Shown here in pieces: positions 1 to 64,000 of a stretch of 64,000 nucleotides of DNA (positions within the stretch are counted from its first letter, which is position 1; every line of letters begins with the position of its first letter). Position numbers and translations under genes: made by a program. The notes beneath the pieces are model-generated. The model saw only the letters and a list, made by a program, of their open reading frames with translations. It was not told the DNA's origin and ran no database searches. Origin of the DNA: Bdellovibrionales bacterium. GTDB taxonomy: Bacteria > Bdellovibrionota > Bdellovibrionia > Bdellovibrionales > JAGQZY01. The stretch lies in the NCBI GenBank assembly GCA_964229765.1, contig CAXREJ010000053.1, positions 1,359 to 65,358 on the forward strand, written 5' to 3'.

Positions 1-3000
1 CTCGCCAAGATGTGATCTGATCGGTGCCAGCATGATAATGACGAAGCCTTGGATTTCCATCTTCAATGTAAGGATGGTGGTAGTTATCGACGTCACCACC
101 CATAAAGATAAAATCACCGTTAGGTAAAGCAAAGAAAGGGACGAAACCATGATACCCCTCCATATTATTAGTAAAATAGGCGAGTTGTGCCGTGAGTGCT
201 CCGTTGATGGTGTCGGCATTGGTTGCGCCACCACCGATGACCGTTTCAATCACTCCAGTGGTTAAATCAATACGTCGAATGCGATCGTAATCATAAATCC
301 ACATTCTTTGATTAGGAGTATTAAAATCTAAAGCAATTTTAACAATCTTTTGGGTCGTTGCGCTGGATACAGGTCCACCGTCTCCACTGGAAACTCCTGT
401 TTGTGGAAGAAAGACTTTTTGTAATCCGTCTGCTGGATCAATAACGAGAATGCCTCTGTCTTTATCTTTAAAAAAGAGGCGACCATCTCTTGCAACCACT
501 AAAGAATGGGGATCTGGCGAGTAAAAATGATCCAAACGGTAAGACATGAAAATGGCAGATTTTGCACTGAGGTTTAAGCCAGGGTCAGTATTACCTGCAA
601 TAAATCGGATGTTGCTTGCGACATTAAGACCCACGGATGAAAAACCGGAAGAAAGACCTATAGAATCTTCCACTACCACGCGAATGGCCATATAACCAGA
701 AGCGGGGACCGCTGACCAATAATAACAACCGGTCGCATTGTCATCAGCGGGAGTCGAAGCATGGTCAATCGTACAACTTCCATTTTGTCCATTGTTTAAG
801 CCAGAGGTGATGAGGGTGTAGTTTTCATCATCGGTTGTAAAATAAATTGAAACATTTCCTGCCGGAAAGGGATCGTCATCCGTGGCATTCCATTTGATAT
901 AAAGTGGTTGTCCAACACCCACAGTAAGGTCACTTTCAGAAGGAGGATTGGCTGGGTAGTCGTTGGATCCCACAATAACTTCATGGACAACTGGCGCAAA
1001 GACTTGTGTGTAAATGATGTCATCCGTATCTCTCCCAGCCGTACCTAAACCTCCACTGGTTAATGATGAAATATTAGAGGCTTGATCTTTTACCCAACCA
1101 TAAACGGAATAAGTTTCAGGGACAATGGGTAGGTTATAGGAGTGGTTATTGAGAGCCAATGTTGTAGATGGAGTGAGTCCCACAGCAGGTGAGTCTACGG
1201 CGACCCAACAAGCATCTCCATCAAGGGGATCTGTTTGATCATCTGTTTTTAAACAAAAGTGTGTGATATTTGTTAATGAATCTGTGGCCGTAAAATCAAT
1301 TTCCACTTGTGGTTTTATGGTATTGACATCATTATTATTGATCCTAAATGTAGTGGCTGTAAAGCTAGGGGCTTGGGTGTCTCTCTTCCACACTCCCACT
1401 TGATTGGTGGATAGCATGAGGGCATTGGTTTGTCTGAACTGATAAGATCTCAATCCGTCAGTGGTTTGAGTGTCTACAGTGTAGTTAAATGTACCAGCAG
1501 GACATCCTATGGTGTTTTCTAAAACTCCACTGAGTCTAATTTCAATATTGAGACCCGTTTCACAATTACCACTAAAACTAGCATCATTAGTAGAGTTGAT
1601 CACCTCCGCATCGGAAGTGATTAAAAGATTAGGAACTTGTGTGTTTCTCTCCCAGGTTGCCGAAACTTGGGTGCTATTTCCGGCTTGATCCGTCAGCGTG
1701 AAATCATAGTCTCTCGAAGCATCTGTTGTTTGTGTCGCTGTTGTATAGGACCAGTTTCCTGAGCTGCAAGTCGCAGTGCTGGTATCCGTATTTGATACTG
1801 CAATGGGTGAGGGAAGTCCCGCTTCGCAAGTACCAGTGAGAGTCACAGTATCTGAAGCTGTTGTTTGAGAAGCACTAGAAGTGAGAGTAAGGGATGGAGC
1901 CACAGTATCACGAATGTATCGTCCAGAAGTGGAAGAAGTATTTCCCGCAGCATCAGTTTGGGTGAAGCTGTAATTATAAGTAGAGTCACTGGATTTTGTT
2001 GGAGTGGCGTAAGACCAAGTGCCGGCAGTACAAGTTGTTGAGCTGTTATTAGCTCCTTCTACAATTTGAATGGGGAGTCCGGTTTCACAAGCTCCCCCAA
2101 AAGTGACCGTGTCGGTATTGGAGTAGTAGGGAAAACTTAAGTTTGTTTGTGTGATCACAGGGTTGGTGTTGTCACGAATAAAATCTCTATTACTTGATCC
2201 TGTGTTTCCAGCGGCATCGGTTTGAGAGACAACAATATTCTTTGTCCCTTCACCGGCTGAGAAAAAGACCTGTTGAGAGTAAGTTCCCGCAGGGCAGGTG
2301 ATAGAAAAGGGAGAAAGTAGACCTGTACCTGAAAAAGAAATATTAAGGCCTGTTTCGCAGGTCCCATCCATCGTGACACTGGATTGTGCTTGAGTGTTTA
2401 TCGCAGGATTATTGATCGTGGGAGCCGGTGGAGTGATGTCTTTAATAAAGGCTCGACTTTGAGTCGTGTTGTTACCGGCAGGATCAGTCTGACTAATCGT
2501 TATTGTTTTAGTTCCTTCACTAAGAGTAAAAACAATCGATTCACTAAATGTGGAGCCGATACAGCTAGTGGTAGCAGGGCTTGCAAGTCCAGAACCACTT
2601 AAGTTCACAGTGATACCATTTTCACAGGCCCCAGAGATAGTGGCTCCCGCTTGATGGTGGGAGTTTGCCGCAGGAGATGAAAAACTTAAAACAGGTGCAG
2701 TGTTGTCGCGAATAAAATCTCGATTGGCACTTCCTGAATTTCCAGCAGCATCGGTTTGAGAAATGACAATATTTTTAGTTCCTTCACCAGCTGTAAAAGT
2801 AATGGCTTGCGAAAATGTACTCGCGGTACAAGTGGTTGTCGCAGGGATTGTCAAATCTCCTGAAAGATTAATGGTGATTCCAGTTTCACAACTTCCAGCA
2901 ATGGTGACACCTGTTTGTGCTTCTGTGTTTGCCGCAGGAGAAGAAAAAGCCAAGGTAGGAGCTATAGTGTCTTTAATGAAGTCTCGATTGGCACTTCCTG

Positions 3001-5356
3001 AATTTCCAGCAGCATCCGTTTGTGTAATGACAATGTTTTTAGTACCTTCACCAGCTGTAAAAGTGATGGCTTGTGAAAAAGTGCCCGCCGTACAAGTGGT
3101 GGTAGTCGGTGCAGTCAAATCTCCAGAAAAATTAATGGTGATTCCGGTTTCACAACTTCCAGCAATAGTAACTCCCGTTTGTGCTTCTGTGTTTGCGGCA
3201 GGAGAAGAAAAAGCCAAAGTAGGAGCTATAGTGTCTTTAATGAAGTCTCGATTGGCACTTCCTGAATTTCCAGCAGCATCCGTTTGTGTAATGACAATGT
3301 TTTTAGTCCCTTCACCAGCTGTAAAAGTGATGGCTTGTGAAAAAGTGCCCGCGGTACAAGTGGTGGAAGCCGGCGTTGTCAAATCTCCTGAAAGATTAAT
3401 AGTGATTCCTGTTTCACAACTTCCAGCAATGGTGACTCCCGTTTGTGCTTCTGTATTTGCGGCAGGAGATGAGAAAGCAAGAACAGGAGCTATAGTGTCC
3501 TTGATAAAATCTCTGTTGCTGGATCCAGAGTTTCCAGCAGCATCTGTTTGAGAGACAACAATATTTTTAGTCCCTTCACCAGCCATGAAAGTAATGGCTT
3601 GTGAGAATGTTCCAGCGGTACAAGTGGTGGTAGTCGGTGCAGTCAAATCACCAGAGAGATTAATGGTGATTCCAGTTTCACAACTTCCAGCAATGGTAAC
3701 ACCTGTTTGTGCTTCTGTGTTTGCTGCAGGAAAAGAAAAAGCCAAGGTCGGTGCTATAGAGTCTTTTATGTAAGAGCGCATATTGCCACTGGTGTTACTG
3801 GCTAAATCAATTTGTTGCACGGAGACCCATTTAGCACCTTCGCCGGCCGTAAAAGTCACGGGATAAGAAAAAGTTCCACCCCCTGAACAGCTAATAGAGT
3901 TGGAGTTCGTAATATCTCCACCCACATTGATATTAAGTCCCACTTCACAATTACCACTGATGGTAATTCCATTGGGTGCAGCTGTTAAGGGAGCCGGAGA
4001 ACTGATCGCTAGCAAAGGAAAAGTGGTATCAAGAACAATGGATTGTTGTGCCCCAATAATGTTATCAATAGGATCTTTAATCCAAAGATAGACTGTTTTT
4101 AACCCATCTCCGGCACTGAGATTAAAAGAAGTGGGTCTAGCTCCAAGCCATCCGCTTCCGCTACAACTACTGGCAAGGGGCTGAGTGTTTTGTGTTTCAC
4201 TTAAACACCAGGCTGTGGCGGCTCCATCGTTCGTGATTGTAGTGCTAATGCTCTGAGTGCTTGCATAGCTGTTTTGGTTGGCAGGGATGGTGTTTGAAGA
4301 ATCAGTTAAAGTCAGAGTGGGAGCCGCAGAAGAGACACTAACAGCAGGGCTACAGGTTTGAGGTCTTAGATTTCCGGCTTCATCCTCAACAAAAACTCCA
4401 ATGGAATAAGTGTTGCCGTCGACAAGGCCTGTTGCAAGATAGTTTGTATTTGTTTGGTGAAGAGATAACTGTGCTGGAGAACTACAAGTTCCGTTATCAA
4501 AAAATGAAACTAAAAAAGTATCCGTACTCTTTAAACCAGAGTCTCCAATATCACTCGCTGACCATGTAAAGTTGAAGCTTGAAGAGGCTATGTTAATAGC
4601 TCCCACATGTGAAGTGAAAACAGGTACGCTTGGAGGAGTTCTATCCACTATGACATTCGTAATAGAGGCTGTTGCTAAGTTTCCTGCACGATCTTGAAAG
4701 CGAGCTGCAACATTAAAAGTTCCTTCGAGGACAGATAAGGTTTGATTGTAAGACCCATTGATGCAATTAATGCTTTGATCGAAATCGGATTCATTATTAC
4801 AGTTGTTTTTAATACAAACCTTGATGACTTCATCAAATTCTAGGTTATCAGAACAAGTTCCTGAGAGGGTTAATGTGTTCTTTTTGCTGGGAAGTGGATC
4901 TAAGATTTGTAAAGTAACCACAGGGTCAGATTGGTCAAAAGAAATGGACTCTGTACACACAAGGGGTCCTAAAGTTTTATCCGTTTTTTGCAGAGCCACA
5001 CCCACACTGTATGTCTTTCCGTCTTGCACTTTACCTTCTAAAGAATAAGTTGTTTCTTTTTGAAAGCGAGCATCAATAGGAGATCCTTTACAGTTTTCTT
5101 TTTCAAACAAGTAAACCACGTAAGATTCAAAGAAAGGGGTGCTTGTGGCATAAGGAGTTTCCGGCCAAGACACTTGAAAAGCTTCGTAGTTAATATAAGC
5201 TTTAGATCTTGGTTCCGAAAAGCTATCAATTTGAAAAGAGCTGAGACTGGAGTCAACAATATCAACTTCACTCGTACAACCAGCAAAGAAAGACAATGTC
5301 GCAGGCATCAAGATTAAGAGTTTAAAATATTTGTAGCTATTGCTGAAAATATTCAT
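1..5356 (-). CDS. Giant surface lipoprotein/adhesin, partial (C-terminus lies beyond the left edge): lipoprotein signal peptide, long array of bacterial Ig-like repeats, NHL-repeat-like beta-propeller region near the window edge
   Basis: Manual minus-strand translation from ATG at 5356. It gives MNIFSNSYKYFKLLILMPATLSFFAGCTSE (lipobox FAGC). I translated 5356 down to about 2940 and 301 down to 2 in one frame without a stop; the middle was not translated. The ORF track omits it, presumably because it is edge-truncated. All listed minus ORFs in this span are in another frame. Repeats carry the T-D-A-A-G-N strand motif typical of Big-type domains. The last 100 codons read IRRIDLTTGVIETVIGGG...FIFMGGDVDNYHHPYIEDGN, which is NHL-like. 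Confidence 0.85.
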   Translation of the reverse strand, partial: MNIFSNSYKYFKLLILMPATLSFFAGCTSEVDIVDSSLSSFQIDSFSEPRSKAYINYEAFQVSWPETPYATSTPFFESYVVYLFEKENCKGSPIDARFQKETTYSLEGKVQDGKTYSVGVALQKTDKTLGPLVCTESISFDQSDPVVTLQILDPLPSKKNTLTLSGTCSDNLEFDEVIKVCIKNNCNNESDFDQSINCINGSYNQTLSVLEGTFNVAARFQDRAGNLATASITNVIVDRTPPSVPVFTSHVGAINIASSSFNFTWSASDIGDSGLKSTDTFLVSFFDNGTCSSPAQLSLHQTNTNYLATGLVDGNTYSIGVFVEDEAGNLRPQTCSPAVSVSSAAPTLTLTDSSNTIPANQNSYASTQSISTTITNDGAATAWCLSETQNTQPLASSCSGSGWLGARPTSFNLSAGDGLKTVYLWIKDPIDNIIGAQQSIVLDTTFPLLAISSPAPLTAAPNGITISGNCEVGLNINVGGDITNSNSISCSGGGTFSYPVTFTAGEGAKWVSVQQIDLASNTSGNMRSYIKDSIAPTLAFSFPAANTEAQTGVTIAGSCETGITINLSGDLTAPTTTTCTAGTFSQAITFMAGEGTKNIVVSQTDAAGNSGSSNRDFIKDTIAPVLAFSSPAANTEAQTGVTIAGSCETGITINLSGDLTTPASTTCTAGTFSQAITFTAGEGTKNIVITQTDAAGNSGSANRDFIKDTIAPTLAFSSPAANTEAQTGVTIAGSCETGITINFSGDLTAPTTTTCTAGTFSQAITFTAGEGTKNIVITQTDAAGNSGSANRDFIKDTIAPTLAFSSPAANTEAQTGVTIAGSCETGITINLSGDLTIPATTTCTASTFSQAITFTAGEGTKNIVISQTDAAGNSGSANRDFIRDNTAPVLSFSSPAANSHHQAGATISGACENGITVNLSGSGLASPATTSCIGSTFSESIVFTLSEGTKTITISQTDPAGNNTTQSRAFIKDITPPAPTINNPAINTQAQSSVTMDGTCETGLNISFSGTGLLSPFSITCPAGTYSQQVFFSAGEGTKNIVVSQTDAAGNTGSSNRDFIRDNTNPVITQTNLSFPYYSNTDTVTFGGACETGLPIQIVEGANNSSTTCTAGTWSYATPTKSSDSTYNYSFTQTDAAGNTSSTSGRYIRDTVAPSLTLTSSASQTTASDTVTLTGTCEAGLPSPIAVSNTDTSTATCSSGNWSYTTATQTTDASRDYDFTLTDQAGNSTQVSATWERNTQVPNLLITSDAEVINSTNDASFSGNCETGLNIEIRLSGVLENTIGCPAGTFNYTVDTQTTDGLRSYQFRQTNALMLSTNQVGVWKRDTQAPSFTATTFRINNNDVNTIKPQVEIDFTATDSLTNITHFCLKTDDQTDPLDGDACWVAVDSPAVGLTPSTTLALNNHSYNLPIVPETYSVYGWVKDQASNISSLTSGGLGTAGRDTDDIIYTQVFAPVVHEVIVGSNDYPANPPSESDLTVGVGQPLYIKWNATDDDPFPAGNVSIYFTTDDENYTLITSGLNNGQNGSCTIDHASTPADDNATGCYYWSAVPASGYMAIRVVVEDSIGLSSGFSSVGLNVASNIRFIAGNTDPGLNLSAKSAIFMSYRLDHFYSPDPHSLVVARDGRLFFKDKDRGILVIDPADGLQKVFLPQTGVSSGDGGPVSSATTQKIVKIALDFNTPNQRMWIYDYDRIRRIDLTTGVIETVIGGGATNADTINGALTAQLAYFTNNMEGYHGFVPFFALPNGDFIFMGGDVDNYHHPYIEDGNPRLRHYHAGTDQITSWR
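2673..3729. repeat. Four near-identical in-frame tandem repeats of 264 bp (88 aa Ig-like unit) inside the adhesin gene; more diverged copies flank them (about 1400-2670 and 3730-4330)
   Basis: The landmark string ggag(a/t)(a/g)a recurs at 2673, 2937, 3201, 3465 and 3729, exactly 264 bp apart. The plus-strand antisense ORF 2763..3551 shows the same 88-aa periodicity. Confidence 0.9.
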
Positions 5357-5731
5357 AAGATAATATCGGTAAACAATTAAAATTCTTTATAGTTTGTCTT
5401 GATATTTGACACTTAATAATGACTGCAAAAGAAACAATGAAAAATGAGAGATAAAGGCTGCGAGTTAAAAAATAGGCGTACCATTATGAAACAAAATGAA
5501 GAGGTGTAAGTCGTACTGTATCCTATTGGGATATAGCTTATGTTTTTGAAAAAGAGACTTCTTCTTACTATTTGATTATTCCCAATGAGGGGTTATAGAA
5601 AGATTCTTTTTTCTATTATTAAACAGTTCCCTAGTGCTAAGCTGGTGCTTTCATCATTTTAAGAAAGGATTGGCTTATTTAAAATTTAAAGGGGTATTGC
5701 ACTAGGGAGTTTATAAGTGGTCACTTATAAG

Positions 5732-6037
5732 TTAGTCTGGAACGACATGCTTTTTCTTTAAAATAGTTCTTTTTGTACTCATATCAAGATTTAAGCGATA
5801 AAAATGTTCTCTGGAAACTAGCAAATTAAAAAGAAAATCCTCTTTTTGAATTTTTAAAATTTCACCAATGGTCTTTAGCTTATCATTGGGAGGACCGCAC
5901 TTTCCTTGTTCCCAGTTGGAAACCATTTGAGAGGTGATTTTTAATTGTTGCGCCAATTCTTTTTGGGTCAATTTTTGTTTTTCCCTTTTTTTGAGAAGGA
6001 ATTTTCCTATCGATTCAAATTGTTTTTGTGGCTTCAT
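5732..6037 (-). CDS. XRE-family helix-turn-helix transcriptional regulator
   Basis: 101 aa. HTH segment LTQKELAQQLKITSQMVSNWEQGK. AGGAG sits 8 nt upstream of the ATG. Confidence 0.75.
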   Translation of the reverse strand: MKPQKQFESIGKFLLKKREKQKLTQKELAQQLKITSQMVSNWEQGKCGPPNDKLKTIGEILKIQKEDFLFNLLVSREHFYRLNLDMSTKRTILKKKHVVPD

Positions 6038-6304
6038 GGTTGGAACTCCTAATGTTATACAACTTTTATCCTGTTCAAGTAATTTTTTTTAAAATCCAAT
6101 CATTAAAGTGGAAAGCAGAAGTTAAACTCAGCTTGTACACGCCTTTATTTTACCAAAATAGGTAGGGATGGGTGAACTTTTTTTTATGAAAAGGTTATGC
6201 AGACCTTGTATTTTTAAAGTTTATTTTCTTAAACATTTTTTGGATGTGATAGATTTCATTTAAAAATTACAAATAAATAATATTTTTTATCACACTTTTT
6301 CAGG

Positions 6305-6340
6305 CAATATTTTTACTTTCAAACTCAAGTAAAAATATTG
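6305..6340. promoter_or_regulatory. Perfect 13-bp inverted repeat (caatatttttact / agtaaaaatattg, 10-nt spacer) in the XRE-histone divergent intergenic region; candidate operator or hairpin
   Basis: Read directly: arms 6305-6317 and 6328-6340. A second 7-bp inverted repeat is ctcaagt 6324-6330 / acttgag 6351-6357. Confidence 0.3.
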
Positions 6341-7009
6341 TAATCAAGCAACTTGAGGTAAATGTTTTATCAAGAGGGGGGTGTTTGAAAATTAAAGTTG
6401 TAGGCCGTTACAGTTGACACAGCCTTTTGTATAGTTGTTTTTTTGATTACTTATCGTGCTAAATTTAAATTGCATTTTTAATATCTTCTTTTTTTTATAT
6501 TTTTTTTCTACTTTTAAAAAGATATAGAAATATTGCACAGAGAAATGAGTAATTTTATTCTCTTTCAAATGACAAGCTGCAAGATAAACGACTAGTATCA
6601 CTGAGTTAATTCCTCGTCATAGTGTGTTTTTCACAACTGTTTTGAATCGTTTCTTTCTTTAGTTAAGGTGAATTGATTTTGCACTTACAAAGTTCGGATT
6701 CTTTTTTTTTCATACTTGGAGTAACAATTTTTTTGCTTTAGATGGTTATCGGAGTTTGATCCAATTCAACGGTGTACATTTTAAAGCGAAGACAAGCACA
6801 GACAAAATTGAAAAGAGTCAGAAGATCTCAAAAACCAAATAAGATATTAGTAGCATGAACACTGTACATATCTTCAGAATTGATTCTTTTACAATATTGA
6901 ATAATGAATCATTCGACTCTGCGTTAGTTTTTTTTACAGTTGATAAGATGAGAAAATTCTCACAGTATTGCCCCTCGTCTAACAATCATGTTCAAATAAA
7001 GGAGTAGAA

Positions 7010-7243
7010 ATGGCGAAGAAAAAGAAAAAAGCAACGAAGAAGAAAGCAGCAGCCAAAAAAAAGAGCGAAATGATTGTCGTTCAAAGTAAGTTTAAAGAAG
7101 CTTTGAAAGCTCATGATGTGAATGTTGCTGCTGATGCACTAGAAGGAGCAAACGCTGTTCTTCACTGGTATATTGATCAGGCGGCTCAGAGAGCTAAAAG
7201 TAATGGACGCAAAACCGTTCGTGCTCATGATTTCATCTCTTAA
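7010..7243 (+). CDS. Histone-fold DNA-binding protein (bacterial singlet histone, HBb/Bd0055-like) with lysine-rich N-terminal tail
   Basis: 77 aa. AAGGAG sits 6 nt upstream. Tail is MAKKKKKATKKKAAAKKKSE. Core is IVVQSKFKEALKAHDVNVAADALEGANAVLHWYIDQAAQRAKSNGRKTVRAHDFIS, with the AKxxGRKTVxxxD signature of HMf-type histones. An alternative internal start at 7070 (M21) would remove the tail. Confidence 0.7.
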   Translation: MAKKKKKATKKKAAAKKKSEMIVVQSKFKEALKAHDVNVAADALEGANAVLHWYIDQAAQRAKSNGRKTVRAHDFIS

Positions 7244-7277
7244 AGATTAAAAGTCTTATTAATTTCTATGTGAATGG

Positions 7278-7375
7278 CCTGAGGGTAACAAAAAATGAGT
7301 TCTTTATTCAAAAGAACGAGAAGTTAAAATCCATAAAAGAAAAAATGACGGAGCTTATCTTTTGTTACCTTCAGG
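7278..7375 (+). repeat. Long imperfect hairpin (16-nt arms, 15/16 paired) enclosing an inner 7-bp hairpin, 35 nt downstream of the histone gene; possible terminator or processing structure
   Basis: Arms are cctgagggtaacaaaa (7278-7293) and ttttgttaccttcagg (7360-7375). The inner hairpin is gttcttt-attca-aaagaac (7299-7317). Confidence 0.4.
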
Positions 7376-7906
7376 TTAATAACGATTAAGGCGTTTTACG
7401 TCCCTTCCTTCTGTTGATAAAGCCTTATATTATAGCTTACCACTCTCACTCTTTTAAAAAAGATCCTTCGGCAAGCCTCAGGTAAAAAAACGGATGACAG
7501 ATTAAGAGTTTTATCTATTGGCGATGATCTTCTTTTCTATCCAAAGTTTAAAAAATGAAACAAAGATGTGAATTTACTAAATTCTTCGGCAAGCCTAGGG
7601 ATGGCTATGACGATTTTCTATGATCATTAAGGACTTTCAGTGGAGTCGAAAGACCTCGTAGACGTGTCCACTTGGGCGAATCGAAGACTCGATCAATTCG
7701 TTATCGGAACAAACTAAAAAAGGTTTTTTTTGTTTAAAAGGCTCTGTTTTGACTAAAAAGAAGCATTTGGTGCTTGCAAAGTGTGACTAATCAACAACAG
7801 AGCGTTGAACATCCCTGTTTTCCACTATTTGACGCGAAAGGAAATTCTGGATTAAACCGCCAGGGAAGGGTAAAAATTTCCATCAAATTCTAACGAAGAG
7901 AGAACT

Positions 7907-9253
7907 ATGTCACAAACCCAAGAGAAAAGCCTTTTTGGACATCCAATAGGACTTTACGTCCTCTTTTTTACAGAAATGTGGGAGCGATTTTCCTATTATG
8001 GAATGAGAGCTCTTTTAATTCTCTATATGACAAAAGAGTTAATTATCAATGCTCGTAACGGTGAGTACATTATGGGGTTTGAATATATAGAGGCTATGTA
8101 CAGTGGCCTTGGAGTTCAACCCTTAGCTTCCCAGATTTACGGACTCTATACTTTCTTGGTCTATTGTACGCCTTTACTGGGTGGACTCTTGGCGGATCGT
8201 TTTATCGGTGAAAAGTACTCCATCATTTTAGGGGGAGTTCTGATGACAATTGGTCACTTCCTAATGGCTTTTGAGTCTCTTTTCTTACTCGCATTGGTCT
8301 TTCTTATTTTTGGTAACGGAGCTTTTAAACCTAATATTTCAACCCAGGTGGGTGGTCTTTATCCAGAAGGTGATCCTCGTCGAGATGGTGCTTTTACTAT
8401 TTTTTATATGGGAATTAATCTTGGAGCCATATTCTCGCCCATTGTCTGCGGAACATTAGGTGAAATCTATGGTTGGCACTATGGTTTCACCGCTGCTGGT
8501 GTAGGCATGGTATTAGGGTTGATCGTCTATCTCTTTGGGCAAAAATACTTACCTAAAACCGCTTTTGAGAAAAATAAAGAAGCCAAAGTTAAGACAGCCG
8601 CTAAACCTTTGAGTAAAGGCCAATGGAATGCCATCTTAGGATTTTTTGTGCTCTCCTTAGCAAATATCGTTTTTTGGGGTGTTTTTGAACAGCAGGGAAA
8701 CACTTTACAGTTATTATCAACGGATCATACGGATTGGACAATTGGAAGTTGGACGGTTCCTTCCACATGGCTACAGTCACTGAATCCCCTTTTTATATTC
8801 ATTTTCGCACCTTTGTTAATGAGGCTGTGGGAAAAGCAAGGTGATAAGCAGTTATCAAGCATTGCTAAAATGTCTGTAGGCTGCATGCTAATGGGCTCAG
8901 GCTTTGTCTTTCTGATCTATATTACACAAGGATTTACTCCTCAAACCATGATTAGTTTCCTGTGGTTTGTTCCAATGATGTTTGTGGTAACAGTCGGTGA
9001 ATTGTTCTTTTCTCCTATAGGACTTTCTCTTGTCACAAAAATTGCGCCGCCAAGACTTGTGGGAATGATGATGGGGTGGTGGTTTTTTACGACAGGTCTT
9101 GGTAACTATTTCGGTGGTTATTTGGGCACATTCTACGCCACGATGACTAAATCAGAGTTTTTCACACTGTGCTTAGTTTTAGGTATAGCCGTTGGAATTG
9201 GAATTTTTATTTTACAAAAACCTTTGAAAAAAGCAGTAGGACACGGAGTTTAA
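7907..9253 (+). CDS. POT/PTR2-family proton-dependent di/tripeptide permease
   Basis: 448 aa polytopic protein. Motifs ERFSYYGMRALLILYM and GGLLADRFIGEKYSIILGG (PTR2 signature). Confidence 0.9.
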   Translation: MSQTQEKSLFGHPIGLYVLFFTEMWERFSYYGMRALLILYMTKELIINARNGEYIMGFEYIEAMYSGLGVQPLASQIYGLYTFLVYCTPLLGGLLADRFIGEKYSIILGGVLMTIGHFLMAFESLFLLALVFLIFGNGAFKPNISTQVGGLYPEGDPRRDGAFTIFYMGINLGAIFSPIVCGTLGEIYGWHYGFTAAGVGMVLGLIVYLFGQKYLPKTAFEKNKEAKVKTAAKPLSKGQWNAILGFFVLSLANIVFWGVFEQQGNTLQLLSTDHTDWTIGSWTVPSTWLQSLNPLFIFIFAPLLMRLWEKQGDKQLSSIAKMSVGCMLMGSGFVFLIYITQGFTPQTMISFLWFVPMMFVVTVGELFFSPIGLSLVTKIAPPRLVGMMMGWWFFTTGLGNYFGGYLGTFYATMTKSEFFTLCLVLGIAVGIGIFILQKPLKKAVGHGV

Positions 9254-9254
9254 T

Positions 9255-10637
9255 ATGGGAGAAAATACAGGAAAATTTCCACCTCAAATTAAATACCTTA
9301 TTGGGAATGAAGGTTGTGAGCGCTTTAGCTTTTATGGAATGCGAACGATTCTCACTGTTTTTATGGTGGAGTACCTTGCTTTAAAAGCCGGTTTTGCAAC
9401 CGAAGTTTATCATATGTTCGTAGCCGGTTGTTATCTTACTCCACTAGCTGGAGCTTACCTCGCCGATCGCTATTTTGGCCGCTTTAAAGTGATCCTCTGG
9501 CTCTCAATCGTTTACTGCCTTGGTCATGGGGTGATTGCTCTTTACGAAAATGAAATGGGACTTTATTGGGGCTTGGCTTTGATTGCTATAGGCTCAGGGG
9601 GAATTAAACCTTGTGTTTCAGCCTTTGGAGGGGACCAGTTTCATCCAGACAATAAATTGGGAATCTCTCGGTTCTACAATATGTTTTACTGGATTATCAA
9701 TTTTGGTTCTGCCACCTCTTCTGTGTTAACACCGTTTTTGTTGGCAAAACTCGGGCCGGCCATTGCCTTCGGTATACCTGGAGTGCTTATGCTGATAGCG
9801 ACCATCGTTTTTTGGATGGGGCGTAAGCAGTATGAAATAAAACCGCCTTCTGGGAAGAATCCTGACTCTGTGCCACGTGTTTTAATTTCTGCACTTAAGA
9901 ATCGCGTTCCCAATCAAAAATTTCTCGATGGGGCATTGAAAAATCACTCCCAAGAAGTGGTCGATGGAGTTCGCGCGGTTCTTTCCATTATGGTTCTATT
10001 CTTGGTCGCCGTTCCTGTTTTTTGGGCTCTGTTTGATCAACATGGTTCCACATGGGTATTGCAAGCTCTGCAAATGGATCCAATGGTTTTTGGGTTTAAA
10101 TTAGAACCCTCGGCTATGCAGGCGCTGAATCCATTTATGGTTATGGCCTTAATTCCGATTTTTGTTTTTGGAGTCTATCCCACTGTGCAGAAGTTTTTTA
10201 ACTTCACACCTTTGCGACGTATGACTGTTGGTATGGTCGTTGCCGGTTTTGCCTTTGCTCAAGTGGGTTTTATTCAATACTTTTTAGATGAGCAAATAGC
10301 CTCGGGTGTTCTTTTGGAAGATCGTATTAATATCTTCTGGCAATTCTTTCCCTATTTAACAATTACAATTGCGGAAGTTTTGATTTCTATTACTGGACTT
10401 GAGTTTGCCTATACCCAAGCGCCAAAGAGTATGAAATCCACAATCATGAGTTTTTGGATGCTAACAACTTTCCTAGGAAACGTTTATGTGGCAGTGGCCT
10501 CAAAATTTATGGGAAGTGGTCATCAAGATAGTGTGAATGGAAACTTCTTTATGTTTTTTGCTTTACTCATGCTAGGGGCCAGTGGTGTTTTTGCACTATT
10601 AGCTCGAAACTATAAGATGAGAGAAAAATACGAATAG
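9255..10637 (+). CDS. POT/PTR2-family peptide permease (second tandem paralogue)
   Basis: 460 aa. Motifs ERFSFYGMRTILTVFM and GAYLADRYFGRFKVILW. It starts 1 nt after the upstream stop. Confidence 0.9.
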   Translation: MGENTGKFPPQIKYLIGNEGCERFSFYGMRTILTVFMVEYLALKAGFATEVYHMFVAGCYLTPLAGAYLADRYFGRFKVILWLSIVYCLGHGVIALYENEMGLYWGLALIAIGSGGIKPCVSAFGGDQFHPDNKLGISRFYNMFYWIINFGSATSSVLTPFLLAKLGPAIAFGIPGVLMLIATIVFWMGRKQYEIKPPSGKNPDSVPRVLISALKNRVPNQKFLDGALKNHSQEVVDGVRAVLSIMVLFLVAVPVFWALFDQHGSTWVLQALQMDPMVFGFKLEPSAMQALNPFMVMALIPIFVFGVYPTVQKFFNFTPLRRMTVGMVVAGFAFAQVGFIQYFLDEQIASGVLLEDRINIFWQFFPYLTITIAEVLISITGLEFAYTQAPKSMKSTIMSFWMLTTFLGNVYVAVASKFMGSGHQDSVNGNFFMFFALLMLGASGVFALLARNYKMREKYE

Positions 10638-10672
10638 AAAATACCACTTTAGGAGTTTCTGACGAGGGATTT

Positions 10673-10703
10673 TTGGCTCTTTATTCATATGTTAAAGAGC
10701 CAA
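10673..10703 (+). terminator. Strong hairpin after the POT pair (11-bp perfect stem, 9-nt loop), no clear U-tract
   Basis: ttggctcttta (10673-10683) pairs with taaagagccaa (10693-10703). Confidence 0.45.
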
Positions 10704-10871
10704 TGCTTCATCAGTTATTGTTGAGTTAGTATCCGTTAAGATGAGATCAATTCCAGGCTCTGATGAGTTATATCAATGATTCAGTATAACGTATCCTTAT
10801 GGCACTACAAAAAAATATAAATTTGGCTTTGCTTTTGAACCTTGCTAAAAGCTCTTTCACAGGGGACAGCA

Positions 10872-11297
10872 ATGGGACAAATAACATTATCAATTTTAGT
10901 ACTTATAATTTCTCAAGGGGCCTTGGCAGTTAAGGGGAGCTGCCAAGAGTCCTATGTACCAGAATACACAATAGATCTTTTGCAGGAAATTGATCACTGG
11001 TCAATGGGTGGAGCCTTTTCTTCCCATGCGCGCAATGCGGGGGTGCGTTTTGATTCTGAAGCTTTTATAGCTGACTGCCCGGATCGAGCGGTTTTCAATT
11101 TTGGTCGAGCCACTGCAACAAACTGTTTAGAGGTTGATGTCTTAAGGGGTTTTGCTTCCGCTATTTGGGTGCTCGATAATTATTACCGTCAGTCTTTGGA
11201 TGAAAATTCTGATAATCCTGTTAACTTCCAAGAAGTCTATTTGGAAAAAGCAGAAGAATGGGGCTTCTTACAGTACGTTGAAGTTATCAATTCCTAG
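10872..11297 (+). CDS. Hypothetical secreted protein
   Basis: The ORF-track start at 10842 is TTG. ATG at 10872 follows AGGGGA and gives MGQITLSILVLIISQGALAVKG (signal peptide). No family recognised. Confidence 0.5.
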   Translation: MGQITLSILVLIISQGALAVKGSCQESYVPEYTIDLLQEIDHWSMGGAFSSHARNAGVRFDSEAFIADCPDRAVFNFGRATATNCLEVDVLRGFASAIWVLDNYYRQSLDENSDNPVNFQEVYLEKAEEWGFLQYVEVINS

Positions 11298-11346
11298 GAT
11301 CTGTGTTTAGAATAACCTAGAAATAAATAACAAAGTCTTTCTAGAG

Positions 11347-11518
11347 GCTGTTGACAATTTATCTGCGTAACAAGGTTCAAAACCTCACAATAATATTGAG
11401 TTGAGTGCAGTCTGAACTTTATGAGGTGTGGCCACAGTCATATCGAATTAGGTGAAAGTGAGTACGCTCAAAATTGCGAGGGATCGAAACCACAGTAGCA
11501 AGATGAATTGTCAACAGC
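11347..11518. repeat. 13-bp perfect inverted repeat (gctgttgacaatt / aattgtcaacagc) bracketing 146 bp of non-coding sequence; MITE-like or structured-RNA candidate
   Basis: Arms read directly at 11347-11359 and 11506-11518. No ORF lies inside. Confidence 0.4.
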
Positions 11519-11842
11519 TCCTAAGGAGATTGAACAGTCTCTCCTGCTCCAAAGATTTTAATTAAATGGGTACTTTCTTTTTAAGACTTTTATTCAAGAA
11601 TAAGTTTATCGAAAGCTAACAAATAGAATGCTTAATTAGGTAACAAAACATCGTTTTTAGAATAATAAAACCATTAAATGGTATTCAATAGATCTTTAAT
11701 TTAACGTTATTGAAGACCAACTATTCAATTGCTATTCATTTTGTTTTTGTTTCATTAGCATCAAAAAATGAGATTCGTCCATTTCTTGACCTCTCCCTAT
11801 TTGATGAATAAGGATCTTAGGAAACATAAACAGGGAGATTGA

Positions 11843-12352
11843 ATGTTGAATATTAAATTTTTATTGGTTGTTTTATTAGGTGGACTTTCATTTTTTAACG
11901 CTCATGCAGAAGAAGCAGGGTTAGAACTTGAAGGGGAAAGATGGGTTGGAAAGTGGACCTCTTATGTTTGCGATGATGGTAATACCTTAGCCGTTGTTGC
12001 TCCAGCTGAACTTATGGAGCATCAGGTTCAATTTACTCATATCGGTGCTGATTACAGTCTCGACAACATCACTATTCGAGCTGAATTTGTGGAAAATGGT
12101 CAAGCTTGCCAATACTCTTCACTTCTTACAGCAGACAATGATGCTTGGACCATTGAGTTGAATGAGTCGAGAGCCATCCCATCTTCGGATTGTCAGGCTG
12201 GTAAAGAAGTTATTGATACAACACTAGCGGCTAACAATTACAAATATCTTCATGGTAGAGCCGCTGTTTACGTTCCATTTTCTAATTCACAGGAAGCCTG
12301 TGGTGAAGATAACATTGGTATCCATTTTCAAGTAACAGGAAAAAAAGAGTAA
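11843..12352 (+). CDS. Hypothetical secreted protein
   Basis: 169 aa. Signal peptide MLNIKFLLVVLLGGLSFFNAHA. GGGAGA lies upstream. Confidence 0.55.
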   Translation: MLNIKFLLVVLLGGLSFFNAHAEEAGLELEGERWVGKWTSYVCDDGNTLAVVAPAELMEHQVQFTHIGADYSLDNITIRAEFVENGQACQYSSLLTADNDAWTIELNESRAIPSSDCQAGKEVIDTTLAANNYKYLHGRAAVYVPFSNSQEACGEDNIGIHFQVTGKKE

Positions 12353-12483
12353 TCCTATTTTAAGGGGCTATTGATCTTTCACTGCCACCACGGTGATTGT
12401 ATTGATAGGCCCTTTTTTTATAAAGTATTTAATGGGTTTATAAATAAATTAAGAGAATGATTCCCGTTACTAAAAAGGGCTCT

Positions 12484-13329
12484 CTAAAAGGGTCTAGGGA
12501 AAATCGAAACTCTTTCTCTTAAGCTCTGGGGGAGTTTGTCTTTTAATATCTGTTCAGCTTCAGAAGTCGAGTACCTGGCCGATAAGTGAATGAGGCTTAT
12601 GTGTTTGTTTTTGAAATCATCAAAGTGATCAATAATTTCATTAAGATGAATGTGGCCCCATTTTCTTGTTTTTTCACGTGATTTTTTTTCATCTAAATAA
12701 GTGCACTCTGTAAAAAGCAAAGGAGTTCTCATAATATCTTTGTGTGAACTTATAAACTCTATTTGAGTGTCTCCGGTGAAACAAAAGAGTGGATCGAGGA
12801 TCTCTTCTTCAATCTTAAAGCCTCGTTGTTTTATCTCTTGGATTTGTTTTTGATCTAATCCATGAAATTCTAACTTGAGCTTTTTCTTCTTTAAATAAAC
12901 GAGATAGCCAAAAGAGTCCACGCGATGCTGGGTGGGAAAAACACGAATTTGATAATTTCCCGCTAGATCAAAAGTAAAGTCTTCTGTAACGGGTATAAGT
13001 TGATATTTAAAATTAAAACCTTCCAATTGCTCCCAGAGTTGAATGATTCTTTGAACTTTATCAACTGTGGAAGCTGGTAAGAGTATGGGGACTTCAGGGA
13101 GTCGATAAAGGGAGCGTTGAGATAAAACATAGTTAATACCAGCTCCATGGTCGGCGTGAAGATGGGTTAAACAATAAAGTTTTGCATTGAATGTGAATGG
13201 GAGCCCTTGACCAAGATCAAAAGCAATTTTAGCATTATTAAAAAAAAGCGAGGTCGTTTGCCCCGCTACACTGTATCCATTAAAGCTGAGGCTTTCCCAT
13301 TTCCAGGGAAATCCCTTTGTTAAACTCAT
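12484..13329 (-). CDS. MBL-fold metallo-hydrolase, RNase Z-like
   Basis: 281 aa. HxHxDH motif (THLHADHG), then GDT, ECT, GH and HLSARY blocks in the RNase Z order. It overlaps the upstream gene by 4 nt. Confidence 0.7.
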   Translation of the reverse strand: MSLTKGFPWKWESLSFNGYSVAGQTTSLFFNNAKIAFDLGQGLPFTFNAKLYCLTHLHADHGAGINYVLSQRSLYRLPEVPILLPASTVDKVQRIIQLWEQLEGFNFKYQLIPVTEDFTFDLAGNYQIRVFPTQHRVDSFGYLVYLKKKKLKLEFHGLDQKQIQEIKQRGFKIEEEILDPLFCFTGDTQIEFISSHKDIMRTPLLFTECTYLDEKKSREKTRKWGHIHLNEIIDHFDDFKNKHISLIHLSARYSTSEAEQILKDKLPQSLRERVSIFPRPF

Positions 13330-14621
13330 CCGTTTGTAGCCAAAGTTTTAGCAACCACATCATGATTGAGCCATTGAACCGGTTTTTCACAGGTCCAAGA
13401 GTCATGAAATATTAATTCTCCAGTGGCCTTGAAGACTTCTTCTGAAAGAGGAAAAGTTATAAGCTCCTTAGGATCTTTATGCATAGAAATAAGTTGATCT
13501 GAAGAGTCGAGCATATACTGAATTTGATCTTGAGAGTTGTGTTGTGGCCACTTTTCAAAATGACTGTGAGAAGTTATGAGATCGTTTTTACAGTATTCAC
13601 TGGTGAACTTCATAATTTCATCGAAACTGTGATCCTCTTTGAGAAGGTTTTTACAGGTCTTTAAAATATTCTGGCAATAATCAGAGTTCACACCTTCTTT
13701 TGAGAGGGCTCCTACAAGAGGGTAGAGTGAAACTTCAACTCCTTGAAAAATACTAGAAGAGTTGGTGAGGATTTCAGGGCAGTTATAAACTGTGCATTGA
13801 ATGCCTTGCTTGTGAAAATCTTTACAATGATTTTCAAGCTCCATTTTAGCCCAGCCTTGAAAGTAAGGGGTGTAAGTCTGCCATTGGTACTCATCATCAA
13901 TAAGAATCTCAGTTCCATGATATCCGTAGGCTGTGTAAGAAACCTGACCGCCTTGGGATTCAATGGAGTGGCGAAGGTCAGCGCTAAGCTCAACTAAGTG
14001 TTTGAAGGTGTGAGCTGTTACATCACTAAAGTTGAGTTGACTCATTTTTCCAAGTTGAGAATCAAAAAGCTCTTTTGAAGGAATAAAGCGATCGCCACGG
14101 CCTTTAAAAACTTTGTTCATTACAGGCATAAGAATTTTTGCTCTAGGAACACCACCAGCCATAATATGAGCAAATAAAACATTGGCTCCCTCAGGGATAT
14201 GTTTTTGAAGCTCTTTCATATAAAGGGATACATTATTACGAAAACGTTCAGTGCCCCTTTCCTGGGAATCAAGAATAGAATTCCAATCTAAATGATCTTT
14301 ACTCCATTCATTCATCTTAATTCCTTTGAGCTGATCACAGGGGGTTTGGCCCTTAGAATCTTCTTGCATATCAAAGCCAGCTTCCAACGGAATGTTAATA
14401 AGGGGAGTCGGTTGTTTTTCCAATTCTTCACTGTTAAGAGCGCGCAGTTGACCATCATTATCTCGCCGTCCGACAGTTGAATAAATAATTGTCATACCTT
14501 GCTTTTTAGCCTCATCAACTAAACCATTTGCGTAGCCTTTTGAAAAAAGCTCTCCAAAAAGGACCATAACGTCCCCTTTTTTGTATCCGCTTTCAGTGGG
14601 TGGTTTTCTCAATGCATCCAT
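13326..14621 (-). CDS. Divergent FabV / trans-2-enoyl-CoA reductase-like protein (tentative)
   Basis: 431 aa from ATG 14621 (AAGGAG 7 nt upstream); the ORF-track start 14690 has no RBS. By-eye similarity to FabV blocks: TAYGYHGTE (FabV AYSYIGTE), YTPYFQGWAKMELE (Y-X8-K, FabV YWDGALGRAKMDLD), TNSSSIFQGVEVSLYP (FabV TQASSAIPVMPLY). Confidence 0.45.
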   Translation of the reverse strand: MDALRKPPTESGYKKGDVMVLFGELFSKGYANGLVDEAKKQGMTIIYSTVGRRDNDGQLRALNSEELEKQPTPLINIPLEAGFDMQEDSKGQTPCDQLKGIKMNEWSKDHLDWNSILDSQERGTERFRNNVSLYMKELQKHIPEGANVLFAHIMAGGVPRAKILMPVMNKVFKGRGDRFIPSKELFDSQLGKMSQLNFSDVTAHTFKHLVELSADLRHSIESQGGQVSYTAYGYHGTEILIDDEYQWQTYTPYFQGWAKMELENHCKDFHKQGIQCTVYNCPEILTNSSSIFQGVEVSLYPLVGALSKEGVNSDYCQNILKTCKNLLKEDHSFDEIMKFTSEYCKNDLITSHSHFEKWPQHNSQDQIQYMLDSSDQLISMHKDPKELITFPLSEEVFKATGELIFHDSWTCEKPVQWLNHDVVAKTLATNG

Positions 14622-14775
14622 TGAAATTCTCCTTATTAAAATTAAAGAGAGGATACTACGTTCAAGCTTGTTTTGAGTCAACAGAGCCAATGAGTCATAG
14701 TGTGCTGTAAGTTACTAATAATACATAATAAAATAACTTTACGTCTGTAAGTTTGGAAGTCTTGCGGGCTATTAC

Positions 14776-15525
14776 TTAAAGGCTTTCAAGGAAACGTAGG
14801 CTTCTGATGCCAAACCAGCTGTAGGACTCACCATTAACGATGGCTGCTGGTCGATTGAGGGATTGAATCCAATCTTCTTCTTTAAGAAAGTCATAGGGTT
14901 CAGAAGAAAAGAGTAATAAAACATCTTCGGGGATGTCTTGCAGATTTATTTTTGGATACTTTTCTTTACAAACTGAGGGATAAATATCAATTCCAAGGTG
15001 TTTGAGTGTGTGTCCAATATAAGTATTAGCTGTGATAACCATAAAAGGATTTTTCCAGATTATATAGGCCACTTTGTCTATTGGTCGATCAATGGGGTGA
15101 ATCCATTTTAGAATCTGAGGAAGACTCTCTATTTTGAGATTGAGTTTCCTTTTGATCACTTTGTCCCAGCGTTTTTTAAGGAGTTCTATATTGAGGCTTT
15201 GTTCATCGGTAAGAGAGATACGTGAATCATGGGTGAGGTTGTCCAATGATTCGTATATGGACTTTATGTCACTAATGTGAGTCGTAAAGAAATGGAAGTC
15301 CTTTAATTCTAAGATGGTTTTTGGATTTTCTTCTTTGTCGATAAGAATGATGTCTGGATTTAAAGATCTAATTTTAGAAAAAGGAATATCTTTTGTGCCA
15401 CCAATAATGGGTATATTTTGAACTTTATTTTTAGGGTGAATACAATAGCGTGTCCGTCCAATAACATTAAACCCTAACTCTATCCAAGTTTCAGTCCAAG
15501 AAGGGACTAGACTAATCCATTTCAT
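14776..15525 (-). CDS. BtuF/TroA-fold (periplasmic-binding-protein type 2) helical-backbone metal or cobalamin binding-like protein, no signal peptide
   Basis: 249 aa. ISLVPSWTETWIELGFNVIGRTRYCIHP...GGTKDIPFSKIRSLNPDIILIDKEEN matches the family N-terminal pattern. Confidence 0.6.
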   Translation of the reverse strand: MKWISLVPSWTETWIELGFNVIGRTRYCIHPKNKVQNIPIIGGTKDIPFSKIRSLNPDIILIDKEENPKTILELKDFHFFTTHISDIKSIYESLDNLTHDSRISLTDEQSLNIELLKKRWDKVIKRKLNLKIESLPQILKWIHPIDRPIDKVAYIIWKNPFMVITANTYIGHTLKHLGIDIYPSVCKEKYPKINLQDIPEDVLLLFSSEPYDFLKEEDWIQSLNRPAAIVNGESYSWFGIRSLRFLESL

Positions 15526-16148
15526 TGTTTCTTTATATCATACTTTAGTTGCTAGGACTGGTTTTATTCTTTTCATATTCAATAGGAGTTGCATCAGTTT
15601 TATTGCTGGAAGGTTGGTTTTTTCTATCTAAGTATTAGAAGCATAATATTAGTAGTAGGTCTGGGAAGTACTTAATTTAATAATAAATTGTGTTAGCTAT
15701 TAATAACTAGATTATTGATGAATGCTAGTTCATATCGTGAAGTGAATAACAAAAAGATTCAGTGAGAAAATATAAATATACAATATATGTTTATGTTGAA
15801 TTCTAAAGCTGCCCATTAGAAAAATGTGTAAAATAATAAATATTTTAGCGACACTATTTTATGATCAGACATACTATAAATCATACATGAGTCTCATAAG
15901 CCTGCGCTTTTTTAAGGCTTTTCGCAATTTCTCTCAAATTTAGAACATATATTTATTTCAATAAAATTGAAAAAAGTTCAGGAAAAAATGCAATAAAAGT
16001 GACCAAAAAAGTCCGGTGTCAAATTATTAGACAGTGTGGAACAAGTGTTCTCAATAGGTTACAAGAAAATTGTTAAGGTACGGTTATTGTAATGTATACA
16101 AGTGAAAAATTAAATCGGTTAACTTACTATGTTTTTGTCAGGGGAAAC

Positions 16149-17471
16149 ATGAAGAATAACAGCGAGATATATTCCTTTAAAGGGAATGTATTTAAAATTT
16201 ATTTTTGGTGCCTTTTTGCAACCACACTTTTGGTTGCAACAAAGGGGTATGCGCAAACAGCGGAAAAAGAAGCTGGTGCTCGCTTTGATTCTTTAAAAGA
16301 ACTTCCCGTTGTTGAGGAAGAAGAGAAAAGTGAGAAGTACGATTCCTCAATTCAAAGATCCAATTTCTTAAGTCAAAAACCTCAGTATGAAAAAGAAATT
16401 GAAGAAGCTGTTAAAAACAGAAGATCTCAGTTCTTTTGGAAATTGCGAATGGATGGACAGTCTTTACAGACAGATTCTAATATACAGTCACAAATTGCTG
16501 GTGGAGCTTTTGGATTAAAATTTAACTATGAATTAGTTGAAGGTCTTCAATTCAAATCACGTGGAAATGTAAACTTTCAAACGGGAAGAACACAAGACGT
16601 ATTTGGCGATCAAGAACCAAGTTCTGGTCTTTATCCTAGAGACTTTAAAATTCACTATAGACCTTTTGAAGATTATTTAGATCTTGAAGCAGGAGTTATT
16701 AGTCAGGGTAAATTTAACGAGCCACTATTTGTATCCAGTCTACCCTTTATTGGATTTAGCGAAAATTTTAATTATGAGGTCGGTGCGGTAACTCTTCGTT
16801 TAGGGGCTCAACAGATGGTGCCAACCTCTTATACGCAATCCACTCGTGTTTCTGAAAGGGAGCAAGTTCCTCAATTTGGGACTCAAACAGTAGCGGCTAA
16901 ATGGATGATAAGTCGTAACAATTTTCTAGATGCCTCTGTGACACACTTTTCCTATAAAAACCTACCTTCTGTTGTGGCTTTTAACAGTTTTATTTATGGA
17001 AACACCGTTACTAATACAGACATTAATAATGCTGAGTTCATTTACGGATTTGATGGCTTTCTCAATCAAGTGACTTTTGAGCAAAAAATAACAAACAGTT
17101 TAAGTGCTCAGTTGCAATGGAATACGATTCAAAATAATAAAGCGCCGAGTGATTCTGGCGAGGCTCAAAGTATCAACTTGTGGTTAGCTAATGATTTTGG
17201 TCGTTGGATAGTGGCCACTCACTATAAAGATTATTTTATTGAGTCGGATGCTGTCCCCTCTTTTTATAACTCTCATTATTTGGGGCATAATAATCGCATC
17301 GGTCATTCCTATCGTATTGATGTGGAATCAAAAAAATGGGGTGTTATTTTTAGCGCTTCATACACTAAAGCGAATTTATTACAAACTGCGAATCGTCGAA
17401 TTGATGGATTACAACAAGATAATCAGCAAATTTTCTATCTAAGCGTGGAGACCCTTTATGACTTTATTTAA
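16149..17471 (+). CDS. Outer-membrane beta-barrel protein (unknown family)
   Basis: 440 aa from ATG 16149 (GGGGA upstream). Signal peptide ...LLVATKGYAQT, then a charged linker, then alternating beta-strand pattern to the C-terminal ETLYDFI. Its end overlaps the next gene by 14 nt. Confidence 0.65.
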   Translation: MKNNSEIYSFKGNVFKIYFWCLFATTLLVATKGYAQTAEKEAGARFDSLKELPVVEEEEKSEKYDSSIQRSNFLSQKPQYEKEIEEAVKNRRSQFFWKLRMDGQSLQTDSNIQSQIAGGAFGLKFNYELVEGLQFKSRGNVNFQTGRTQDVFGDQEPSSGLYPRDFKIHYRPFEDYLDLEAGVISQGKFNEPLFVSSLPFIGFSENFNYEVGAVTLRLGAQQMVPTSYTQSTRVSEREQVPQFGTQTVAAKWMISRNNFLDASVTHFSYKNLPSVVAFNSFIYGNTVTNTDINNAEFIYGFDGFLNQVTFEQKITNSLSAQLQWNTIQNNKAPSDSGEAQSINLWLANDFGRWIVATHYKDYFIESDAVPSFYNSHYLGHNNRIGHSYRIDVESKKWGVIFSASYTKANLLQTANRRIDGLQQDNQQIFYLSVETLYDFI

Positions 17472-20400
17472 GTCGTTGGTATCAATATTAACTCTGATTT
17501 CTTTGGTTGGCTGTGTTAATGCCGATCGAGAGAGTAAGCTGCAAGATCAACAGCTATCAGAATATAGTATTGAACAAAGCCTAATCGCCTTTAATAATCG
17601 CGCTATGTTTGAGGTAGGGGAGATACAACTCGAAGACGTTAAGTTTTCAGATAATAATCAAGGTGTTTTACGTCAATCCAATGAGATTCAACTTTTCTTT
17701 AAACTATGTAGTATTAGAGATCGGGCCTCTCAAGGTACGATTAGAAATGAAAGATTTCATATTAAATCAGAGTTGGGTGAAAATATCCTTTGGAAAAGAT
17801 CAGACAATAGTTCCGAGATCTCCAATCCTATTACTGTGAATAGTGGTAACTGTTTGAGATGGAGCCAAAAAGTTCCTGAGTTTGATTTTTACGCACCTTC
17901 TGTCAATATTGCACTTCACTTTGAGATTGAATCCCTTTCTGGCCAATTAGGTAAGATTGTTAAGAGAATTGGTTTTAACCCTTGGGATATGCACCGTCGA
18001 CAGAGTTTATCCAGCGGATTTTTTGATTTAACGGATTACAACCGAGCGGATTGGCATTCGGGTCAATGGGTTGTTGGCGATCAGATTGTTGATGCATTAA
18101 AAGGTGATTTGTTTGATCGGACGGCAGAACTTCGTTTTGATTCTATTTCGATTGAGCCTGTTGAGAGAACAAGTGTGAATGTCGCCAACTTTAATCGTCA
18201 AGCGGATGAGCTTTTAGATTCTGAAGAAATGGCACGTCGACGTGAAATTGAAAGATCTTTGTTAGAAGATCGCGCGGGTCTTCATATCAACGTTAATATG
18301 AATGCTCAGCCAGTGGTTTGGAATTACGATTCAGGTGGAAATAGAGATCGTACACCTATTACAAGTGGACGTTTTAAAGTTTATATGAACTTAATTGCTC
18401 GTGGAGCGGCTGATAATAACGAGAGACACTTATTAAGCTCTAATGTCACCGATATTACTGGTCGAAGTGCTTCCTTTATCTGGAGGATGAATCAGGACGG
18501 ACGCTTAATTACCAGCGTTCCTTTGATCTTAAGAAATCGAACAGAGTTTGGTCGAGTGGAGTTGCTGTTAAAAGTTGTTCCTGTGGACTCGGGACTTAGA
18601 AATGTAAAACCTTATACAGCGGTTTTTGATCTTGGTCAGTATGATCAGTGGGTGAGAAGACAAAATACCAGTTTTTCTTTTGATGAAAACTACAATCCTC
18701 TAGATCAAGTTTCTTATGATCAGTATGTGAATTCTGTTGACGGAATAGTTGATGATTTAAGAACAGTAAGAGAAATCGACCGATTTTATTTTGGTCCATT
18801 AAGAATGCGTTTCATACGCATTATGCCTGGTGAAACGGCCACAGATAGAACTTTACAGTATAGTGTTTCCACTTGTGTTGAGCATGGTCTTTATGGAAGT
18901 CGAGTTGGGCCTGGTTTACAGTTTGATATTGAAACAGAAGATAAGGGGCGAACCCACAAAATGAGAAGACAAACCAATGAAGAAGGTTGTCTTGTTTGGT
19001 TTGGATTCTTATCTCATAAGTTCTACCGCAAAGAAGTCTTACAGAAAAAGACAGCAATGGTTCGCTTTGCTGGAACAAAGAACAATGGTTCATCAAGTCC
19101 TGACAACAACATTAATCAGTGGGAAGAGACCATTAACCGGTACGAGCAAGAGTTTACTTATTACATGAACCCATGGGATGAAAAGTTCACCTTTGGTTGG
19201 GATGAGAACGAGATGCCTGATGGTTATGCTGATGAGATTGCTGAGCAAAGAAAGACAGCCCCGGTTTCTCAGTTGTTTATCGCTGACTTCAGATATGAAA
19301 CTATGGGCTTTCGCTATGCAATTGATAAATATCTCAACCTTAAAGTTAAAAAAGCGGTTCTTTTTAAAGCATTCCCTTATGTGTTGAAATACAATTCCAT
19401 TGTTTATGGTCGAATGGGAACCCAAAAGCTTCGTGATGGCGTTTATTTAATGAAAGTGGCCTTACAGAAAGATTACCTAGACCCTGCGGCGAAAGGTGTC
19501 AGAATTTACGATAGACATCTCCGTCGTCCCTATCAATTGGCAGAGTCCAATCGTCAGGAAAGTTTAACGGCCGAAGACTTAGAAGCTGCTTACGGAGCCG
19601 AGTATGTTTATGAGAGGTATGACCGTGAGTATGGTACGGTTGATGAGTTATTGCCTGAAGGTGTGGAGTCACATCCAGGGATGGGTTATTCGGATTCCGA
19701 CGATGATGTTGTTGGTGATTCCGTTGATCATCGTTTACTCACTGAAAGTGAATTAAGAGATACAAAAAAAGAATTTATATCCGTTCAAACAAAATTGGTT
19801 CGAGTTCTTGGTGGAATGATTATTACCCCCATCGAGTTTGAAATTGATGACTTGCGTTTAATGAGAATTAGGAATCAGTTTTATATTCAATTGGAAACAA
19901 TTGATGAACATAAACTCAGAATGGCTACCGTATTGGATCATGTCCTTGAAGATGTGGCTCGTGAAGGTAATCTTGAGACTGAATTTGAGCGTATATTTAC
20001 TGAGCTTGAAAGTCTTGAGTCCTTAGAAGTTGAGAGCGCTCAATTACAAGAGAGAATGAATCAGTACGACGAAACAGTGGATATGTCTGAAGCTCGTTCT
20101 GAGGTTGAAAGACTGGCTGGTTCTATTGAAGAAGGGCGTAATCGAATCCTTGGGATGTTAGGGCTTGATTCTGTTGATCGTGAAGATCAAGAGCTTTTCG
20201 AGAGAAGACGCCGTGAAATTGTAGAGAGATTTAATCGCCTTAGGCAGTACCGTCAACGTTTACAGGCTGTTGATGGGGATGATTATTTAGCGGCCTTTAG
20301 GAACTCTAAAAGAGAGCAAATTAATAGTGTTCTTAGAGCTCTTCAATATGAAGACTCTGTAAGTATGATTGATACAAATCAGATTGACGAAGAGTACAAT

Positions 20401-22725
20401 CAAGAAGATGGGGAAGGTCAAAGAGAGCAAGGTTTTGTCGATGATCCTATTCAAAGATTATTCTTTTCAAGACAAGGAACTTCTTCTGATCGAATTATGG
20501 CTGAACTGGATTATCGTATCGAGGTGGCAAGGCAGAGACTCGCTCAAGCGGAAGAAAATGGCCGATCCGATGATGTGGGTCTTTATCGTCAACTTATTGA
20601 GAACTTAGAAACTTTAAAGGTGGCCGACTTTACTGTTAGCCCTTTAACGCCAAGCTTTGATTTTGAACTAGTGGTGAATGAAGGGGAACATAATCCCGAT
20701 CTGCCCGAGGATGATGGTTTGTCTGGTTTGCCAGCAAGAACTTTTGTAGGTCCTTTGACTTTTGTTTTTAATACCAATGGTTCTTCATTGAGACCCACAG
20801 ACCGTTTGAATGAAGCTTATTGTCGTACCTCATTTTGTGAGGCGCCTGAGGAAATGATTAGAAGAGGTATTCCACCAACAGATGTTGAAACGGCTACACA
20901 AGTTCATACCGATGGAGAATTGCCGCTTACTTCGCAGCCTATTTATGCGAGTGGCGATTCTATCAATGCCAACTATGAGAACAATAAATACTACGGTTAT
21001 TTAAAAGATTATCATAATAAAACCGTTGATATGCTGATTGAAGAGAAAAAAGATATTGAAGAGAGAGAGTACCGTAAGATGGAAGAAGCCTCTCAAATCA
21101 TTAATTATACAAAAACCATGAAGCTCCGTTACGTTCTATTGAATGATAATGAGCGCTCACGTCTTAAGGGTATAGATCATAATTGTGCTCAAACGACTGA
21201 TATTGATCGAATCACTGAGTGTTTTACTGATATTCTTTCTGGAAGTGATATTTTAAATAAAGGAAGAATGTTTGAGCAATTGAATCACAGACAGACTTAT
21301 TATCCTGAGTTTGGTGATGCTCAAGAAAATAATTTCTCCAATAGAGCTTACTATAATTTAGCCGGTGATCAGGAAATCACGGAACAGAATATTTTAGATA
21401 TTATGGAAAAGGGATGGCGTAGTCCTGATATCGACCCCATTATGGTTCGTCGTTTTATGCATAGAATGTGCTTTGTGCTTGCTGAAAACTTTTTCACACC
21501 GGAGTATTTTGAAAAATCAGCGCCAACAATATGGGATACGTTTTCTCAAAGAGAAACGACCATGAATATGAGAGGTTTGATTCACCTTGAAAAAATATGT
21601 CATCGCTATGTTGGTAATATGTATGGCTACTTCAGGCAAAGAGACCGCTACGAGAGAGGTCAGCCATTTATCAACCTGGATCGTTTTTCATTTGATCATG
21701 ATGATGCTGTAAGACCACAGAATATGAGATTTTCTCCCATAGTTATTGAAAGAAAAGTGAGAGCTTATTCGACCACGGATCGTTATGTTTACCGTGGTGG
21801 TAAATCACTTAATATTAATTTATCGGCTAGCTTTAACTTATCGAGTAGTAACGGGATTAAGGTTGTCACTTCAGCAAACTTTAAACCTTGGGACTGGGTC
21901 TCTGATGTGACTGGAGCTCTTTTAGGTCGAGTGGCTAGAAATATCATTGGTGGTGTTGGAATCAGCCAGTCCAACTCGATGGATGAGTCAGCGGGACGCT
22001 CACAAGGTGTTACGGTGAGTTCTGGTACGTTTTTAGTCAGCCAACAGGCAACACTTGATATTGAGCTTGGTGAGTATGAAAGATGTTTAGTTGTAAGACT
22101 TCATCCTAAAATCATTAAAGATTTTATGGACTCTGATTTTATTAAAGAGAGTTTTTTAGATGAAAATATTGATCGCAACAATGATGGTGAGCCTGAGGAG
22201 TTAAGTGATATCTTATCTCAAGGTATGTTAATTTGTTCTGGGCAAATCCGTAGTAACCGTTTGCCGATCAAAGAAAAGTATTATTACTTCACTCAGCATT
22301 TTACTGAAGGTGATATGCTCGATACTGCGGATCTTCATAACCACCCTTGGCTGTTACAGTTAAGAGGTTATAGGGATTTTCAAGTTTTCACTTCAATGAT
22401 TGGAGCTCGTGAAGTTCAATATATTGATACTAATAACTGGGCCGGAGAAGTTATGGGGCGAACTATGACAGATGCTGCGGCTTTAGCGAATGGTAACCTT
22501 TCTGAAATGGGAGGAAGTGATACTGACAATTACAATGCGCAATTTCAAATTGTGCATCAGTCAGAAGATATAAACTGGCCACTGGAAGAGCTAGGAAGAA
22601 CTTATTTTGAAGTTCTGCCCACTTTCCCGGGACTCTATACTTACATGAATGAAGATGGAGAAGATGTAAGTAATTGGCCTTATGATAGTACAGATCCAGG
22701 GCGATCTTTTGCACCTAATGAGTGA
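17458..22725 (+). CDS. Giant lipoprotein (1755 aa) of unknown function with an acidic coiled-coil central region
   Basis: MTLFKSLVSILTLISLVGC (lipobox LVGC). The reading frame is uninterrupted for 5.3 kb. The central Glu/Arg-rich segment is predicted coiled coil (about 19850-20600). No family recognised. Confidence 0.85.
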   Translation: MTLFKSLVSILTLISLVGCVNADRESKLQDQQLSEYSIEQSLIAFNNRAMFEVGEIQLEDVKFSDNNQGVLRQSNEIQLFFKLCSIRDRASQGTIRNERFHIKSELGENILWKRSDNSSEISNPITVNSGNCLRWSQKVPEFDFYAPSVNIALHFEIESLSGQLGKIVKRIGFNPWDMHRRQSLSSGFFDLTDYNRADWHSGQWVVGDQIVDALKGDLFDRTAELRFDSISIEPVERTSVNVANFNRQADELLDSEEMARRREIERSLLEDRAGLHINVNMNAQPVVWNYDSGGNRDRTPITSGRFKVYMNLIARGAADNNERHLLSSNVTDITGRSASFIWRMNQDGRLITSVPLILRNRTEFGRVELLLKVVPVDSGLRNVKPYTAVFDLGQYDQWVRRQNTSFSFDENYNPLDQVSYDQYVNSVDGIVDDLRTVREIDRFYFGPLRMRFIRIMPGETATDRTLQYSVSTCVEHGLYGSRVGPGLQFDIETEDKGRTHKMRRQTNEEGCLVWFGFLSHKFYRKEVLQKKTAMVRFAGTKNNGSSSPDNNINQWEETINRYEQEFTYYMNPWDEKFTFGWDENEMPDGYADEIAEQRKTAPVSQLFIADFRYETMGFRYAIDKYLNLKVKKAVLFKAFPYVLKYNSIVYGRMGTQKLRDGVYLMKVALQKDYLDPAAKGVRIYDRHLRRPYQLAESNRQESLTAEDLEAAYGAEYVYERYDREYGTVDELLPEGVESHPGMGYSDSDDDVVGDSVDHRLLTESELRDTKKEFISVQTKLVRVLGGMIITPIEFEIDDLRLMRIRNQFYIQLETIDEHKLRMATVLDHVLEDVAREGNLETEFERIFTELESLESLEVESAQLQERMNQYDETVDMSEARSEVERLAGSIEEGRNRILGMLGLDSVDREDQELFERRRREIVERFNRLRQYRQRLQAVDGDDYLAAFRNSKREQINSVLRALQYEDSVSMIDTNQIDEEYNQEDGEGQREQGFVDDPIQRLFFSRQGTSSDRIMAELDYRIEVARQRLAQAEENGRSDDVGLYRQLIENLETLKVADFTVSPLTPSFDFELVVNEGEHNPDLPEDDGLSGLPARTFVGPLTFVFNTNGSSLRPTDRLNEAYCRTSFCEAPEEMIRRGIPPTDVETATQVHTDGELPLTSQPIYASGDSINANYENNKYYGYLKDYHNKTVDMLIEEKKDIEEREYRKMEEASQIINYTKTMKLRYVLLNDNERSRLKGIDHNCAQTTDIDRITECFTDILSGSDILNKGRMFEQLNHRQTYYPEFGDAQENNFSNRAYYNLAGDQEITEQNILDIMEKGWRSPDIDPIMVRRFMHRMCFVLAENFFTPEYFEKSAPTIWDTFSQRETTMNMRGLIHLEKICHRYVGNMYGYFRQRDRYERGQPFINLDRFSFDHDDAVRPQNMRFSPIVIERKVRAYSTTDRYVYRGGKSLNINLSASFNLSSSNGIKVVTSANFKPWDWVSDVTGALLGRVARNIIGGVGISQSNSMDESAGRSQGVTVSSGTFLVSQQATLDIELGEYERCLVVRLHPKIIKDFMDSDFIKESFLDENIDRNNDGEPEELSDILSQGMLICSGQIRSNRLPIKEKYYYFTQHFTEGDMLDTADLHNHPWLLQLRGYRDFQVFTSMIGAREVQYIDTNNWAGEVMGRTMTDAAALANGNLSEMGGSDTDNYNAQFQIVHQSEDINWPLEELGRTYFEVLPTFPGLYTYMNEDGEDVSNWPYDSTDPGRSFAPNE

Positions 22726-23830
22726 TCAAAAGATCTTCTACCTAACGACTAACCCTGGCCTGGAGTCTGTGGCCCACTTGGAGCTTTGTAAAAAGTGGGT
22801 CCAGGCTGCAGATTTTTTTAATCTTCCATCTTATCCAGATGTAAAATTACTTAAAGGTGGACTTGAGTTTACAGCCAGTCTCCCAATGGTTTTATTTCTT
22901 AATCGCAACTTAAAAACAAGCACTCGCATACTTCTTAGACTTAAAACATTCTCGGCCAAAAATGAAAATGAGTTCACTAAAGAAATGGAATCCGTGCCGT
23001 GGAAAAGTTTTTTTAATGCCAATGAAAGTGTCAACTTTAAGTTCCAGTCTAAATCTTCTAAGTTGTCCCATAGTAAGCAAATCACAAGGGTTTTAGAGAA
23101 GGTTTTGAAAAAACATAAAGTCAAAGTTCAAAAAGGACAACCTCAACTCTATATCAGGATTTTCCGTGATCAGTGCACATTGAGTATTGATACAACGGGT
23201 GAAGCCAGTTTCTTTAGAAAAGAAGCTGGTTCAATAGCATCTTTGCGTTCAAGTTTAGCTTCAGGACTCTTGCAGATTTTATTTCAAGGAATAGAGTCTG
23301 ATATAGAACTGATTGATCCTATGTGCGGGGCCGGTACATTTTTATCTGAGTCTTTATCTATGGATCATTCTCTTGCTCGTTCCTTTTTTCTCGAATCCTT
23401 TCCATTAATGAAAGATTCTTTAACAGAAATGCCGGTGCTTGAAGAAAAGAATTTAGTGAAAAAAACTATTGGTTTTGATTTTCATGAGAAAGCATTACAT
23501 GTTGCTGCCGAAAATTTGAAAAACTTTAAAAGTGATTATTTAGAAATTAGTAAGGCCGATCTGTTTTCTAAAAGCGATGGGCTGGTTTCTCCTTCTGGAA
23601 TGAAAAGAGTGGTGGTGGTCAATCCTCCTTGGGGTAAACGCTTACACCTCCAGGGGCAGGGTGATGTCTTGGAGACTTTGTATCATAAATATAAACCGGA
23701 CCGCATTGGTCTTTTGATGCCAGCTCGTTGGAAGACAGTTTCAATTCCCTTGGAGAAAGTCAGGGATATTCCTATCAATAATTCTGGCGTTGAAAATCGT
23801 TTTCTTGTTTTTGCAAAATCCGGAGTTTAA
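22718..23830 (+). CDS. THUMP-domain class I SAM-dependent (RNA) methyltransferase, COG0116/RlmL-N-like
   Basis: MSDQKIFYLTTNPGLESVAHLEL N-terminus. Motif I is DPMCGAGTF and motif IV is VVVNPPWG. ATG 22718 overlaps the upstream stop (ATGAGTGA). Confidence 0.75.
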   Translation: MSDQKIFYLTTNPGLESVAHLELCKKWVQAADFFNLPSYPDVKLLKGGLEFTASLPMVLFLNRNLKTSTRILLRLKTFSAKNENEFTKEMESVPWKSFFNANESVNFKFQSKSSKLSHSKQITRVLEKVLKKHKVKVQKGQPQLYIRIFRDQCTLSIDTTGEASFFRKEAGSIASLRSSLASGLLQILFQGIESDIELIDPMCGAGTFLSESLSMDHSLARSFFLESFPLMKDSLTEMPVLEEKNLVKKTIGFDFHEKALHVAAENLKNFKSDYLEISKADLFSKSDGLVSPSGMKRVVVVNPPWGKRLHLQGQGDVLETLYHKYKPDRIGLLMPARWKTVSIPLEKVRDIPINNSGVENRFLVFAKSGV

Positions 23831-23939
23831 CTCATTTCATAATAAGGGTTTAGTAGTCATTGATGTTGGAAGTGTTAACAGATTTTCAATTGTAAAATAC
23901 ATATTTACCTCTTGAACGATATCTATTAAGAAAGTCTTC

Positions 23940-24830
23940 ATGAAAAAAATCATATTGTTTTTTGCTGTCCTAATTATGTTGTCTTTTAATGCTTTTTCAG
24001 AAGATGGAATCAGTCCTCTGAAGACTCAAGAATACTTTCAGAGAAGAATTAAAGAAGAAAGAACTGTTAAAGACATGCCTTTTTCTGTTTCAGCTCATAA
24101 ACCTTTTTATATCTTACCGGCCTCGTATAATTCTAATCCTTCAAAAGGAAGTCTCAGTAATTTAACTCAAGTCGACCATTTAGAGGCTAAATTTCAGTTT
24201 AGTTTTAAGTTGAATGTGATTGACTCATTTTGGGATAACCATATGACTCTCATGTTTGCTTATACAAACCTTTCCTTTTGGCAACTGTATAACAAAAAGA
24301 ACTCGGCTCCATTCAGGGAAACCAATCATGAGCCTGAATTATTTCTTGAATATCATCCTGAGAGTTTAGACAGTACGGATGAGTGGGTCTATTATCGTTT
24401 GGGATTTGTGCATCAGTCCAATGGTCAAGATGTGCCAGAGTCACGCAGTTGGAATAGAATCTATTTGCAAGGACTCTTCAATTTTAAATACCTTTCTGTA
24501 CAATTAAAAGCTTGGAAAAGAATTCCTGAAAGTGAAAAAAGCACACCACTGGCTGTCGGTGGAGACGATAACCCTGATATTCATTTGTATTTAGGTAATT
24601 TTGAACTTCTACTTATTCAAAAGTGGGGATCGAGTACAATGACTGCCCTTTGGCGTAACAATCTTCGGTCCCAAAATAGGGGGTCTATTGAGTTAGGTTG
24701 GAGTTTCCCTCTCAATGAGAACTACAAAGGGTATGTGCAGTTTTATAATGGATATGGAGAGAGCCTTATTGATTATAATTATCCCGTGGCTAGGATTGGT
24801 GCTGGCTTTTTGATGGCTGATTGGTTGTAA
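23940..24830 (+). CDS. pldA: Outer-membrane phospholipase A (OMPLA)
   Basis: 296 aa with signal peptide. Catalytic block GFVHQSNGQ...SRSWNRIY and C-terminal aromatic residue. Confidence 0.85.
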   Translation: MKKIILFFAVLIMLSFNAFSEDGISPLKTQEYFQRRIKEERTVKDMPFSVSAHKPFYILPASYNSNPSKGSLSNLTQVDHLEAKFQFSFKLNVIDSFWDNHMTLMFAYTNLSFWQLYNKKNSAPFRETNHEPELFLEYHPESLDSTDEWVYYRLGFVHQSNGQDVPESRSWNRIYLQGLFNFKYLSVQLKAWKRIPESEKSTPLAVGGDDNPDIHLYLGNFELLLIQKWGSSTMTALWRNNLRSQNRGSIELGWSFPLNENYKGYVQFYNGYGESLIDYNYPVARIGAGFLMADWL

Positions 24831-25025
24831 TCAATTTCTTTTAAGAAGAAGTTATTTATCTTTGCTTGCGACACTTACCTTAGTCGAGCCCTCTCTGTTT
24901 CTAAAGAGTATGGACACTTGCAATGTTAATAAATATTATTTTAAGTGAGTTTATCCCTTAATCCACTGTGTAGTAGTGAGAATTTACATTTTTGATACAA
25001 AGAGGCTTTATTGTCGGTTCTCAAA

Positions 25026-25039
25026 TTGAGACGTCTCAA
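25026..25039. promoter_or_regulatory. Perfect 14-bp palindrome ttgagacgtctcaa about 175 bp upstream of the coiled-coil protein gene; candidate operator
   Basis: Read directly in the 384-bp intergenic region. Confidence 0.25.
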
Positions 25040-25214
25040 AATTCGATTTACGTCTGTCTATTATTTTTAAATATGAAATATTTAATATTCAGCTGTTATT
25101 TTCCGAACAGTTGTTTATAGATGTGACACTTCAAAAAATTAGAAATAAATTTCAAGCATGTTCTTAAAATATTTGTAATAATGAATGTCAAGAAAGGGAT
25201 CTTAGGGGGAAATT

Positions 25215-28115
25215 ATGCTCAAAGGCAAAATTATTTTTCGCTTTGTCGTAGTCAGTTTTTTACTTGTATTTGCATTTAATAACTGTACGAAGGATGCGGA
25301 TTTTGACAATTCTGATAGTTCAAGCGCAAGTTCATTTGCGGCGGACTATTTATTAGGACTCATTGATGATGCGGTGGAAACGGAAGCTCAGTTACGTGAG
25401 CAGGGGACTCCAGAAGCTATTGCACAGGCCAATGAAATTCGTTTGTATATTGATATGATTGAACAGCTTATTGCTGTTGATGGACGCGGTCTATCTATTG
25501 GCTCGGCTCAAGTTCTTGATGCTCGAGACTATTTATTAAATGCTCATTTAATGGGGCGCGATATGCTTATTGAGTATAACTTCAATGCAGCCATTGCCGC
25601 GCTTCAAGCTGAAGATGAAAGACTCTCAAATTTAATTGCTGAGTTAGAAATTAAGTTTGATGCTTCACTGGCAGACTTAGAGACTCGCTTGAGAACTGAG
25701 ATGCAGGCTTCTGATGCTGAGATCCTGGCTCAATTGAACGCATTAAGAGATCGTTTTAATGCTTTTGAAACTCAGGTTAATAATAAGTTTATTGAAGTCG
25801 ATGGAAGACTTGTTAATCTTGAAACCATCACCACAAATCTTCAAACTCGTATTGATGAGATTGATGCGAATATTGTAATTATTCAAAATAATATTACTAA
25901 TATTCAAGATAGCAGTGAGTCCGCGATGAAAGCTCTTTGGGAAGCTCTTGAGGGAGTGAAAAAAGATCTTATGAATGAAATCGTTGCTGTTAAAGAAGCA
26001 CAAAATGAAATGAAAGAAAAGTTAGCTGAACAACAAAAAGCTTTTGAAAGCTATGTGGCGGATCAGTCAAAATTGGCTGAAGTTCAAGGGCGCATGTGTA
26101 AGCTTGATGCCAGTGGAGAATTGTCTGTTGGTCAAACGGCTTGTGATGGTTCATCGACTGAAGATGATGTTCTTGACGGTTCTTGTTGTATGACTGCTGA
26201 TAACTTAGATTGCGATATGATGTTTCCTGATGAAACTGATTCAGCGAAGTTAGCTAAAACTCAGTGTAACTCGTTTATCGTGACTTTAAGAAATCGCGAT
26301 GCTCAGATTAAAGAATTGGCGGAAGCTGATGCTGAGCAGAAGAAAGATATTGAACTGTTAATGGCAAGAGTGGATGACCTTGAGGAGGTTGTGAAAAACC
26401 TTTCTGAGGAAGTTAAAGGTCTTGTTGCCGATATGGAAAGTTTAAAATCTAAACTGGCTGATATTGATGATAGACTTCTTATTGTTGAGTTTAAAGCTTC
26501 AAGAGCAGAGGCTGGTGCAACTTTAAATGAAATGTCTGATCTTTATTTAGCTTGGATCACTCGTCGTAAAGCGGATGTGAGAAATCGTTTTTGTCACCAT
26601 AATGCAAAAGTCGCTTACAATAGAAGTGACTATGAAGTGGCGAAACAAAATCATGTTTACTGTCATGAGAGATTGGCTTGGTTGAATCAAGCACAAGAAC
26701 TTGTTCAATTAGCTAAAGCTTATACTAATGGTGTTTTATCAACAAATGTTGATCAGAATTGTAGTGCTAATATCTCAGGTCGTAATGCTGAATCTTTATC
26801 AGTAAATGATCTTTCTGACATGAATGTGGCTCAAGAGGTCATTAAGAAATGTACCAGTGGGCAAGCTTTAACTAAAGCTTATCTATTAAGTATTATTAAG
26901 CTTCATAATAAAATTGGTCCTGATTTCAGAACGGCTGAGTACATGGCTAAAAAAGCTAAAATTGCTCAACTCCTTTATTTTGGTAGCGAAGTGCATTTAG
27001 CTTCATCTGCTGCTATTCAAGCTTTTGAAAATGTGGATCCTACTGCGGATCATTTAAAAGACACTCCTTATGGAAAAATTGAGCGTGTTTTTAAGCGCAG
27101 ATATGTAGAGACTCGTTTAAGAGTTTCTGGAAAGTATCCAGAAGATCCTTCACAGTTTAAGGCTAATATCTCTGGATTCAATGTTGTTTACACTCATGCT
27201 GAAATCAATGGGGCTGCTGATGCTTACTTAAAAAGAGTTAAGGCTTTAGAGATTGAAGGTACTTGTGGTGGTCAATGTGGATTTAAAGTTGTTGGAAGAA
27301 ACAAGGTTGCTCGTATTGGATCTCGTTACAGTTATCCTCAAGATTCAAAAACCAAGTGTCCTATCTTTAACGACATCGTTATGATTCCAAGTCAAGATGG
27401 AAAGCACTACGCTTACCGTTTAAACTACTCTCGTTATCAAGGTGCTACTGAGCAAATCTTACCTTACTGGACATGGAACTCGAATCATCATCCAATTGCT
27501 GAAAGTGCTGCGGATGTTGCTGCCGGTAAATTCAGACAGTGTGGTTATAGAGTTCGTAACACAGTACACAGATTTGGTATTCCTGATACAAAATTGCGTG
27601 GACGCTTAGCACTTCGCTATGGGAAGCCTTATGCGAAAACACATGGTCTTCCACAGTGTATGAGATTCCACTTCACTTGTCGTCTTTGGGATGGTCCAGA
27701 TGGCAATGGTGAGTGGGTCAGTCCTAATCCGAATGCCAACATCATGCATTATTTGAGTGGTTACAGTAACGCCAAGGTTGATTCTTTCTGTAAGACTTCT
27801 GGAGCTTCTTATGTACCAAAAACTCGTCAGCTTTCTCAAGATGAAAAAGCAACAATGCATTACTACAAAGGTGTTCAAGATGCTGGATCAATAGCCATGG
27901 CTAACGCTGTAAACTCTAATACGACTCAGTTAACAGAGGACTATTGGATGACTCGTGATGTGGCTGTTGCTTATGGAAGTGGAAATAAAACGACTTCAGT
28001 GGCCACTCCTTTTTATGGTAAATCATCTTCTCATGGACAGGCCTTCTTTAGAAAACTGTTCAAGATGACTGATTTTGCCAATATTGATGTGCAACAATGT
28101 TATGATCCTCAATAA
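25215..28115 (+). CDS. Large exported coiled-coil protein (966 aa) with Cys-rich globular C-terminal half; possible non-canonical lipoprotein
   Basis: Signal peptide FRFVVVSFLLVFAFNNC (lipobox-like, non-canonical). N-terminal 450 aa are heptad-rich (LETRLRTEMQ..., IDEIDANIVIIQNNITNIQ). The C-terminal half has many Cys. GGGGGA RBS. Confidence 0.8.
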   Translation: MLKGKIIFRFVVVSFLLVFAFNNCTKDADFDNSDSSSASSFAADYLLGLIDDAVETEAQLREQGTPEAIAQANEIRLYIDMIEQLIAVDGRGLSIGSAQVLDARDYLLNAHLMGRDMLIEYNFNAAIAALQAEDERLSNLIAELEIKFDASLADLETRLRTEMQASDAEILAQLNALRDRFNAFETQVNNKFIEVDGRLVNLETITTNLQTRIDEIDANIVIIQNNITNIQDSSESAMKALWEALEGVKKDLMNEIVAVKEAQNEMKEKLAEQQKAFESYVADQSKLAEVQGRMCKLDASGELSVGQTACDGSSTEDDVLDGSCCMTADNLDCDMMFPDETDSAKLAKTQCNSFIVTLRNRDAQIKELAEADAEQKKDIELLMARVDDLEEVVKNLSEEVKGLVADMESLKSKLADIDDRLLIVEFKASRAEAGATLNEMSDLYLAWITRRKADVRNRFCHHNAKVAYNRSDYEVAKQNHVYCHERLAWLNQAQELVQLAKAYTNGVLSTNVDQNCSANISGRNAESLSVNDLSDMNVAQEVIKKCTSGQALTKAYLLSIIKLHNKIGPDFRTAEYMAKKAKIAQLLYFGSEVHLASSAAIQAFENVDPTADHLKDTPYGKIERVFKRRYVETRLRVSGKYPEDPSQFKANISGFNVVYTHAEINGAADAYLKRVKALEIEGTCGGQCGFKVVGRNKVARIGSRYSYPQDSKTKCPIFNDIVMIPSQDGKHYAYRLNYSRYQGATEQILPYWTWNSNHHPIAESAADVAAGKFRQCGYRVRNTVHRFGIPDTKLRGRLALRYGKPYAKTHGLPQCMRFHFTCRLWDGPDGNGEWVSPNPNANIMHYLSGYSNAKVDSFCKTSGASYVPKTRQLSQDEKATMHYYKGVQDAGSIAMANAVNSNTTQLTEDYWMTRDVAVAYGSGNKTTSVATPFYGKSSSHGQAFFRKLFKMTDFANIDVQQCYDPQ

Positions 28116-28121
28116 AAACAA

Positions 28122-29216
28122 ATGTCTTTGTTGATTAATCGAAATCCCCATGTAAGCATTTTATACATGGGGATTTTTTTATTTATTTTAATGATCGCAA
28201 TACCTAGTCAAACTTTTGCTGCTGAAAAATGTGCAGTGATGAAGAAAAACTCTGTCGCATTGAAAGCTAAAACAAAAGTAAAGAAAAGAGTGCTTCGCAA
28301 TGAGGTGTTTCCTTTTTTGGGTTTAAGTAAAAATGGTGTGGCTGTAAAAACCAAAATTAATGGACAGGCTTATTGGCTTCTTTCTAAGCTCGTTAGAGTG
28401 GAAGAAGGAGAACTTTGTGCACTCAATAAACTTGAAAGCAATAATAAAAGTGTCGATCCACTGGATTCGCTTCTTGATTCATCGACTGATCAATATGATT
28501 CTCTTCCTGAGGATTCAAGTTTAGATAAAATGACAAAGTCATCAGAGAGCAAAGAGTTCAAAGCTGTCTCTGAAGTAAAAAGCGGATGGACTTATGGTGT
28601 TGAAGCTGGATACTTAATTTCTAATTCAAAAAAACCCTTTGAGAATTTGATCACTCCAACTCCTCCAAGTAATGTGGATGTGAATGAAGATACTTATGAT
28701 AGTCCTTTTGTTGATTCCGTTTCTGGTGGCTCGGGCTTTGACTTTTCAGGTTTTGTGCAGATGCCACTTTCTCCGTTATTTTCTTTGAAGATGCAGCTAG
28801 GTTATATGCAAAGGGAATTAAGTTACGTCTATAGAACCAATCCTAATAATACCGATCAATCCTTTGTGACCTATAATCAACTGCCGCAGTCTGAGAACAC
28901 AGTCTCATTTCAATCGGTTTATTTAACTCTTATGCCAAAATTTTCTTTCTCACTTTTTAGTGTTCCTATGGATTTTGGTCTAGGAATTAGAGGGCATTAT
29001 TATTTGCAACAATTTAGGCAAGAGCGCAGAACGGCCCCGCAGAAGTTGACTCCTTATTTTGTGGATTCGGGATACAGTGCTTTTGAAATTGAAATTCTAC
29101 CCCGTTTAGAGGTCAAGTTTCAGCCCATCTACGTTTATTTACAATTGACCAATCAGCTGACCGGAGCCTCGCATTTTAATATGGATCCTCACCTTGGGGT
29201 CGGGATCGAGTTCTAA
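28122..29216 (+). CDS. Outer-membrane beta-barrel protein with N-terminal SH3b-like segment (tentative)
   Basis: 364 aa. Signal peptide ...IPSQTFAAEK. The C-terminal 200 aa have an alternating pattern ending GVGIEF (terminal Phe). It starts 6 nt after the upstream stop. Confidence 0.6.
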   Translation: MSLLINRNPHVSILYMGIFLFILMIAIPSQTFAAEKCAVMKKNSVALKAKTKVKKRVLRNEVFPFLGLSKNGVAVKTKINGQAYWLLSKLVRVEEGELCALNKLESNNKSVDPLDSLLDSSTDQYDSLPEDSSLDKMTKSSESKEFKAVSEVKSGWTYGVEAGYLISNSKKPFENLITPTPPSNVDVNEDTYDSPFVDSVSGGSGFDFSGFVQMPLSPLFSLKMQLGYMQRELSYVYRTNPNNTDQSFVTYNQLPQSENTVSFQSVYLTLMPKFSFSLFSVPMDFGLGIRGHYYLQQFRQERRTAPQKLTPYFVDSGYSAFEIEILPRLEVKFQPIYVYLQLTNQLTGASHFNMDPHLGVGIEF

Positions 29217-29449
29217 TTGTTGTCCCTTAGGAAATTAATTGATCCATTGGGTTGCAGGCATCTCATTTGTAAAAATTTTAGATGATGTAGACATGTCGTA
29301 TCATTAAGGATAGCTTTCGGCAAAGCTCAATCTGACTCTATTAAATAGAGACAAGAACTTCTACCTAAAGTCTTTGTCGAAGATGAAATAGAACCTTTGG
29401 TTGCAGAGAGGAACTTTTAGAATCTTGTTTAATTTCTTAGGAAACAATT

Positions 29450-30403
29450 GTGAAATATAAAGACCTATTCATTTTTTCAATTTATGTATCAACTACTTTT
29501 ATTTCCAGTCCTGTTTGGTCAGCCATGCATTGTAGTGATTTGCTCACTCGTGCCCAAGAAAATGAGAGTATTCATTCGGAAATAGACAACCTAAATCAGG
29601 CGATACTTGAAATCCGTCCTCTCCTGGAAAGACACCAACTCACTATAGTGCCGATGACCTCTTTGCGTTCTCAAGTGGGTGAGAGATCATCTCGACCCTA
29701 TTTACATAAGCTTCTCAGTTGGGCTGATCGATTGAGAACAAGAATGGGAGGCCGCCCCTTGAATATGGAGGGGCACAATCAGGAGCCCGTCTCTGATCAA
29801 GTTTTAATGGCTCCTCTATTGAATGACTCCCCATTAATGCAAGAAAGAACAGATCAAGATGCCGTTGTGCCGGCGCGAGCCCATCGCGAGCCACTCACTT
29901 ATGAACAATTGAAGCGTCGCCAGGTCACAGAGGTCGAAGATCGTTGTTTTGCTGGAAGTTGCTCGGTTTTGACTCCCAATGGAGAGAGACCTATTTCCGA
30001 GCTGAGAGTCGGTGATTCTGTATTTTCTGTGGATGTTAACACTGGGCAAGTGGTCACTAATCGTATTGCAAAAGTTCACTATACTGAAAATGGACAGGCT
30101 GTCCATGCGCGAATAGAGGGCGATAGAGCGATGTGGGTAAATCCTCTTCATCGTTTCTATACCCCTGACAGCAAAGGGTGGTTACCCTTGTTACAAGTTA
30201 ATATCTATAGCCAATCTGTAATGGCTGTGGAAATAGGGCGCGATAGTGCTCATTCTGGCTTTAACAATCAAAGCTTGGAGGTTGAATCTCAAAGTGTGCT
30301 TGAGTGGATGCCTGTTTACAGTTTAGAGATGGCCGAGCCACCTTATAACTTTATTGTTGAAGGGATTTTGGTTCACAATGGTCCCTTGCCCAAAATCATA
30401 TAG
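29450..30403 (+). CDS. Secreted protein with C-terminal Hint / bacterial intein-like (BIL) autoprocessing domain
   Basis: GTG start, signal peptide ...SSPVWSA. Hint blocks are CFAGSCSVLTPNGERPISELRVGDSVFS (aa 166 on), NPLHRFYT and VYSLEMAEPPYNFIVEGILVHN. Only GPLPKII follows. Confidence 0.75.
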   Translation: MKYKDLFIFSIYVSTTFISSPVWSAMHCSDLLTRAQENESIHSEIDNLNQAILEIRPLLERHQLTIVPMTSLRSQVGERSSRPYLHKLLSWADRLRTRMGGRPLNMEGHNQEPVSDQVLMAPLLNDSPLMQERTDQDAVVPARAHREPLTYEQLKRRQVTEVEDRCFAGSCSVLTPNGERPISELRVGDSVFSVDVNTGQVVTNRIAKVHYTENGQAVHARIEGDRAMWVNPLHRFYTPDSKGWLPLLQVNIYSQSVMAVEIGRDSAHSGFNNQSLEVESQSVLEWMPVYSLEMAEPPYNFIVEGILVHNGPLPKII

Positions 30404-30513
30404 AAATGTTTTTTAAATGGGTGTTCGTAAATTGACTGTAAAAGAATAGACAGTACTATAAATATTACCAGGCCTATGGCAATTTTGGTTAAAATCACGA
30501 AAATAAGTGATCT

Positions 30514-31176
30514 ATGTTGAGATCTTTATTTGTTTTGTGTGTTTTAATTCCCTCTGTCGTGCAGGGCAATTTTTGTCGGGACCTTTTTTCTCAACAAAAT
30601 TATCGCAGAAGAAATTTAACTCAAGTTTATATTCATCGAAATAGCCAATTTCCACTCCATCCTGATTTAATCGAATTTTCCATGGCTTCTGATATCGTCC
30701 TCAATAAGATATCCGTCGTTAGTACGATAGACTACGATCGAATTGCTTTGTCTTTAAATAACCTACATAGCCGCTATGGTGTTCCTGTGCGAGTGGCTTT
30801 ACCTGATTATAGGATACCAGAAAACGTCCGAGTGATACCGATGAGGCTTGTTGAAGATATTGTGCAAGATATCTTACATACTGTTTATAGTGACCTTCAG
30901 GGTTGGGGAGTTGATATATACCAATTGTCTGATAGGGAAGAACTATTCTGGAAGAGTGTTCATGACTTCTTTGATCAGCAGCAAGTTATTAACCTGGCGC
31001 GAGATTATCGTAATGGGCTTGTGGCTAATCAATCCGATCCAAGGGTTATTTTTGACCTAAAGAATAATTTGCTAGAAGGACTGCGCTCTTCATTCGTAAG
31101 TTATATGGATGAGGTTATGCCAGGAGGACTCAACTCTGATGAATATACATTTTTAAGTCAAAGTCATATATTTTAG
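30514..31176 (+). CDS. Hypothetical secreted protein
   Basis: 220 aa. Signal peptide MLRSLFVLCVLIPSVVQG, then NFCRDLF. No family recognised. Confidence 0.55.
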   Translation: MLRSLFVLCVLIPSVVQGNFCRDLFSQQNYRRRNLTQVYIHRNSQFPLHPDLIEFSMASDIVLNKISVVSTIDYDRIALSLNNLHSRYGVPVRVALPDYRIPENVRVIPMRLVEDIVQDILHTVYSDLQGWGVDIYQLSDREELFWKSVHDFFDQQQVINLARDYRNGLVANQSDPRVIFDLKNNLLEGLRSSFVSYMDEVMPGGLNSDEYTFLSQSHIF

Positions 31177-31279
31177 AGCTTAAGACGATATTATTTTTTA
31201 TGAGGACTAAGAGTCATCCTGTGGCGACACAGAAAATGAATCTGGGGTTGAGAAGTAAACCGCGATTAAGCGAACTGTT

Positions 31280-31951
31280 CTAAAGAAGTGGTTCTTTTTT
31301 CTTCTCAAATTTCCATTTGTATATAAGGTAGCCAAGAAAGAACAATAGGGCGCCAATAATGATCACCATTTTAATTTGGCTAAGTAGGTTAAGAATAACT
31401 TCCCCGTAAATACTGATCAATATAACCTGAGTGGGGACAGTAAATAGGGCAGCCAGTCCCACCACAAGAATAAACTTCCAGCGAGGAAGACCAATAGCTC
31501 CACACATCATGTGTCCAGGAAACCTTAACCCAGGGGTAAAGCGGAATATAAAGGGAGCTAAAGTTCCGTATTCGTGAATCCACTTGCGTACTCTTTTAAA
31601 TGAGCTGCTCTGAAAACGCTCTCTCCAGCGGGGATGATTGATAAGTTTGTCACCAAAATAAGAGCCAATCCAATAGATAACAAAATCACTAATGAAAACA
31701 GCAAACAAACAAATACAGGCAAGAGTGTAGGGGTTAACTCCTGTGGCGCCTTCCATGGGAGGAGGGTAGCGGTCAGGATGCGTTGCCATAAATGCAGTGA
31801 GACTCGCACTAATAATAGTAACTTCTTCGGGTAAGGGGAGTCCGAAACTGGAGGCAAACATAAGGCCTATAACCAAAGCGTAAACAAGGCCTGGTTGATA
31901 AGCGATATGAAGGAACCACTCTGCAATTTGATCTTCAAAGCCAAAGTTCAT
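31280..31951 (-). CDS. DedA/VTT-domain family membrane protein
   Basis: 223 aa, multi-TM. GLPLPEEVTIISA motif typical of DedA. Confidence 0.7.
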   Translation of the reverse strand: MNFGFEDQIAEWFLHIAYQPGLVYALVIGLMFASSFGLPLPEEVTIISASLTAFMATHPDRYPPPMEGATGVNPYTLACICLFAVFISDFVIYWIGSYFGDKLINHPRWRERFQSSSFKRVRKWIHEYGTLAPFIFRFTPGLRFPGHMMCGAIGLPRWKFILVVGLAALFTVPTQVILISIYGEVILNLLSQIKMVIIIGALLFFLGYLIYKWKFEKKKEPLL

Positions 31952-31962
31952 TAATTAAGGCC

Positions 31963-32592
31963 TTAGTGAGTGGAGTTTTCCACTTGAGTGATACTTTCGA
32001 TGATGACCGGTTCGGAAGGAACATCACGCATTTGTCCGGAGGCTGTTGTTTGAACTTTGCCGATTTTTTCGACAACCTCCATGCCCTTGGTGACTTTACC
32101 AAAAACAGCATAGCCTATTTGACTAGGGAGAGGGCCTTTGTAGTTGAGGAAGTCGTTGTCCTTGAGATTGATAAAAAATTGGGAAGAGGCGCTGTCAGGA
32201 TCAGGAGTGCGAGCCATAGCAATAGTCCCTTTATCATTTTTTAGGCCGTTAGCAGCTTCGTTTTTTATGGGAGCATCTGTCGGGCGAAGTTTAAGATCTT
32301 TATCAAAACCACCACCTTGGATCATAAAGTCGTCAATGACTCGGTGGAAGACGAGATTGTCGTAAAACTTTCGATCGACGTAGTTGAGGAAGTTTTTTAC
32401 TGTAACGGGTGCCTTCTCTTTATCGAGTTCCACCGTAATAGGGCCATGGTTTGTTTTAATAGTCACTTGCACGGAAGGCTCCTTCGTCATTTTTTTTGTA
32501 TTTTGTTGAGGTGTTGTCTTATCCGCACCCATAGAAGGTGAGGATAGGAGTGAAAAGGAAAAGCTCAGAAGTAATAGGATTGAAAATTTCAT
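31963..32592 (-). CDS. ppiA: Periplasmic cyclophilin-type peptidyl-prolyl cis-trans isomerase
   Basis: Signal peptide plus GPITVELDKEKAPVTVKNFLNYV...FHRVIDDFMIQGGGF. Confidence 0.9.
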   Translation of the reverse strand: MKFSILLLLSFSFSLLSSPSMGADKTTPQQNTKKMTKEPSVQVTIKTNHGPITVELDKEKAPVTVKNFLNYVDRKFYDNLVFHRVIDDFMIQGGGFDKDLKLRPTDAPIKNEAANGLKNDKGTIAMARTPDPDSASSQFFINLKDNDFLNYKGPLPSQIGYAVFGKVTKGMEVVEKIGKVQTTASGQMRDVPSEPVIIESITQVENSTH

Positions 32593-32687
32593 GAAGGAGA
32601 TTTTAAAGACTCAAGCTGTCTCTGGCAAGGGATTCTCCCCAGAAAGACTCTGGGGAGGACTGTTAAAACTCTTGACCTGGACTTTTT

Positions 32688-32891
32688 TTAATGACGGGAG
32701 TGATCTTTGCGGCGAGTTTCCATGTCGCACTGGTCACAATGGGCTGTTTCCTTAATGGTCTCTTTCTCTTCATCAATTTCGTGGATAAGAGTTAGAGGGT
32801 TGGAGCACAAAGGGCAGCAGTTAATTGAGCGCATAAAGTTTTGGTAGCGACGGTGACGTTGAATTATCTTTTCTCTTGTAATCTCATCCAT
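32688..32891 (-). CDS. Small zinc-ribbon protein (CxxC ... CxxC)
   Basis: 67 aa from ATG 32891, with AGGAGG upstream. CCPLC and CDQC pairs. The ORF-track N-terminal extension lacks an RBS. Confidence 0.55.
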   Translation of the reverse strand: MDEITREKIIQRHRRYQNFMRSINCCPLCSNPLTLIHEIDEEKETIKETAHCDQCDMETRRKDHSRH

Positions 32892-33222
32892 GAGACGACC
32901 TCCTCTTAATAAGACTATGACAATGCAAGAATCGCCCCTTGACCTAAGGCTTTGGTTCAAAGGTTAAAACACGGAGTGTTGCTTGTTGGTGAGAGCCCAA
33001 ATAATGGCTCGGAGGCTTACTGCGAGGGGCTCTTAGCTAAAGGGCTGGTCAAAAATATGGCGAGAATTTAGCCAAGATTCCGACAGTTTAACGGGCTTTT
33101 TATTTTAAAGGTAAGAGAGCAATTAAGAGTTAATTTTAAAAAAGAAAGGTATTTTGTAATAGGTTATGTTTAATGGGGGGGGAGAAAGGGGACTGTACCT
33201 GTGGGGGACACCACCGAGAGAA

Positions 33223-33267
33223 CCAACAATTGAGATCTATTGGGGGGATCTCGTTGGGGTCATTTTT
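33223..33267 (+). terminator. Orphan terminator-like hairpin (ccaac-aatt-gagatc / gatctc-gttgg) followed by T5, with no plus-strand gene upstream
   Basis: Read directly. It follows a G-tract cluster at 33175-33207. Confidence 0.35.
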
Positions 33268-33399
33268 CAAAACTCTCTAGAGTCGAAAGTTTCTTCAAAT
33301 GTGTTTACAAGATTCTTATAACCATTTATTTGTTTTAATAAAAATTATTCTTATAGATAATAGATCATTAGTTTAGCTTAATGGTGCCAAATTGGACCG

Positions 33400-33804
33400 T
33401 TAAGTTTTATTAAGTGATTTGCCAAGGTGCTCAAAAATTTGATGGCCCCATTTTTCACAAGCTTTCCTGTCTAAATCGCAGAGATCCTGCTTTTTGATGT
33501 CTTTAAGTTGAAACCATCCCAGTGCCATATGTTCCCTGGGGTTGAGGACTGCAGGGCGGCTGTAGAGGTAGAAGTGAAGAGTGATTTTTTCATTAACTAA
33601 GTGACCCAAGTACTCCAAGCTTTCTCTGTGGATCTTAATTTGTAATTCTTCCCAAAGTTCTCTCGAAAGTGCTTGTGTGTCTTTTTCATTTTTTTCAATC
33701 TTGCCACCAGGGAACTCCCATTTTCCTCCATGGTTTTTGCTCAGAGGTCGCTTTGCTAATAGAAAGCGACCCTTTTGAATAATAATGGCGCAGACAACCC
33801 TCAT
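33400..33804 (-). CDS. Nudix hydrolase, MutT-like
   Basis: Nudix box GKIEKNEKDTQALSRELWEELQI. The start is taken at M78 of the track ORF (MRVVCAIIIQKG...), because the longer form overlaps the divergent fadE start. Confidence 0.75.
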   Translation of the reverse strand: MRVVCAIIIQKGRFLLAKRPLSKNHGGKWEFPGGKIEKNEKDTQALSRELWEELQIKIHRESLEYLGHLVNEKITLHFYLYSRPAVLNPREHMALGWFQLKDIKKQDLCDLDRKACEKWGHQIFEHLGKSLNKT

Positions 33805-34033
33805 AGAACTCTTGTACTCGTCAAATTGAATGCCGTCATCTGTGACTTTTATTGCACGAAGAAATGGCGATCCGACGATGAAATAGAAAGTGTTTAAAAA
33901 ACGAGCGAGTTCTGGCGTCGTTTTAGTTCGGCTCTTTGGGTTTCCTGTGTGATGTGCAAGTCGTTTCCTAATGCGGGCCGCTATTGCTAAAGGACTGACA
34001 ACTTTAGGATTTGTTGTACAATTAATCCATAGC

Positions 34034-36499
34034 ATGGAGGAGCATCATTTGGAAAATTTAATGTACTATGGTTTTTTTGCCAGTGAATATTGTGGTTTGT
34101 TTATTGGATTAACAGTTCTTGTTTTACTCCTATTGGGATATTTTTCCTCTCCACTTATACTGTGGACATTGGTTGGAGCGGCATTTCTTTATTTATGGGG
34201 AGTGCCTGAGGGTTTACTTATAGGATTTGCTGTTGTCGCCCTTATCTTTAATACTCCGATAAGGCGTTTTCTGGTTTCAAGTTTAGTTCTTAACTTGTTT
34301 AAAAAAATGGGCCTTATTCCGAAAATTTCAGAAACGGAAAGAACAGCTCTAGAGGCGGGGGTTGTTTGGATTGAAAGTGATTTGTTTTCTGGAAAGCCCA
34401 ATTTTAAAAAAATATTAAAAGAGCCTTTTCCGAGTTTAACTGAGAAAGAACAAAAAGTGGTGGACGAAAAGGTCAACACTCTTTGTGAGATGGTGAATGA
34501 CTGGGAACTTTGGGAGACAAGAGAATTCACTCCAGAAGCCTTAGACTATATTAAGAAAGAAAAGTTTTTTGGAATGATTATTCCTGAAAATGAAGGTGGT
34601 TTGGGTTTTTCAGCTCTGGCTCACTCTGAAGTTATCTGTAAAATATCAACTCGCTCCATTGGTTTGGGTGTTTTTATAATGGTTCCCAATTCATTAGGAC
34701 CTGCTGAGTTACTCCATAACTATGGAACGGAAGAACAAAAGAAAAAGTATCTTCCTAAGTTGGCAATTGGTGATGAGATTCCTTGTTTTGCATTAACAGA
34801 GCCCCATGCTGGTAGTGACGCTGGATCGATTCAATCCGACGCGGTCGTTTTTAAAGGGGAAGATGGTAAACTTTATCTTCGCATGAATTGGAATAAAAGA
34901 TGGATTACTTTGGCGGCGATATCCACATTGTTAGGTGTGGCTTTCCGCTTAAGAGATCCTGAGAATCTTTTAGGAAAAGGAGAAGATGTTGGTATCACTT
35001 GTGCCCTTATTCCAACGGATACGAAAGGGGTTGTTGTCGGTGAGCGCCATGATCCGTTAATGGTTCCTTTTTATAACTGTCCGACTCAAGGGCATAACGT
35101 TGAAGTACCATTAGAAGAGGTAGTTGTTGGTGGACTTGATGGTTGCGGAAAAGGTTGGGGTATGTTGATGGATTGCCTCACTGCTGGTAGAGGAATTTCT
35201 CTTCCTTCACAATCGGCGGGTGCTGGTAAATATGCGACTCGGGCCGTTTCGGCCCATGCCACCAATAGAAAACAATTCGGATTGCCTGTTGGAAAATTTG
35301 AAGGTGTTGAGGAAGCGATAGCTCGTATCGTTGGGTTGAACTACATCATGGAGTCTTGTCGAATTTTTACAGCGGGTTCCATTGATAGTGGAGTAAAGTC
35401 TCCAGTCGTGACGGCCATAGCGAAGTATTACAGCACAGAAATGATGAGAAAGGTTGTTAATGATGCTATGGATGTTTTTGGTGGGGCGGGTATTTCTCGT
35501 GGACCACGAAATCTTATGGCTCACCCTTATATTGCAGCTCCAATCGGTATCACGGTTGAGGGGGCTAATATTATGACTCGAACTCTTATTATATTTGGTC
35601 AAGGAGCACTTAGAGCCCACCCTTACGCCTATAAAGAAGTGGCTGCTGTAGAGAATAATGACTTAGGAGCTTTTGATAAAGCTTTCTGGGGGCATGTTGG
35701 CCACGTCATCGACAATTTATGTCGTAGTTTGATTTTATCTGTCACTCGTGGACTCTTTGTTTCAACTCCTGGTGGACCAGCACGACGTATCTACCAAAAA
35801 CTATCATGGACTTCTGCCGTATTCGGTTTGATGTCTGATGTTGCCATGGGGTCTCTGGGTGGAGCCTTGAAAACAAAAGGGAAATTGACGGGACGTTTCG
35901 CAGATATTTTAGGTTGGATGTATTTGATTACATGTGTTCTGCGTCGCTTTGAAGAAGAAGGACGTCGTAAAGAAGATCTACCTATCGTAGAATTTGCAGC
36001 TAACTATGGTTTTCAGCAAATCCAAAAATCTTTTGAGGGTATTTTTCAAAACTTAAAGGTTCCAGGGCTTTCTTGGTTTTTCCGTGGCCCCGTTTCTTGG
36101 TGGACACGTTTTAACTCATTGGATGGTGAAACGTCTGATTATTTAAGTCATCAAGTTTCAAAACTCATCCAACAAGATACGGAACAAAGGGACCGTTTGA
36201 CTCAAGGTATCTTTATCTCCAAAGATCCTAAAGATGCTCTGACTCGAATCGATAACACTTTTAAGATGGTTAAGCAGGCCGAATCAATCGAGAAAAAGAT
36301 TCGAAATGCTGTGAAAGCTAAAACTCTTCCTAAGAAGAGGGTGGCTCAGCTGATTGATCTTGCACTAGAGAAATCAGTGATTACAAAAGAAGAGTTTGAG
36401 ACTTTAAAGAAAGCTCAAGAAATGCGGGATGATTCCATACAGGTCGATTCTTTCACCCAAGAGCAGTACTTGGCGCGTAAAGGCGAAGTGGCTCATTAA
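34034..36499 (+). CDS. fadE: Large membrane-anchored acyl-CoA dehydrogenase (FadE type)
   Basis: About 820 aa with N-terminal TM helices, then the acyl-CoA dehydrogenase core (CFALTEPHAGSDAGS, TVEGANIMTR). The start could be 33971 or 34034. Confidence 0.85.
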   Translation: MEEHHLENLMYYGFFASEYCGLFIGLTVLVLLLLGYFSSPLILWTLVGAAFLYLWGVPEGLLIGFAVVALIFNTPIRRFLVSSLVLNLFKKMGLIPKISETERTALEAGVVWIESDLFSGKPNFKKILKEPFPSLTEKEQKVVDEKVNTLCEMVNDWELWETREFTPEALDYIKKEKFFGMIIPENEGGLGFSALAHSEVICKISTRSIGLGVFIMVPNSLGPAELLHNYGTEEQKKKYLPKLAIGDEIPCFALTEPHAGSDAGSIQSDAVVFKGEDGKLYLRMNWNKRWITLAAISTLLGVAFRLRDPENLLGKGEDVGITCALIPTDTKGVVVGERHDPLMVPFYNCPTQGHNVEVPLEEVVVGGLDGCGKGWGMLMDCLTAGRGISLPSQSAGAGKYATRAVSAHATNRKQFGLPVGKFEGVEEAIARIVGLNYIMESCRIFTAGSIDSGVKSPVVTAIAKYYSTEMMRKVVNDAMDVFGGAGISRGPRNLMAHPYIAAPIGITVEGANIMTRTLIIFGQGALRAHPYAYKEVAAVENNDLGAFDKAFWGHVGHVIDNLCRSLILSVTRGLFVSTPGGPARRIYQKLSWTSAVFGLMSDVAMGSLGGALKTKGKLTGRFADILGWMYLITCVLRRFEEEGRRKEDLPIVEFAANYGFQQIQKSFEGIFQNLKVPGLSWFFRGPVSWWTRFNSLDGETSDYLSHQVSKLIQQDTEQRDRLTQGIFISKDPKDALTRIDNTFKMVKQAESIEKKIRNAVKAKTLPKKRVAQLIDLALEKSVITKEEFETLKKAQEMRDDSIQVDSFTQEQYLARKGEVAH

Positions 36500-36531
36500 T
36501 CACTCGTAGACTCTAGATTTATGATTGCCAA

Positions 36532-36557
36532 AGGTCTCCACTGGAGACCTTTTTTTA
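36532..36557 (+). terminator. Rho-independent terminator of fadE
   Basis: aggtctcc-act-ggagacct followed by T7. Confidence 0.85.
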
Positions 36558-36721
36558 TTGGGGGCTGTTGTTAATTCATCAAGCTACTACTGCTTCAACC
36601 CCTTGCAATTTAGAATTTTTCTCACCTTCACCTTATTCAATGTGACTTTCATAGTTCATAAAGTCCAGTGCGCTTAACTCAAAGCGCTGAGGTTTTGAAC
36701 TCTCATTAGGTTGATGAATTG

Positions 36722-37267
36722 TTATATATTTTTTCCACGGCTACTAAAGACAAAAGACTCTTTATTTTCTGACGTGGCAGCCATGATGGTTTCAAAAATG
36801 GGACGAGAAGAGAGAGGGGCCTGCTGGTATTCAACAATAAAATTAGCGCCGGATCCGCCTTCAACATCATTCCATTTAATAAAAATTTCTTTTGTTTCTA
36901 GAGGTTTAAGTGTCAAACCTTCGTTTAAGTACTTGCGAATGAGTTTTCCTTGAGTGTTGTAGTAGAAAATTTTATCAATTTTTAAATTATTTTTAGCATC
37001 GGTATTGCGTAAGCTTAGAGTAATAGCCATTTCTATGGGCTTGCCATGAGAAATATAAATGTGTGAGTAAGCTGGGATGTAACTTTTTTTAGTTACTTTA
37101 TTAGTTTCAATTTGCTCGACCAAATCCCCATTCTCTTTTGATTTTACAATATCATAAGCCATATCGAATGACATATCGGGGCGGCTGGATTGCCCCGCTG
37201 TATAGGCAATAAGAAGGAATATGACAATGAGAGCGCCAGATAAAAAGAATTTGATTTTTAGAAACAT
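36722..37267 (-). CDS. DUF3124-like exported or membrane-anchored protein
   Basis: YIPAYSHIY...TLSLRNTD...GGSGANFIVE pattern, recalled from the DUF3124 family. GGAGG precedes ATG 37267. Confidence 0.55.
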   Translation of the reverse strand: MFLKIKFFLSGALIVIFLLIAYTAGQSSRPDMSFDMAYDIVKSKENGDLVEQIETNKVTKKSYIPAYSHIYISHGKPIEMAITLSLRNTDAKNNLKIDKIFYYNTQGKLIRKYLNEGLTLKPLETKEIFIKWNDVEGGSGANFIVEYQQAPLSSRPIFETIMAATSENKESFVFSSRGKNI

Positions 37268-37288
37268 ATTTCCTCCCATTATAAAATT

Positions 37289-39307
37289 CTATTTTAAAAT
37301 TTCTTTGCAAAGCTGTTTCGATTGGGGCGTTCCCCAGATGTGAATAATATCACCTTTGCGTATGATAATTGAATTTGAGGGGAACATGATTTGATTGGTT
37401 CCTCTTGAGATTGAAACTATAGTGGCGCCTGTTCGGTTTCTAATATCAAGATCAGAAACAGTTTTACCAGGAATGTCCTCACCCTCGATTAATATAGATT
37501 CTAAATCTTCAAGTCCTGGTATTCTTGGAGGCGATTTTAGTTCAGGTATTGCGCTGAACGTTTGGCTTTTTATAACTGCCACAAGTTTTTCGCTGCCAGC
37601 GGCTTCGTATTCAAGAGTGACCTTGCCAGCACTTCGCCATAAACGGTAAATAATCGTAAAGAAAATCAGTAGAGTTATAATGTTAAATAAAAAGTTATCC
37701 ACAAAGGGTCTTAACGAAGCTAGTAAAGGAAAACTAACGACAAGACTAAGCAGTGACCACAGGGTAAGTTTAAAAAGCTTTTCGGCAGGATTTTGTTCCT
37801 TTGTACTTGTGAGGTTTACGGGGAAGACAGAGTGGGACAATCGAATAATAAGAGAGGAGGACATTTTCACAAAGCCAAAAAGAATAGGTATTAATATGAT
37901 TGCTAGAAAGGACAGAATGAGTAGCTTGCCAAATAAGGTGCTTTCATCAACACCGACTTTTTCAAGAACGCCTGGTAAAAAAGTGAGAAAAAGGGGAGGA
38001 AGGGCTATAAGGAGAAGAGAATCTAAGATTAGACCCACTATAACTTTTTTGGGAATACCTAAAATTCCCTCTTCCGAAGAGCTTTCTCTGATTCGGTTAA
38101 ACCAAGCTTCGTAAAGGCCAATAGTGATTCTCATTTTCTCAGGAGTGATTCTGGAGATAAACAAAATAATCTGCTTTGAATTTTTCCAAAGTAATGGAGT
38201 GGAAAGTGAAGTTAAAACAGCAACGGATACGATAATAGCTTGAAACTCTTTGGATACCATTCCGGCACTGGCGCCAATGGCTGCAATAATGAAGGAGAAT
38301 TCACCAATTTGTCCAAGGGCTAAAGATGAGAAGAGGGCGCGATTCATCCCTGCCCCAGAAAGAATGCTGCCAGCAAAAACCACAAAAAATTGAGCTAGAA
38401 TGACGAGGGCTGAAACGATCAGAGACTGTGGGAGCACCTTAACGGCTAGAAAAGGATCAACTGTCATACCTATAGAAACGAAAAATATCGCTACAAAAAT
38501 ATCTTTTGTGGGCTTGGAGAGTCTTTCAATTCTATGACCCTTACCGCTTTCGGCTACTAAAATTCCAGCCAGAAAGGCGCCAAGGGCCACGGAATAACCG
38601 AGTGTTTCCACAACTGATGCTAATACAAAGCACAGGCCCACGGAGACAATAATCAAAGTTTCTGAGTTATTTTGCTTGCTAATATAGCGAATAAATTTAG
38701 GAACAATAAAAAGTCCGGTGCCTGTAAGTAGTAGTAGAATAAAAATAAGTTTAACAACCGTTGGTACAATACTTTCGAGGCTAAGATGGTTACTTGCAGC
38801 AAAAGCCCCAAGGACTGTCAGTAAAATAATGGCGACAACATCTTGCACAACTAAAATTCCTAGAACATGTTCTCTTGTCGCTTGGGTAGGGTGTCGTTCT
38901 TCAAAAATTTTACTGACAATCATTGTGGAAGAGATAGCAAGTGCACCTCCCATAAAAATGGATTGCTCGGTGGTCCAATTGAAAAGGTAGCCAATACTCA
39001 TTCCAACAAGAAACATAGCCCCAATTTCTAAGGCAGCGGTCACACCGGAAGTGGGGATAACACGAAAAAACTTAGCGAGACTAAATTCTAGTCCAATGGA
39101 AAACATAACCAATATAACACCAAACTCAGATAGACTTTCCACACGATTTAGATCAGCAAATAAGGGGAAGGGGAGATAGGGGCCTATCATCAGGCCGGCA
39201 ATAAGATATCCGAGGACCGAGGGAAGTCGGAAGCGATGGGATAATGTGCTAGTTAAAGCGGCGACTCCTAAGACCACGGCAATATCTTTTAGAAAACTCT
39301 CGTGCAA
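37289..39307 (-). CDS. CPA2-family cation:proton antiporter (Kef-like) with C-terminal TrkA-C/RCK_C domain
   Basis: 672 aa. TTG start with AGGAG 6 nt upstream. N-terminus is LPSVLGYLIAGLMIGPY. The C-terminal part is GKTVSDLDIRNRTGATIVSISRG...GDIIHIWG. Confidence 0.85.
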   Translation of the reverse strand: MHESFLKDIAVVLGVAALTSTLSHRFRLPSVLGYLIAGLMIGPYLPFPLFADLNRVESLSEFGVILVMFSIGLEFSLAKFFRVIPTSGVTAALEIGAMFLVGMSIGYLFNWTTEQSIFMGGALAISSTMIVSKIFEERHPTQATREHVLGILVVQDVVAIILLTVLGAFAASNHLSLESIVPTVVKLIFILLLLTGTGLFIVPKFIRYISKQNNSETLIIVSVGLCFVLASVVETLGYSVALGAFLAGILVAESGKGHRIERLSKPTKDIFVAIFFVSIGMTVDPFLAVKVLPQSLIVSALVILAQFFVVFAGSILSGAGMNRALFSSLALGQIGEFSFIIAAIGASAGMVSKEFQAIIVSVAVLTSLSTPLLWKNSKQIILFISRITPEKMRITIGLYEAWFNRIRESSSEEGILGIPKKVIVGLILDSLLLIALPPLFLTFLPGVLEKVGVDESTLFGKLLILSFLAIILIPILFGFVKMSSSLIIRLSHSVFPVNLTSTKEQNPAEKLFKLTLWSLLSLVVSFPLLASLRPFVDNFLFNIITLLIFFTIIYRLWRSAGKVTLEYEAAGSEKLVAVIKSQTFSAIPELKSPPRIPGLEDLESILIEGEDIPGKTVSDLDIRNRTGATIVSISRGTNQIMFPSNSIIIRKGDIIHIWGTPQSKQLCKEILK

Positions 39308-39328
39308 ACTTATCTCCTATAGATAAAG

Positions 39329-39360
39329 GCCTTGTTTTCAGGTCTAATAGAAAACAAGGC
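39329..39360 (-). promoter_or_regulatory. 11-bp perfect hairpin immediately upstream of the kef RBS (terminator/attenuator or 5-prime UTR structure)
   Basis: gccttgttttc (39329-39339) pairs with gaaaacaaggc (39350-39360). Confidence 0.35.
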
Positions 39361-39426
39361 TCGGACTGTTGATAAATCAACAGCTTGAAGTTTAACGATT
39401 TAATGATCTTTTATCAATCTTAATAC

Positions 39427-39585
39427 TTAATTTGGCGGGGATGTTTTATTGTCCTCGTCCTCGGTCTCATCTTTTGCATCAGTGTTACTTAAATGGTTAT
39501 TGTCTGAATCAAAGAATTTTTTAAGGGCAATGGTAATAGGTACCAATATTATAAAAATGATCAGTGCTTTAAACTCTGTTGACAT
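39427..39585 (-). CDS. Possible small membrane protein (52 aa), below the ORF-track cutoff
   Basis: Manual translation gives MSTEFKALIIFIILVPITIALKKFFDSDNNHLSNTDAKDETEDEDNKTSPPN: one hydrophobic helix plus an acidic tail. No clear RBS. Confidence 0.3.
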   Translation of the reverse strand: MSTEFKALIIFIILVPITIALKKFFDSDNNHLSNTDAKDETEDEDNKTSPPN

Positions 39586-39848
39586 AAAAATCCTTTTGTA
39601 AATTATGATTACATTTATTTTGGCAAAATTAAAAAATGCTATTTGAGTTCATAGAGTGACTTAATAAAAGATGTTCTCTTTTGTTAAGAAGACACAATCT
39701 TTAATAGTTTTAAGATAACCGCAGTCATAAGTTTTAAGTAAAGATCATGGAAATGCTTAACGAATAATCTTTAATAAAATACCTATTTACTAAAAAGTTA
39801 AATTAAGGCTATTTAAGTAACGATTAGTAAACTCAAGGTGGAATAGGC

Positions 39849-40169
39849 TCAAATAAGAAAGCTGCAGATCAGAATATAAATTTTGAAAATGCAATAAGTG
39901 CCATTTTTCTTAAACGACAGACGTGGAACTATATTTTTTAAAATGCTAAAGTGGAGATTGTAAAGTGTTGACTTGAGGGCGCTTCCAAAAAGGGGGTAGT
40001 CTTTTTCAGGTTTTTCGGATTGGTTTGTGAAGCGAAAAGACAGTGATTTTTTTGATAGAACCGATTGATAAGTGTGTTTTGAATCTGAGGGAAAGAGGCT
40101 GCTTTGAGGCTCTTGAAAAGTCATGGAAAATAAAAAAAGAAGAACCAAACTTAAAATTTTCATTGCCAA
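39849..40169 (-). CDS. Hypothetical small exported protein (weak)
   Basis: 106 aa with signal-like N-terminus MAMKILSLVLLFLFSMTF. AT-rich context, no family. Confidence 0.3.
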   Translation of the reverse strand: MAMKILSLVLLFLFSMTFQEPQSSLFPSDSKHTYQSVLSKKSLSFRFTNQSEKPEKDYPLFGSALKSTLYNLHFSILKNIVPRLSFKKNGTYCIFKIYILICSFLI

Positions 40170-40607
40170 CCTTAATAAGAACTATACGCCTCTAAAGTCA
40201 GGTAGGCAATTTTATTATTTGCATAAATTCACCATTGTTTGAGAGGGGGATCAATTGGTTCAATTTAAAAGTCATTTGACTTTTAGAGGAGCTGAAAAAG
40301 GTCGATTGCAGGCTTAATTTTAGGCTTTTTTATGGTTATATTATCGAATGTTGTGTTGGATGGTTTGAGTGACTTTAGGAAAAATCTTGTCAAAACTTTA
40401 GACAGGTCTACGTTGGGAATTTAAGTCTGTATTTAAGGGAAATCAAAATAACCAGAACATTAAGGGCATAGGAGCAAATATATCCGTTACAGTAGCATCG
40501 TTATTACCCTGTGTTTAAAATAAATATAAGTGTGAAAAAAATCCAGTGATTCCTCACCTGTAATGGCTTTTATTTATTTTTATATAAATTTAGGGCATTG
40601 TGGGGTT

Positions 40608-41930
40608 ATGAGTTCTCTAGCCCAAATCCATAAATCCTTATTGGTCGTATTTAGAAAAGTTCTCATTGTTGTTATTTTACTTCTTTTACAATCAGCCATC
40701 GCTCTTGGGTCCACACAATACTGTGTCAGTCTTTTCAATGCCTATTCGATCAGCGCGCGCAGTCGTATTGATGCTGAAAACATTATCAATAGTTTTGTCA
40801 GAGCCGGTCACGGTCATGATTTGCTTTTATCAAGTTTTGCGAGGCATCGTTATGGAGTTCAAATCTCAGACTCTAATCGCAATGAACTCAATGAACGTTT
40901 TATTTTATCTTTAGGTGCATTTTTGGACCAGTCGCGTGACAGTGATTTAGAGAGGCAACAAAGACAAAGTCTTTCAGAGGAGCTAAGTTATCGTAGTCGG
41001 GGAGAAAACTCTTTTGAAGCGGTGAGTGAAAGGAATTTGTTGCATTGGTTGGATCGATTTTCTCTTGATGACTTTAATGAGCTTCCGATCACAGTTCAAA
41101 CTGAAATCCTTAACTCAAAAGATCAGTTTAAGTTTTATTTTGAGCATAATACTGTCAATCAAAATCGTTCGGCGATATTGTCAACATCCTTATTGAGTGC
41201 TCGAGTATTGAGTGAGTTTGGATTGAATTTAGGTCTTAATACAGGGCATTTCAATCAACAGACTTTGAGGACAGATAATAATGTTTATTTTTTCATTCGA
41301 GCTATGGATGCTAGATTAGCGACACCAAGACCTGAACATAGTCAGTATGGCGATGTCAGTCTATTTTTGAATAATAATTATGCACAAAGTGCTGGTTGGA
41401 TTTCCGCTTTTGTTATGTATCCTAGCCAGCTCCTTCAGTTGGTGGAAAGGACAGACCCGCAAACATGGAGAAACTTTTATAGTCAATTACCGGATGATTT
41501 CAAGTTTCAGTATGAAATGGGTGGAGTCATAAGTGAAGCTGTTTGGAGAAGTCTTTTTACCCCTGAGAATGAAAGTCATTGGAGACCTTTGCTTGAGTCT
41601 TATGCCAGAACGGATATGACACTGGCTCATTTTGAGATTTTTATAGGCCAACTGACTCTGTCTTTTTTAACAGAGTTGTATTTAAAAGAAGATAAAAGCG
41701 ATTACGAAAGGTTTCGTACACTTGCGACCCATTCTCCCAATCTCTTTTTAAGTCAAGTTTTGATGAGAGCTGGCTGGATAAATGGAGCAGAATTAAAAGT
41801 TCCTGTCGCTGTTCCATCCAATCAAATTAATGTTTACCAAAATCGAAATGAGCATGAGGAATTTGGTTTTGGACGCCAAAGAGGTGTATTTTCTAATAGG
41901 CCTTCTTTCTTAAATACTCCTCCTTTTTAA
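40608..41930 (+). CDS. Hypothetical secreted protein (effector-like orphan)
   Basis: 440 aa from ATG 40608. Signal peptide ...LLLLQSAIALG, then STQYCVSLF. No family recognised. Confidence 0.6.
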   Translation: MSSLAQIHKSLLVVFRKVLIVVILLLLQSAIALGSTQYCVSLFNAYSISARSRIDAENIINSFVRAGHGHDLLLSSFARHRYGVQISDSNRNELNERFILSLGAFLDQSRDSDLERQQRQSLSEELSYRSRGENSFEAVSERNLLHWLDRFSLDDFNELPITVQTEILNSKDQFKFYFEHNTVNQNRSAILSTSLLSARVLSEFGLNLGLNTGHFNQQTLRTDNNVYFFIRAMDARLATPRPEHSQYGDVSLFLNNNYAQSAGWISAFVMYPSQLLQLVERTDPQTWRNFYSQLPDDFKFQYEMGGVISEAVWRSLFTPENESHWRPLLESYARTDMTLAHFEIFIGQLTLSFLTELYLKEDKSDYERFRTLATHSPNLFLSQVLMRAGWINGAELKVPVAVPSNQINVYQNRNEHEEFGFGRQRGVFSNRPSFLNTPPF

Positions 41931-42104
41931 ACTTAAATTGATTGTTCCAATCAGATGAGAGGGCGCCCCCTCGTTTATAAATAATACAAAGCGGTGACGA
42001 TAATTGTCTCAAGGAGAGAATTTTAAGGAATTCCGTCCGTCATATCGAACATACAAGGAGAAGAGCGGTCCTCTTTTTGCTCTTCATAGGGTTGGAGAAT
42101 CATT

Positions 42105-42893
42105 ATGAAGATATTAAAAGTATTTTTAACTATGACTGTATTTTTTGTTGTTTGTGGTGCTCAGGCGGGAACCAAGACTTTTTCAGCCTTTGAATTTTTA
42201 TCTCGCTTTAACCCTCAGGCCGCCAAAAAAATGACTTCTCAAAATAAAAAAATATCTGTCAGCCGTGTCTTTGCAAAAGGCTCTATACTTTCTTTTAATT
42301 ACGGATCAATCCATTTGCGTTTTGAATACAATGGAAAAGAGAATCATTTTTTAAGTCTTAATGGTGTGGCATTTTCTAAAGAAGAGCTTAAGAATCAAAA
42401 TAAACTTAAAAAACTGATTGTGACTCGCTTTGGATTAAAACTAAAAAAAGTGAGCAACCATAGACGTTTCGCTTCAGAAACCACGGTCTCCCCTTTGGGA
42501 GAAGAATCTACAGTTTCAGTGGAAGACACTGGTAGTATCGAAGAAAGAGATGCTCAATTTTGGAGTCAAATCAGTGCAGAAACAGACCCGTCGCCGAATG
42601 AAGAAAGTTCTTTTGGTGCAGTCAATTTTGGTGATGCCTTTGAATCAAGAGAAGTTTGTCTTTTTTGTGATGCGCAAGAGCCAACAAACAATACCATTCG
42701 TACCCATCGTCAACGTATGGAGTTGGCATTTGGAATGATCACCGGTGAGGAACAGCAAGGTATGCTTAACTTTATGGGTGGATGGATGAGTGGACTGAAT
42801 TCCATGTTATCTACAAATACTCCGTTAGACGCATTTATGAATTCAGGCATGAATAGTCCTAATTCTATTGAAATGCCAAGGTATTATAATTAA
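42105..42893 (+). CDS. Hypothetical exported protein with Met/Asn/Gly-rich C-terminus
   Basis: 262 aa. Signal peptide MKILKVFLTMTVFFVVCGAQAG. GGAGAA RBS. Confidence 0.55.
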   Translation: MKILKVFLTMTVFFVVCGAQAGTKTFSAFEFLSRFNPQAAKKMTSQNKKISVSRVFAKGSILSFNYGSIHLRFEYNGKENHFLSLNGVAFSKEELKNQNKLKKLIVTRFGLKLKKVSNHRRFASETTVSPLGEESTVSVEDTGSIEERDAQFWSQISAETDPSPNEESSFGAVNFGDAFESREVCLFCDAQEPTNNTIRTHRQRMELAFGMITGEEQQGMLNFMGGWMSGLNSMLSTNTPLDAFMNSGMNSPNSIEMPRYYN

Positions 42894-43045
42894 ATCAGTC
42901 TAAAGAGGAAGTTTATAAAGAACTTCTCGTTGAATTCAAGCAAGCACTATTCTTACTAAGTTGCAAAAACTGATTTCTATATACTTAAAGTTATTGAAGT
43001 TTAAAATATAGAATGTAACATAAGTGTTGTTAGGGAGGGGATGGC

Positions 43046-43321
43046 ATGGTTGAACATAATCAAAATGAAAAAATGTTTTTTGTAAAGATAGATAAGGACC
43101 TGGCATTTATTAAATATGATCTATCAGATCCTGAGACTATGGATATTTATAAAACCTATGTGCCCGAGAGTTTAAGGGGTAAGGGTCTTGCCGGACAGTT
43201 GGCTCAAGCGGCCTTGGATTTTGCATTAAGAGAAAATAAAAAAGTGATCCCGAGCTGTTCCTATGTGGATAGTTTCATGACGAAAAACACAGCCTATCAA
43301 AATCTGCGTAAGTCAGTTTAA
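43046..43321 (+). CDS. Small GNAT-like acetyltransferase (YjdJ / Acetyltransf_CG type)
   Basis: 91 aa. YVPESLRGKGLAGQLAQAALDFALRENKKVIPSCSYV. GGGAGGGG RBS. Confidence 0.65.
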   Translation: MVEHNQNEKMFFVKIDKDLAFIKYDLSDPETMDIYKTYVPESLRGKGLAGQLAQAALDFALRENKKVIPSCSYVDSFMTKNTAYQNLRKSV

Positions 43322-43386
43322 TTTTCAAATACAAAGATACTTAAATGACACCATTTTTTTATTCTTAGGTCTTGAGACCGTACACT

Positions 43387-44118
43387 CTAATCGGATTCTG
43401 GCTGAGAGGGGACTGAGCTGGAACTGTCTATGGTTCTACGGGCGACTTGATTCAAACAGGAAATATCACCTGAACTAAGAATAGGGTTGGTTGTAGGGTT
43501 TTGTTGATTGGTTTGAGCCGCAATTCCCATAGGGGAGAATAAATGCATGACAGAGAGAGGGTCGAAGTCTCCAACGATTAGGGTATGAGGGGGGAAGCGA
43601 TTAGTGTCTTTGATGGGGTCTCTTGGAGAATCATGAGAAAAGCCTAATAAATGAAGAGTTTCATGGATCATAATATATTTAATTGCAAAGTCTGTTTGCA
43701 CCCCTTGAGGATTATCATCTTTTCCTGATCTATCTAGATAAGGCATTACAATATTAATGGGCTCGGTGGAGGCCCCTGGCCCTTTAGAGACAGCATGTCC
43801 TAAAGTAACTTCAGTGGAAAAATCGACGCGTATCATAGGGGTAAGTTCAGAATCCTCATTAAAAACGCAGGTCTGAAAGCCGAAGAAGTGAAAATCAGTT
43901 TGTTGACTCATTTCAACGTAGGCTTGAGTAGCTAGTTCGATAGCTGCGGAAAAAGCTTGTTCGTGTTCTAGGTCATTGGGATTCGCTTCTAGGAAACAGA
44001 CCTCAATTCGATTTGAAGGCCAATAAGCATTTTCACCCCCTTGCCATATGCAAGCCCAAAGAGGTGTTGTTATTAAACAAGAAAGAACTATTAAAAGGAT
44101 ATTCAATGCGGAGTTCAT
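43387..44118 (-). CDS. Secreted metzincin-type zinc metalloprotease
   Basis: Signal peptide plus extended zinc motif HETLHLLGFSHD (HExxHxxGxxH). Confidence 0.75.
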   Translation of the reverse strand: MNSALNILLIVLSCLITTPLWACIWQGGENAYWPSNRIEVCFLEANPNDLEHEQAFSAAIELATQAYVEMSQQTDFHFFGFQTCVFNEDSELTPMIRVDFSTEVTLGHAVSKGPGASTEPINIVMPYLDRSGKDDNPQGVQTDFAIKYIMIHETLHLLGFSHDSPRDPIKDTNRFPPHTLIVGDFDPLSVMHLFSPMGIAAQTNQQNPTTNPILSSGDISCLNQVARRTIDSSSSVPSQPESD

Positions 44119-44405
44119 AGGGACAAAGTATTTCTAAAGGCGTTCTTTTCCAACCTTTTAAGTGAATGTGAGTAAAGATGTCAGGATTGATAAATAATAA
44201 GACGACTAATTATTAAACAACTTGGATTCGCGACAGAATGTCTCATATTGAGACATGAGAATGGGCTAAGCATTACGGTGCCATTTTTTGGCATCTCCTG
44301 AGAATTTCTCGTTTTTTTTAGGCTTAAACCTAATCCATTCGATTCTAAATGGCTTAACACTTGCAACATAGTTAGATGAATCAATTTATTTAATTAGAGG
44401 AAGCT

Positions 44406-46640
44406 ATGCTTAAAATATCACGACTCGAAACGCGTTTGCAGGAAATCATTTTCCTTTTAACGATCACATTTTCACTTTCCATAGCGGTGGGAGGTCTTTT
44501 TTATTTAACTTTGAGTCCTCAAAACTTTTTAAACGCCGCCGGTATGACGGGATCTTATATGATCTCATCAGGTTTTAGTGGGTTTGGTTTGACCTATTTT
44601 TTCTTTGTGGTTTTCACACTACACATGGGGCACCTCACTTTGGGGACCGCTCTTTATGTGAGAGATATTGTGCGTGGCTATAGAATGTATTTCAAGAATT
44701 TTGCCATTTATTTTACAGTGATGCTTTTGATCTCCAGTTTTTTGACGGTGCTTGAAGCTTACAATCACTGGGAAAGCACTCAACTTTTTGCCAATGGTTT
44801 TGGTGGGTGGTTTGGTTCACTCATTGGTGGAATGCTCTTTAAAAGCTTTGGGCTTTACGGGGCTCTTGTTATTCTTTTTTGTTTCACATCGATTCTTGGT
44901 ATTTCTGCTGGCTTCATGGAAATTGTTCATTCCTTTTATGTTATGAAGGATATTTTTAAAGAATTATTTAAAAATATTAGAACTCATGGGCCGAGAAAAC
45001 TTAAAATGTGGGCCGAGTCGGTTATTGATTTTATAGATCAAAAGCCACAATATGCTTCTGGGCAAAACTCCACTCAATCAACATTTAAAAGAGATATGGA
45101 TGTTCAATCTTATCACCGTAATAACTGGGTCAGTAGCCCTTATCAAGGGGGAAGGTTAGCGACAGATCACTTTCATACTCCAGATGAGGGTTTAATTGCT
45201 AATGAGCAAGAGGATACAAAACAGGAAGTTGTGTCAAGAGAGGTTGAAGAAAGATTACCTCTTCAAAATAGACAAGAGGAAATTGTACATAGAGAAGAAG
45301 TAATCGACTCACCAGATATTAAAAAGAAGAAAGTAAAAAGAACACCTAAGAGTGACTCCGTTACCGTGGAAGAGGTTTCAGTCGAAGCGGTACAGAAAGA
45401 GGAAGTGAAAGTAGAAAAAGAAGACGTTGAGATTTCAGCATGGACGAAGCGATATAAAAAGGTAGATCCATGTCTGTTGGAAAAGCCTGAAAAGAAAGTT
45501 GTGAAGTCTGATAAAGAGATCAATGAACTTTGCAATGTCTTAAGCGAAAGATTAGAAAGTTTTGGAATAAAAGGCAAGATTCTTGCCGCTCACCAAGGTG
45601 TCACATTGACCATGTTTGAGTTTCAGCCAGCAGCGGGTATGAAGCTTTCTAAAATCCAAAGCCTGAGTGATGATCTCGCTTTGGTTCTAGGGGCAAAAGC
45701 AATACGTATTTTGACTCCAATCCCTGGTAAAACGACCGTTGGTATTGAGGTCCCGAATAAGGAAGTCGCGACATTACGCTTTTCTGAAATGGTTGCTACT
45801 TGTATGAAAAAGAAGAGTTTGGAATTACCCGTTCCATTGGGAGTGGATGTTTATAATAATCCCCATGTTAACGACCTTACCAAAATGCCCCATTTATTGG
45901 TTTCGGGAACAACCGGTTCTGGTAAATCTGTTTTTATGAATTCCCTTATCTCTGGTTTGATTTTTCATAAATCTCCTAAAGAGTTACGTTTTTTGATGAT
46001 TGATCCTAAAATGATCGAGTTGAGTCCTTATAATGGTATTCCCCATTTGCTAAAACCAGTGATAACGGATGTTGAAGAGGCAAAAAACTTGCTTTTATGG
46101 GCTGAGAAAGAAATGGATCGACGTTATCAAATATTTGCGGACATGCAGTCTAAGAATATAGTGAGTTTTAATCAGGCTGTAAAAAAAGGTTCTAAGCGGG
46201 CGATTGAAGGACGATTAAATAAGAAAATTGATTGGAACTTTGAGGAAATGCCCTATATCGTTATAGTGATTGATGAACTAGCAGATCTTATGTTGACCCA
46301 AAGACAAGAGGTTGAAAGGCCTATTACTCGTATTGCACAAAAAGCAAGAGCCGCTGGTATTCATATGGTCATGGCGACACAGAGGCCATCAAGTGATATT
46401 GTTACAGGATTAATTAAGACCAATTTCCCTACACGGGTGTCTTTTAAAGTTTCATCCAATATTGATTCTCGTACAATATTGGATCAACCTGGTGCAGAGA
46501 AACTTTTAGGAAATGGCGACATGCTTTATATGGCTCAAGGTAAAGCCATTGAGAGATTGCAGGGTAGTTTTATGACTGAAGACGAAGTGAAGAAAGTTGT
46601 GCGTGCAGTGAGCTCTCAAGCGACTAAATCAAAAAAATAA
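44406..46640 (+). CDS. ftsK: FtsK/SpoIIIE-family DNA translocase, apparently lacking the C-terminal gamma (KOPS-reading) domain
   Basis: N-terminal TM helices, charged linker, and motor domain with Walker A GTTGSGKSV and VIVIDELADL. The protein ends 17 aa after the EDEVKKVV block. Confidence 0.85.
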   Translation: MLKISRLETRLQEIIFLLTITFSLSIAVGGLFYLTLSPQNFLNAAGMTGSYMISSGFSGFGLTYFFFVVFTLHMGHLTLGTALYVRDIVRGYRMYFKNFAIYFTVMLLISSFLTVLEAYNHWESTQLFANGFGGWFGSLIGGMLFKSFGLYGALVILFCFTSILGISAGFMEIVHSFYVMKDIFKELFKNIRTHGPRKLKMWAESVIDFIDQKPQYASGQNSTQSTFKRDMDVQSYHRNNWVSSPYQGGRLATDHFHTPDEGLIANEQEDTKQEVVSREVEERLPLQNRQEEIVHREEVIDSPDIKKKKVKRTPKSDSVTVEEVSVEAVQKEEVKVEKEDVEISAWTKRYKKVDPCLLEKPEKKVVKSDKEINELCNVLSERLESFGIKGKILAAHQGVTLTMFEFQPAAGMKLSKIQSLSDDLALVLGAKAIRILTPIPGKTTVGIEVPNKEVATLRFSEMVATCMKKKSLELPVPLGVDVYNNPHVNDLTKMPHLLVSGTTGSGKSVFMNSLISGLIFHKSPKELRFLMIDPKMIELSPYNGIPHLLKPVITDVEEAKNLLLWAEKEMDRRYQIFADMQSKNIVSFNQAVKKGSKRAIEGRLNKKIDWNFEEMPYIVIVIDELADLMLTQRQEVERPITRIAQKARAAGIHMVMATQRPSSDIVTGLIKTNFPTRVSFKVSSNIDSRTILDQPGAEKLLGNGDMLYMAQGKAIERLQGSFMTEDEVKKVVRAVSSQATKSKK

Positions 46641-46650
46641 AAATCCAAAA

Positions 46651-46686
46651 TAAGGATTCTCAATTTAAAAATGAATTGAGAATCCT
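46651..46686. terminator. Bidirectional terminator hairpin between convergent ftsK and PAS genes
   Basis: 14-bp perfect stem aaggattctcaatt / aattgagaatcctt, 8-nt loop, with A/T runs on the flanks. Confidence 0.7.
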
Positions 46687-46702
46687 TCAATTAAATCTAA
46701 TT

Positions 46703-47653
46703 TTAATCAAAGGTTTTTACTGAGGCTTCAATATTTTCTTTGATTTCAGATAAGCTTTTTAGTTGCATTGGATCAATGTGCAATTTCTCCAATGAAAAAA
46801 AGCTTAAGTTAATCGTTTTAGCATTTTTATTCAAAATGGGTATATTAAACCAGCCCTTGAATCCAAAGTTACGAGAAAAGTTAAAAAAGGGATAACTGCG
46901 GTCGATAGTGGTGTTTTCTGACCATTGAATTTGGTGATTGTCGAAAGTATCTAACTTATTGGAAAACAATTTAATATCCTCAGTGAGAGGTTTGGTGAAG
47001 TCAGTATTGTCTATTCCTGTTTGATTGTGCATATCAGGACATAGATTGATGTAGTCCTTGCCCGACTCAAAGACAATTGCTAATTGTGATTGATATTGTT
47101 GAGCGAGTTCTCCAACATAGCTTTTGAGACTGGTTTCAATGTCCTTATTTTCGATTTTGGATTTCAATATTAATTGTAGAATTTTATTGTTTAAGCTCAG
47201 TCCTTCCAGTTGTGTTTGTAAGTTTCTTTTTTGAGAACTTTCTCTAATAAAAGAGTAAAAGTAAGGTTCTTTTTTATTGAATGTTTGTCGGATGACCATT
47301 TCAATTGGAATTTTTTTACCTTCTTTATGAAGTGCTGTTAAATCTAGAAATTTATTAATAACTCTTGATTCGTTGGTTTCTACCATTCTCTTCATACCAT
47401 TGATATGAAGGGCTCTGTATTCTAATGGAATGATGGTTTCGGCAATGGATTGCCCAATCACTTCAGAAGCTTTCCAGCCAAAGATCTTTTCCGATTGTTC
47501 GTCCCAATGAATGATGGTTCCGTTTTTACAACAACCAATAACGGCATCGGGAACTAAGTTAAGAATTTTGCGATCGTCTGGTTTTGATCCAAAAAGAGTT
47601 TTTTTAGATGAGTAAAAGGAGTCTTTCAGACGTAGTATTGAGTCTAAATTCAT
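46703..47653 (-). CDS. PAS-domain protein without recognisable output domain
   Basis: 316 aa. The PAS core is DAVIGCCKNGTIIHWDEQSEKIFGWKASEVIGQSI...HKEGKKIPIEMVI. Confidence 0.65.
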   Translation of the reverse strand: MNLDSILRLKDSFYSSKKTLFGSKPDDRKILNLVPDAVIGCCKNGTIIHWDEQSEKIFGWKASEVIGQSIAETIIPLEYRALHINGMKRMVETNESRVINKFLDLTALHKEGKKIPIEMVIRQTFNKKEPYFYSFIRESSQKRNLQTQLEGLSLNNKILQLILKSKIENKDIETSLKSYVGELAQQYQSQLAIVFESGKDYINLCPDMHNQTGIDNTDFTKPLTEDIKLFSNKLDTFDNHQIQWSENTTIDRSYPFFNFSRNFGFKGWFNIPILNKNAKTINLSFFSLEKLHIDPMQLKSLSEIKENIEASVKTFD

Positions 47654-47945
47654 GTGTTCACTCCTTAATTTATATTTTTTAGATTATGCCTTAATTTTAG
47701 TGAGTTTTTAAAATAAAACAAGGGAGTAAAACTCTTATTTTTTTATAATATTTTAAAGTATGTGACTTAAAAAAACTCAATGACCATTTAGAGTGGAGAT
47801 GAGAAGTTTTACTAAAAAAACATCGATTTTTTTAATTTATGGTGGACTATTCTTTTACTAGAAGTTTCGATTAGCGAAAGAATAGTTTTTAACACGTTGC
47901 TTTTTACCTACCTCGATGGCTTTAAAAGCGTCATGATAGGCGCCA

Positions 47946-49232
47946 ATGGATGATTTACTAGCGGCTCGTCTTTCCATGGGCTTTTCCTTAGGATTTCACA
48001 TTATTTTTGCTGCCATTGGTATGACAATGCCATTTTTAATGTCAGTAGCTCATTACAAGTATTTAAAGACAAAAGACGAAGCCTATTTAAAACTGACCAA
48101 AATGTGGATGAAAGGTGTTGCCATTCTTTTCGCTGTTGGTGCGGTATCTGGAACTGTATTAAGTTTTGAACTGGGTCTTTTGTGGCCTGAGTTTATGAAG
48201 TGGGCAGGGCCCATCATTGGTATGCCTTTTTCATGGGAAGGGACGGCTTTTTTTATTGAGGCTGTTGCCCTGGGTCTTTTTCTTTATGGTTGGAATAGAA
48301 TGAATCCCTGGATTCATTGGATGACAGGTTTGATTGTTGGGATTTCTGGTTTTGCCTCTGGAATATTTGTGGTGGCAGCTAATGCATGGATGAATGCTCC
48401 TCAAGGTTTTAAAGTGGAGCAGGGACAAGTCGTTGGAATTGAGCCATTAACAGCGATGTTTAATCCGGCTTGGTTTCATCAGAGTTTGCACATGCAAGTG
48501 GCTGCATTGCAAGCCGTTGGTTTGGCTGTTGCTGGGGTCCACGCCTATCTCCTTCTTAAAAAAAGAAATAAGAGCATTCATCAGAAAGCCTTCCTCATTG
48601 CAATGACCATGGCAGCGAGTTGCTCATTGATTCAACCTCTTGTCGGTCATTTTAGTGCGCAGAGAGTGGCCGTCTTACAGCCTGTTAAGCTAGCCGCTAT
48701 GGAAGGTCATTTTGAAACATCCTCACAGGCGCCACTTTATATTGGTGGTTTCCCCGATGAAGAAAAAGGGGAGATGGTAGGGGCCATCCCTATTCCTGGA
48801 TTGCTCAGCTTTTTAGCTTTCAATGACTTTGAAGCAGAAGTTAAAGGTCTTAATGATTTTCCAAAAGAAAATTGGCCACCTGTGATGGTTGTTCATATCT
48901 CTTTTCAGATTATGGTGGCTATCGGTACTTTGTTATCATTATGGGCTCTTATTTATTTTTTTCTTTTAATTTTTAGAAAAAAATATCCCCCCTGGTTTTT
49001 GAAGATAACAGTTATATTTTCTCCTTTAGGGTTTATTGCCATTGAATCGGGTTGGATTACCACCGAAGTGGGAAGGCAGCCCTGGATTATTTATGAATGG
49101 ATGAAGGCAGAGGAAGCGCTGACATCAGTTCCTGGTATGACATATCACTTTTATATCTTTTTAGTCTTGTATCTATTTTTAGCTTTTATGACGGCTTGGC
49201 TTTTAAAGAGATTGGTGACTTATTATGGTTGA
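47946..49232 (+). CDS. cydA: Cytochrome bd-type quinol oxidase subunit I (short-Q-loop type)
   Basis: 428 aa. N-terminus LSMGFSLGFHIIFAAIGMTMPF and C-terminal GWITTEVGRQPW motif. Confidence 0.9.
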   Translation: MDDLLAARLSMGFSLGFHIIFAAIGMTMPFLMSVAHYKYLKTKDEAYLKLTKMWMKGVAILFAVGAVSGTVLSFELGLLWPEFMKWAGPIIGMPFSWEGTAFFIEAVALGLFLYGWNRMNPWIHWMTGLIVGISGFASGIFVVAANAWMNAPQGFKVEQGQVVGIEPLTAMFNPAWFHQSLHMQVAALQAVGLAVAGVHAYLLLKKRNKSIHQKAFLIAMTMAASCSLIQPLVGHFSAQRVAVLQPVKLAAMEGHFETSSQAPLYIGGFPDEEKGEMVGAIPIPGLLSFLAFNDFEAEVKGLNDFPKENWPPVMVVHISFQIMVAIGTLLSLWALIYFFLLIFRKKYPPWFLKITVIFSPLGFIAIESGWITTEVGRQPWIIYEWMKAEEALTSVPGMTYHFYIFLVLYLFLAFMTAWLLKRLVTYYG

Positions 49233-50241
49233 TCTCTATGTTAATATTCTGATCTTCTTTATTTCCGCTTCAGCTATTCTTTATGTTGCTTTAGGTGGTG
49301 CTGATTTTGGAGCGGGTATTTTAGAGTGGATAGTTCCAAAAGAGTTAAAAGAGGCACAACAAAATGTAATCAATAAAGCCATGGGGCCCGTTTGGGAAGC
49401 TAATCATATGTGGCTTATTATTCTTGTTGTTATTTTATTTATGGGTTTTCCTAAAGCCTTTCATGTGATTGTTGTATCATTACACTTTCCTCTTGTCGCA
49501 CTGTTGGTTGGAATTGTTTTGAGAGGATGTGCTTTTACATTTCGTCACTATGATGCTGTGAAAGATGAAACGAGTCAAAAGGCCTATAGTTTTTTCTTTT
49601 CCCTCTCTAGTGTTTGGTCCTCGATTTGGTTAGGAGTGATTGCGGCCAGTTTAACCAGAGGACTTTTGCATGCTAAGGGCCAAGATCCCTACGAGATCTA
49701 TTTGGAGCCTTGGTTTGGCCTGTTTCCTTTTTTAATGGGATTATTCACGCTAACAATTTTTACATTTTTAGCTTGCTCCTACCTCATAGGGGAGACAAGG
49801 GATGAAAGGTTAAAAAGTTATTATCAAAAATTGGTTCCAATATTGAATATTGGTGTGGTGCTTTTAGGTGGTTTGGTTTTTCTTAGCTCCTATTTAGAGC
49901 CCACACAGTTTATGAACTCTTTTTTTACATCTCCTTTTTCTTTAGCTTGCTTATTTTTGGCTTCTGTTTTGTTTTATTTTATCTGGTTTTATTTCAAATA
50001 CTTTTCATTTTGGATGGTGAGAGTTGTTGCCGCTGCGCAAGTGTCCCTCATCCTTATGGGGTGGTTTTTTGTCCATTGGCCAAACCTCATTGAGACGAAA
50101 GAGGGTGGCTTGAGCTTTTATGAAGCGGCCGCTCCAGAACCGACATTGAAGCAATTGGTGTTGGCATTAGTGATAGGAAGTTTTTTTATATTCCCTAGTT
50201 TGTTTTATTTGCTGAATATTTTTAAATCGAAACAAGCTTGA
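49225..50241 (+). CDS. cydB: Cytochrome bd-type quinol oxidase subunit II
   Basis: 338 aa polytopic protein. 8-nt overlap with cydA. GADFGAGILE and WEANHMWL motifs. Confidence 0.9.
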   Translation: MVDLYVNILIFFISASAILYVALGGADFGAGILEWIVPKELKEAQQNVINKAMGPVWEANHMWLIILVVILFMGFPKAFHVIVVSLHFPLVALLVGIVLRGCAFTFRHYDAVKDETSQKAYSFFFSLSSVWSSIWLGVIAASLTRGLLHAKGQDPYEIYLEPWFGLFPFLMGLFTLTIFTFLACSYLIGETRDERLKSYYQKLVPILNIGVVLLGGLVFLSSYLEPTQFMNSFFTSPFSLACLFLASVLFYFIWFYFKYFSFWMVRVVAAAQVSLILMGWFFVHWPNLIETKEGGLSFYEAAAPEPTLKQLVLALVIGSFFIFPSLFYLLNIFKSKQA

Positions 50242-50273
50242 CCTGCACTTTTGACTTGCTTAAGTAAGCCATA

Positions 50274-50308
50274 AAGTCATCCTATTGAAATCAAAAAGGA
50301 TGACTTTG
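50274..50308 (+). terminator. Hairpin after cydB (11-bp perfect stem), weak U-tract
   Basis: aaagtcatcct (50274-50284) pairs with aggatgacttt (50298-50308). Confidence 0.45.
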
Positions 50309-50467
50309 AATTTCAACAAAAGGTGTTCATTTTTTGCGCAATTCCTTTGAAAATAATAACTGGCCTTGGAAATCATGGGTGTATTCAAATATTTGCGTCG
50401 CGTCAGTGAGTGAAATTCCAAAAAAACAAGGCCATCATCTTTTTATTGATAATAAGGAGAACAACCT

Positions 50468-51187
50468 ATGAAATACATGATCGTATTGATTGCAGCACTA
50501 GGACTCTTAAGCCTTTCCGCGTGTGACAAAATGAAATCGGGTGCCAACCCCAGTCTTAAAACAGACGATGATAAAACGGTTTATGCCATCGGTATGGATG
50601 TTGGATCAAAAATGAAGACTCTCAATCTTTCAGATAATGAGTTAGCCATTTTAAAAATGGGAATCACTGACGGTGCTAAGGGTAATGAAGGAAAAGTTGA
50701 CCCGCGTGAGTATATTCCAAAAGTGGGCGAGCTTATTAAAAATCGCCAAAAGGTTGTCGCTGATAAAGAGAAAAAAGAAGCCATCGCGTTTTTAGAAAAA
50801 GCAGGTAAAACGGAGGGTGCAGAGAAAACAGAATCGGGACTCATCATAGTTATGAAAGAAGACGGTGAAGGTAAGAATCCAGAACCTAGCGATCGCGTTA
50901 AAGTGAACTACCATGGAACCTTAAGAGATGGATCGGTATTTGATTCGACTAAAGAAAGAGGTCAACCGGCCACTTTTCGTTTAGATAGAGTGATTAAGTG
51001 TTGGCAAGAAGGGGTTCAGAAAATGAAGCCTGGTTCTAAAGCTGACTTTTATTGCCCATCTGAGATTGCCTACGGAGACCGTGGTGCACCACCTAAAATT
51101 CCAGGAGGAGCGGCTCTTAAATTTGAAGTTGAACTTCTTGAGATTGTAAAAGATGAGCCAGCTAAAAAAGGCGCAAAGAAGAAATAG
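50468..51187 (+). CDS. FKBP-type peptidyl-prolyl isomerase lipoprotein (FkpA/Mip-like)
   Basis: Lipobox LSLSAC. FKBP core is VKVNYHGTLRDGSVFDST...YGDRGAPPKIPGGAALKFEVELLEI. Confidence 0.85.
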   Translation: MKYMIVLIAALGLLSLSACDKMKSGANPSLKTDDDKTVYAIGMDVGSKMKTLNLSDNELAILKMGITDGAKGNEGKVDPREYIPKVGELIKNRQKVVADKEKKEAIAFLEKAGKTEGAEKTESGLIIVMKEDGEGKNPEPSDRVKVNYHGTLRDGSVFDSTKERGQPATFRLDRVIKCWQEGVQKMKPGSKADFYCPSEIAYGDRGAPPKIPGGAALKFEVELLEIVKDEPAKKGAKKK

Positions 51188-51213
51188 TATTTCATTCCAT
51201 TCTTACTAAACTC

Positions 51214-51243
51214 AAAAGCCCGTTTCTCACGGGCTTTTTTTTT
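51214..51243. terminator. Bidirectional rho-independent terminator (aaaagcccg...cgggcttttttttt)
   Basis: GC stem gcccg/cgggc, flanked by A4 and T9, between convergent genes. Confidence 0.8.
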
Positions 51244-51266
51244 AGGTACTGAAATTTAATAAAGTT

Positions 51267-51557
51267 CTAATCAGGGTATCTTACCTTGATTTTTTCAGTG
51301 GTGGGGCGAGCACAACAAGTGAGAATTTCTCCTGATTCGATCTCATCATCAGTGAGTGCTTCCGCATCTTCCATTTCAACGTTTCCTTCAACAACAGTGG
51401 CTTGGCATGAGTTACAAGTGCCGGACATGCAGGCATAAGGAGCGTCAATGTCATTGCGTAAGGCAGCATCTAAGATGGATTCATCATCTTCGATCTCAAA
51501 TTCAAATACATCTCCATAAAGCTCAATGGTGACTTCTTTTCCCACTTCTTCCTCCAT
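51267..51557 (-). CDS. Plant-type [2Fe-2S] ferredoxin
   Basis: CMSGTCNSC (C-x4-C-x2-C) plus the distal Cys in ILTCCARP. The ATG at 51557 gives 96 aa. The track start 51632 is TTG with no RBS. Confidence 0.75.
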   Translation of the reverse strand: MEEEVGKEVTIELYGDVFEFEIEDDESILDAALRNDIDAPYACMSGTCNSCQATVVEGNVEMEDAEALTDDEIESGEILTCCARPTTEKIKVRYPD

Positions 51558-51651
51558 AAAGAGTTTATTCTTAATAGAATCCGAAAGTAAATGCACCTTG
51601 TTAGAGCGATAACAAGGTGCATTTATAGCCAAGCTTTGCTTTTATTCCAAT

Positions 51652-52506
51652 ATGCAAAAAGCAGTTTGGCTCCTCATTGTTGCAACCAGTTTGTACTCAT
51701 TAATTAATGTGGGGGTGAAATTATTAGATTCTCTACCGGCTTCTCAGATTGTGGTTTTTCGAGCGTTTATTTCAGCTCTCATTTGTTCATTTTATATCTG
51801 GAAAAAAAAGATTTCTTTTTTGGGAAACAATAAAAGAGTTCTTTTCCTGCGGGGATTGTTTGGAACCATTGCCTTACTTTCCCTTTTTACCTGTTTGCAG
51901 AAAATTCCACTCGCTGTGGCGATGACATTGATTAATTTATCGCCGATCTTAACAGTGGTTATTGCTCATTTTTATTTGAAAGAAAAAGCGAATCTTTCCC
52001 AATGGGTGTTTCTTCTGGTCTCATTTGTGGGTGTTTTTATGGTTAGGGGAGAGGTGGCCCCTGTGCCCTGGGTGTGGATGTTGCTAGGATTATTAGCCGC
52101 TTTTTTTGCAGCTCTTGCCTATACATGTGTGAGAAAGTTGCGTACGACAGAAGATCCTTTGGTGGTTATTCTTTATTTCCCTCTGGTAACAGTGCCGATG
52201 ATAGGTCCCATCATGGTTTATGAGTGGCAAACTCCTATCGGAATACAGTGGATTATTTTACTGGGAATAGGTTGTCTGACACAGTTGGCTCAGTACTGTA
52301 TGACACTGGCTTATCAGTTAGAGTCCGCGGCTAAAGTGATGGTCTTTAACTATACTGGCCTTTTTTGGGGTGTTTTACTCGGTTGGGTTATTTTCAACGA
52401 AAAGTTAAGCTATTTGCAAATATGTGGAGTTCTGCTGGTGTTCTTCTGCTTGTGTGGAAATTATTTAGTATCAAGGCGCCCAATCCTTTTGAGGAGAGTG
52501 AAATGA
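51652..52506 (+). CDS. EamA/DMT-family transporter
   Basis: 284 aa, about 10 TM helices, two EamA-like halves. Confidence 0.75.
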   Translation: MQKAVWLLIVATSLYSLINVGVKLLDSLPASQIVVFRAFISALICSFYIWKKKISFLGNNKRVLFLRGLFGTIALLSLFTCLQKIPLAVAMTLINLSPILTVVIAHFYLKEKANLSQWVFLLVSFVGVFMVRGEVAPVPWVWMLLGLLAAFFAALAYTCVRKLRTTEDPLVVILYFPLVTVPMIGPIMVYEWQTPIGIQWIILLGIGCLTQLAQYCMTLAYQLESAAKVMVFNYTGLFWGVLLGWVIFNEKLSYLQICGVLLVFFCLCGNYLVSRRPILLRRVK

Positions 52507-52937
52507 GTCAGTACCAATTGAGTGAGGATCAGATTCTCAGGCTTCAAAAAGAGTGTCGCTATCAATATTCGAGAAGCTCTGGGCCAGGAGGACAAAAGGT
52601 AAATAAAACAGAAACTCGTGTCGAGTTGATGTGGTCCTATAATAATTCATCCCTCTTTAATGAGGAAGAGAAGCGTCGGATTTATCAAAATTTATCAAAT
52701 AGAATTTCAAAAGACTTTCTCTTAACTTTTAGTAGCGATCGTTATCGAACAAGGCCACAGAATCAAGATCATTGCCTTAGAAAATTGATTTCTTCTATTG
52801 AGAAGTCTCTTTCTGTAGCTAAAAAACGAAAAAAGACAAAACCCACTTTTTCTTCCATAAAAAAGAGAATTGAAAATAAGAAACAGCAAGGAGAGAAGAA
52901 GAAAAGTCGTCAGAAAAATTGGAAAAAAGACTTCTAA
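52503..52937 (+). CDS. arfB: Alternative ribosome-rescue factor ArfB (GGQ peptidyl-tRNA hydrolase)
   Basis: 144 aa from ATG 52503 (ATGA overlap with the EamA stop). SSGPGGQKVNKTETRVEL plus a basic C-terminal tail. Confidence 0.8.
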   Translation: MSQYQLSEDQILRLQKECRYQYSRSSGPGGQKVNKTETRVELMWSYNNSSLFNEEEKRRIYQNLSNRISKDFLLTFSSDRYRTRPQNQDHCLRKLISSIEKSLSVAKKRKKTKPTFSSIKKRIENKKQQGEKKKSRQKNWKKDF

Positions 52938-53019
52938 TGACTTTAATCTATTGGAAGAAAGTATTCTGACACGACACTTCTCTACTGGCCTCTGGCTCAA
53001 TTAGAGTTAATATAAGTTT

Positions 53020-53250
53020 ATGAGTAAATTATTTTTAATTGCAGTTTTCTTTCTTGTTGGTTGTTCGAGCCATCCTGAGCCAAGAACACAAAGACAGGTG
53101 GACTGTAAATATTGGTTACAACAGTGCCATATGAAAGCTCGCAACTATTGTCGAAGTGGATACACCGTGGTGAGAAGTGTAAGGATGGACCGTGTAGGTG
53201 GACCACAGGGAACCTACAAAGAGTTTAAAATGCTCTTTACCTGTAATTAA
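53020..53250 (+). CDS. Small lipoprotein
   Basis: 76 aa. Lipobox FFLVGCSS. Four further Cys. Confidence 0.55.
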   Translation: MSKLFLIAVFFLVGCSSHPEPRTQRQVDCKYWLQQCHMKARNYCRSGYTVVRSVRMDRVGGPQGTYKEFKMLFTCN

Positions 53251-53321
53251 TTACTAAAATGACTTTAATGAATTGAGTTCTTAACAATCTTTGTTCTGTG
53301 GCCATAGTTCTTGAATTCTAC

Positions 53322-53969
53322 TTATCGAATTTCAATTTCTGTGATTTCAAGGGTAAATTGACTGTTGAGTTGATCCCCGTCGCTGCCGACCCAAATCCCA
53401 ATAACATTTAAGGGACTGGAGAGTTGTTTTTCTATTGTAAACTCGCCCTCGGACTGCAAGTGGGTGATGCAAGTTTGCTGGAGAATTTCATTCATGTAGT
53501 GTGAACTTCTTTGATCTACATCTTCTCTGCTGAGACAGGTGGTAAAGAACTCCACATTTTTGACTCCATAGGGGTCAGGAATTTGATTTTCCATTTTGAT
53601 AAGCCACTGGGGTGCGAGCTGCCTTTGGAACCAGTTGAGTTTCTGATCCCCTTTTGTAATCAGTCCCACTCTGAGTACATAGTCATCGGTGTCTTTTCTT
53701 CCTTGTTTCTTATTTTTTGGTAGTTGCGGGAGCGAGCCTATGAGTTTCGCTTTAATTTTTAAGTGGTTTACTTTTTTGGGGGCTTTAAAGGCATGGATAA
53801 TAGGGGAGGCTGATTTTTCAACAACAATGGATAGACGTTTTCTATCATAAGTGATTTTGTTTTGTGGGACGCCATTGAAAATGTACTGTTTCCATTGGGA
53901 CTCAGGGGCCAGTGGAATTAATACTCCCACTCCGAAATTAATCAGAGACTTTCGATTAAAGCTTATCAA
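53322..53969 (-). CDS. Hypothetical protein
   Basis: 215 aa ORF. 14-nt overlap with the upstream small ORF. No family recognised. Confidence 0.5.
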   Translation of the reverse strand: MISFNRKSLINFGVGVLIPLAPESQWKQYIFNGVPQNKITYDRKRLSIVVEKSASPIIHAFKAPKKVNHLKIKAKLIGSLPQLPKNKKQGRKDTDDYVLRVGLITKGDQKLNWFQRQLAPQWLIKMENQIPDPYGVKNVEFFTTCLSREDVDQRSSHYMNEILQQTCITHLQSEGEFTIEKQLSSPLNVIGIWVGSDGDQLNSQFTLEITEIEIR

Positions 53970-54195
53970 TTTGATTAAGAGTCCACAGTTTGGTTTCTTC
54001 GAGCTGATGATTGGGGTGGTACTGGATATACCATTTCATAAAAAAAAGTTGTTTTTCTTGTTCTTCTGATAGGGAATTATTTTCTGAGTACCGATTTAAA
54101 TATGTGATCGTTTTTCTTTTAAAATCCCCATAATCCTTGACGACAATTGATTGAACAGAGTTTTTTAAATCGGTATGGGTTTTGATTTCTGTCAT
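53956..54195 (-). CDS. Hypothetical small protein
   Basis: 79 aa, co-oriented with and overlapping the downstream gene. Confidence 0.4.
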   Translation of the reverse strand: MTEIKTHTDLKNSVQSIVVKDYGDFKRKTITYLNRYSENNSLSEEQEKQLFFMKWYIQYHPNHQLEETKLWTLNQIDKL

Positions 54196-54324
54196 TTTTA
54201 CCTCAATTGAAAATCAACACTGCCAGAATAGCTTTAGAGTGGCAAGAATCACCTCATTTTGACGAGTTGAGCAATGCCTCAAGTTCGTCATTCAAGCAAT
54301 ATGGGACTTGTTCAAGGAGACCTC

Positions 54325-56142
54325 ATGACTCGATTCAATATTATTCTTTTTTCGGTGCTGACATTTTTATTGGCTTGTTCTCCGACACGTCCACAGCTTA
54401 AAGGAAAGACGGAGCTTGAAAAGCTTAATCACTTTTATGAGTGGAGCTACAATCAATGGTTGGATCGTAGTCCAGAAGATTTAACTTATTACGGAATTGA
54501 TAGAAAGCAAAATCAACTCAATGATCGCACTGAACAGTATCGTGATGAGAGCCTTGCGATGCTTGAAGAACACTATAAAATATTAAAGACCTTTGATCGT
54601 GATGAGCTAAGTAAGTCTGATAAGCTCAATTACGATGTATTTAAAGCTCATTTAGTAAAAAATATCTCTGATCTGAAATGGGATGATAACATTTACGTTG
54701 TGAATCAGATGTTTGGAGATCAAACAGAGATTGCCGATTTAATGATGAATTTGCATAAGGTCAAAACGACAAAGGATTTAGAAAATTATATTGCTAGACT
54801 CAATCAATTTAAATCGACATTGGGAGAGGTTGTAACGCAATCGATGCGATCAGAATCCAAAGGGATTGTGCCGCCAAAGTTTGTATTTCCGATGGTGATT
54901 TCAGATTCACGCAATATTATTACGGGACAGCCATTTGATAAATCTAAAAAAGACTCGCCTCTTTATGATGATTTTAAGAAAAAAATAAATTCTCTTAAGT
55001 TAAATAAGGATTTGAAAGAAAAATATATAGAAAGAGCCAAAGAGGCTTTGGTGAATTCGGTCAAGCCAGGTTACGAGCAATTGATTGCTTTTTTAGTAGA
55101 ACAAGAAAAAAGGGCGACCAAGGACGATGGAGTTTGGAAGTTTCCAAATGGTAAAGAATTTTATAAAGCACGACTTAAAAGAATGACGACCACCAACTTA
55201 ACGCCCGAAGAGATACATAAGACAGGGCTTGAAAACGTCAAACGCATTCATCAGGAAATGAATGAGATTCGGAAGAAAGTAGGTTTTAAAGGGGATCTAC
55301 AAGCTTTTTTTCAGCATATGAAAACCAATCAGCGGTTTTTTTATCCCAATACTCAAGCTGGTAAGAAAAAATATTTAAACAAAGCTAAAAATTTGATTGC
55401 AACCATGCGCTCAAGTCTTGATCGCTTCTTTATAACAAAACCAAAAGCACCCATTGAAGTGAGAGCAGTTGAGGCCTATAGGGAAAAGAGTGCCGGACTG
55501 GCTTTCTATCAATCTCCGTCAATGGATGGTTCGAGACCTGGAGCCTATTATGTGAATCTTGTGAACATGAAGGCTGTACCGACATGGGAGGCAGAGGCGC
55601 TAGCATACCATGAAGGAATTCCAGGACATCATATGCAATTATCTATTGCTTTAGAAATGACTGATCAGCCAATTTTTAGAAGAACATCTCACTATACAGC
55701 CTATATTGAGGGTTGGGGACTGTATTCTGAAAAATTTCCTAAAGAGTATGGCTTTTATAAAGATCCTTATGCTGATTTTGGTCGCTTATCAATGGAGTTA
55801 ACAAGGGCTTGTCGCCTTGTTGTGGATACGGGGATTCATTGGAAAAAATGGACTCGCGAACAAGCCATAGCTTATCTTGATAAAAACTTACCCAGTGATC
55901 ATGGCGATAATGTCAGGCAAATCAATCGCTACATCGTGATGCCAGCTCAAGCGACAGCCTATATGACGGGGATGTTAAAGATTTTAGATTTAAGAGGTCG
56001 AGCTATCAAAGCGCTTGGACAAAAGTTTGATATTCGTAAATTCCACGAGGTGATTCTCAAAAGTGGATCGATACCTTTAGACCTCCTTGAGAACCAAGTG
56101 GATGATTACATCCGTGAAGAGCAAGGTGATATTTCTCATTGA
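54325..56142 (+). CDS. DUF885-family lipoprotein (putative metallopeptidase-like)
   Basis: ATG 54325 with AAGGAG 5 nt upstream. Lipobox TFLLACS. HEGIPGHHMQ motif characteristic of DUF885. Confidence 0.8.
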   Translation: MTRFNIILFSVLTFLLACSPTRPQLKGKTELEKLNHFYEWSYNQWLDRSPEDLTYYGIDRKQNQLNDRTEQYRDESLAMLEEHYKILKTFDRDELSKSDKLNYDVFKAHLVKNISDLKWDDNIYVVNQMFGDQTEIADLMMNLHKVKTTKDLENYIARLNQFKSTLGEVVTQSMRSESKGIVPPKFVFPMVISDSRNIITGQPFDKSKKDSPLYDDFKKKINSLKLNKDLKEKYIERAKEALVNSVKPGYEQLIAFLVEQEKRATKDDGVWKFPNGKEFYKARLKRMTTTNLTPEEIHKTGLENVKRIHQEMNEIRKKVGFKGDLQAFFQHMKTNQRFFYPNTQAGKKKYLNKAKNLIATMRSSLDRFFITKPKAPIEVRAVEAYREKSAGLAFYQSPSMDGSRPGAYYVNLVNMKAVPTWEAEALAYHEGIPGHHMQLSIALEMTDQPIFRRTSHYTAYIEGWGLYSEKFPKEYGFYKDPYADFGRLSMELTRACRLVVDTGIHWKKWTREQAIAYLDKNLPSDHGDNVRQINRYIVMPAQATAYMTGMLKILDLRGRAIKALGQKFDIRKFHEVILKSGSIPLDLLENQVDDYIREEQGDISH

Positions 56143-56356
56143 TTGAGAGTATCAGTCCTAACTGAATGTATTATTTTGAAACGTACTCCCTATAAAAAAT
56201 AGCAGCTTTTATAGATTCTTAAAATTATATTGATTTGAGCTTTAATAGGTTAAAAAAAATAAGAAATTTCCCGATAAATAATAGTGTGTGCTTGAACACC
56301 ATCTACATCGACAGAATTGTGGTAGCGTCATTTTAATGTTTTAGGGAGATGGCTAG

Positions 56357-58087
56357 ATGATTGGGAAAAATTTTAGACTGAGTATTGATCTGTTAGCCGA
56401 GATCAATCGTATCAATAGTTTAGAGTTTGAATCTGTTGAAGAGGTTTTAAAAGAATTCCTCTTGGTAGGTAAAAAATATTTTCAATTGGAATATGGAATT
56501 GTTTCCCGAGTGATTGATGATAAATATGTTGTGTTATCTGCTGTTTCCCCTAAAGATGAAATAAAAAGTGGTGATACCTATGAATTGCAAAACACCTATT
56601 GTCATAGAGTTGTCGCAGAAAAAAAGACCTATTTTATTCACTGTGTAAGCTCTGATGCGACCATGAGTCATCATCCTGTTTATCTTGCAATGGGTTTAGA
56701 GAGTTTTGTGGGAAGTCCTATTTTTATTAACGGAGAAGTTTTTGGCACCTTAAATTTTTCTTCGACTCGGAAAATAGCAGAGAGCAGTAGAGATAATTTA
56801 GTGCTTTTCAATGAGTTCTTATCACAAATTTTAGCTAAAAATATTAAAGCTGATTTAGTTCACAAAGAGATTTTAATTAAAAAAGAACTTTTGAAAAAAG
56901 AAAATAAAAAACTAAAAAATCAATTAAGAATTAATAAAACTCTTGAGAAAGAGAATAGGGCTCACAAAGGGTTGGCCGAAAAGTTACAGGTTATCGCCCA
57001 AATAGGGCAATGGGAATACGATGTGGCCACTCAAGGTTTGGAGTGGGGAGACGTTGTTTATCAAATCCATGGTCTCGACCCTAAAGATGGTCCTCCTCCA
57101 GTTGATAAAGCTATTAATTTTTACGCTCCTCATGAACGACAAAGAATCACTGATTATTTAACAAAATGTGTTGAAGGTGGTGAGAGTTACCATGATGATT
57201 TTGAATTTATTGATGCTCAAAATAATAAAAAATGGGTTAACGCTTTTGGTGAAGCAATTAAAGATGATGAGGGGTTGATCGTAACCATTCGAGGTTATTT
57301 CCAAGATATAACTGACACAAAGTTACGAGAAAAAGAAATTGAACATCTCAAGAATGTCGCGGAAAAAGGAAGTAAAACCAAATCGAAATTCATAGCGAGC
57401 ATGAGTCATGAGTTAAGGACGCCATTAAATGCTATTATTGGTTACAGCGAGCTTATTGAAGATGAAATTGAGTTTTCTACTACGGAACAATTATTAGATG
57501 ATGTAAAAAAAATTAAGCATAGTGGTCTTTATTTACTGACGCTCATTAATCAAATTCTTGACATAGCTAAGATTGAGGCTGGAAAGGTGAGTGTCAATAC
57601 GTCAAAATTTAATTTGAAAGATCTACAGAATCAGATTGAACCTATTTGTACACCTGTTGTTTTAAAGAAGAAAAATCAACTGATTTTTACAGGTATGAGT
57701 GAGGCTGTTGAAGTTGAGAGCGATAGAGAGAAGATGGCACAAGTCTTAATTAATCTGATTTCTAATGCAGCTAAGTTTACAGAGAATGGTAAAATAACCG
57801 TAACAAGTCGAGTTGTTGGTGAAAATCTTGAGGTTTCAGTGGAGGATAATGGCATAGGAATGCCCAAAGAAAAATTAGATAAAATATTCAATCGTTTTCA
57901 ACAACTGGACTCTAAGTTTAGTGGAGAAACTGAGGGCACGGGCCTTGGCTTAACAATTTGTAAGGAGTTTTTAAAGCTGATGCATGGAGATATTTCAGTG
58001 AAGAGTCAAGAAGGTGAGGGTAGTGTTTTTGAACTTCATCTGCCATTAAGAATTTCTCGAAAACAAAAAGATATCAAGGTTGCTTAG
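56357..58087 (+). CDS. Cytoplasmic sensor histidine kinase (GAF - coiled coil - PAS - HisKA - HATPase_c)
   Basis: H-box FIASMSHELRTPLNAI. N/G boxes are LISNAAKFT, DNGIGMP and GTGLGLTICK. No TM segments. Confidence 0.85.
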   Translation: MIGKNFRLSIDLLAEINRINSLEFESVEEVLKEFLLVGKKYFQLEYGIVSRVIDDKYVVLSAVSPKDEIKSGDTYELQNTYCHRVVAEKKTYFIHCVSSDATMSHHPVYLAMGLESFVGSPIFINGEVFGTLNFSSTRKIAESSRDNLVLFNEFLSQILAKNIKADLVHKEILIKKELLKKENKKLKNQLRINKTLEKENRAHKGLAEKLQVIAQIGQWEYDVATQGLEWGDVVYQIHGLDPKDGPPPVDKAINFYAPHERQRITDYLTKCVEGGESYHDDFEFIDAQNNKKWVNAFGEAIKDDEGLIVTIRGYFQDITDTKLREKEIEHLKNVAEKGSKTKSKFIASMSHELRTPLNAIIGYSELIEDEIEFSTTEQLLDDVKKIKHSGLYLLTLINQILDIAKIEAGKVSVNTSKFNLKDLQNQIEPICTPVVLKKKNQLIFTGMSEAVEVESDREKMAQVLINLISNAAKFTENGKITVTSRVVGENLEVSVEDNGIGMPKEKLDKIFNRFQQLDSKFSGETEGTGLGLTICKEFLKLMHGDISVKSQEGEGSVFELHLPLRISRKQKDIKVA

Positions 58088-58088
58088 T

Positions 58089-58460
58089 ATGAGTAAGATT
58101 TTATTAGTTGAAGACAACGAAATCAATCAAGAGTTAATGACCCGTCGATTGAAGAATCGAGGTTACGAAGTTCGTCTTGCAGAAGACGGTGAAAAAGCCT
58201 TAGCTCTACTTAAAAATGAAAAATTTGATCTTGTGTTAATTGATATAAGTCTACCTAAAATGTCAGGGCTTCAAGTCGTAGAAATTTGTAAATCGGATCA
58301 TAAATTGAGTCATATCATTTTTGTAGCACTGACCGCACATGCTATGGAGAGTACAAAAGAAGAAGCCTTAGGAATTGGTTGTCAGGCTTTTGTCACCAAG
58401 CCTGTGGATTACAAGTTGTTAATGGAGACCATTGAACCTCTGCTTATCAAAAAAACATAA
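58089..58460 (+). CDS. Single-domain response regulator (CheY-like receiver)
   Basis: ILLVEDNEINQ...DLVLIDISLPKMSG...LTAHA. It starts 2 nt after the kinase stop. Confidence 0.85.
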   Translation: MSKILLVEDNEINQELMTRRLKNRGYEVRLAEDGEKALALLKNEKFDLVLIDISLPKMSGLQVVEICKSDHKLSHIIFVALTAHAMESTKEEALGIGCQAFVTKPVDYKLLMETIEPLLIKKT

Positions 58461-58476
58461 TGCATAATTTATGAAT

Positions 58477-59697
58477 TTATTCTGTGGTTTTCCATTGTAA
58501 ACCAATAAAACTGCATGCCATCGCTACTAGGCTGATTAGGAAAAGTAGTAAAAAGATAAAATTAGAGCTATTGGAATAATCAATCAAGAGACCAAAGAGC
58601 GCAGGACTTGCTGCTGTTGAAAAAATCATGAAAGTTGCAAATAAGCTTTTTATAGCACCGAGGTGTTTAACTCCATAAAGCTCAGCCCATATAGCCGATT
58701 TAATGGGGCCACCGCTTCCAACGGTCAGACCAAAAAGAAAAAAGGTTAATCCTGGAACCCAGGTCGATTCGCTCAAGTATAGAATTAAAAAAGCAAAAGA
58801 GAGTGGTATTTGATAAAGTGGAAAAAGTTTTTTAGCCGATAGTTTGTCCACAAGAGGACCTGTTAAAAAGGTGTTAGCAATTCTCCCCGTTGCAAAAAAG
58901 AAAAGTCCAGAAGCCATTAGGCTTAAGCTCCAACCTTTGTGTTCGGCAAGAATGGCTTGATGGAAAAACACACCGGTTAAAGCAAATGGAGGCAGTAGGA
59001 CCTGAGGCGTTATGAAATACACAGTGGGGTGTTTAAAGACCTTTTTTCTATCCCAACCATGAAGTTCAATCGATGGCCTGTTGTTTTCTTTGTTGACTAA
59101 AAGTGGTTGATTAAAGGCATCCAGCTTTTTTGTAGTAAGCCAATTGAAGGGAAAGTGAAAACAAATGAGTAGGGTGGCTAAACTAATACCAAATAAGTGA
59201 ATTCCCATAATAGGAAGTAAAAAAGCCCCCAAAGGTGTCATTAAGCCCTCAAAGACGGGAAAGCCCAGCTGGCTTAAGGCAAGTGCCTTTCCTCTCTGGG
59301 CGGTAAAATAACGAGCAATCGTAATTGAGGAGAGGCTGGAGCTGAGTCCTTGTCCAAAGAGCCTGAGACCAAGCAGGCCTAATACAACGAATAGGATGTT
59401 TTGTAAGCTTACTAAGGCCAATTGACTGAAAAAGAGACCCACTCCAATAAATAAACCCATTTTTCGAGCGTCAAAACGGTCGATGAGGGGCCCAATGAAG
59501 CTAATAAGAATGCCACTAGCTAATGTCACTAACGAGTAGAGAGAGCCGTATTGGCTACTAGAGAGAGCAAAAGTGGACATTATTAATGGGCTATAGAGGG
59601 AGATGAAATGAGTTTGTCCATAGCCTGAGAAAAAGGTGTGTAAAAAGCCAAAACCAATAGAGCGAGGATTTTTCCGTAGAAGTTGCTGATAATTCAT
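58477..59697 (-). CDS. MFS transporter
   Basis: 406 aa from ATG 59697 (MNYQQLLRKNPRSIGFGF...), about 12 TM helices. The track N-terminal extension is non-hydrophobic and reaches the hmgA promoter region. Confidence 0.7.
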   Translation of the reverse strand: MNYQQLLRKNPRSIGFGFLHTFFSGYGQTHFISLYSPLIMSTFALSSSQYGSLYSLVTLASGILISFIGPLIDRFDARKMGLFIGVGLFFSQLALVSLQNILFVVLGLLGLRLFGQGLSSSLSSITIARYFTAQRGKALALSQLGFPVFEGLMTPLGAFLLPIMGIHLFGISLATLLICFHFPFNWLTTKKLDAFNQPLLVNKENNRPSIELHGWDRKKVFKHPTVYFITPQVLLPPFALTGVFFHQAILAEHKGWSLSLMASGLFFFATGRIANTFLTGPLVDKLSAKKLFPLYQIPLSFAFLILYLSESTWVPGLTFFLFGLTVGSGGPIKSAIWAELYGVKHLGAIKSLFATFMIFSTAASPALFGLLIDYSNSSNFIFLLLFLISLVAMACSFIGLQWKTTE

Positions 59698-59875
59698 GAC
59701 TTTTTGTATGCCGAATTGCTTTATATTGCAATGGAGCCTTTGACCCTTTAGGGCATTTCTCTTAAACTTTCCCCGATATGAAATGGAGTGGCCGTCATTC
59801 AGTTTATAAAGAAAAAAGATGGTTTGCCAGCATAAAAGTTGAGAGTCTATTTCAAGCAATGGGAGGATGGGCTTA

Positions 59876-61150
59876 ATGGAATATCTAACAGGTTTTGGAA
59901 ATTTTTTTGAGTCGGAAGCTGAAAAAGGTTGCTTGCCGGAGGGGAGAAACTCACCTCGTCAGCCGTTAAAGGGCCTCATTCCTGAACAACTTTCTGGAAG
60001 TGCTTTTACAATGCCAAGGCATGAAAATTTACGCAGTTGGCTTTATCGTATTTTTCCATCCACGTTTCATGGTCCCTACGAAAATTATGAGCATAAAACT
60101 TGGGGTACCCAATATGATGTAAAATGCCCAACCTCTCCAGAAAGATTACGTTGGAAACCTTTTGTCGATGATAATAAAGAAAAAGATTTTATTGATGGTG
60201 TTTATTCCATGGTTGTTGCAAAGGGTGAAGCTTTTGCTGCTCACAATTACTCATTTAATAAATCCATGGGGGATCGTTATTTCTATAATGCTGATGGTGA
60301 ACTCCTCTTTTTACCCTATCAAGGAAAGTTAGAGTTTATTACCGAGATGGGTCGACTGTTGGCTGAACCCTTCGAGTTGGTGGTGATTCCCAGAGGAATT
60401 AAATTTCAAGTGAATCCTTTGGAATCTCAACAATGCATGGGCTACTTAGGGGAAAATCTAGGGCACCCCATGACTCTTCCTCAATTAGGCCCAATCGGTT
60501 CAAATGGTCTTGCGAACCCTCGGGATTTTCAATACCCACAAGCTTTTTATGAGGATAAAAGATGTTCGTGCCAAGTTGTTTCAAAATTTGATCATCATTT
60601 CTGGCAGTATGAAACCAATCATAGTCCGATCAATGTGGTCGCATGGCATGGGAACTACGCTCCCTACAAATACGATTTACGCAAATTCAATACAATGGGA
60701 ACCGTGTCTTATGATCATCCCGATCCATCCATTTATACGGTGTTAACATCACCCACAGCCACTGCGGGTCTTGCTAATGTGGACTTTGTTATTTTTCCTC
60801 CACGATGGCTCGTTGGGGAAAACACTTTTCGTCCCCCCTATTATCATCGCAATTTTATGAATGAATATATGGGGCTCATTCATGGTGCTTACGATGCTAA
60901 AAAAGAAGGTTTTTTAGTGGGTGGTGCGAGTTTGCATAATTGTATGTCTTCCCATGGTCCCGATACGGACACTTTTGAGAAAGCGATAAAGGCTAAAGAA
61001 GTTCCAGAGAAAATTGATAATACAATGGCCTTTATGTTTGAAAGTAGCCAAATATTTCAACCGACTTCACAAGCTTTGAAGGCTCATTTTATTGATAGTG
61101 ATTATTATAAGTGTTGGCAGAAATTTGAACCTTATTTTGGGAGGTCCTAG
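59876..61150 (+). CDS. hmgA: Homogentisate 1,2-dioxygenase
   Basis: YLTGFGNFFESEA...EQLSGSAFTMPRHENLRSWLYRIFPS, conserved through the C-terminus. GGGAGG lies 9 nt upstream of ATG 59876 (alternative start 59867). Confidence 0.9.
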   Translation: MEYLTGFGNFFESEAEKGCLPEGRNSPRQPLKGLIPEQLSGSAFTMPRHENLRSWLYRIFPSTFHGPYENYEHKTWGTQYDVKCPTSPERLRWKPFVDDNKEKDFIDGVYSMVVAKGEAFAAHNYSFNKSMGDRYFYNADGELLFLPYQGKLEFITEMGRLLAEPFELVVIPRGIKFQVNPLESQQCMGYLGENLGHPMTLPQLGPIGSNGLANPRDFQYPQAFYEDKRCSCQVVSKFDHHFWQYETNHSPINVVAWHGNYAPYKYDLRKFNTMGTVSYDHPDPSIYTVLTSPTATAGLANVDFVIFPPRWLVGENTFRPPYYHRNFMNEYMGLIHGAYDAKKEGFLVGGASLHNCMSSHGPDTDTFEKAIKAKEVPEKIDNTMAFMFESSQIFQPTSQALKAHFIDSDYYKCWQKFEPYFGRS

Positions 61151-61530
61151 TGGGTCGCATATGGTTATTAAGTGGAGCGGTTTTAGGATTTTTATTTGTT
61201 ACTTTAGGGGCCTTCGGTGCTCATGCTCTAGAAAAGTGGCTGAGTCTCCATCAGATGGAAATCATCTCTACGGCCAATCAATATTTAGGGTACCATGCTT
61301 TGGCGCTTTTGATTTTAGGTTTATGGTCAGAAAAGCATGGAAAAAAATCTCAATTGACAGGTTTAGCCTTTCTTGCAGGCATAATTCTTTTCAGTGGCAG
61401 TCTTTATGTTTATATCCTCGCCGATTTAAGATGGGCTGCTATGATTACTCCTCTTGGAGGGTTATCATTTTTAATTGGCTGGGGCTCTTTTGCTTATGGT
61501 GTCTGGGGTAATAAAGGAAAAACGATATGA
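61150..61530 (+). CDS. DUF423 (YgdD-like) small membrane protein
   Basis: 126 aa. GTG start overlaps the hmgA stop by 1 nt. LGAFGAHAL motif, 4 TM helices. Confidence 0.7.
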   Translation: MGRIWLLSGAVLGFLFVTLGAFGAHALEKWLSLHQMEIISTANQYLGYHALALLILGLWSEKHGKKSQLTGLAFLAGIILFSGSLYVYILADLRWAAMITPLGGLSFLIGWGSFAYGVWGNKGKTI

Positions 61531-61703
61531 CCAATCTTGAATTGGGGCTTATTGAGTTTTAATAATAAGTTGTTTGAAGTGTAGTCTAAACTTTAGACAT
61601 AAATTCAATAGTTAACTATAAATCCTTGTTTTAATTTCACTATTTTAGTTTTTTCTTTTAATTTTATGTCTAGTGATCCAAATTATCTAATAAAGGGGTC
61701 ATT

Positions 61704-62249
61704 ATGAAAAATATTTTATTTATTTTAGCTACCATTCTTTATACTAGCGTCGCTTTTTCCCAGTTCGATTCAGTTTATACCAGTGTATCCTCAGAGGATT
61801 GTTTAACTATTTCTGTCAGTAATGCCACAGATGAAATTGATTTCTACTCAGGTGAGTGTCCCTCATTAGGAGGGTATCAGGTGTTAGTTGTGGGTGGTGA
61901 TATCCGATATAATTTGGATTTAAAATACAATGGTGTTCGCATTCCAACTTATAAGCCAGGAGCTTTTCATGATATGGGAAGCACTGTGATTGAATGGAGA
62001 TATTCAAAAATGGGTGATGGTTATCAGTCTCAGGTCAATTATACCGCTTTGATCTATCGTCTATCTTTAGACACTTATACTGAAGAGCAGGGGCAGGTGG
62101 AAAAGGACACATTGGTTGTTGTGCGATTGGCGCAAGAGAACTCCTGTGTGATCGGGTTAGTTGAACAGCAAGCTAATATGAATGAGAAAGCTCAAGCCAT
62201 CGCTGATGATATGAGCAGAACTTGTCTGTTATCACCAAGCATCTATTAA
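61704..62249 (+). CDS. Hypothetical secreted protein
   Basis: 181 aa. Signal peptide MKNILFILATILYTSVAFS. AAAGGGG RBS. Confidence 0.55.
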   Translation: MKNILFILATILYTSVAFSQFDSVYTSVSSEDCLTISVSNATDEIDFYSGECPSLGGYQVLVVGGDIRYNLDLKYNGVRIPTYKPGAFHDMGSTVIEWRYSKMGDGYQSQVNYTALIYRLSLDTYTEEQGQVEKDTLVVVRLAQENSCVIGLVEQQANMNEKAQAIADDMSRTCLLSPSIY

Positions 62250-62286
62250 GCAAAACTGTTTTATCTTCGTTGTATTAAGAGTTTTT

Positions 62287-62316
62287 AAAGGACACTTTAA
62301 TGAGTGTCCTTTTTTT
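62287..62316 (+). terminator. Rho-independent terminator
   Basis: aaaggacac-tttaatga-gtgtccttt followed by a T-run. Confidence 0.85.
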
Positions 62317-62527
62317 ATGTTTAAAATGAGAACATCAATATTAAAAGGTTGTTGGGAACTTTTTCGTTCTAGTGTTTTACACGTCACTAAAGGCAGGACC
62401 AAGGACTGGTATTTTTATTGAATAGTTAGAACTTCTAAGTGATTTCAGTAGAATATATAACTGTCATTTGGTCCTGAAGATTATTGTTTTTTATTAAAAA
62501 GGGCTGGGTCATTAGAGGGGAAAAGTT

Positions 62528-64000
62528 ATGAAGCCCATTGTTTTATTAGGTGGAGGTCTTTACCACTATCAGGTTATTCAAAGCTTAAACGAGGAAATAA
62601 CCAAGAATCAATCCGTCTTGATGGTATCTGAAAATCCCAAAGTCTCACCCTTAGAGTACGTCCCTTATCAGTTAGCTAAAACTACGAATGTTGATGTCCA
62701 TTTGGATTTATGGACAGTTTGCCAAAAAAAATCAGTGGAATATTTAAATGATCGCTGTCTACAGATCAATAGAGAAGAAGGGGTTGTACAGTTAGAAAAT
62801 TTTGGTTCTCTCCCATTTCATCATTTAAGTTTAGAAACGGTGTGTGAACCTAGTTTTGATTTGTCCGCCTATGAAGATCCATCAAAAATTATATTGGATC
62901 ATCCTGTCAGTTTTGTTTCTAAAATGCGACAGTTTTTTAGAGAGGTGCATCGTCACTGTCCACGAGAAGTGAGAGTTATTATTACAGGGCTCAGTGTATT
63001 GAGTGTGGAGTTGTCTTTGGTTTTACAAGGGCAGTTAGAAAAAGATTGTGAGAACTGTGACATTGTTATTTTAGAGTCAAAATCTAATGAGGAATTAAGT
63101 TCTAATCAGAAAAAACAAATAAAGAAACTCAAGAAACAAGGCATTCGCGTCTTATCTGGCGCTCGAATTTTATCAGACAAACCACATTGTTTGGATTTAG
63201 AAGGGGGGCAAGCTCTTAGTTATGATATCTTAATTCCATTAAATTATTGGGTGCCTAAAGATTTTTTAGGGAAACTTTTGCAAAATGAGAGTCCCTTTAT
63301 CGAGGTTGAAGAGGATTTGACCCATAGTTCGTTAGCTAATCTTTCTGTGGTAGGAAGAAACGTTTTTGTGAGAACAAAAAAGAAGTGGTTACATGAGTTT
63401 AATAATTCGGAAGTAAGTCAGTTACTGTTACATAATATTTTTAAAATGAATACCAAACCAGCTGCGAAGTTAAAAGACTCTAGGCAGTACTTGGATACCT
63501 TATTACTTTCTGATGGTTGGAAAAAATTTGTTTCTGCCAAAGACAGTGGTGTTCTAAAGCGCTGGGTAGGAGAAAAAGAGAAATCAATTCTAGACTTAAA
63601 GAATGTCGCAACCTTTGAAAAGGCCAAGGTTGATGTTCAAAATAAGTTACAACAACAAGCTGATCAGATGAGTCGCCCATGGAGAGGGCGAACACTCAGT
63701 CATATAACTGAAAATCGGAAATATTTCTTAACAACTTTTCATGGTTTTAATTCATGGGGAAATTACTCACAATCCACTGCTAAAATTTGTGAAATGGCCT
63801 TGTTAAAAAGTTTGGCTAAAGGAATGAAAGCTCAGCACTTGCGTTTTCATTTAACTTTACCAAGTGAACACAATCATTTATCGCGCCATATTTTTGAATC
63901 AACTCTTCATACTATTGAAAACTTTTGTAGTAGTCATCAGTTGGAAATGGATGGTGGAGACACCTTTGATGGACAGTCCTGGAAGTTATGCATAACTATT
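62528..64000 (+). CDS. Pyridine-nucleotide-disulfide-oxidoreductase-like / SelD(PurM-fold)-like fusion protein, partial (runs off the right edge)
   Basis: Manual translation from ATG 62528 (GAGGGG upstream) is open for 491 codons to the window end. N-terminus is MKPIVLLGGGLYHYQVIQ (Rossmann-like). From about aa 395, YFLTTFHGF...LLKSLAKGMKAQHL...GGDTFDG aligns by eye with the SelD blocks TTDFF / SDIFAMGG / GGHSID. Confidence 0.6.
   Translation, partial: MKPIVLLGGGLYHYQVIQSLNEEITKNQSVLMVSENPKVSPLEYVPYQLAKTTNVDVHLDLWTVCQKKSVEYLNDRCLQINREEGVVQLENFGSLPFHHLSLETVCEPSFDLSAYEDPSKIILDHPVSFVSKMRQFFREVHRHCPREVRVIITGLSVLSVELSLVLQGQLEKDCENCDIVILESKSNEELSSNQKKQIKKLKKQGIRVLSGARILSDKPHCLDLEGGQALSYDILIPLNYWVPKDFLGKLLQNESPFIEVEEDLTHSSLANLSVVGRNVFVRTKKKWLHEFNNSEVSQLLLHNIFKMNTKPAAKLKDSRQYLDTLLLSDGWKKFVSAKDSGVLKRWVGEKEKSILDLKNVATFEKAKVDVQNKLQQQADQMSRPWRGRTLSHITENRKYFLTTFHGFNSWGNYSQSTAKICEMALLKSLAKGMKAQHLRFHLTLPSEHNHLSRHIFESTLHTIENFCSSHQLEMDGGDTFDGQSWKLCITI

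Follow-up and report, generated by a model that had tools for sequence, protein, structure and literature searches.

A secreted protein with a C-terminal bacterial intein-like Hint domain and predicted N-terminal autoprocessing

The C-terminal half of a 317-aa protein, encoded on the plus strand at positions 29450–30403 of the 64,000-nucleotide stretch of DNA analysed here (the window), was confirmed as a genuine Hedgehog/intein-type Hint domain, with a signal far beyond chance. The protein (hereafter the query) belongs to the bacterial intein-like (BIL) proteins, a fairly common class described before, and the sequence evidence, within its reach, supports thioester-based N-terminal autoprocessing, which would release or transfer its N-terminal fragment. 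We consider it probable that the query is a Sec-exported precursor in which an orphan helical and disordered N-fragment precedes a C-terminal BIL-type Hint domain that would release it by way of a thioester, possibly with Asn cyclization; for the query itself, we infer catalytic activity, signal-peptide cleavage, the fate of the thioester and the role of the released fragment. The main value of the analysis is correct annotation, as a secreted BIL-type autoprocessing protein that is neither an intein nor a Hedgehog homologue and that curated profiles miss.

The GTG at 29450 is the earliest start codon past the upstream stop, and public gene calls give the same 317-aa product (Table 1). Both inspection by eye and a hydropathy scan agreed with the signal peptide predicted earlier: the N-terminal stretch MKYKD-LFIFSIYVSTTFI-SSPVWS shows the n/h/c arrangement expected of a Sec signal, with a hydrophobic 12-mer from residue 7 (mean KD 1.82), and by the −3/−1 rule cleavage would fall at about Ser24/Ala25. 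Three further assemblies of the locus are 99.98–100% identical and are therefore uninformative on selection. The 64-kb window contains no second Hint domain and gave no Rfam matches. A downstream secreted 220-aa ORF was considered as a paralogue or partner and rejected, as the BLASTP comparison was non-significant and no neighbour is kept near the three closest relatives (P0002, P0003 and P0009). No conserved neighbouring gene hinting at function was found around the query or these three proteins.

Table 1 Features of the query gene and its product (window coordinates)
Feature	Position	Strand	Basis
Shine-Dalgarno-like AGGAAA	29439..29444	+	5 nt before GTG start; direct sequence reading
Predicted Sec signal peptide, aa 1–24 (MKYKDLFIFSIYVSTTFISSPVWS)	29450..29521	+	ORF translation, hydropathy scan
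N-fragment, aa 25–165, 16.3 kDa, pI 6.1	29522..29944	+	AlphaFold secondary structure and pLDDT, composition
Cys28, sole Cys of the N-fragment, motif H-C-S-D-L-L-T-R-A	29531..29533	+	invariant column, alignment A2
Hint (bacterial intein-like) domain, aa 166–310	29945..30379	+	phmmer, AlphaFold, Foldseek, sub-threshold Pfam Hint-clan matches
Cys166, block A nucleophile; predicted scissile bond Arg165/Cys166	29945..29947	+	159/159 domains, translation
Cys171 in place of the usual block-A Thr	29960..29962	+	column comparison, 217 domains
Block B N-P-L-H, Asn231...His234	30140..30151	+	His in 157/159 domains
Block G His309-Asn310, potential Asn-cyclization site	30374..30379	+	relatives, translation
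Tail G-P-L-P-K-I-I (aa 311–317) and stop codon	30380..30403	+	translation

Homology to Hint domains is carried by sequence and fold together. An exhaustive phmmer search returned 1002 matches at E ≤ 1e-3 (best 2e-25); among the best 150 of these, matches cover residues ~163–317 and none falls within residues 1–130. Word-index homologue searches, run with the protein and two alignments, retrieved almost nothing besides the query itself. AlphaFold modelled residues 170–310 at a pLDDT of ~90–98, and both the model and Foldseek place the domain in the horseshoe β-fold of ~130–150 aa by which the Hint superfamily is recognized. Foldseek matches in the PDB are BIL, mini-intein and Hedgehog Hint structures (E 1e-10 to 1e-6; target-normalized TM 0.70–0.86), the best being BUBL BIL2, DnaB mini-inteins, a Clostridium thermocellum BIL and the Hedgehog Hint domain.

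Curated profiles recover this relationship only below their cut-offs. Pfam and NCBIfam yielded Hint_2 (8e-6), Hint (2.4e-5), PT-HINT, Intein_splicing and intein_Nterm/Cterm, all sub-threshold, which points to a divergent subfamily. Hint_2 (PF13403), the best Pfam match, scores 26.7 bits against a cut-off of 28.4, aligns at profile positions 2–45 of 147 and is weakly matched by 25 of 26 family members. The Hedgehog/Hog profile PF01079 reaches 24.5 bits (cut-off 29.7) over residues 165–206 only, and PT-HINT (PF07591) reaches 19.1 bits (cut-off 27.7), with 9 of the 26 family members matching it at E < 0.01. The refuting outcome named in the sequence-only reading, the lack of any Hint-family profile match, is thus escaped narrowly on curated profiles and decisively on homologues and fold.

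Translation placed the catalytic residues where they had been predicted, and they are intact: CFAGSCS begins at 29945 with Cys166, NPLHRFY begins at 30140 and includes His234, and HNGPLPKII followed by the stop codon spans 30374–30403, so that the +1 residue is Gly311, not a nucleophile, and the tail is seven residues long. Conservation was counted over 159 aligned homologous domains, 104 internal and 55 terminal. The nucleophilic Cys is invariant and the block-B His near-invariant (Table 1); among the 55 terminal-class relatives, Cys1 and the block-B His are present in all, the penultimate His in 51 and the Asn in 53. A +1 Cys, Ser or Thr is rare (7 of 104 internal domains, 0 of 55 terminal ones), the clade having mostly Lys there. 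These patterns identify a BIL-like, non-canonical-splicing clade, as had been proposed. The earlier claim that splicing is unlikely is too strong: judging by their titles, Dassa 2004 and Aranko 2013 report flank ligation by BILs that have no +1 nucleophile, and in the closest solved structure the flank is joined to a lysine.

Several motif positions depart from the usual pattern. Block B reads N-P-x-H in the query subgroup versus the usual T-x-x-H, with Asn replacing Thr in the four subgroup members and five internal domains. In block F, Asp is replaced by Ser291 and His by Tyr299; in the clade these block-F positions are often Asn or variable. The column of Cys171 holds Thr in 145 of 217 domains, with Cys absent from its six commonest residues, and Cys171 is specific to the query protein.

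Terminal placement of the Hint domain is widespread among the relatives. Of 133 related proteins in which both ends of the Hint domain could be aligned, 55 end in Hint followed by 0–12 residues. The nearest neighbour of a terminal domain was itself terminal-class in 46 of 55 cases, compared with 18.8 ± 4.2 under shuffled labels; terminal-class domains thus cluster together, and by this sequence comparison the terminal architecture is inherited within its own clade. The Hedgehog-like layout highlighted in the sequence-only reading is real, but it is not unusual, being shared by 55 of 133 relatives, inherited and already present in the literature. Terminal-Hint proteins come largely from Bdellovibrionales and Myxococcota, and 44 of the 55 have a comparable N-terminal hydrophobic segment. 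Large flavobacterial proteins of the same clade likewise end directly past the Hint domain.

The closest relatives, P0002, P0003 and P0009, reproduce the whole query layout: a signal peptide, a Cys-bearing N-region, Hint and an xPxxKxx tail. This full-length layout with an xPxxKxx-like tail recurs in relatives of 25–43% identity from different samples. Scanning genome contigs with a four-sequence alignment as query gave the nearest genomic relatives in metagenome-assembled genomes of Bdellovibrionales, Myxococcota and Bradymonadaceae; a metagenome scan yielded no closer ones, its highest identity being 34% apart from one 26-residue fragment at 62%.

The N-terminal region, earlier put at roughly 140 residues, spans 141 aa (residues 25–165). 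AlphaFold predicts helices at ~22–61, 70–76 and 82–100, followed by a disordered acidic linker (102–145). Beyond three distant relatives, no homologue of this fragment was detected, phmmer being judged on its best 150 matches, and the region matched no Pfam or NCBIfam family. All four proteins of the query subgroup keep Cys28; an N-region Cys is absent from most related subfamilies.

Comparison with known systems places the query among non-intein Hint domains. Dori-Bachash et al. 2009 (Funct Integr Genomics 9:153) reportedly deals with the C-type BIL domain in predatory bacteria, together with an associated PPS-1 domain. In another account, C-type BILs are non-intein Hint domains, and the proteins of Bdellovibrio-like and myxobacterial predators that carry them are not conserved (PMC9185962). 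Compared by description only, the query is likewise a non-intein bacterial Hint protein, and its nearest genomic relatives lie in Bdellovibrionales, Myxococcota and Bradymonadaceae; neither Pfam nor NCBIfam contains a C-type BIL profile. Its N-region differs from the small helical N-domain of its relatives, which may or may not be PPS-1. BIL domains autocleave at their N or C termini; A-type BILs end in His-Asn, do not require a +1 nucleophile and occur in secreted variable proteins, and B-type BILs are without the intein C-terminal motif (PMC7765530). The query resembles A-type BIL/PT-HINT domains, such as the C. thermocellum BIL (PDB 2LWY), in its structural match and its H309-N310-G311, and differs in its sub-threshold profile score and in having neither a toxin nor any other domain past Hint. 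B-type BIL/Hint_2 supplies the best Pfam match, just below threshold, but the query keeps His-Asn and its alignment stops at position 45 of the 147-position profile.

Hog domains are without an intein-type His-Asn. The query shares with Hedgehog/Hog (PF01079; PDB 1AT0, 6TYY) a signal peptide, a cargo and a terminal Hint domain with a Cys nucleophile, together with a structural match and weak sequence matches. It differs in having His-Asn, in aligning over 42 N-terminal residues and in having just seven residues past Hint, with no sterol-recognition region; the relation is not orthology. Secreted bacterial proteins with a weakly conserved, Cys-bearing N-region and a C-terminal Hint-like domain, for example MXAN_6253, STIAU_1829 and plu1731, have been described (Burglin 2008; PMC2362128) and resemble the query in that layout and in their signal peptide. 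Their domains end in ...GG(F/I)LVGD, with no His-Asn and two conserved upstream Cys, whereas the query closes with ...GILVHN after a single upstream Cys; they are a different Hint subgroup. An intein identity was rejected, as Gly311 is not Cys, Ser or Thr and the orphan N-flank and 7-aa C-flank leave no conserved host site.

The closest structural parallel is eukaryotic. In BUBL BIL2 of Tetrahymena thermophila (PDB 6Y75/6TMM), the thioester is resolved on a lysine to give an isopeptide, and the N-flank is conjugated to several substrates with no need for ATP. This domain is the best structural match to the query (Foldseek E 1e-10) and shares its C1...H-N layout and lack of a canonical +1 nucleophile; a ciliate BUBL-like protein is also among the top 25 phmmer sequence matches. 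BUBL BILs sit between ubiquitin-like domains of a polyprotein, whereas the query has an orphan secreted N-flank and a seven-residue C-flank. Pfam detected no ubiquitin-like domain in the query, unlike in P0023.

On the favoured reading, a BIL-type release of the N-fragment, the exported and folded protein would undergo an N-to-S acyl shift in which Cys166, aided by His234, attacks the carbonyl of Arg165, and the resulting thioester would be resolved by water or another nucleophile. The products would be an N-fragment of ~16.3 kDa (aa 25–165) and a Hint-plus-tail fragment of ~16.9 kDa, from which Asn310, aided by His309, may clip the heptapeptide GPLPKII by cyclizing. Counting against this reading, the curated Hint-clan profiles all stay sub-threshold; Cys1 must remain reduced in an oxidizing periplasm, where the extra C28 and C171 could trap it; the block-B and block-F positions carry the substitutions described above; and the N-fragment has no recognizable function, nor does any conserved neighbour suggest one.

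The tail offers a more specific fate for the thioester. Of 54 tails of terminal-Hint relatives, 50 contain Lys where 10.0 ± 2.8 would be expected, a near-universality that is possibly a new detail, and every member of the query subgroup has Pro312 and Lys315. Together with the kinship to the lysine-ligating BUBL BIL2, the tail Lys gives a concrete hypothesis for what these domains do with their thioester. In self-ligation, a tail amine would resolve the thioester, either the Gly311 α-amine freed by Asn310 cyclization or the Lys315 ε-amine (an isopeptide, as in BUBL BIL2), joining the N-fragment to the heptapeptide and discarding Hint. We think this outcome unlikely for the query, even though His-Asn is kept in 51–53 of 55 terminal-class relatives with only a short tail to follow, tail length is constrained (peaking at 5–7 residues), the BUBL resemblance holds in both structure and sequence, and the reported BIL ligation would provide a precedent. 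The Lys position varies from +1 to +5, and P0066, P0038 and P0131 stop either at HN or a single non-Lys residue later, so the tail cannot be an obligatory acceptor. Model confidence is low in the query tail (AlphaFold pLDDT), seven extra residues bring no obvious benefit to an orphan fragment, and a structural or catalytic role would explain a conserved Lys beside the junction just as well.

Alternatively, an external nucleophile (for instance a lipid, an amine of peptidoglycan, or a lysine on a different protein such as one of the prey) could resolve the thioester as in Hedgehog or BUBL, leaving the N-fragment covalently bound to its target. The parallel of secreted cargo and terminal Hint, the ATP-free conjugation by BIL2 and the concentration of relatives in Bdellovibrionales, Myxococcota and Bradymonadaceae all suit such a transfer; we nevertheless hold it to be quite unlikely, as the seven residues past Hint include no adduct-recruiting region comparable to the Hedgehog sterol-recognition region and no partner gene is conserved in the neighbourhoods of the query and its three closest relatives. 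We give similarly little credence to the broader proposal, by analogy with BUBL BIL2, that the Lys tail is functional across the terminal-Hint clade, with the thioester resolved on Lys315 or on a target-protein lysine in secreted conjugation devices, possibly redox-gated by a Cys28–Cys166 or Cys171–Cys166 pairing. If true, Bdellovibrio-like and myxobacterial bacteria would secrete ATP-independent, single-turnover protein-conjugation devices, and single-turnover ligases or cleavers of this kind would be of interest for protein engineering.

It is also distinctly unlikely that the query is a non-functional remnant, left when a polymorphic-toxin or mobile Hint module was truncated and its C-terminal toxin or flank lost, with a Hint domain that is now inactive or irrelevant. 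PT-HINT-type domains do normally sit before toxin domains, and the sub-threshold profile scores, the orphan N-region and the flavobacterial proteins that end directly past Hint would fit truncation. Decay is harder to reconcile with the intact catalytic residues, with a full-length layout and tail that recur at 25–43% identity across samples, and with terminal domains that cluster instead of being scattered among internal ones; downstream there is neither a frameshift nor a remnant ORF, and the next gene begins 110 nt on with its own signal peptide. Redox gating, an add-on to any reading in which a disulfide from Cys28 or Cys171 to Cys166 would hold the precursor until it meets a reducing environment, is very improbable: Cys28 is invariant in the four-member subgroup, Cys171 replaces a conserved Thr five residues past Cys1 and the documented disulfide 'redox traps' of inteins include a structural match to the query (PDB 3nzm, 'DnaE intein with N-extein in redox trap'), but most related subfamilies have no N-region Cys, none has Cys171 and the idea is purely inferential.

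Cargo, terminal Hint and a 5–7-residue tail form an inherited architecture, in which predatory-type bacteria vary the small cargo widely; the literature searched assigned it no biological role. The query N-region was considered as a version of the small helical N-domain of related subgroups S and T and rejected: only a 17-column Cys motif aligns, the Cys28 motif being weakly alike to CE.IL..A of that family (hhalign E 0.014, probability 3%), and HMMs of the S and T N-domains found no match in the window. The S and T N-domains are homologous to each other (hhalign 94%).

Direct translation returned the Hint gene where the sequence-only reading had placed it, together with the elements named there: Cys166, a block-B histidine and a terminal His-Asn with a short tail (see table). 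The GTG is the earliest start codon past the in-frame upstream stop and lies 5 nt 3′ of an AGGAAA motif; the same product appears in public gene calls from three other assemblies of this strain. By eye and with a crude hydropathy scan, the N-terminus (MKYKD, LFIFSIYVSTTFI, SSPVWS) has the n/h/c organization of a Sec signal peptide, without a lipobox, and we infer cleavage near S24-A25.

Coordinates of features in the window and at two loci holding relatives of the query Hint domain
Sequence	Position	Strand	Feature
Window	7907-10637		Tandem POT-family (PTR2) peptide transporter genes, two
Window	16092-22725	+	Giant orphan protein pair encoded 5′ of the genes for PldA and a THUMP methyltransferase; overlapping ORFs of 459 and 1755 aa, neither matching Pfam at E<=1e-3
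Window	25215-29216		ORF of 966 aa, no Pfam family credibly assigned; 364-aa protein starting 7 nt later
Window	29450-30403	+	Query gene, GTG start, 317 aa
Window	29834-30151	-	105-aa antisense ORF within the Hint gene, unsupported and probably spurious
Window	from 29945	+	CFAGSCS, C166
Window	from 30140	+	Block B, NPLHRFY, H234
Window	30374-30403	+	HNGPLPKII, then stop
Window	30514-31176		Secreted 220-aa orphan directly 3′ of the query gene
L004 (Bdellovibrionales MAG JALHOQ010000055)	5572-7285		Two neighbouring paralogues, 290 and 287 aa
L008 (Bradymonadaceae MAG)	5935-8640		Two lipoprotein-signal Hint genes in tandem

Hint-family profiles matched the protein as that reading anticipated, although all fell below their curated cut-offs: Pfam Hint_2 (26.7 bits, cut-off 28.4), Hint (24.5, 29.7), PT-HINT (19.1, 27.7) and Intein_splicing (16.6, 35.8). 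The NCBIfam intein_Nterm and intein_Cterm matches were weak and sub-threshold, and PDB sequence matches were marginal. An exhaustive phmmer search of 1.84 billion representatives returned 1002 proteins at E<=1e-3 (best 2e-25 to 1e-20); among the best 150 listed, all alignments fell within residues ~130-317, mostly 163-317. The AlphaFold model, built from a 26-sequence family alignment, is all-beta with pLDDT ~90-98 over residues 170-310, and Foldseek matched it to Hint folds only in the PDB, including Tetrahymena BUBL BIL2 (E 1e-10), which is the closest solved structure, the Ssp and Npu DnaB mini-inteins (TM 0.84-0.86), a Clostridium thermocellum bacterial intein-like domain (BIL) and the Hedgehog Hint domain. 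These homologues, the model and its structural matches together identify a Hint domain despite the sub-threshold profiles.

The catalytic residues are intact. In an alignment of 159 homologous domains covering both domain ends, every sequence has Cys1 (159/159), and nearly all have the block-B His (157), the penultimate His (154) and the terminal Asn (156); the +1 residue is Lys in 100 and Cys, Ser or Thr in only 7. All four catalytic residues are present in the query, with Gly at +1, in agreement with the sequence-only reading, and this inventory gave no sign of decay in its Hint domain. Block B reads N-P-x-H, not T-x-x-H, in the subgroup formed by the query and its relatives P0002, P0003 and P0009. 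Block-F positions vary across the clade, Asn being more frequent than Asp, and are Ser291 and Tyr299 in the query, where Cys171 occupies a block-A position that is Thr in 145 of 217 domains.

In the best-supported scheme, the precursor would be exported by Sec and fold, and an N-to-S acyl shift between Arg165 and Cys166, assisted by His234, would form a thioester whose resolution parts a 16.3-kDa N-fragment from the Hint domain; cyclization of Asn310 may additionally clip the heptapeptide. That Cys1 never varies, and the block-B His hardly ever does, points to thioester formation as the activity under selection; the retained His-Asn, the constrained tail length and the tail lysine point to use of the C-terminal junction as well. 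Processing might conceivably be gated by redox state via Cys28 or Cys171, but this idea is unsupported. The earlier interpretation, an N-terminal cargo released by a terminal Hint domain, is supported as far as sequence analysis permits.

A cargo followed by a terminal Hint domain is not very unusual. In 133 related proteins both ends of the Hint domain could be aligned; 55 of them stop 0-12 residues past His-Asn, with tail lengths peaking at 5-7, and a hydropathy scan found an N-terminal hydrophobic segment in 44 of these 55. The nearest neighbour of a terminal domain was itself terminal in 46 of 55 cases (shuffled labels, 18.8 +/- 4.2, maximum 34), and this clustering shows that the layout is inherited rather than the product of sporadic truncation. 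Genomic relatives with the small-protein form are mostly Bdellovibrionales and Bdellovibrionaceae MAGs, one labelled by NCBI 'Hint domain-containing protein [Bdellovibrionales bacterium]'. The gene pair at L004 is a local duplication of this architecture, both copies having a signal peptide, N-domain, terminal Hint and 3-5-aa tail (VKI; AIKTCI).

Elsewhere in the clade, archaea have tandem Hint arrays, and some very large flavobacterial proteins have Hint at the end. A conserved ~410-aa family in Nostoc, Calothrix and other cyanobacteria (L007, L015, L019, L023, L027, L028, L033-L035, L042) has a signal peptide, Hint directly after it ('ARGGCF...'), HNK and a ~250-aa Gly-rich C-flank, which would place Hint at the mature N-terminus, opposite to the query layout. 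In Bradymonadaceae (L008) and Myxococcota (L012-L014, L017, L022, L026, L039), the final Cys of a lipoprotein-type signal lies a few residues ahead of the Hint Cys (e.g. ...LTGCFTSSCVARG...); this N-terminal Hint precedes a Cys-rich domain at the C-terminus. Ciliates contribute BUBL polyproteins, among them the 810-aa P0023 (Ubl-BIL-Ubl-BIL-Ubl-BIL-Ubl).

Lysine is strongly enriched in the tails of terminal-Hint relatives: 50 of 54 have one, where random windows drawn from these proteins would give 10.0 +/- 2.8 (at most 22 over 5000 trials). In 23 tails the lysine nearest to His-Asn is the +1 residue, in 18 it is the +2 residue, and in 9 it lies at +3 to +5; the query subgroup has it at +5 throughout. 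Among internal domains, 77 of 104 have Lys at +1. 'HN-K' is a clade hallmark, and we found no prior description of it in the accessible literature. P0023 ranks within the top 25 phmmer matches of the query Hint domain (E 6e-12), tying the bacterial HN-K clade to eukaryotic BUBL BILs. BUBL BIL2 uses a lysine epsilon-amine to resolve its thioester, conjugating the N-flank to substrates without ATP (PMC8616854). The tail lysine could act as acceptor, as in BUBL-like isopeptide self-ligation, or could assist catalysis or have a structural part; its varying position argues against an obligatory acceptor, as do relatives whose sequence stops at HN. Possibly the sole new element is this conserved tail lysine, with the connection it suggests to lysine-directed ligation.

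Compared with known groups, the query would act like a BIL/Hedgehog-type autoprocessing precursor. In A-type BILs, which end in His-Asn and need no +1 nucleophile, cleavage is C-terminal; in B-type BILs, which are without the C-terminal motif, it is N-terminal (PMC7765530). Burglin (2008) described bacterial, probably secreted proteins with conserved cysteines upstream of a C-terminal Hint-like domain; those domains end ...GGxLVGD without the His-Asn of the query and so form a different subgroup. Membership among inteins, Hog, PT-HINT, Hint_2 or the Burglin group was rejected by each group's defining features. Most plausibly the query belongs with, or beside, the C-type BILs of predatory bacteria; it is a further case of an already known kind of protein.

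The N-fragment (residues 25-165, pI 6.1) has helices predicted by AlphaFold with moderate confidence (22-61, 70-76, 82-100) and a predicted disordered acidic linker (102-145). It matched no Pfam or NCBIfam family and had no homologues among the best 150 of 1002 phmmer matches; the query and its three closest relatives share few positions in this region (C28, L32, P141). A helical N-domain of ~50-70 aa is found in many related proteins and comes in two forms homologous to each other, CE.IL..A..LGR.LT..EI and RL.EI...L...GY (hhalign, 94% probability). Its identity with the query N-region was rejected: the two resemble each other only over 17 columns at a Cys motif (E 0.014), and HMMs of the domain had zero matches in the window. 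The N-fragment is therefore regarded as orphan cargo.

The window is ordinary Gram-negative chromosomal DNA (~38% GC) with genes for PldA, FtsK, cytochrome bd, POT transporters, a FadE-like ACAD, DedA and cyclophilin. The neighbourhoods of the query, P0002, P0003 and P0009 have no conserved gene in common, and the query gene looks stand-alone. The mature N-terminus of the downstream 220-aa orphan (..QGNFCRDLF..) superficially resembles that of the query (..SAMHCSDLL..); BLASTP was not significant, and no homologue of this orphan adjoins related Hint genes. The 966-aa/364-aa pair, likewise not kept beside relatives, lies directly 5′ of the Hint gene across a 233-nt gap; the 364-aa protein carries a signal peptide and falls just short of the OMP_b-brl_2 beta-barrel profile (26.8 bits, cut-off 27), and the two may be a surface protein and its outer-membrane partner.
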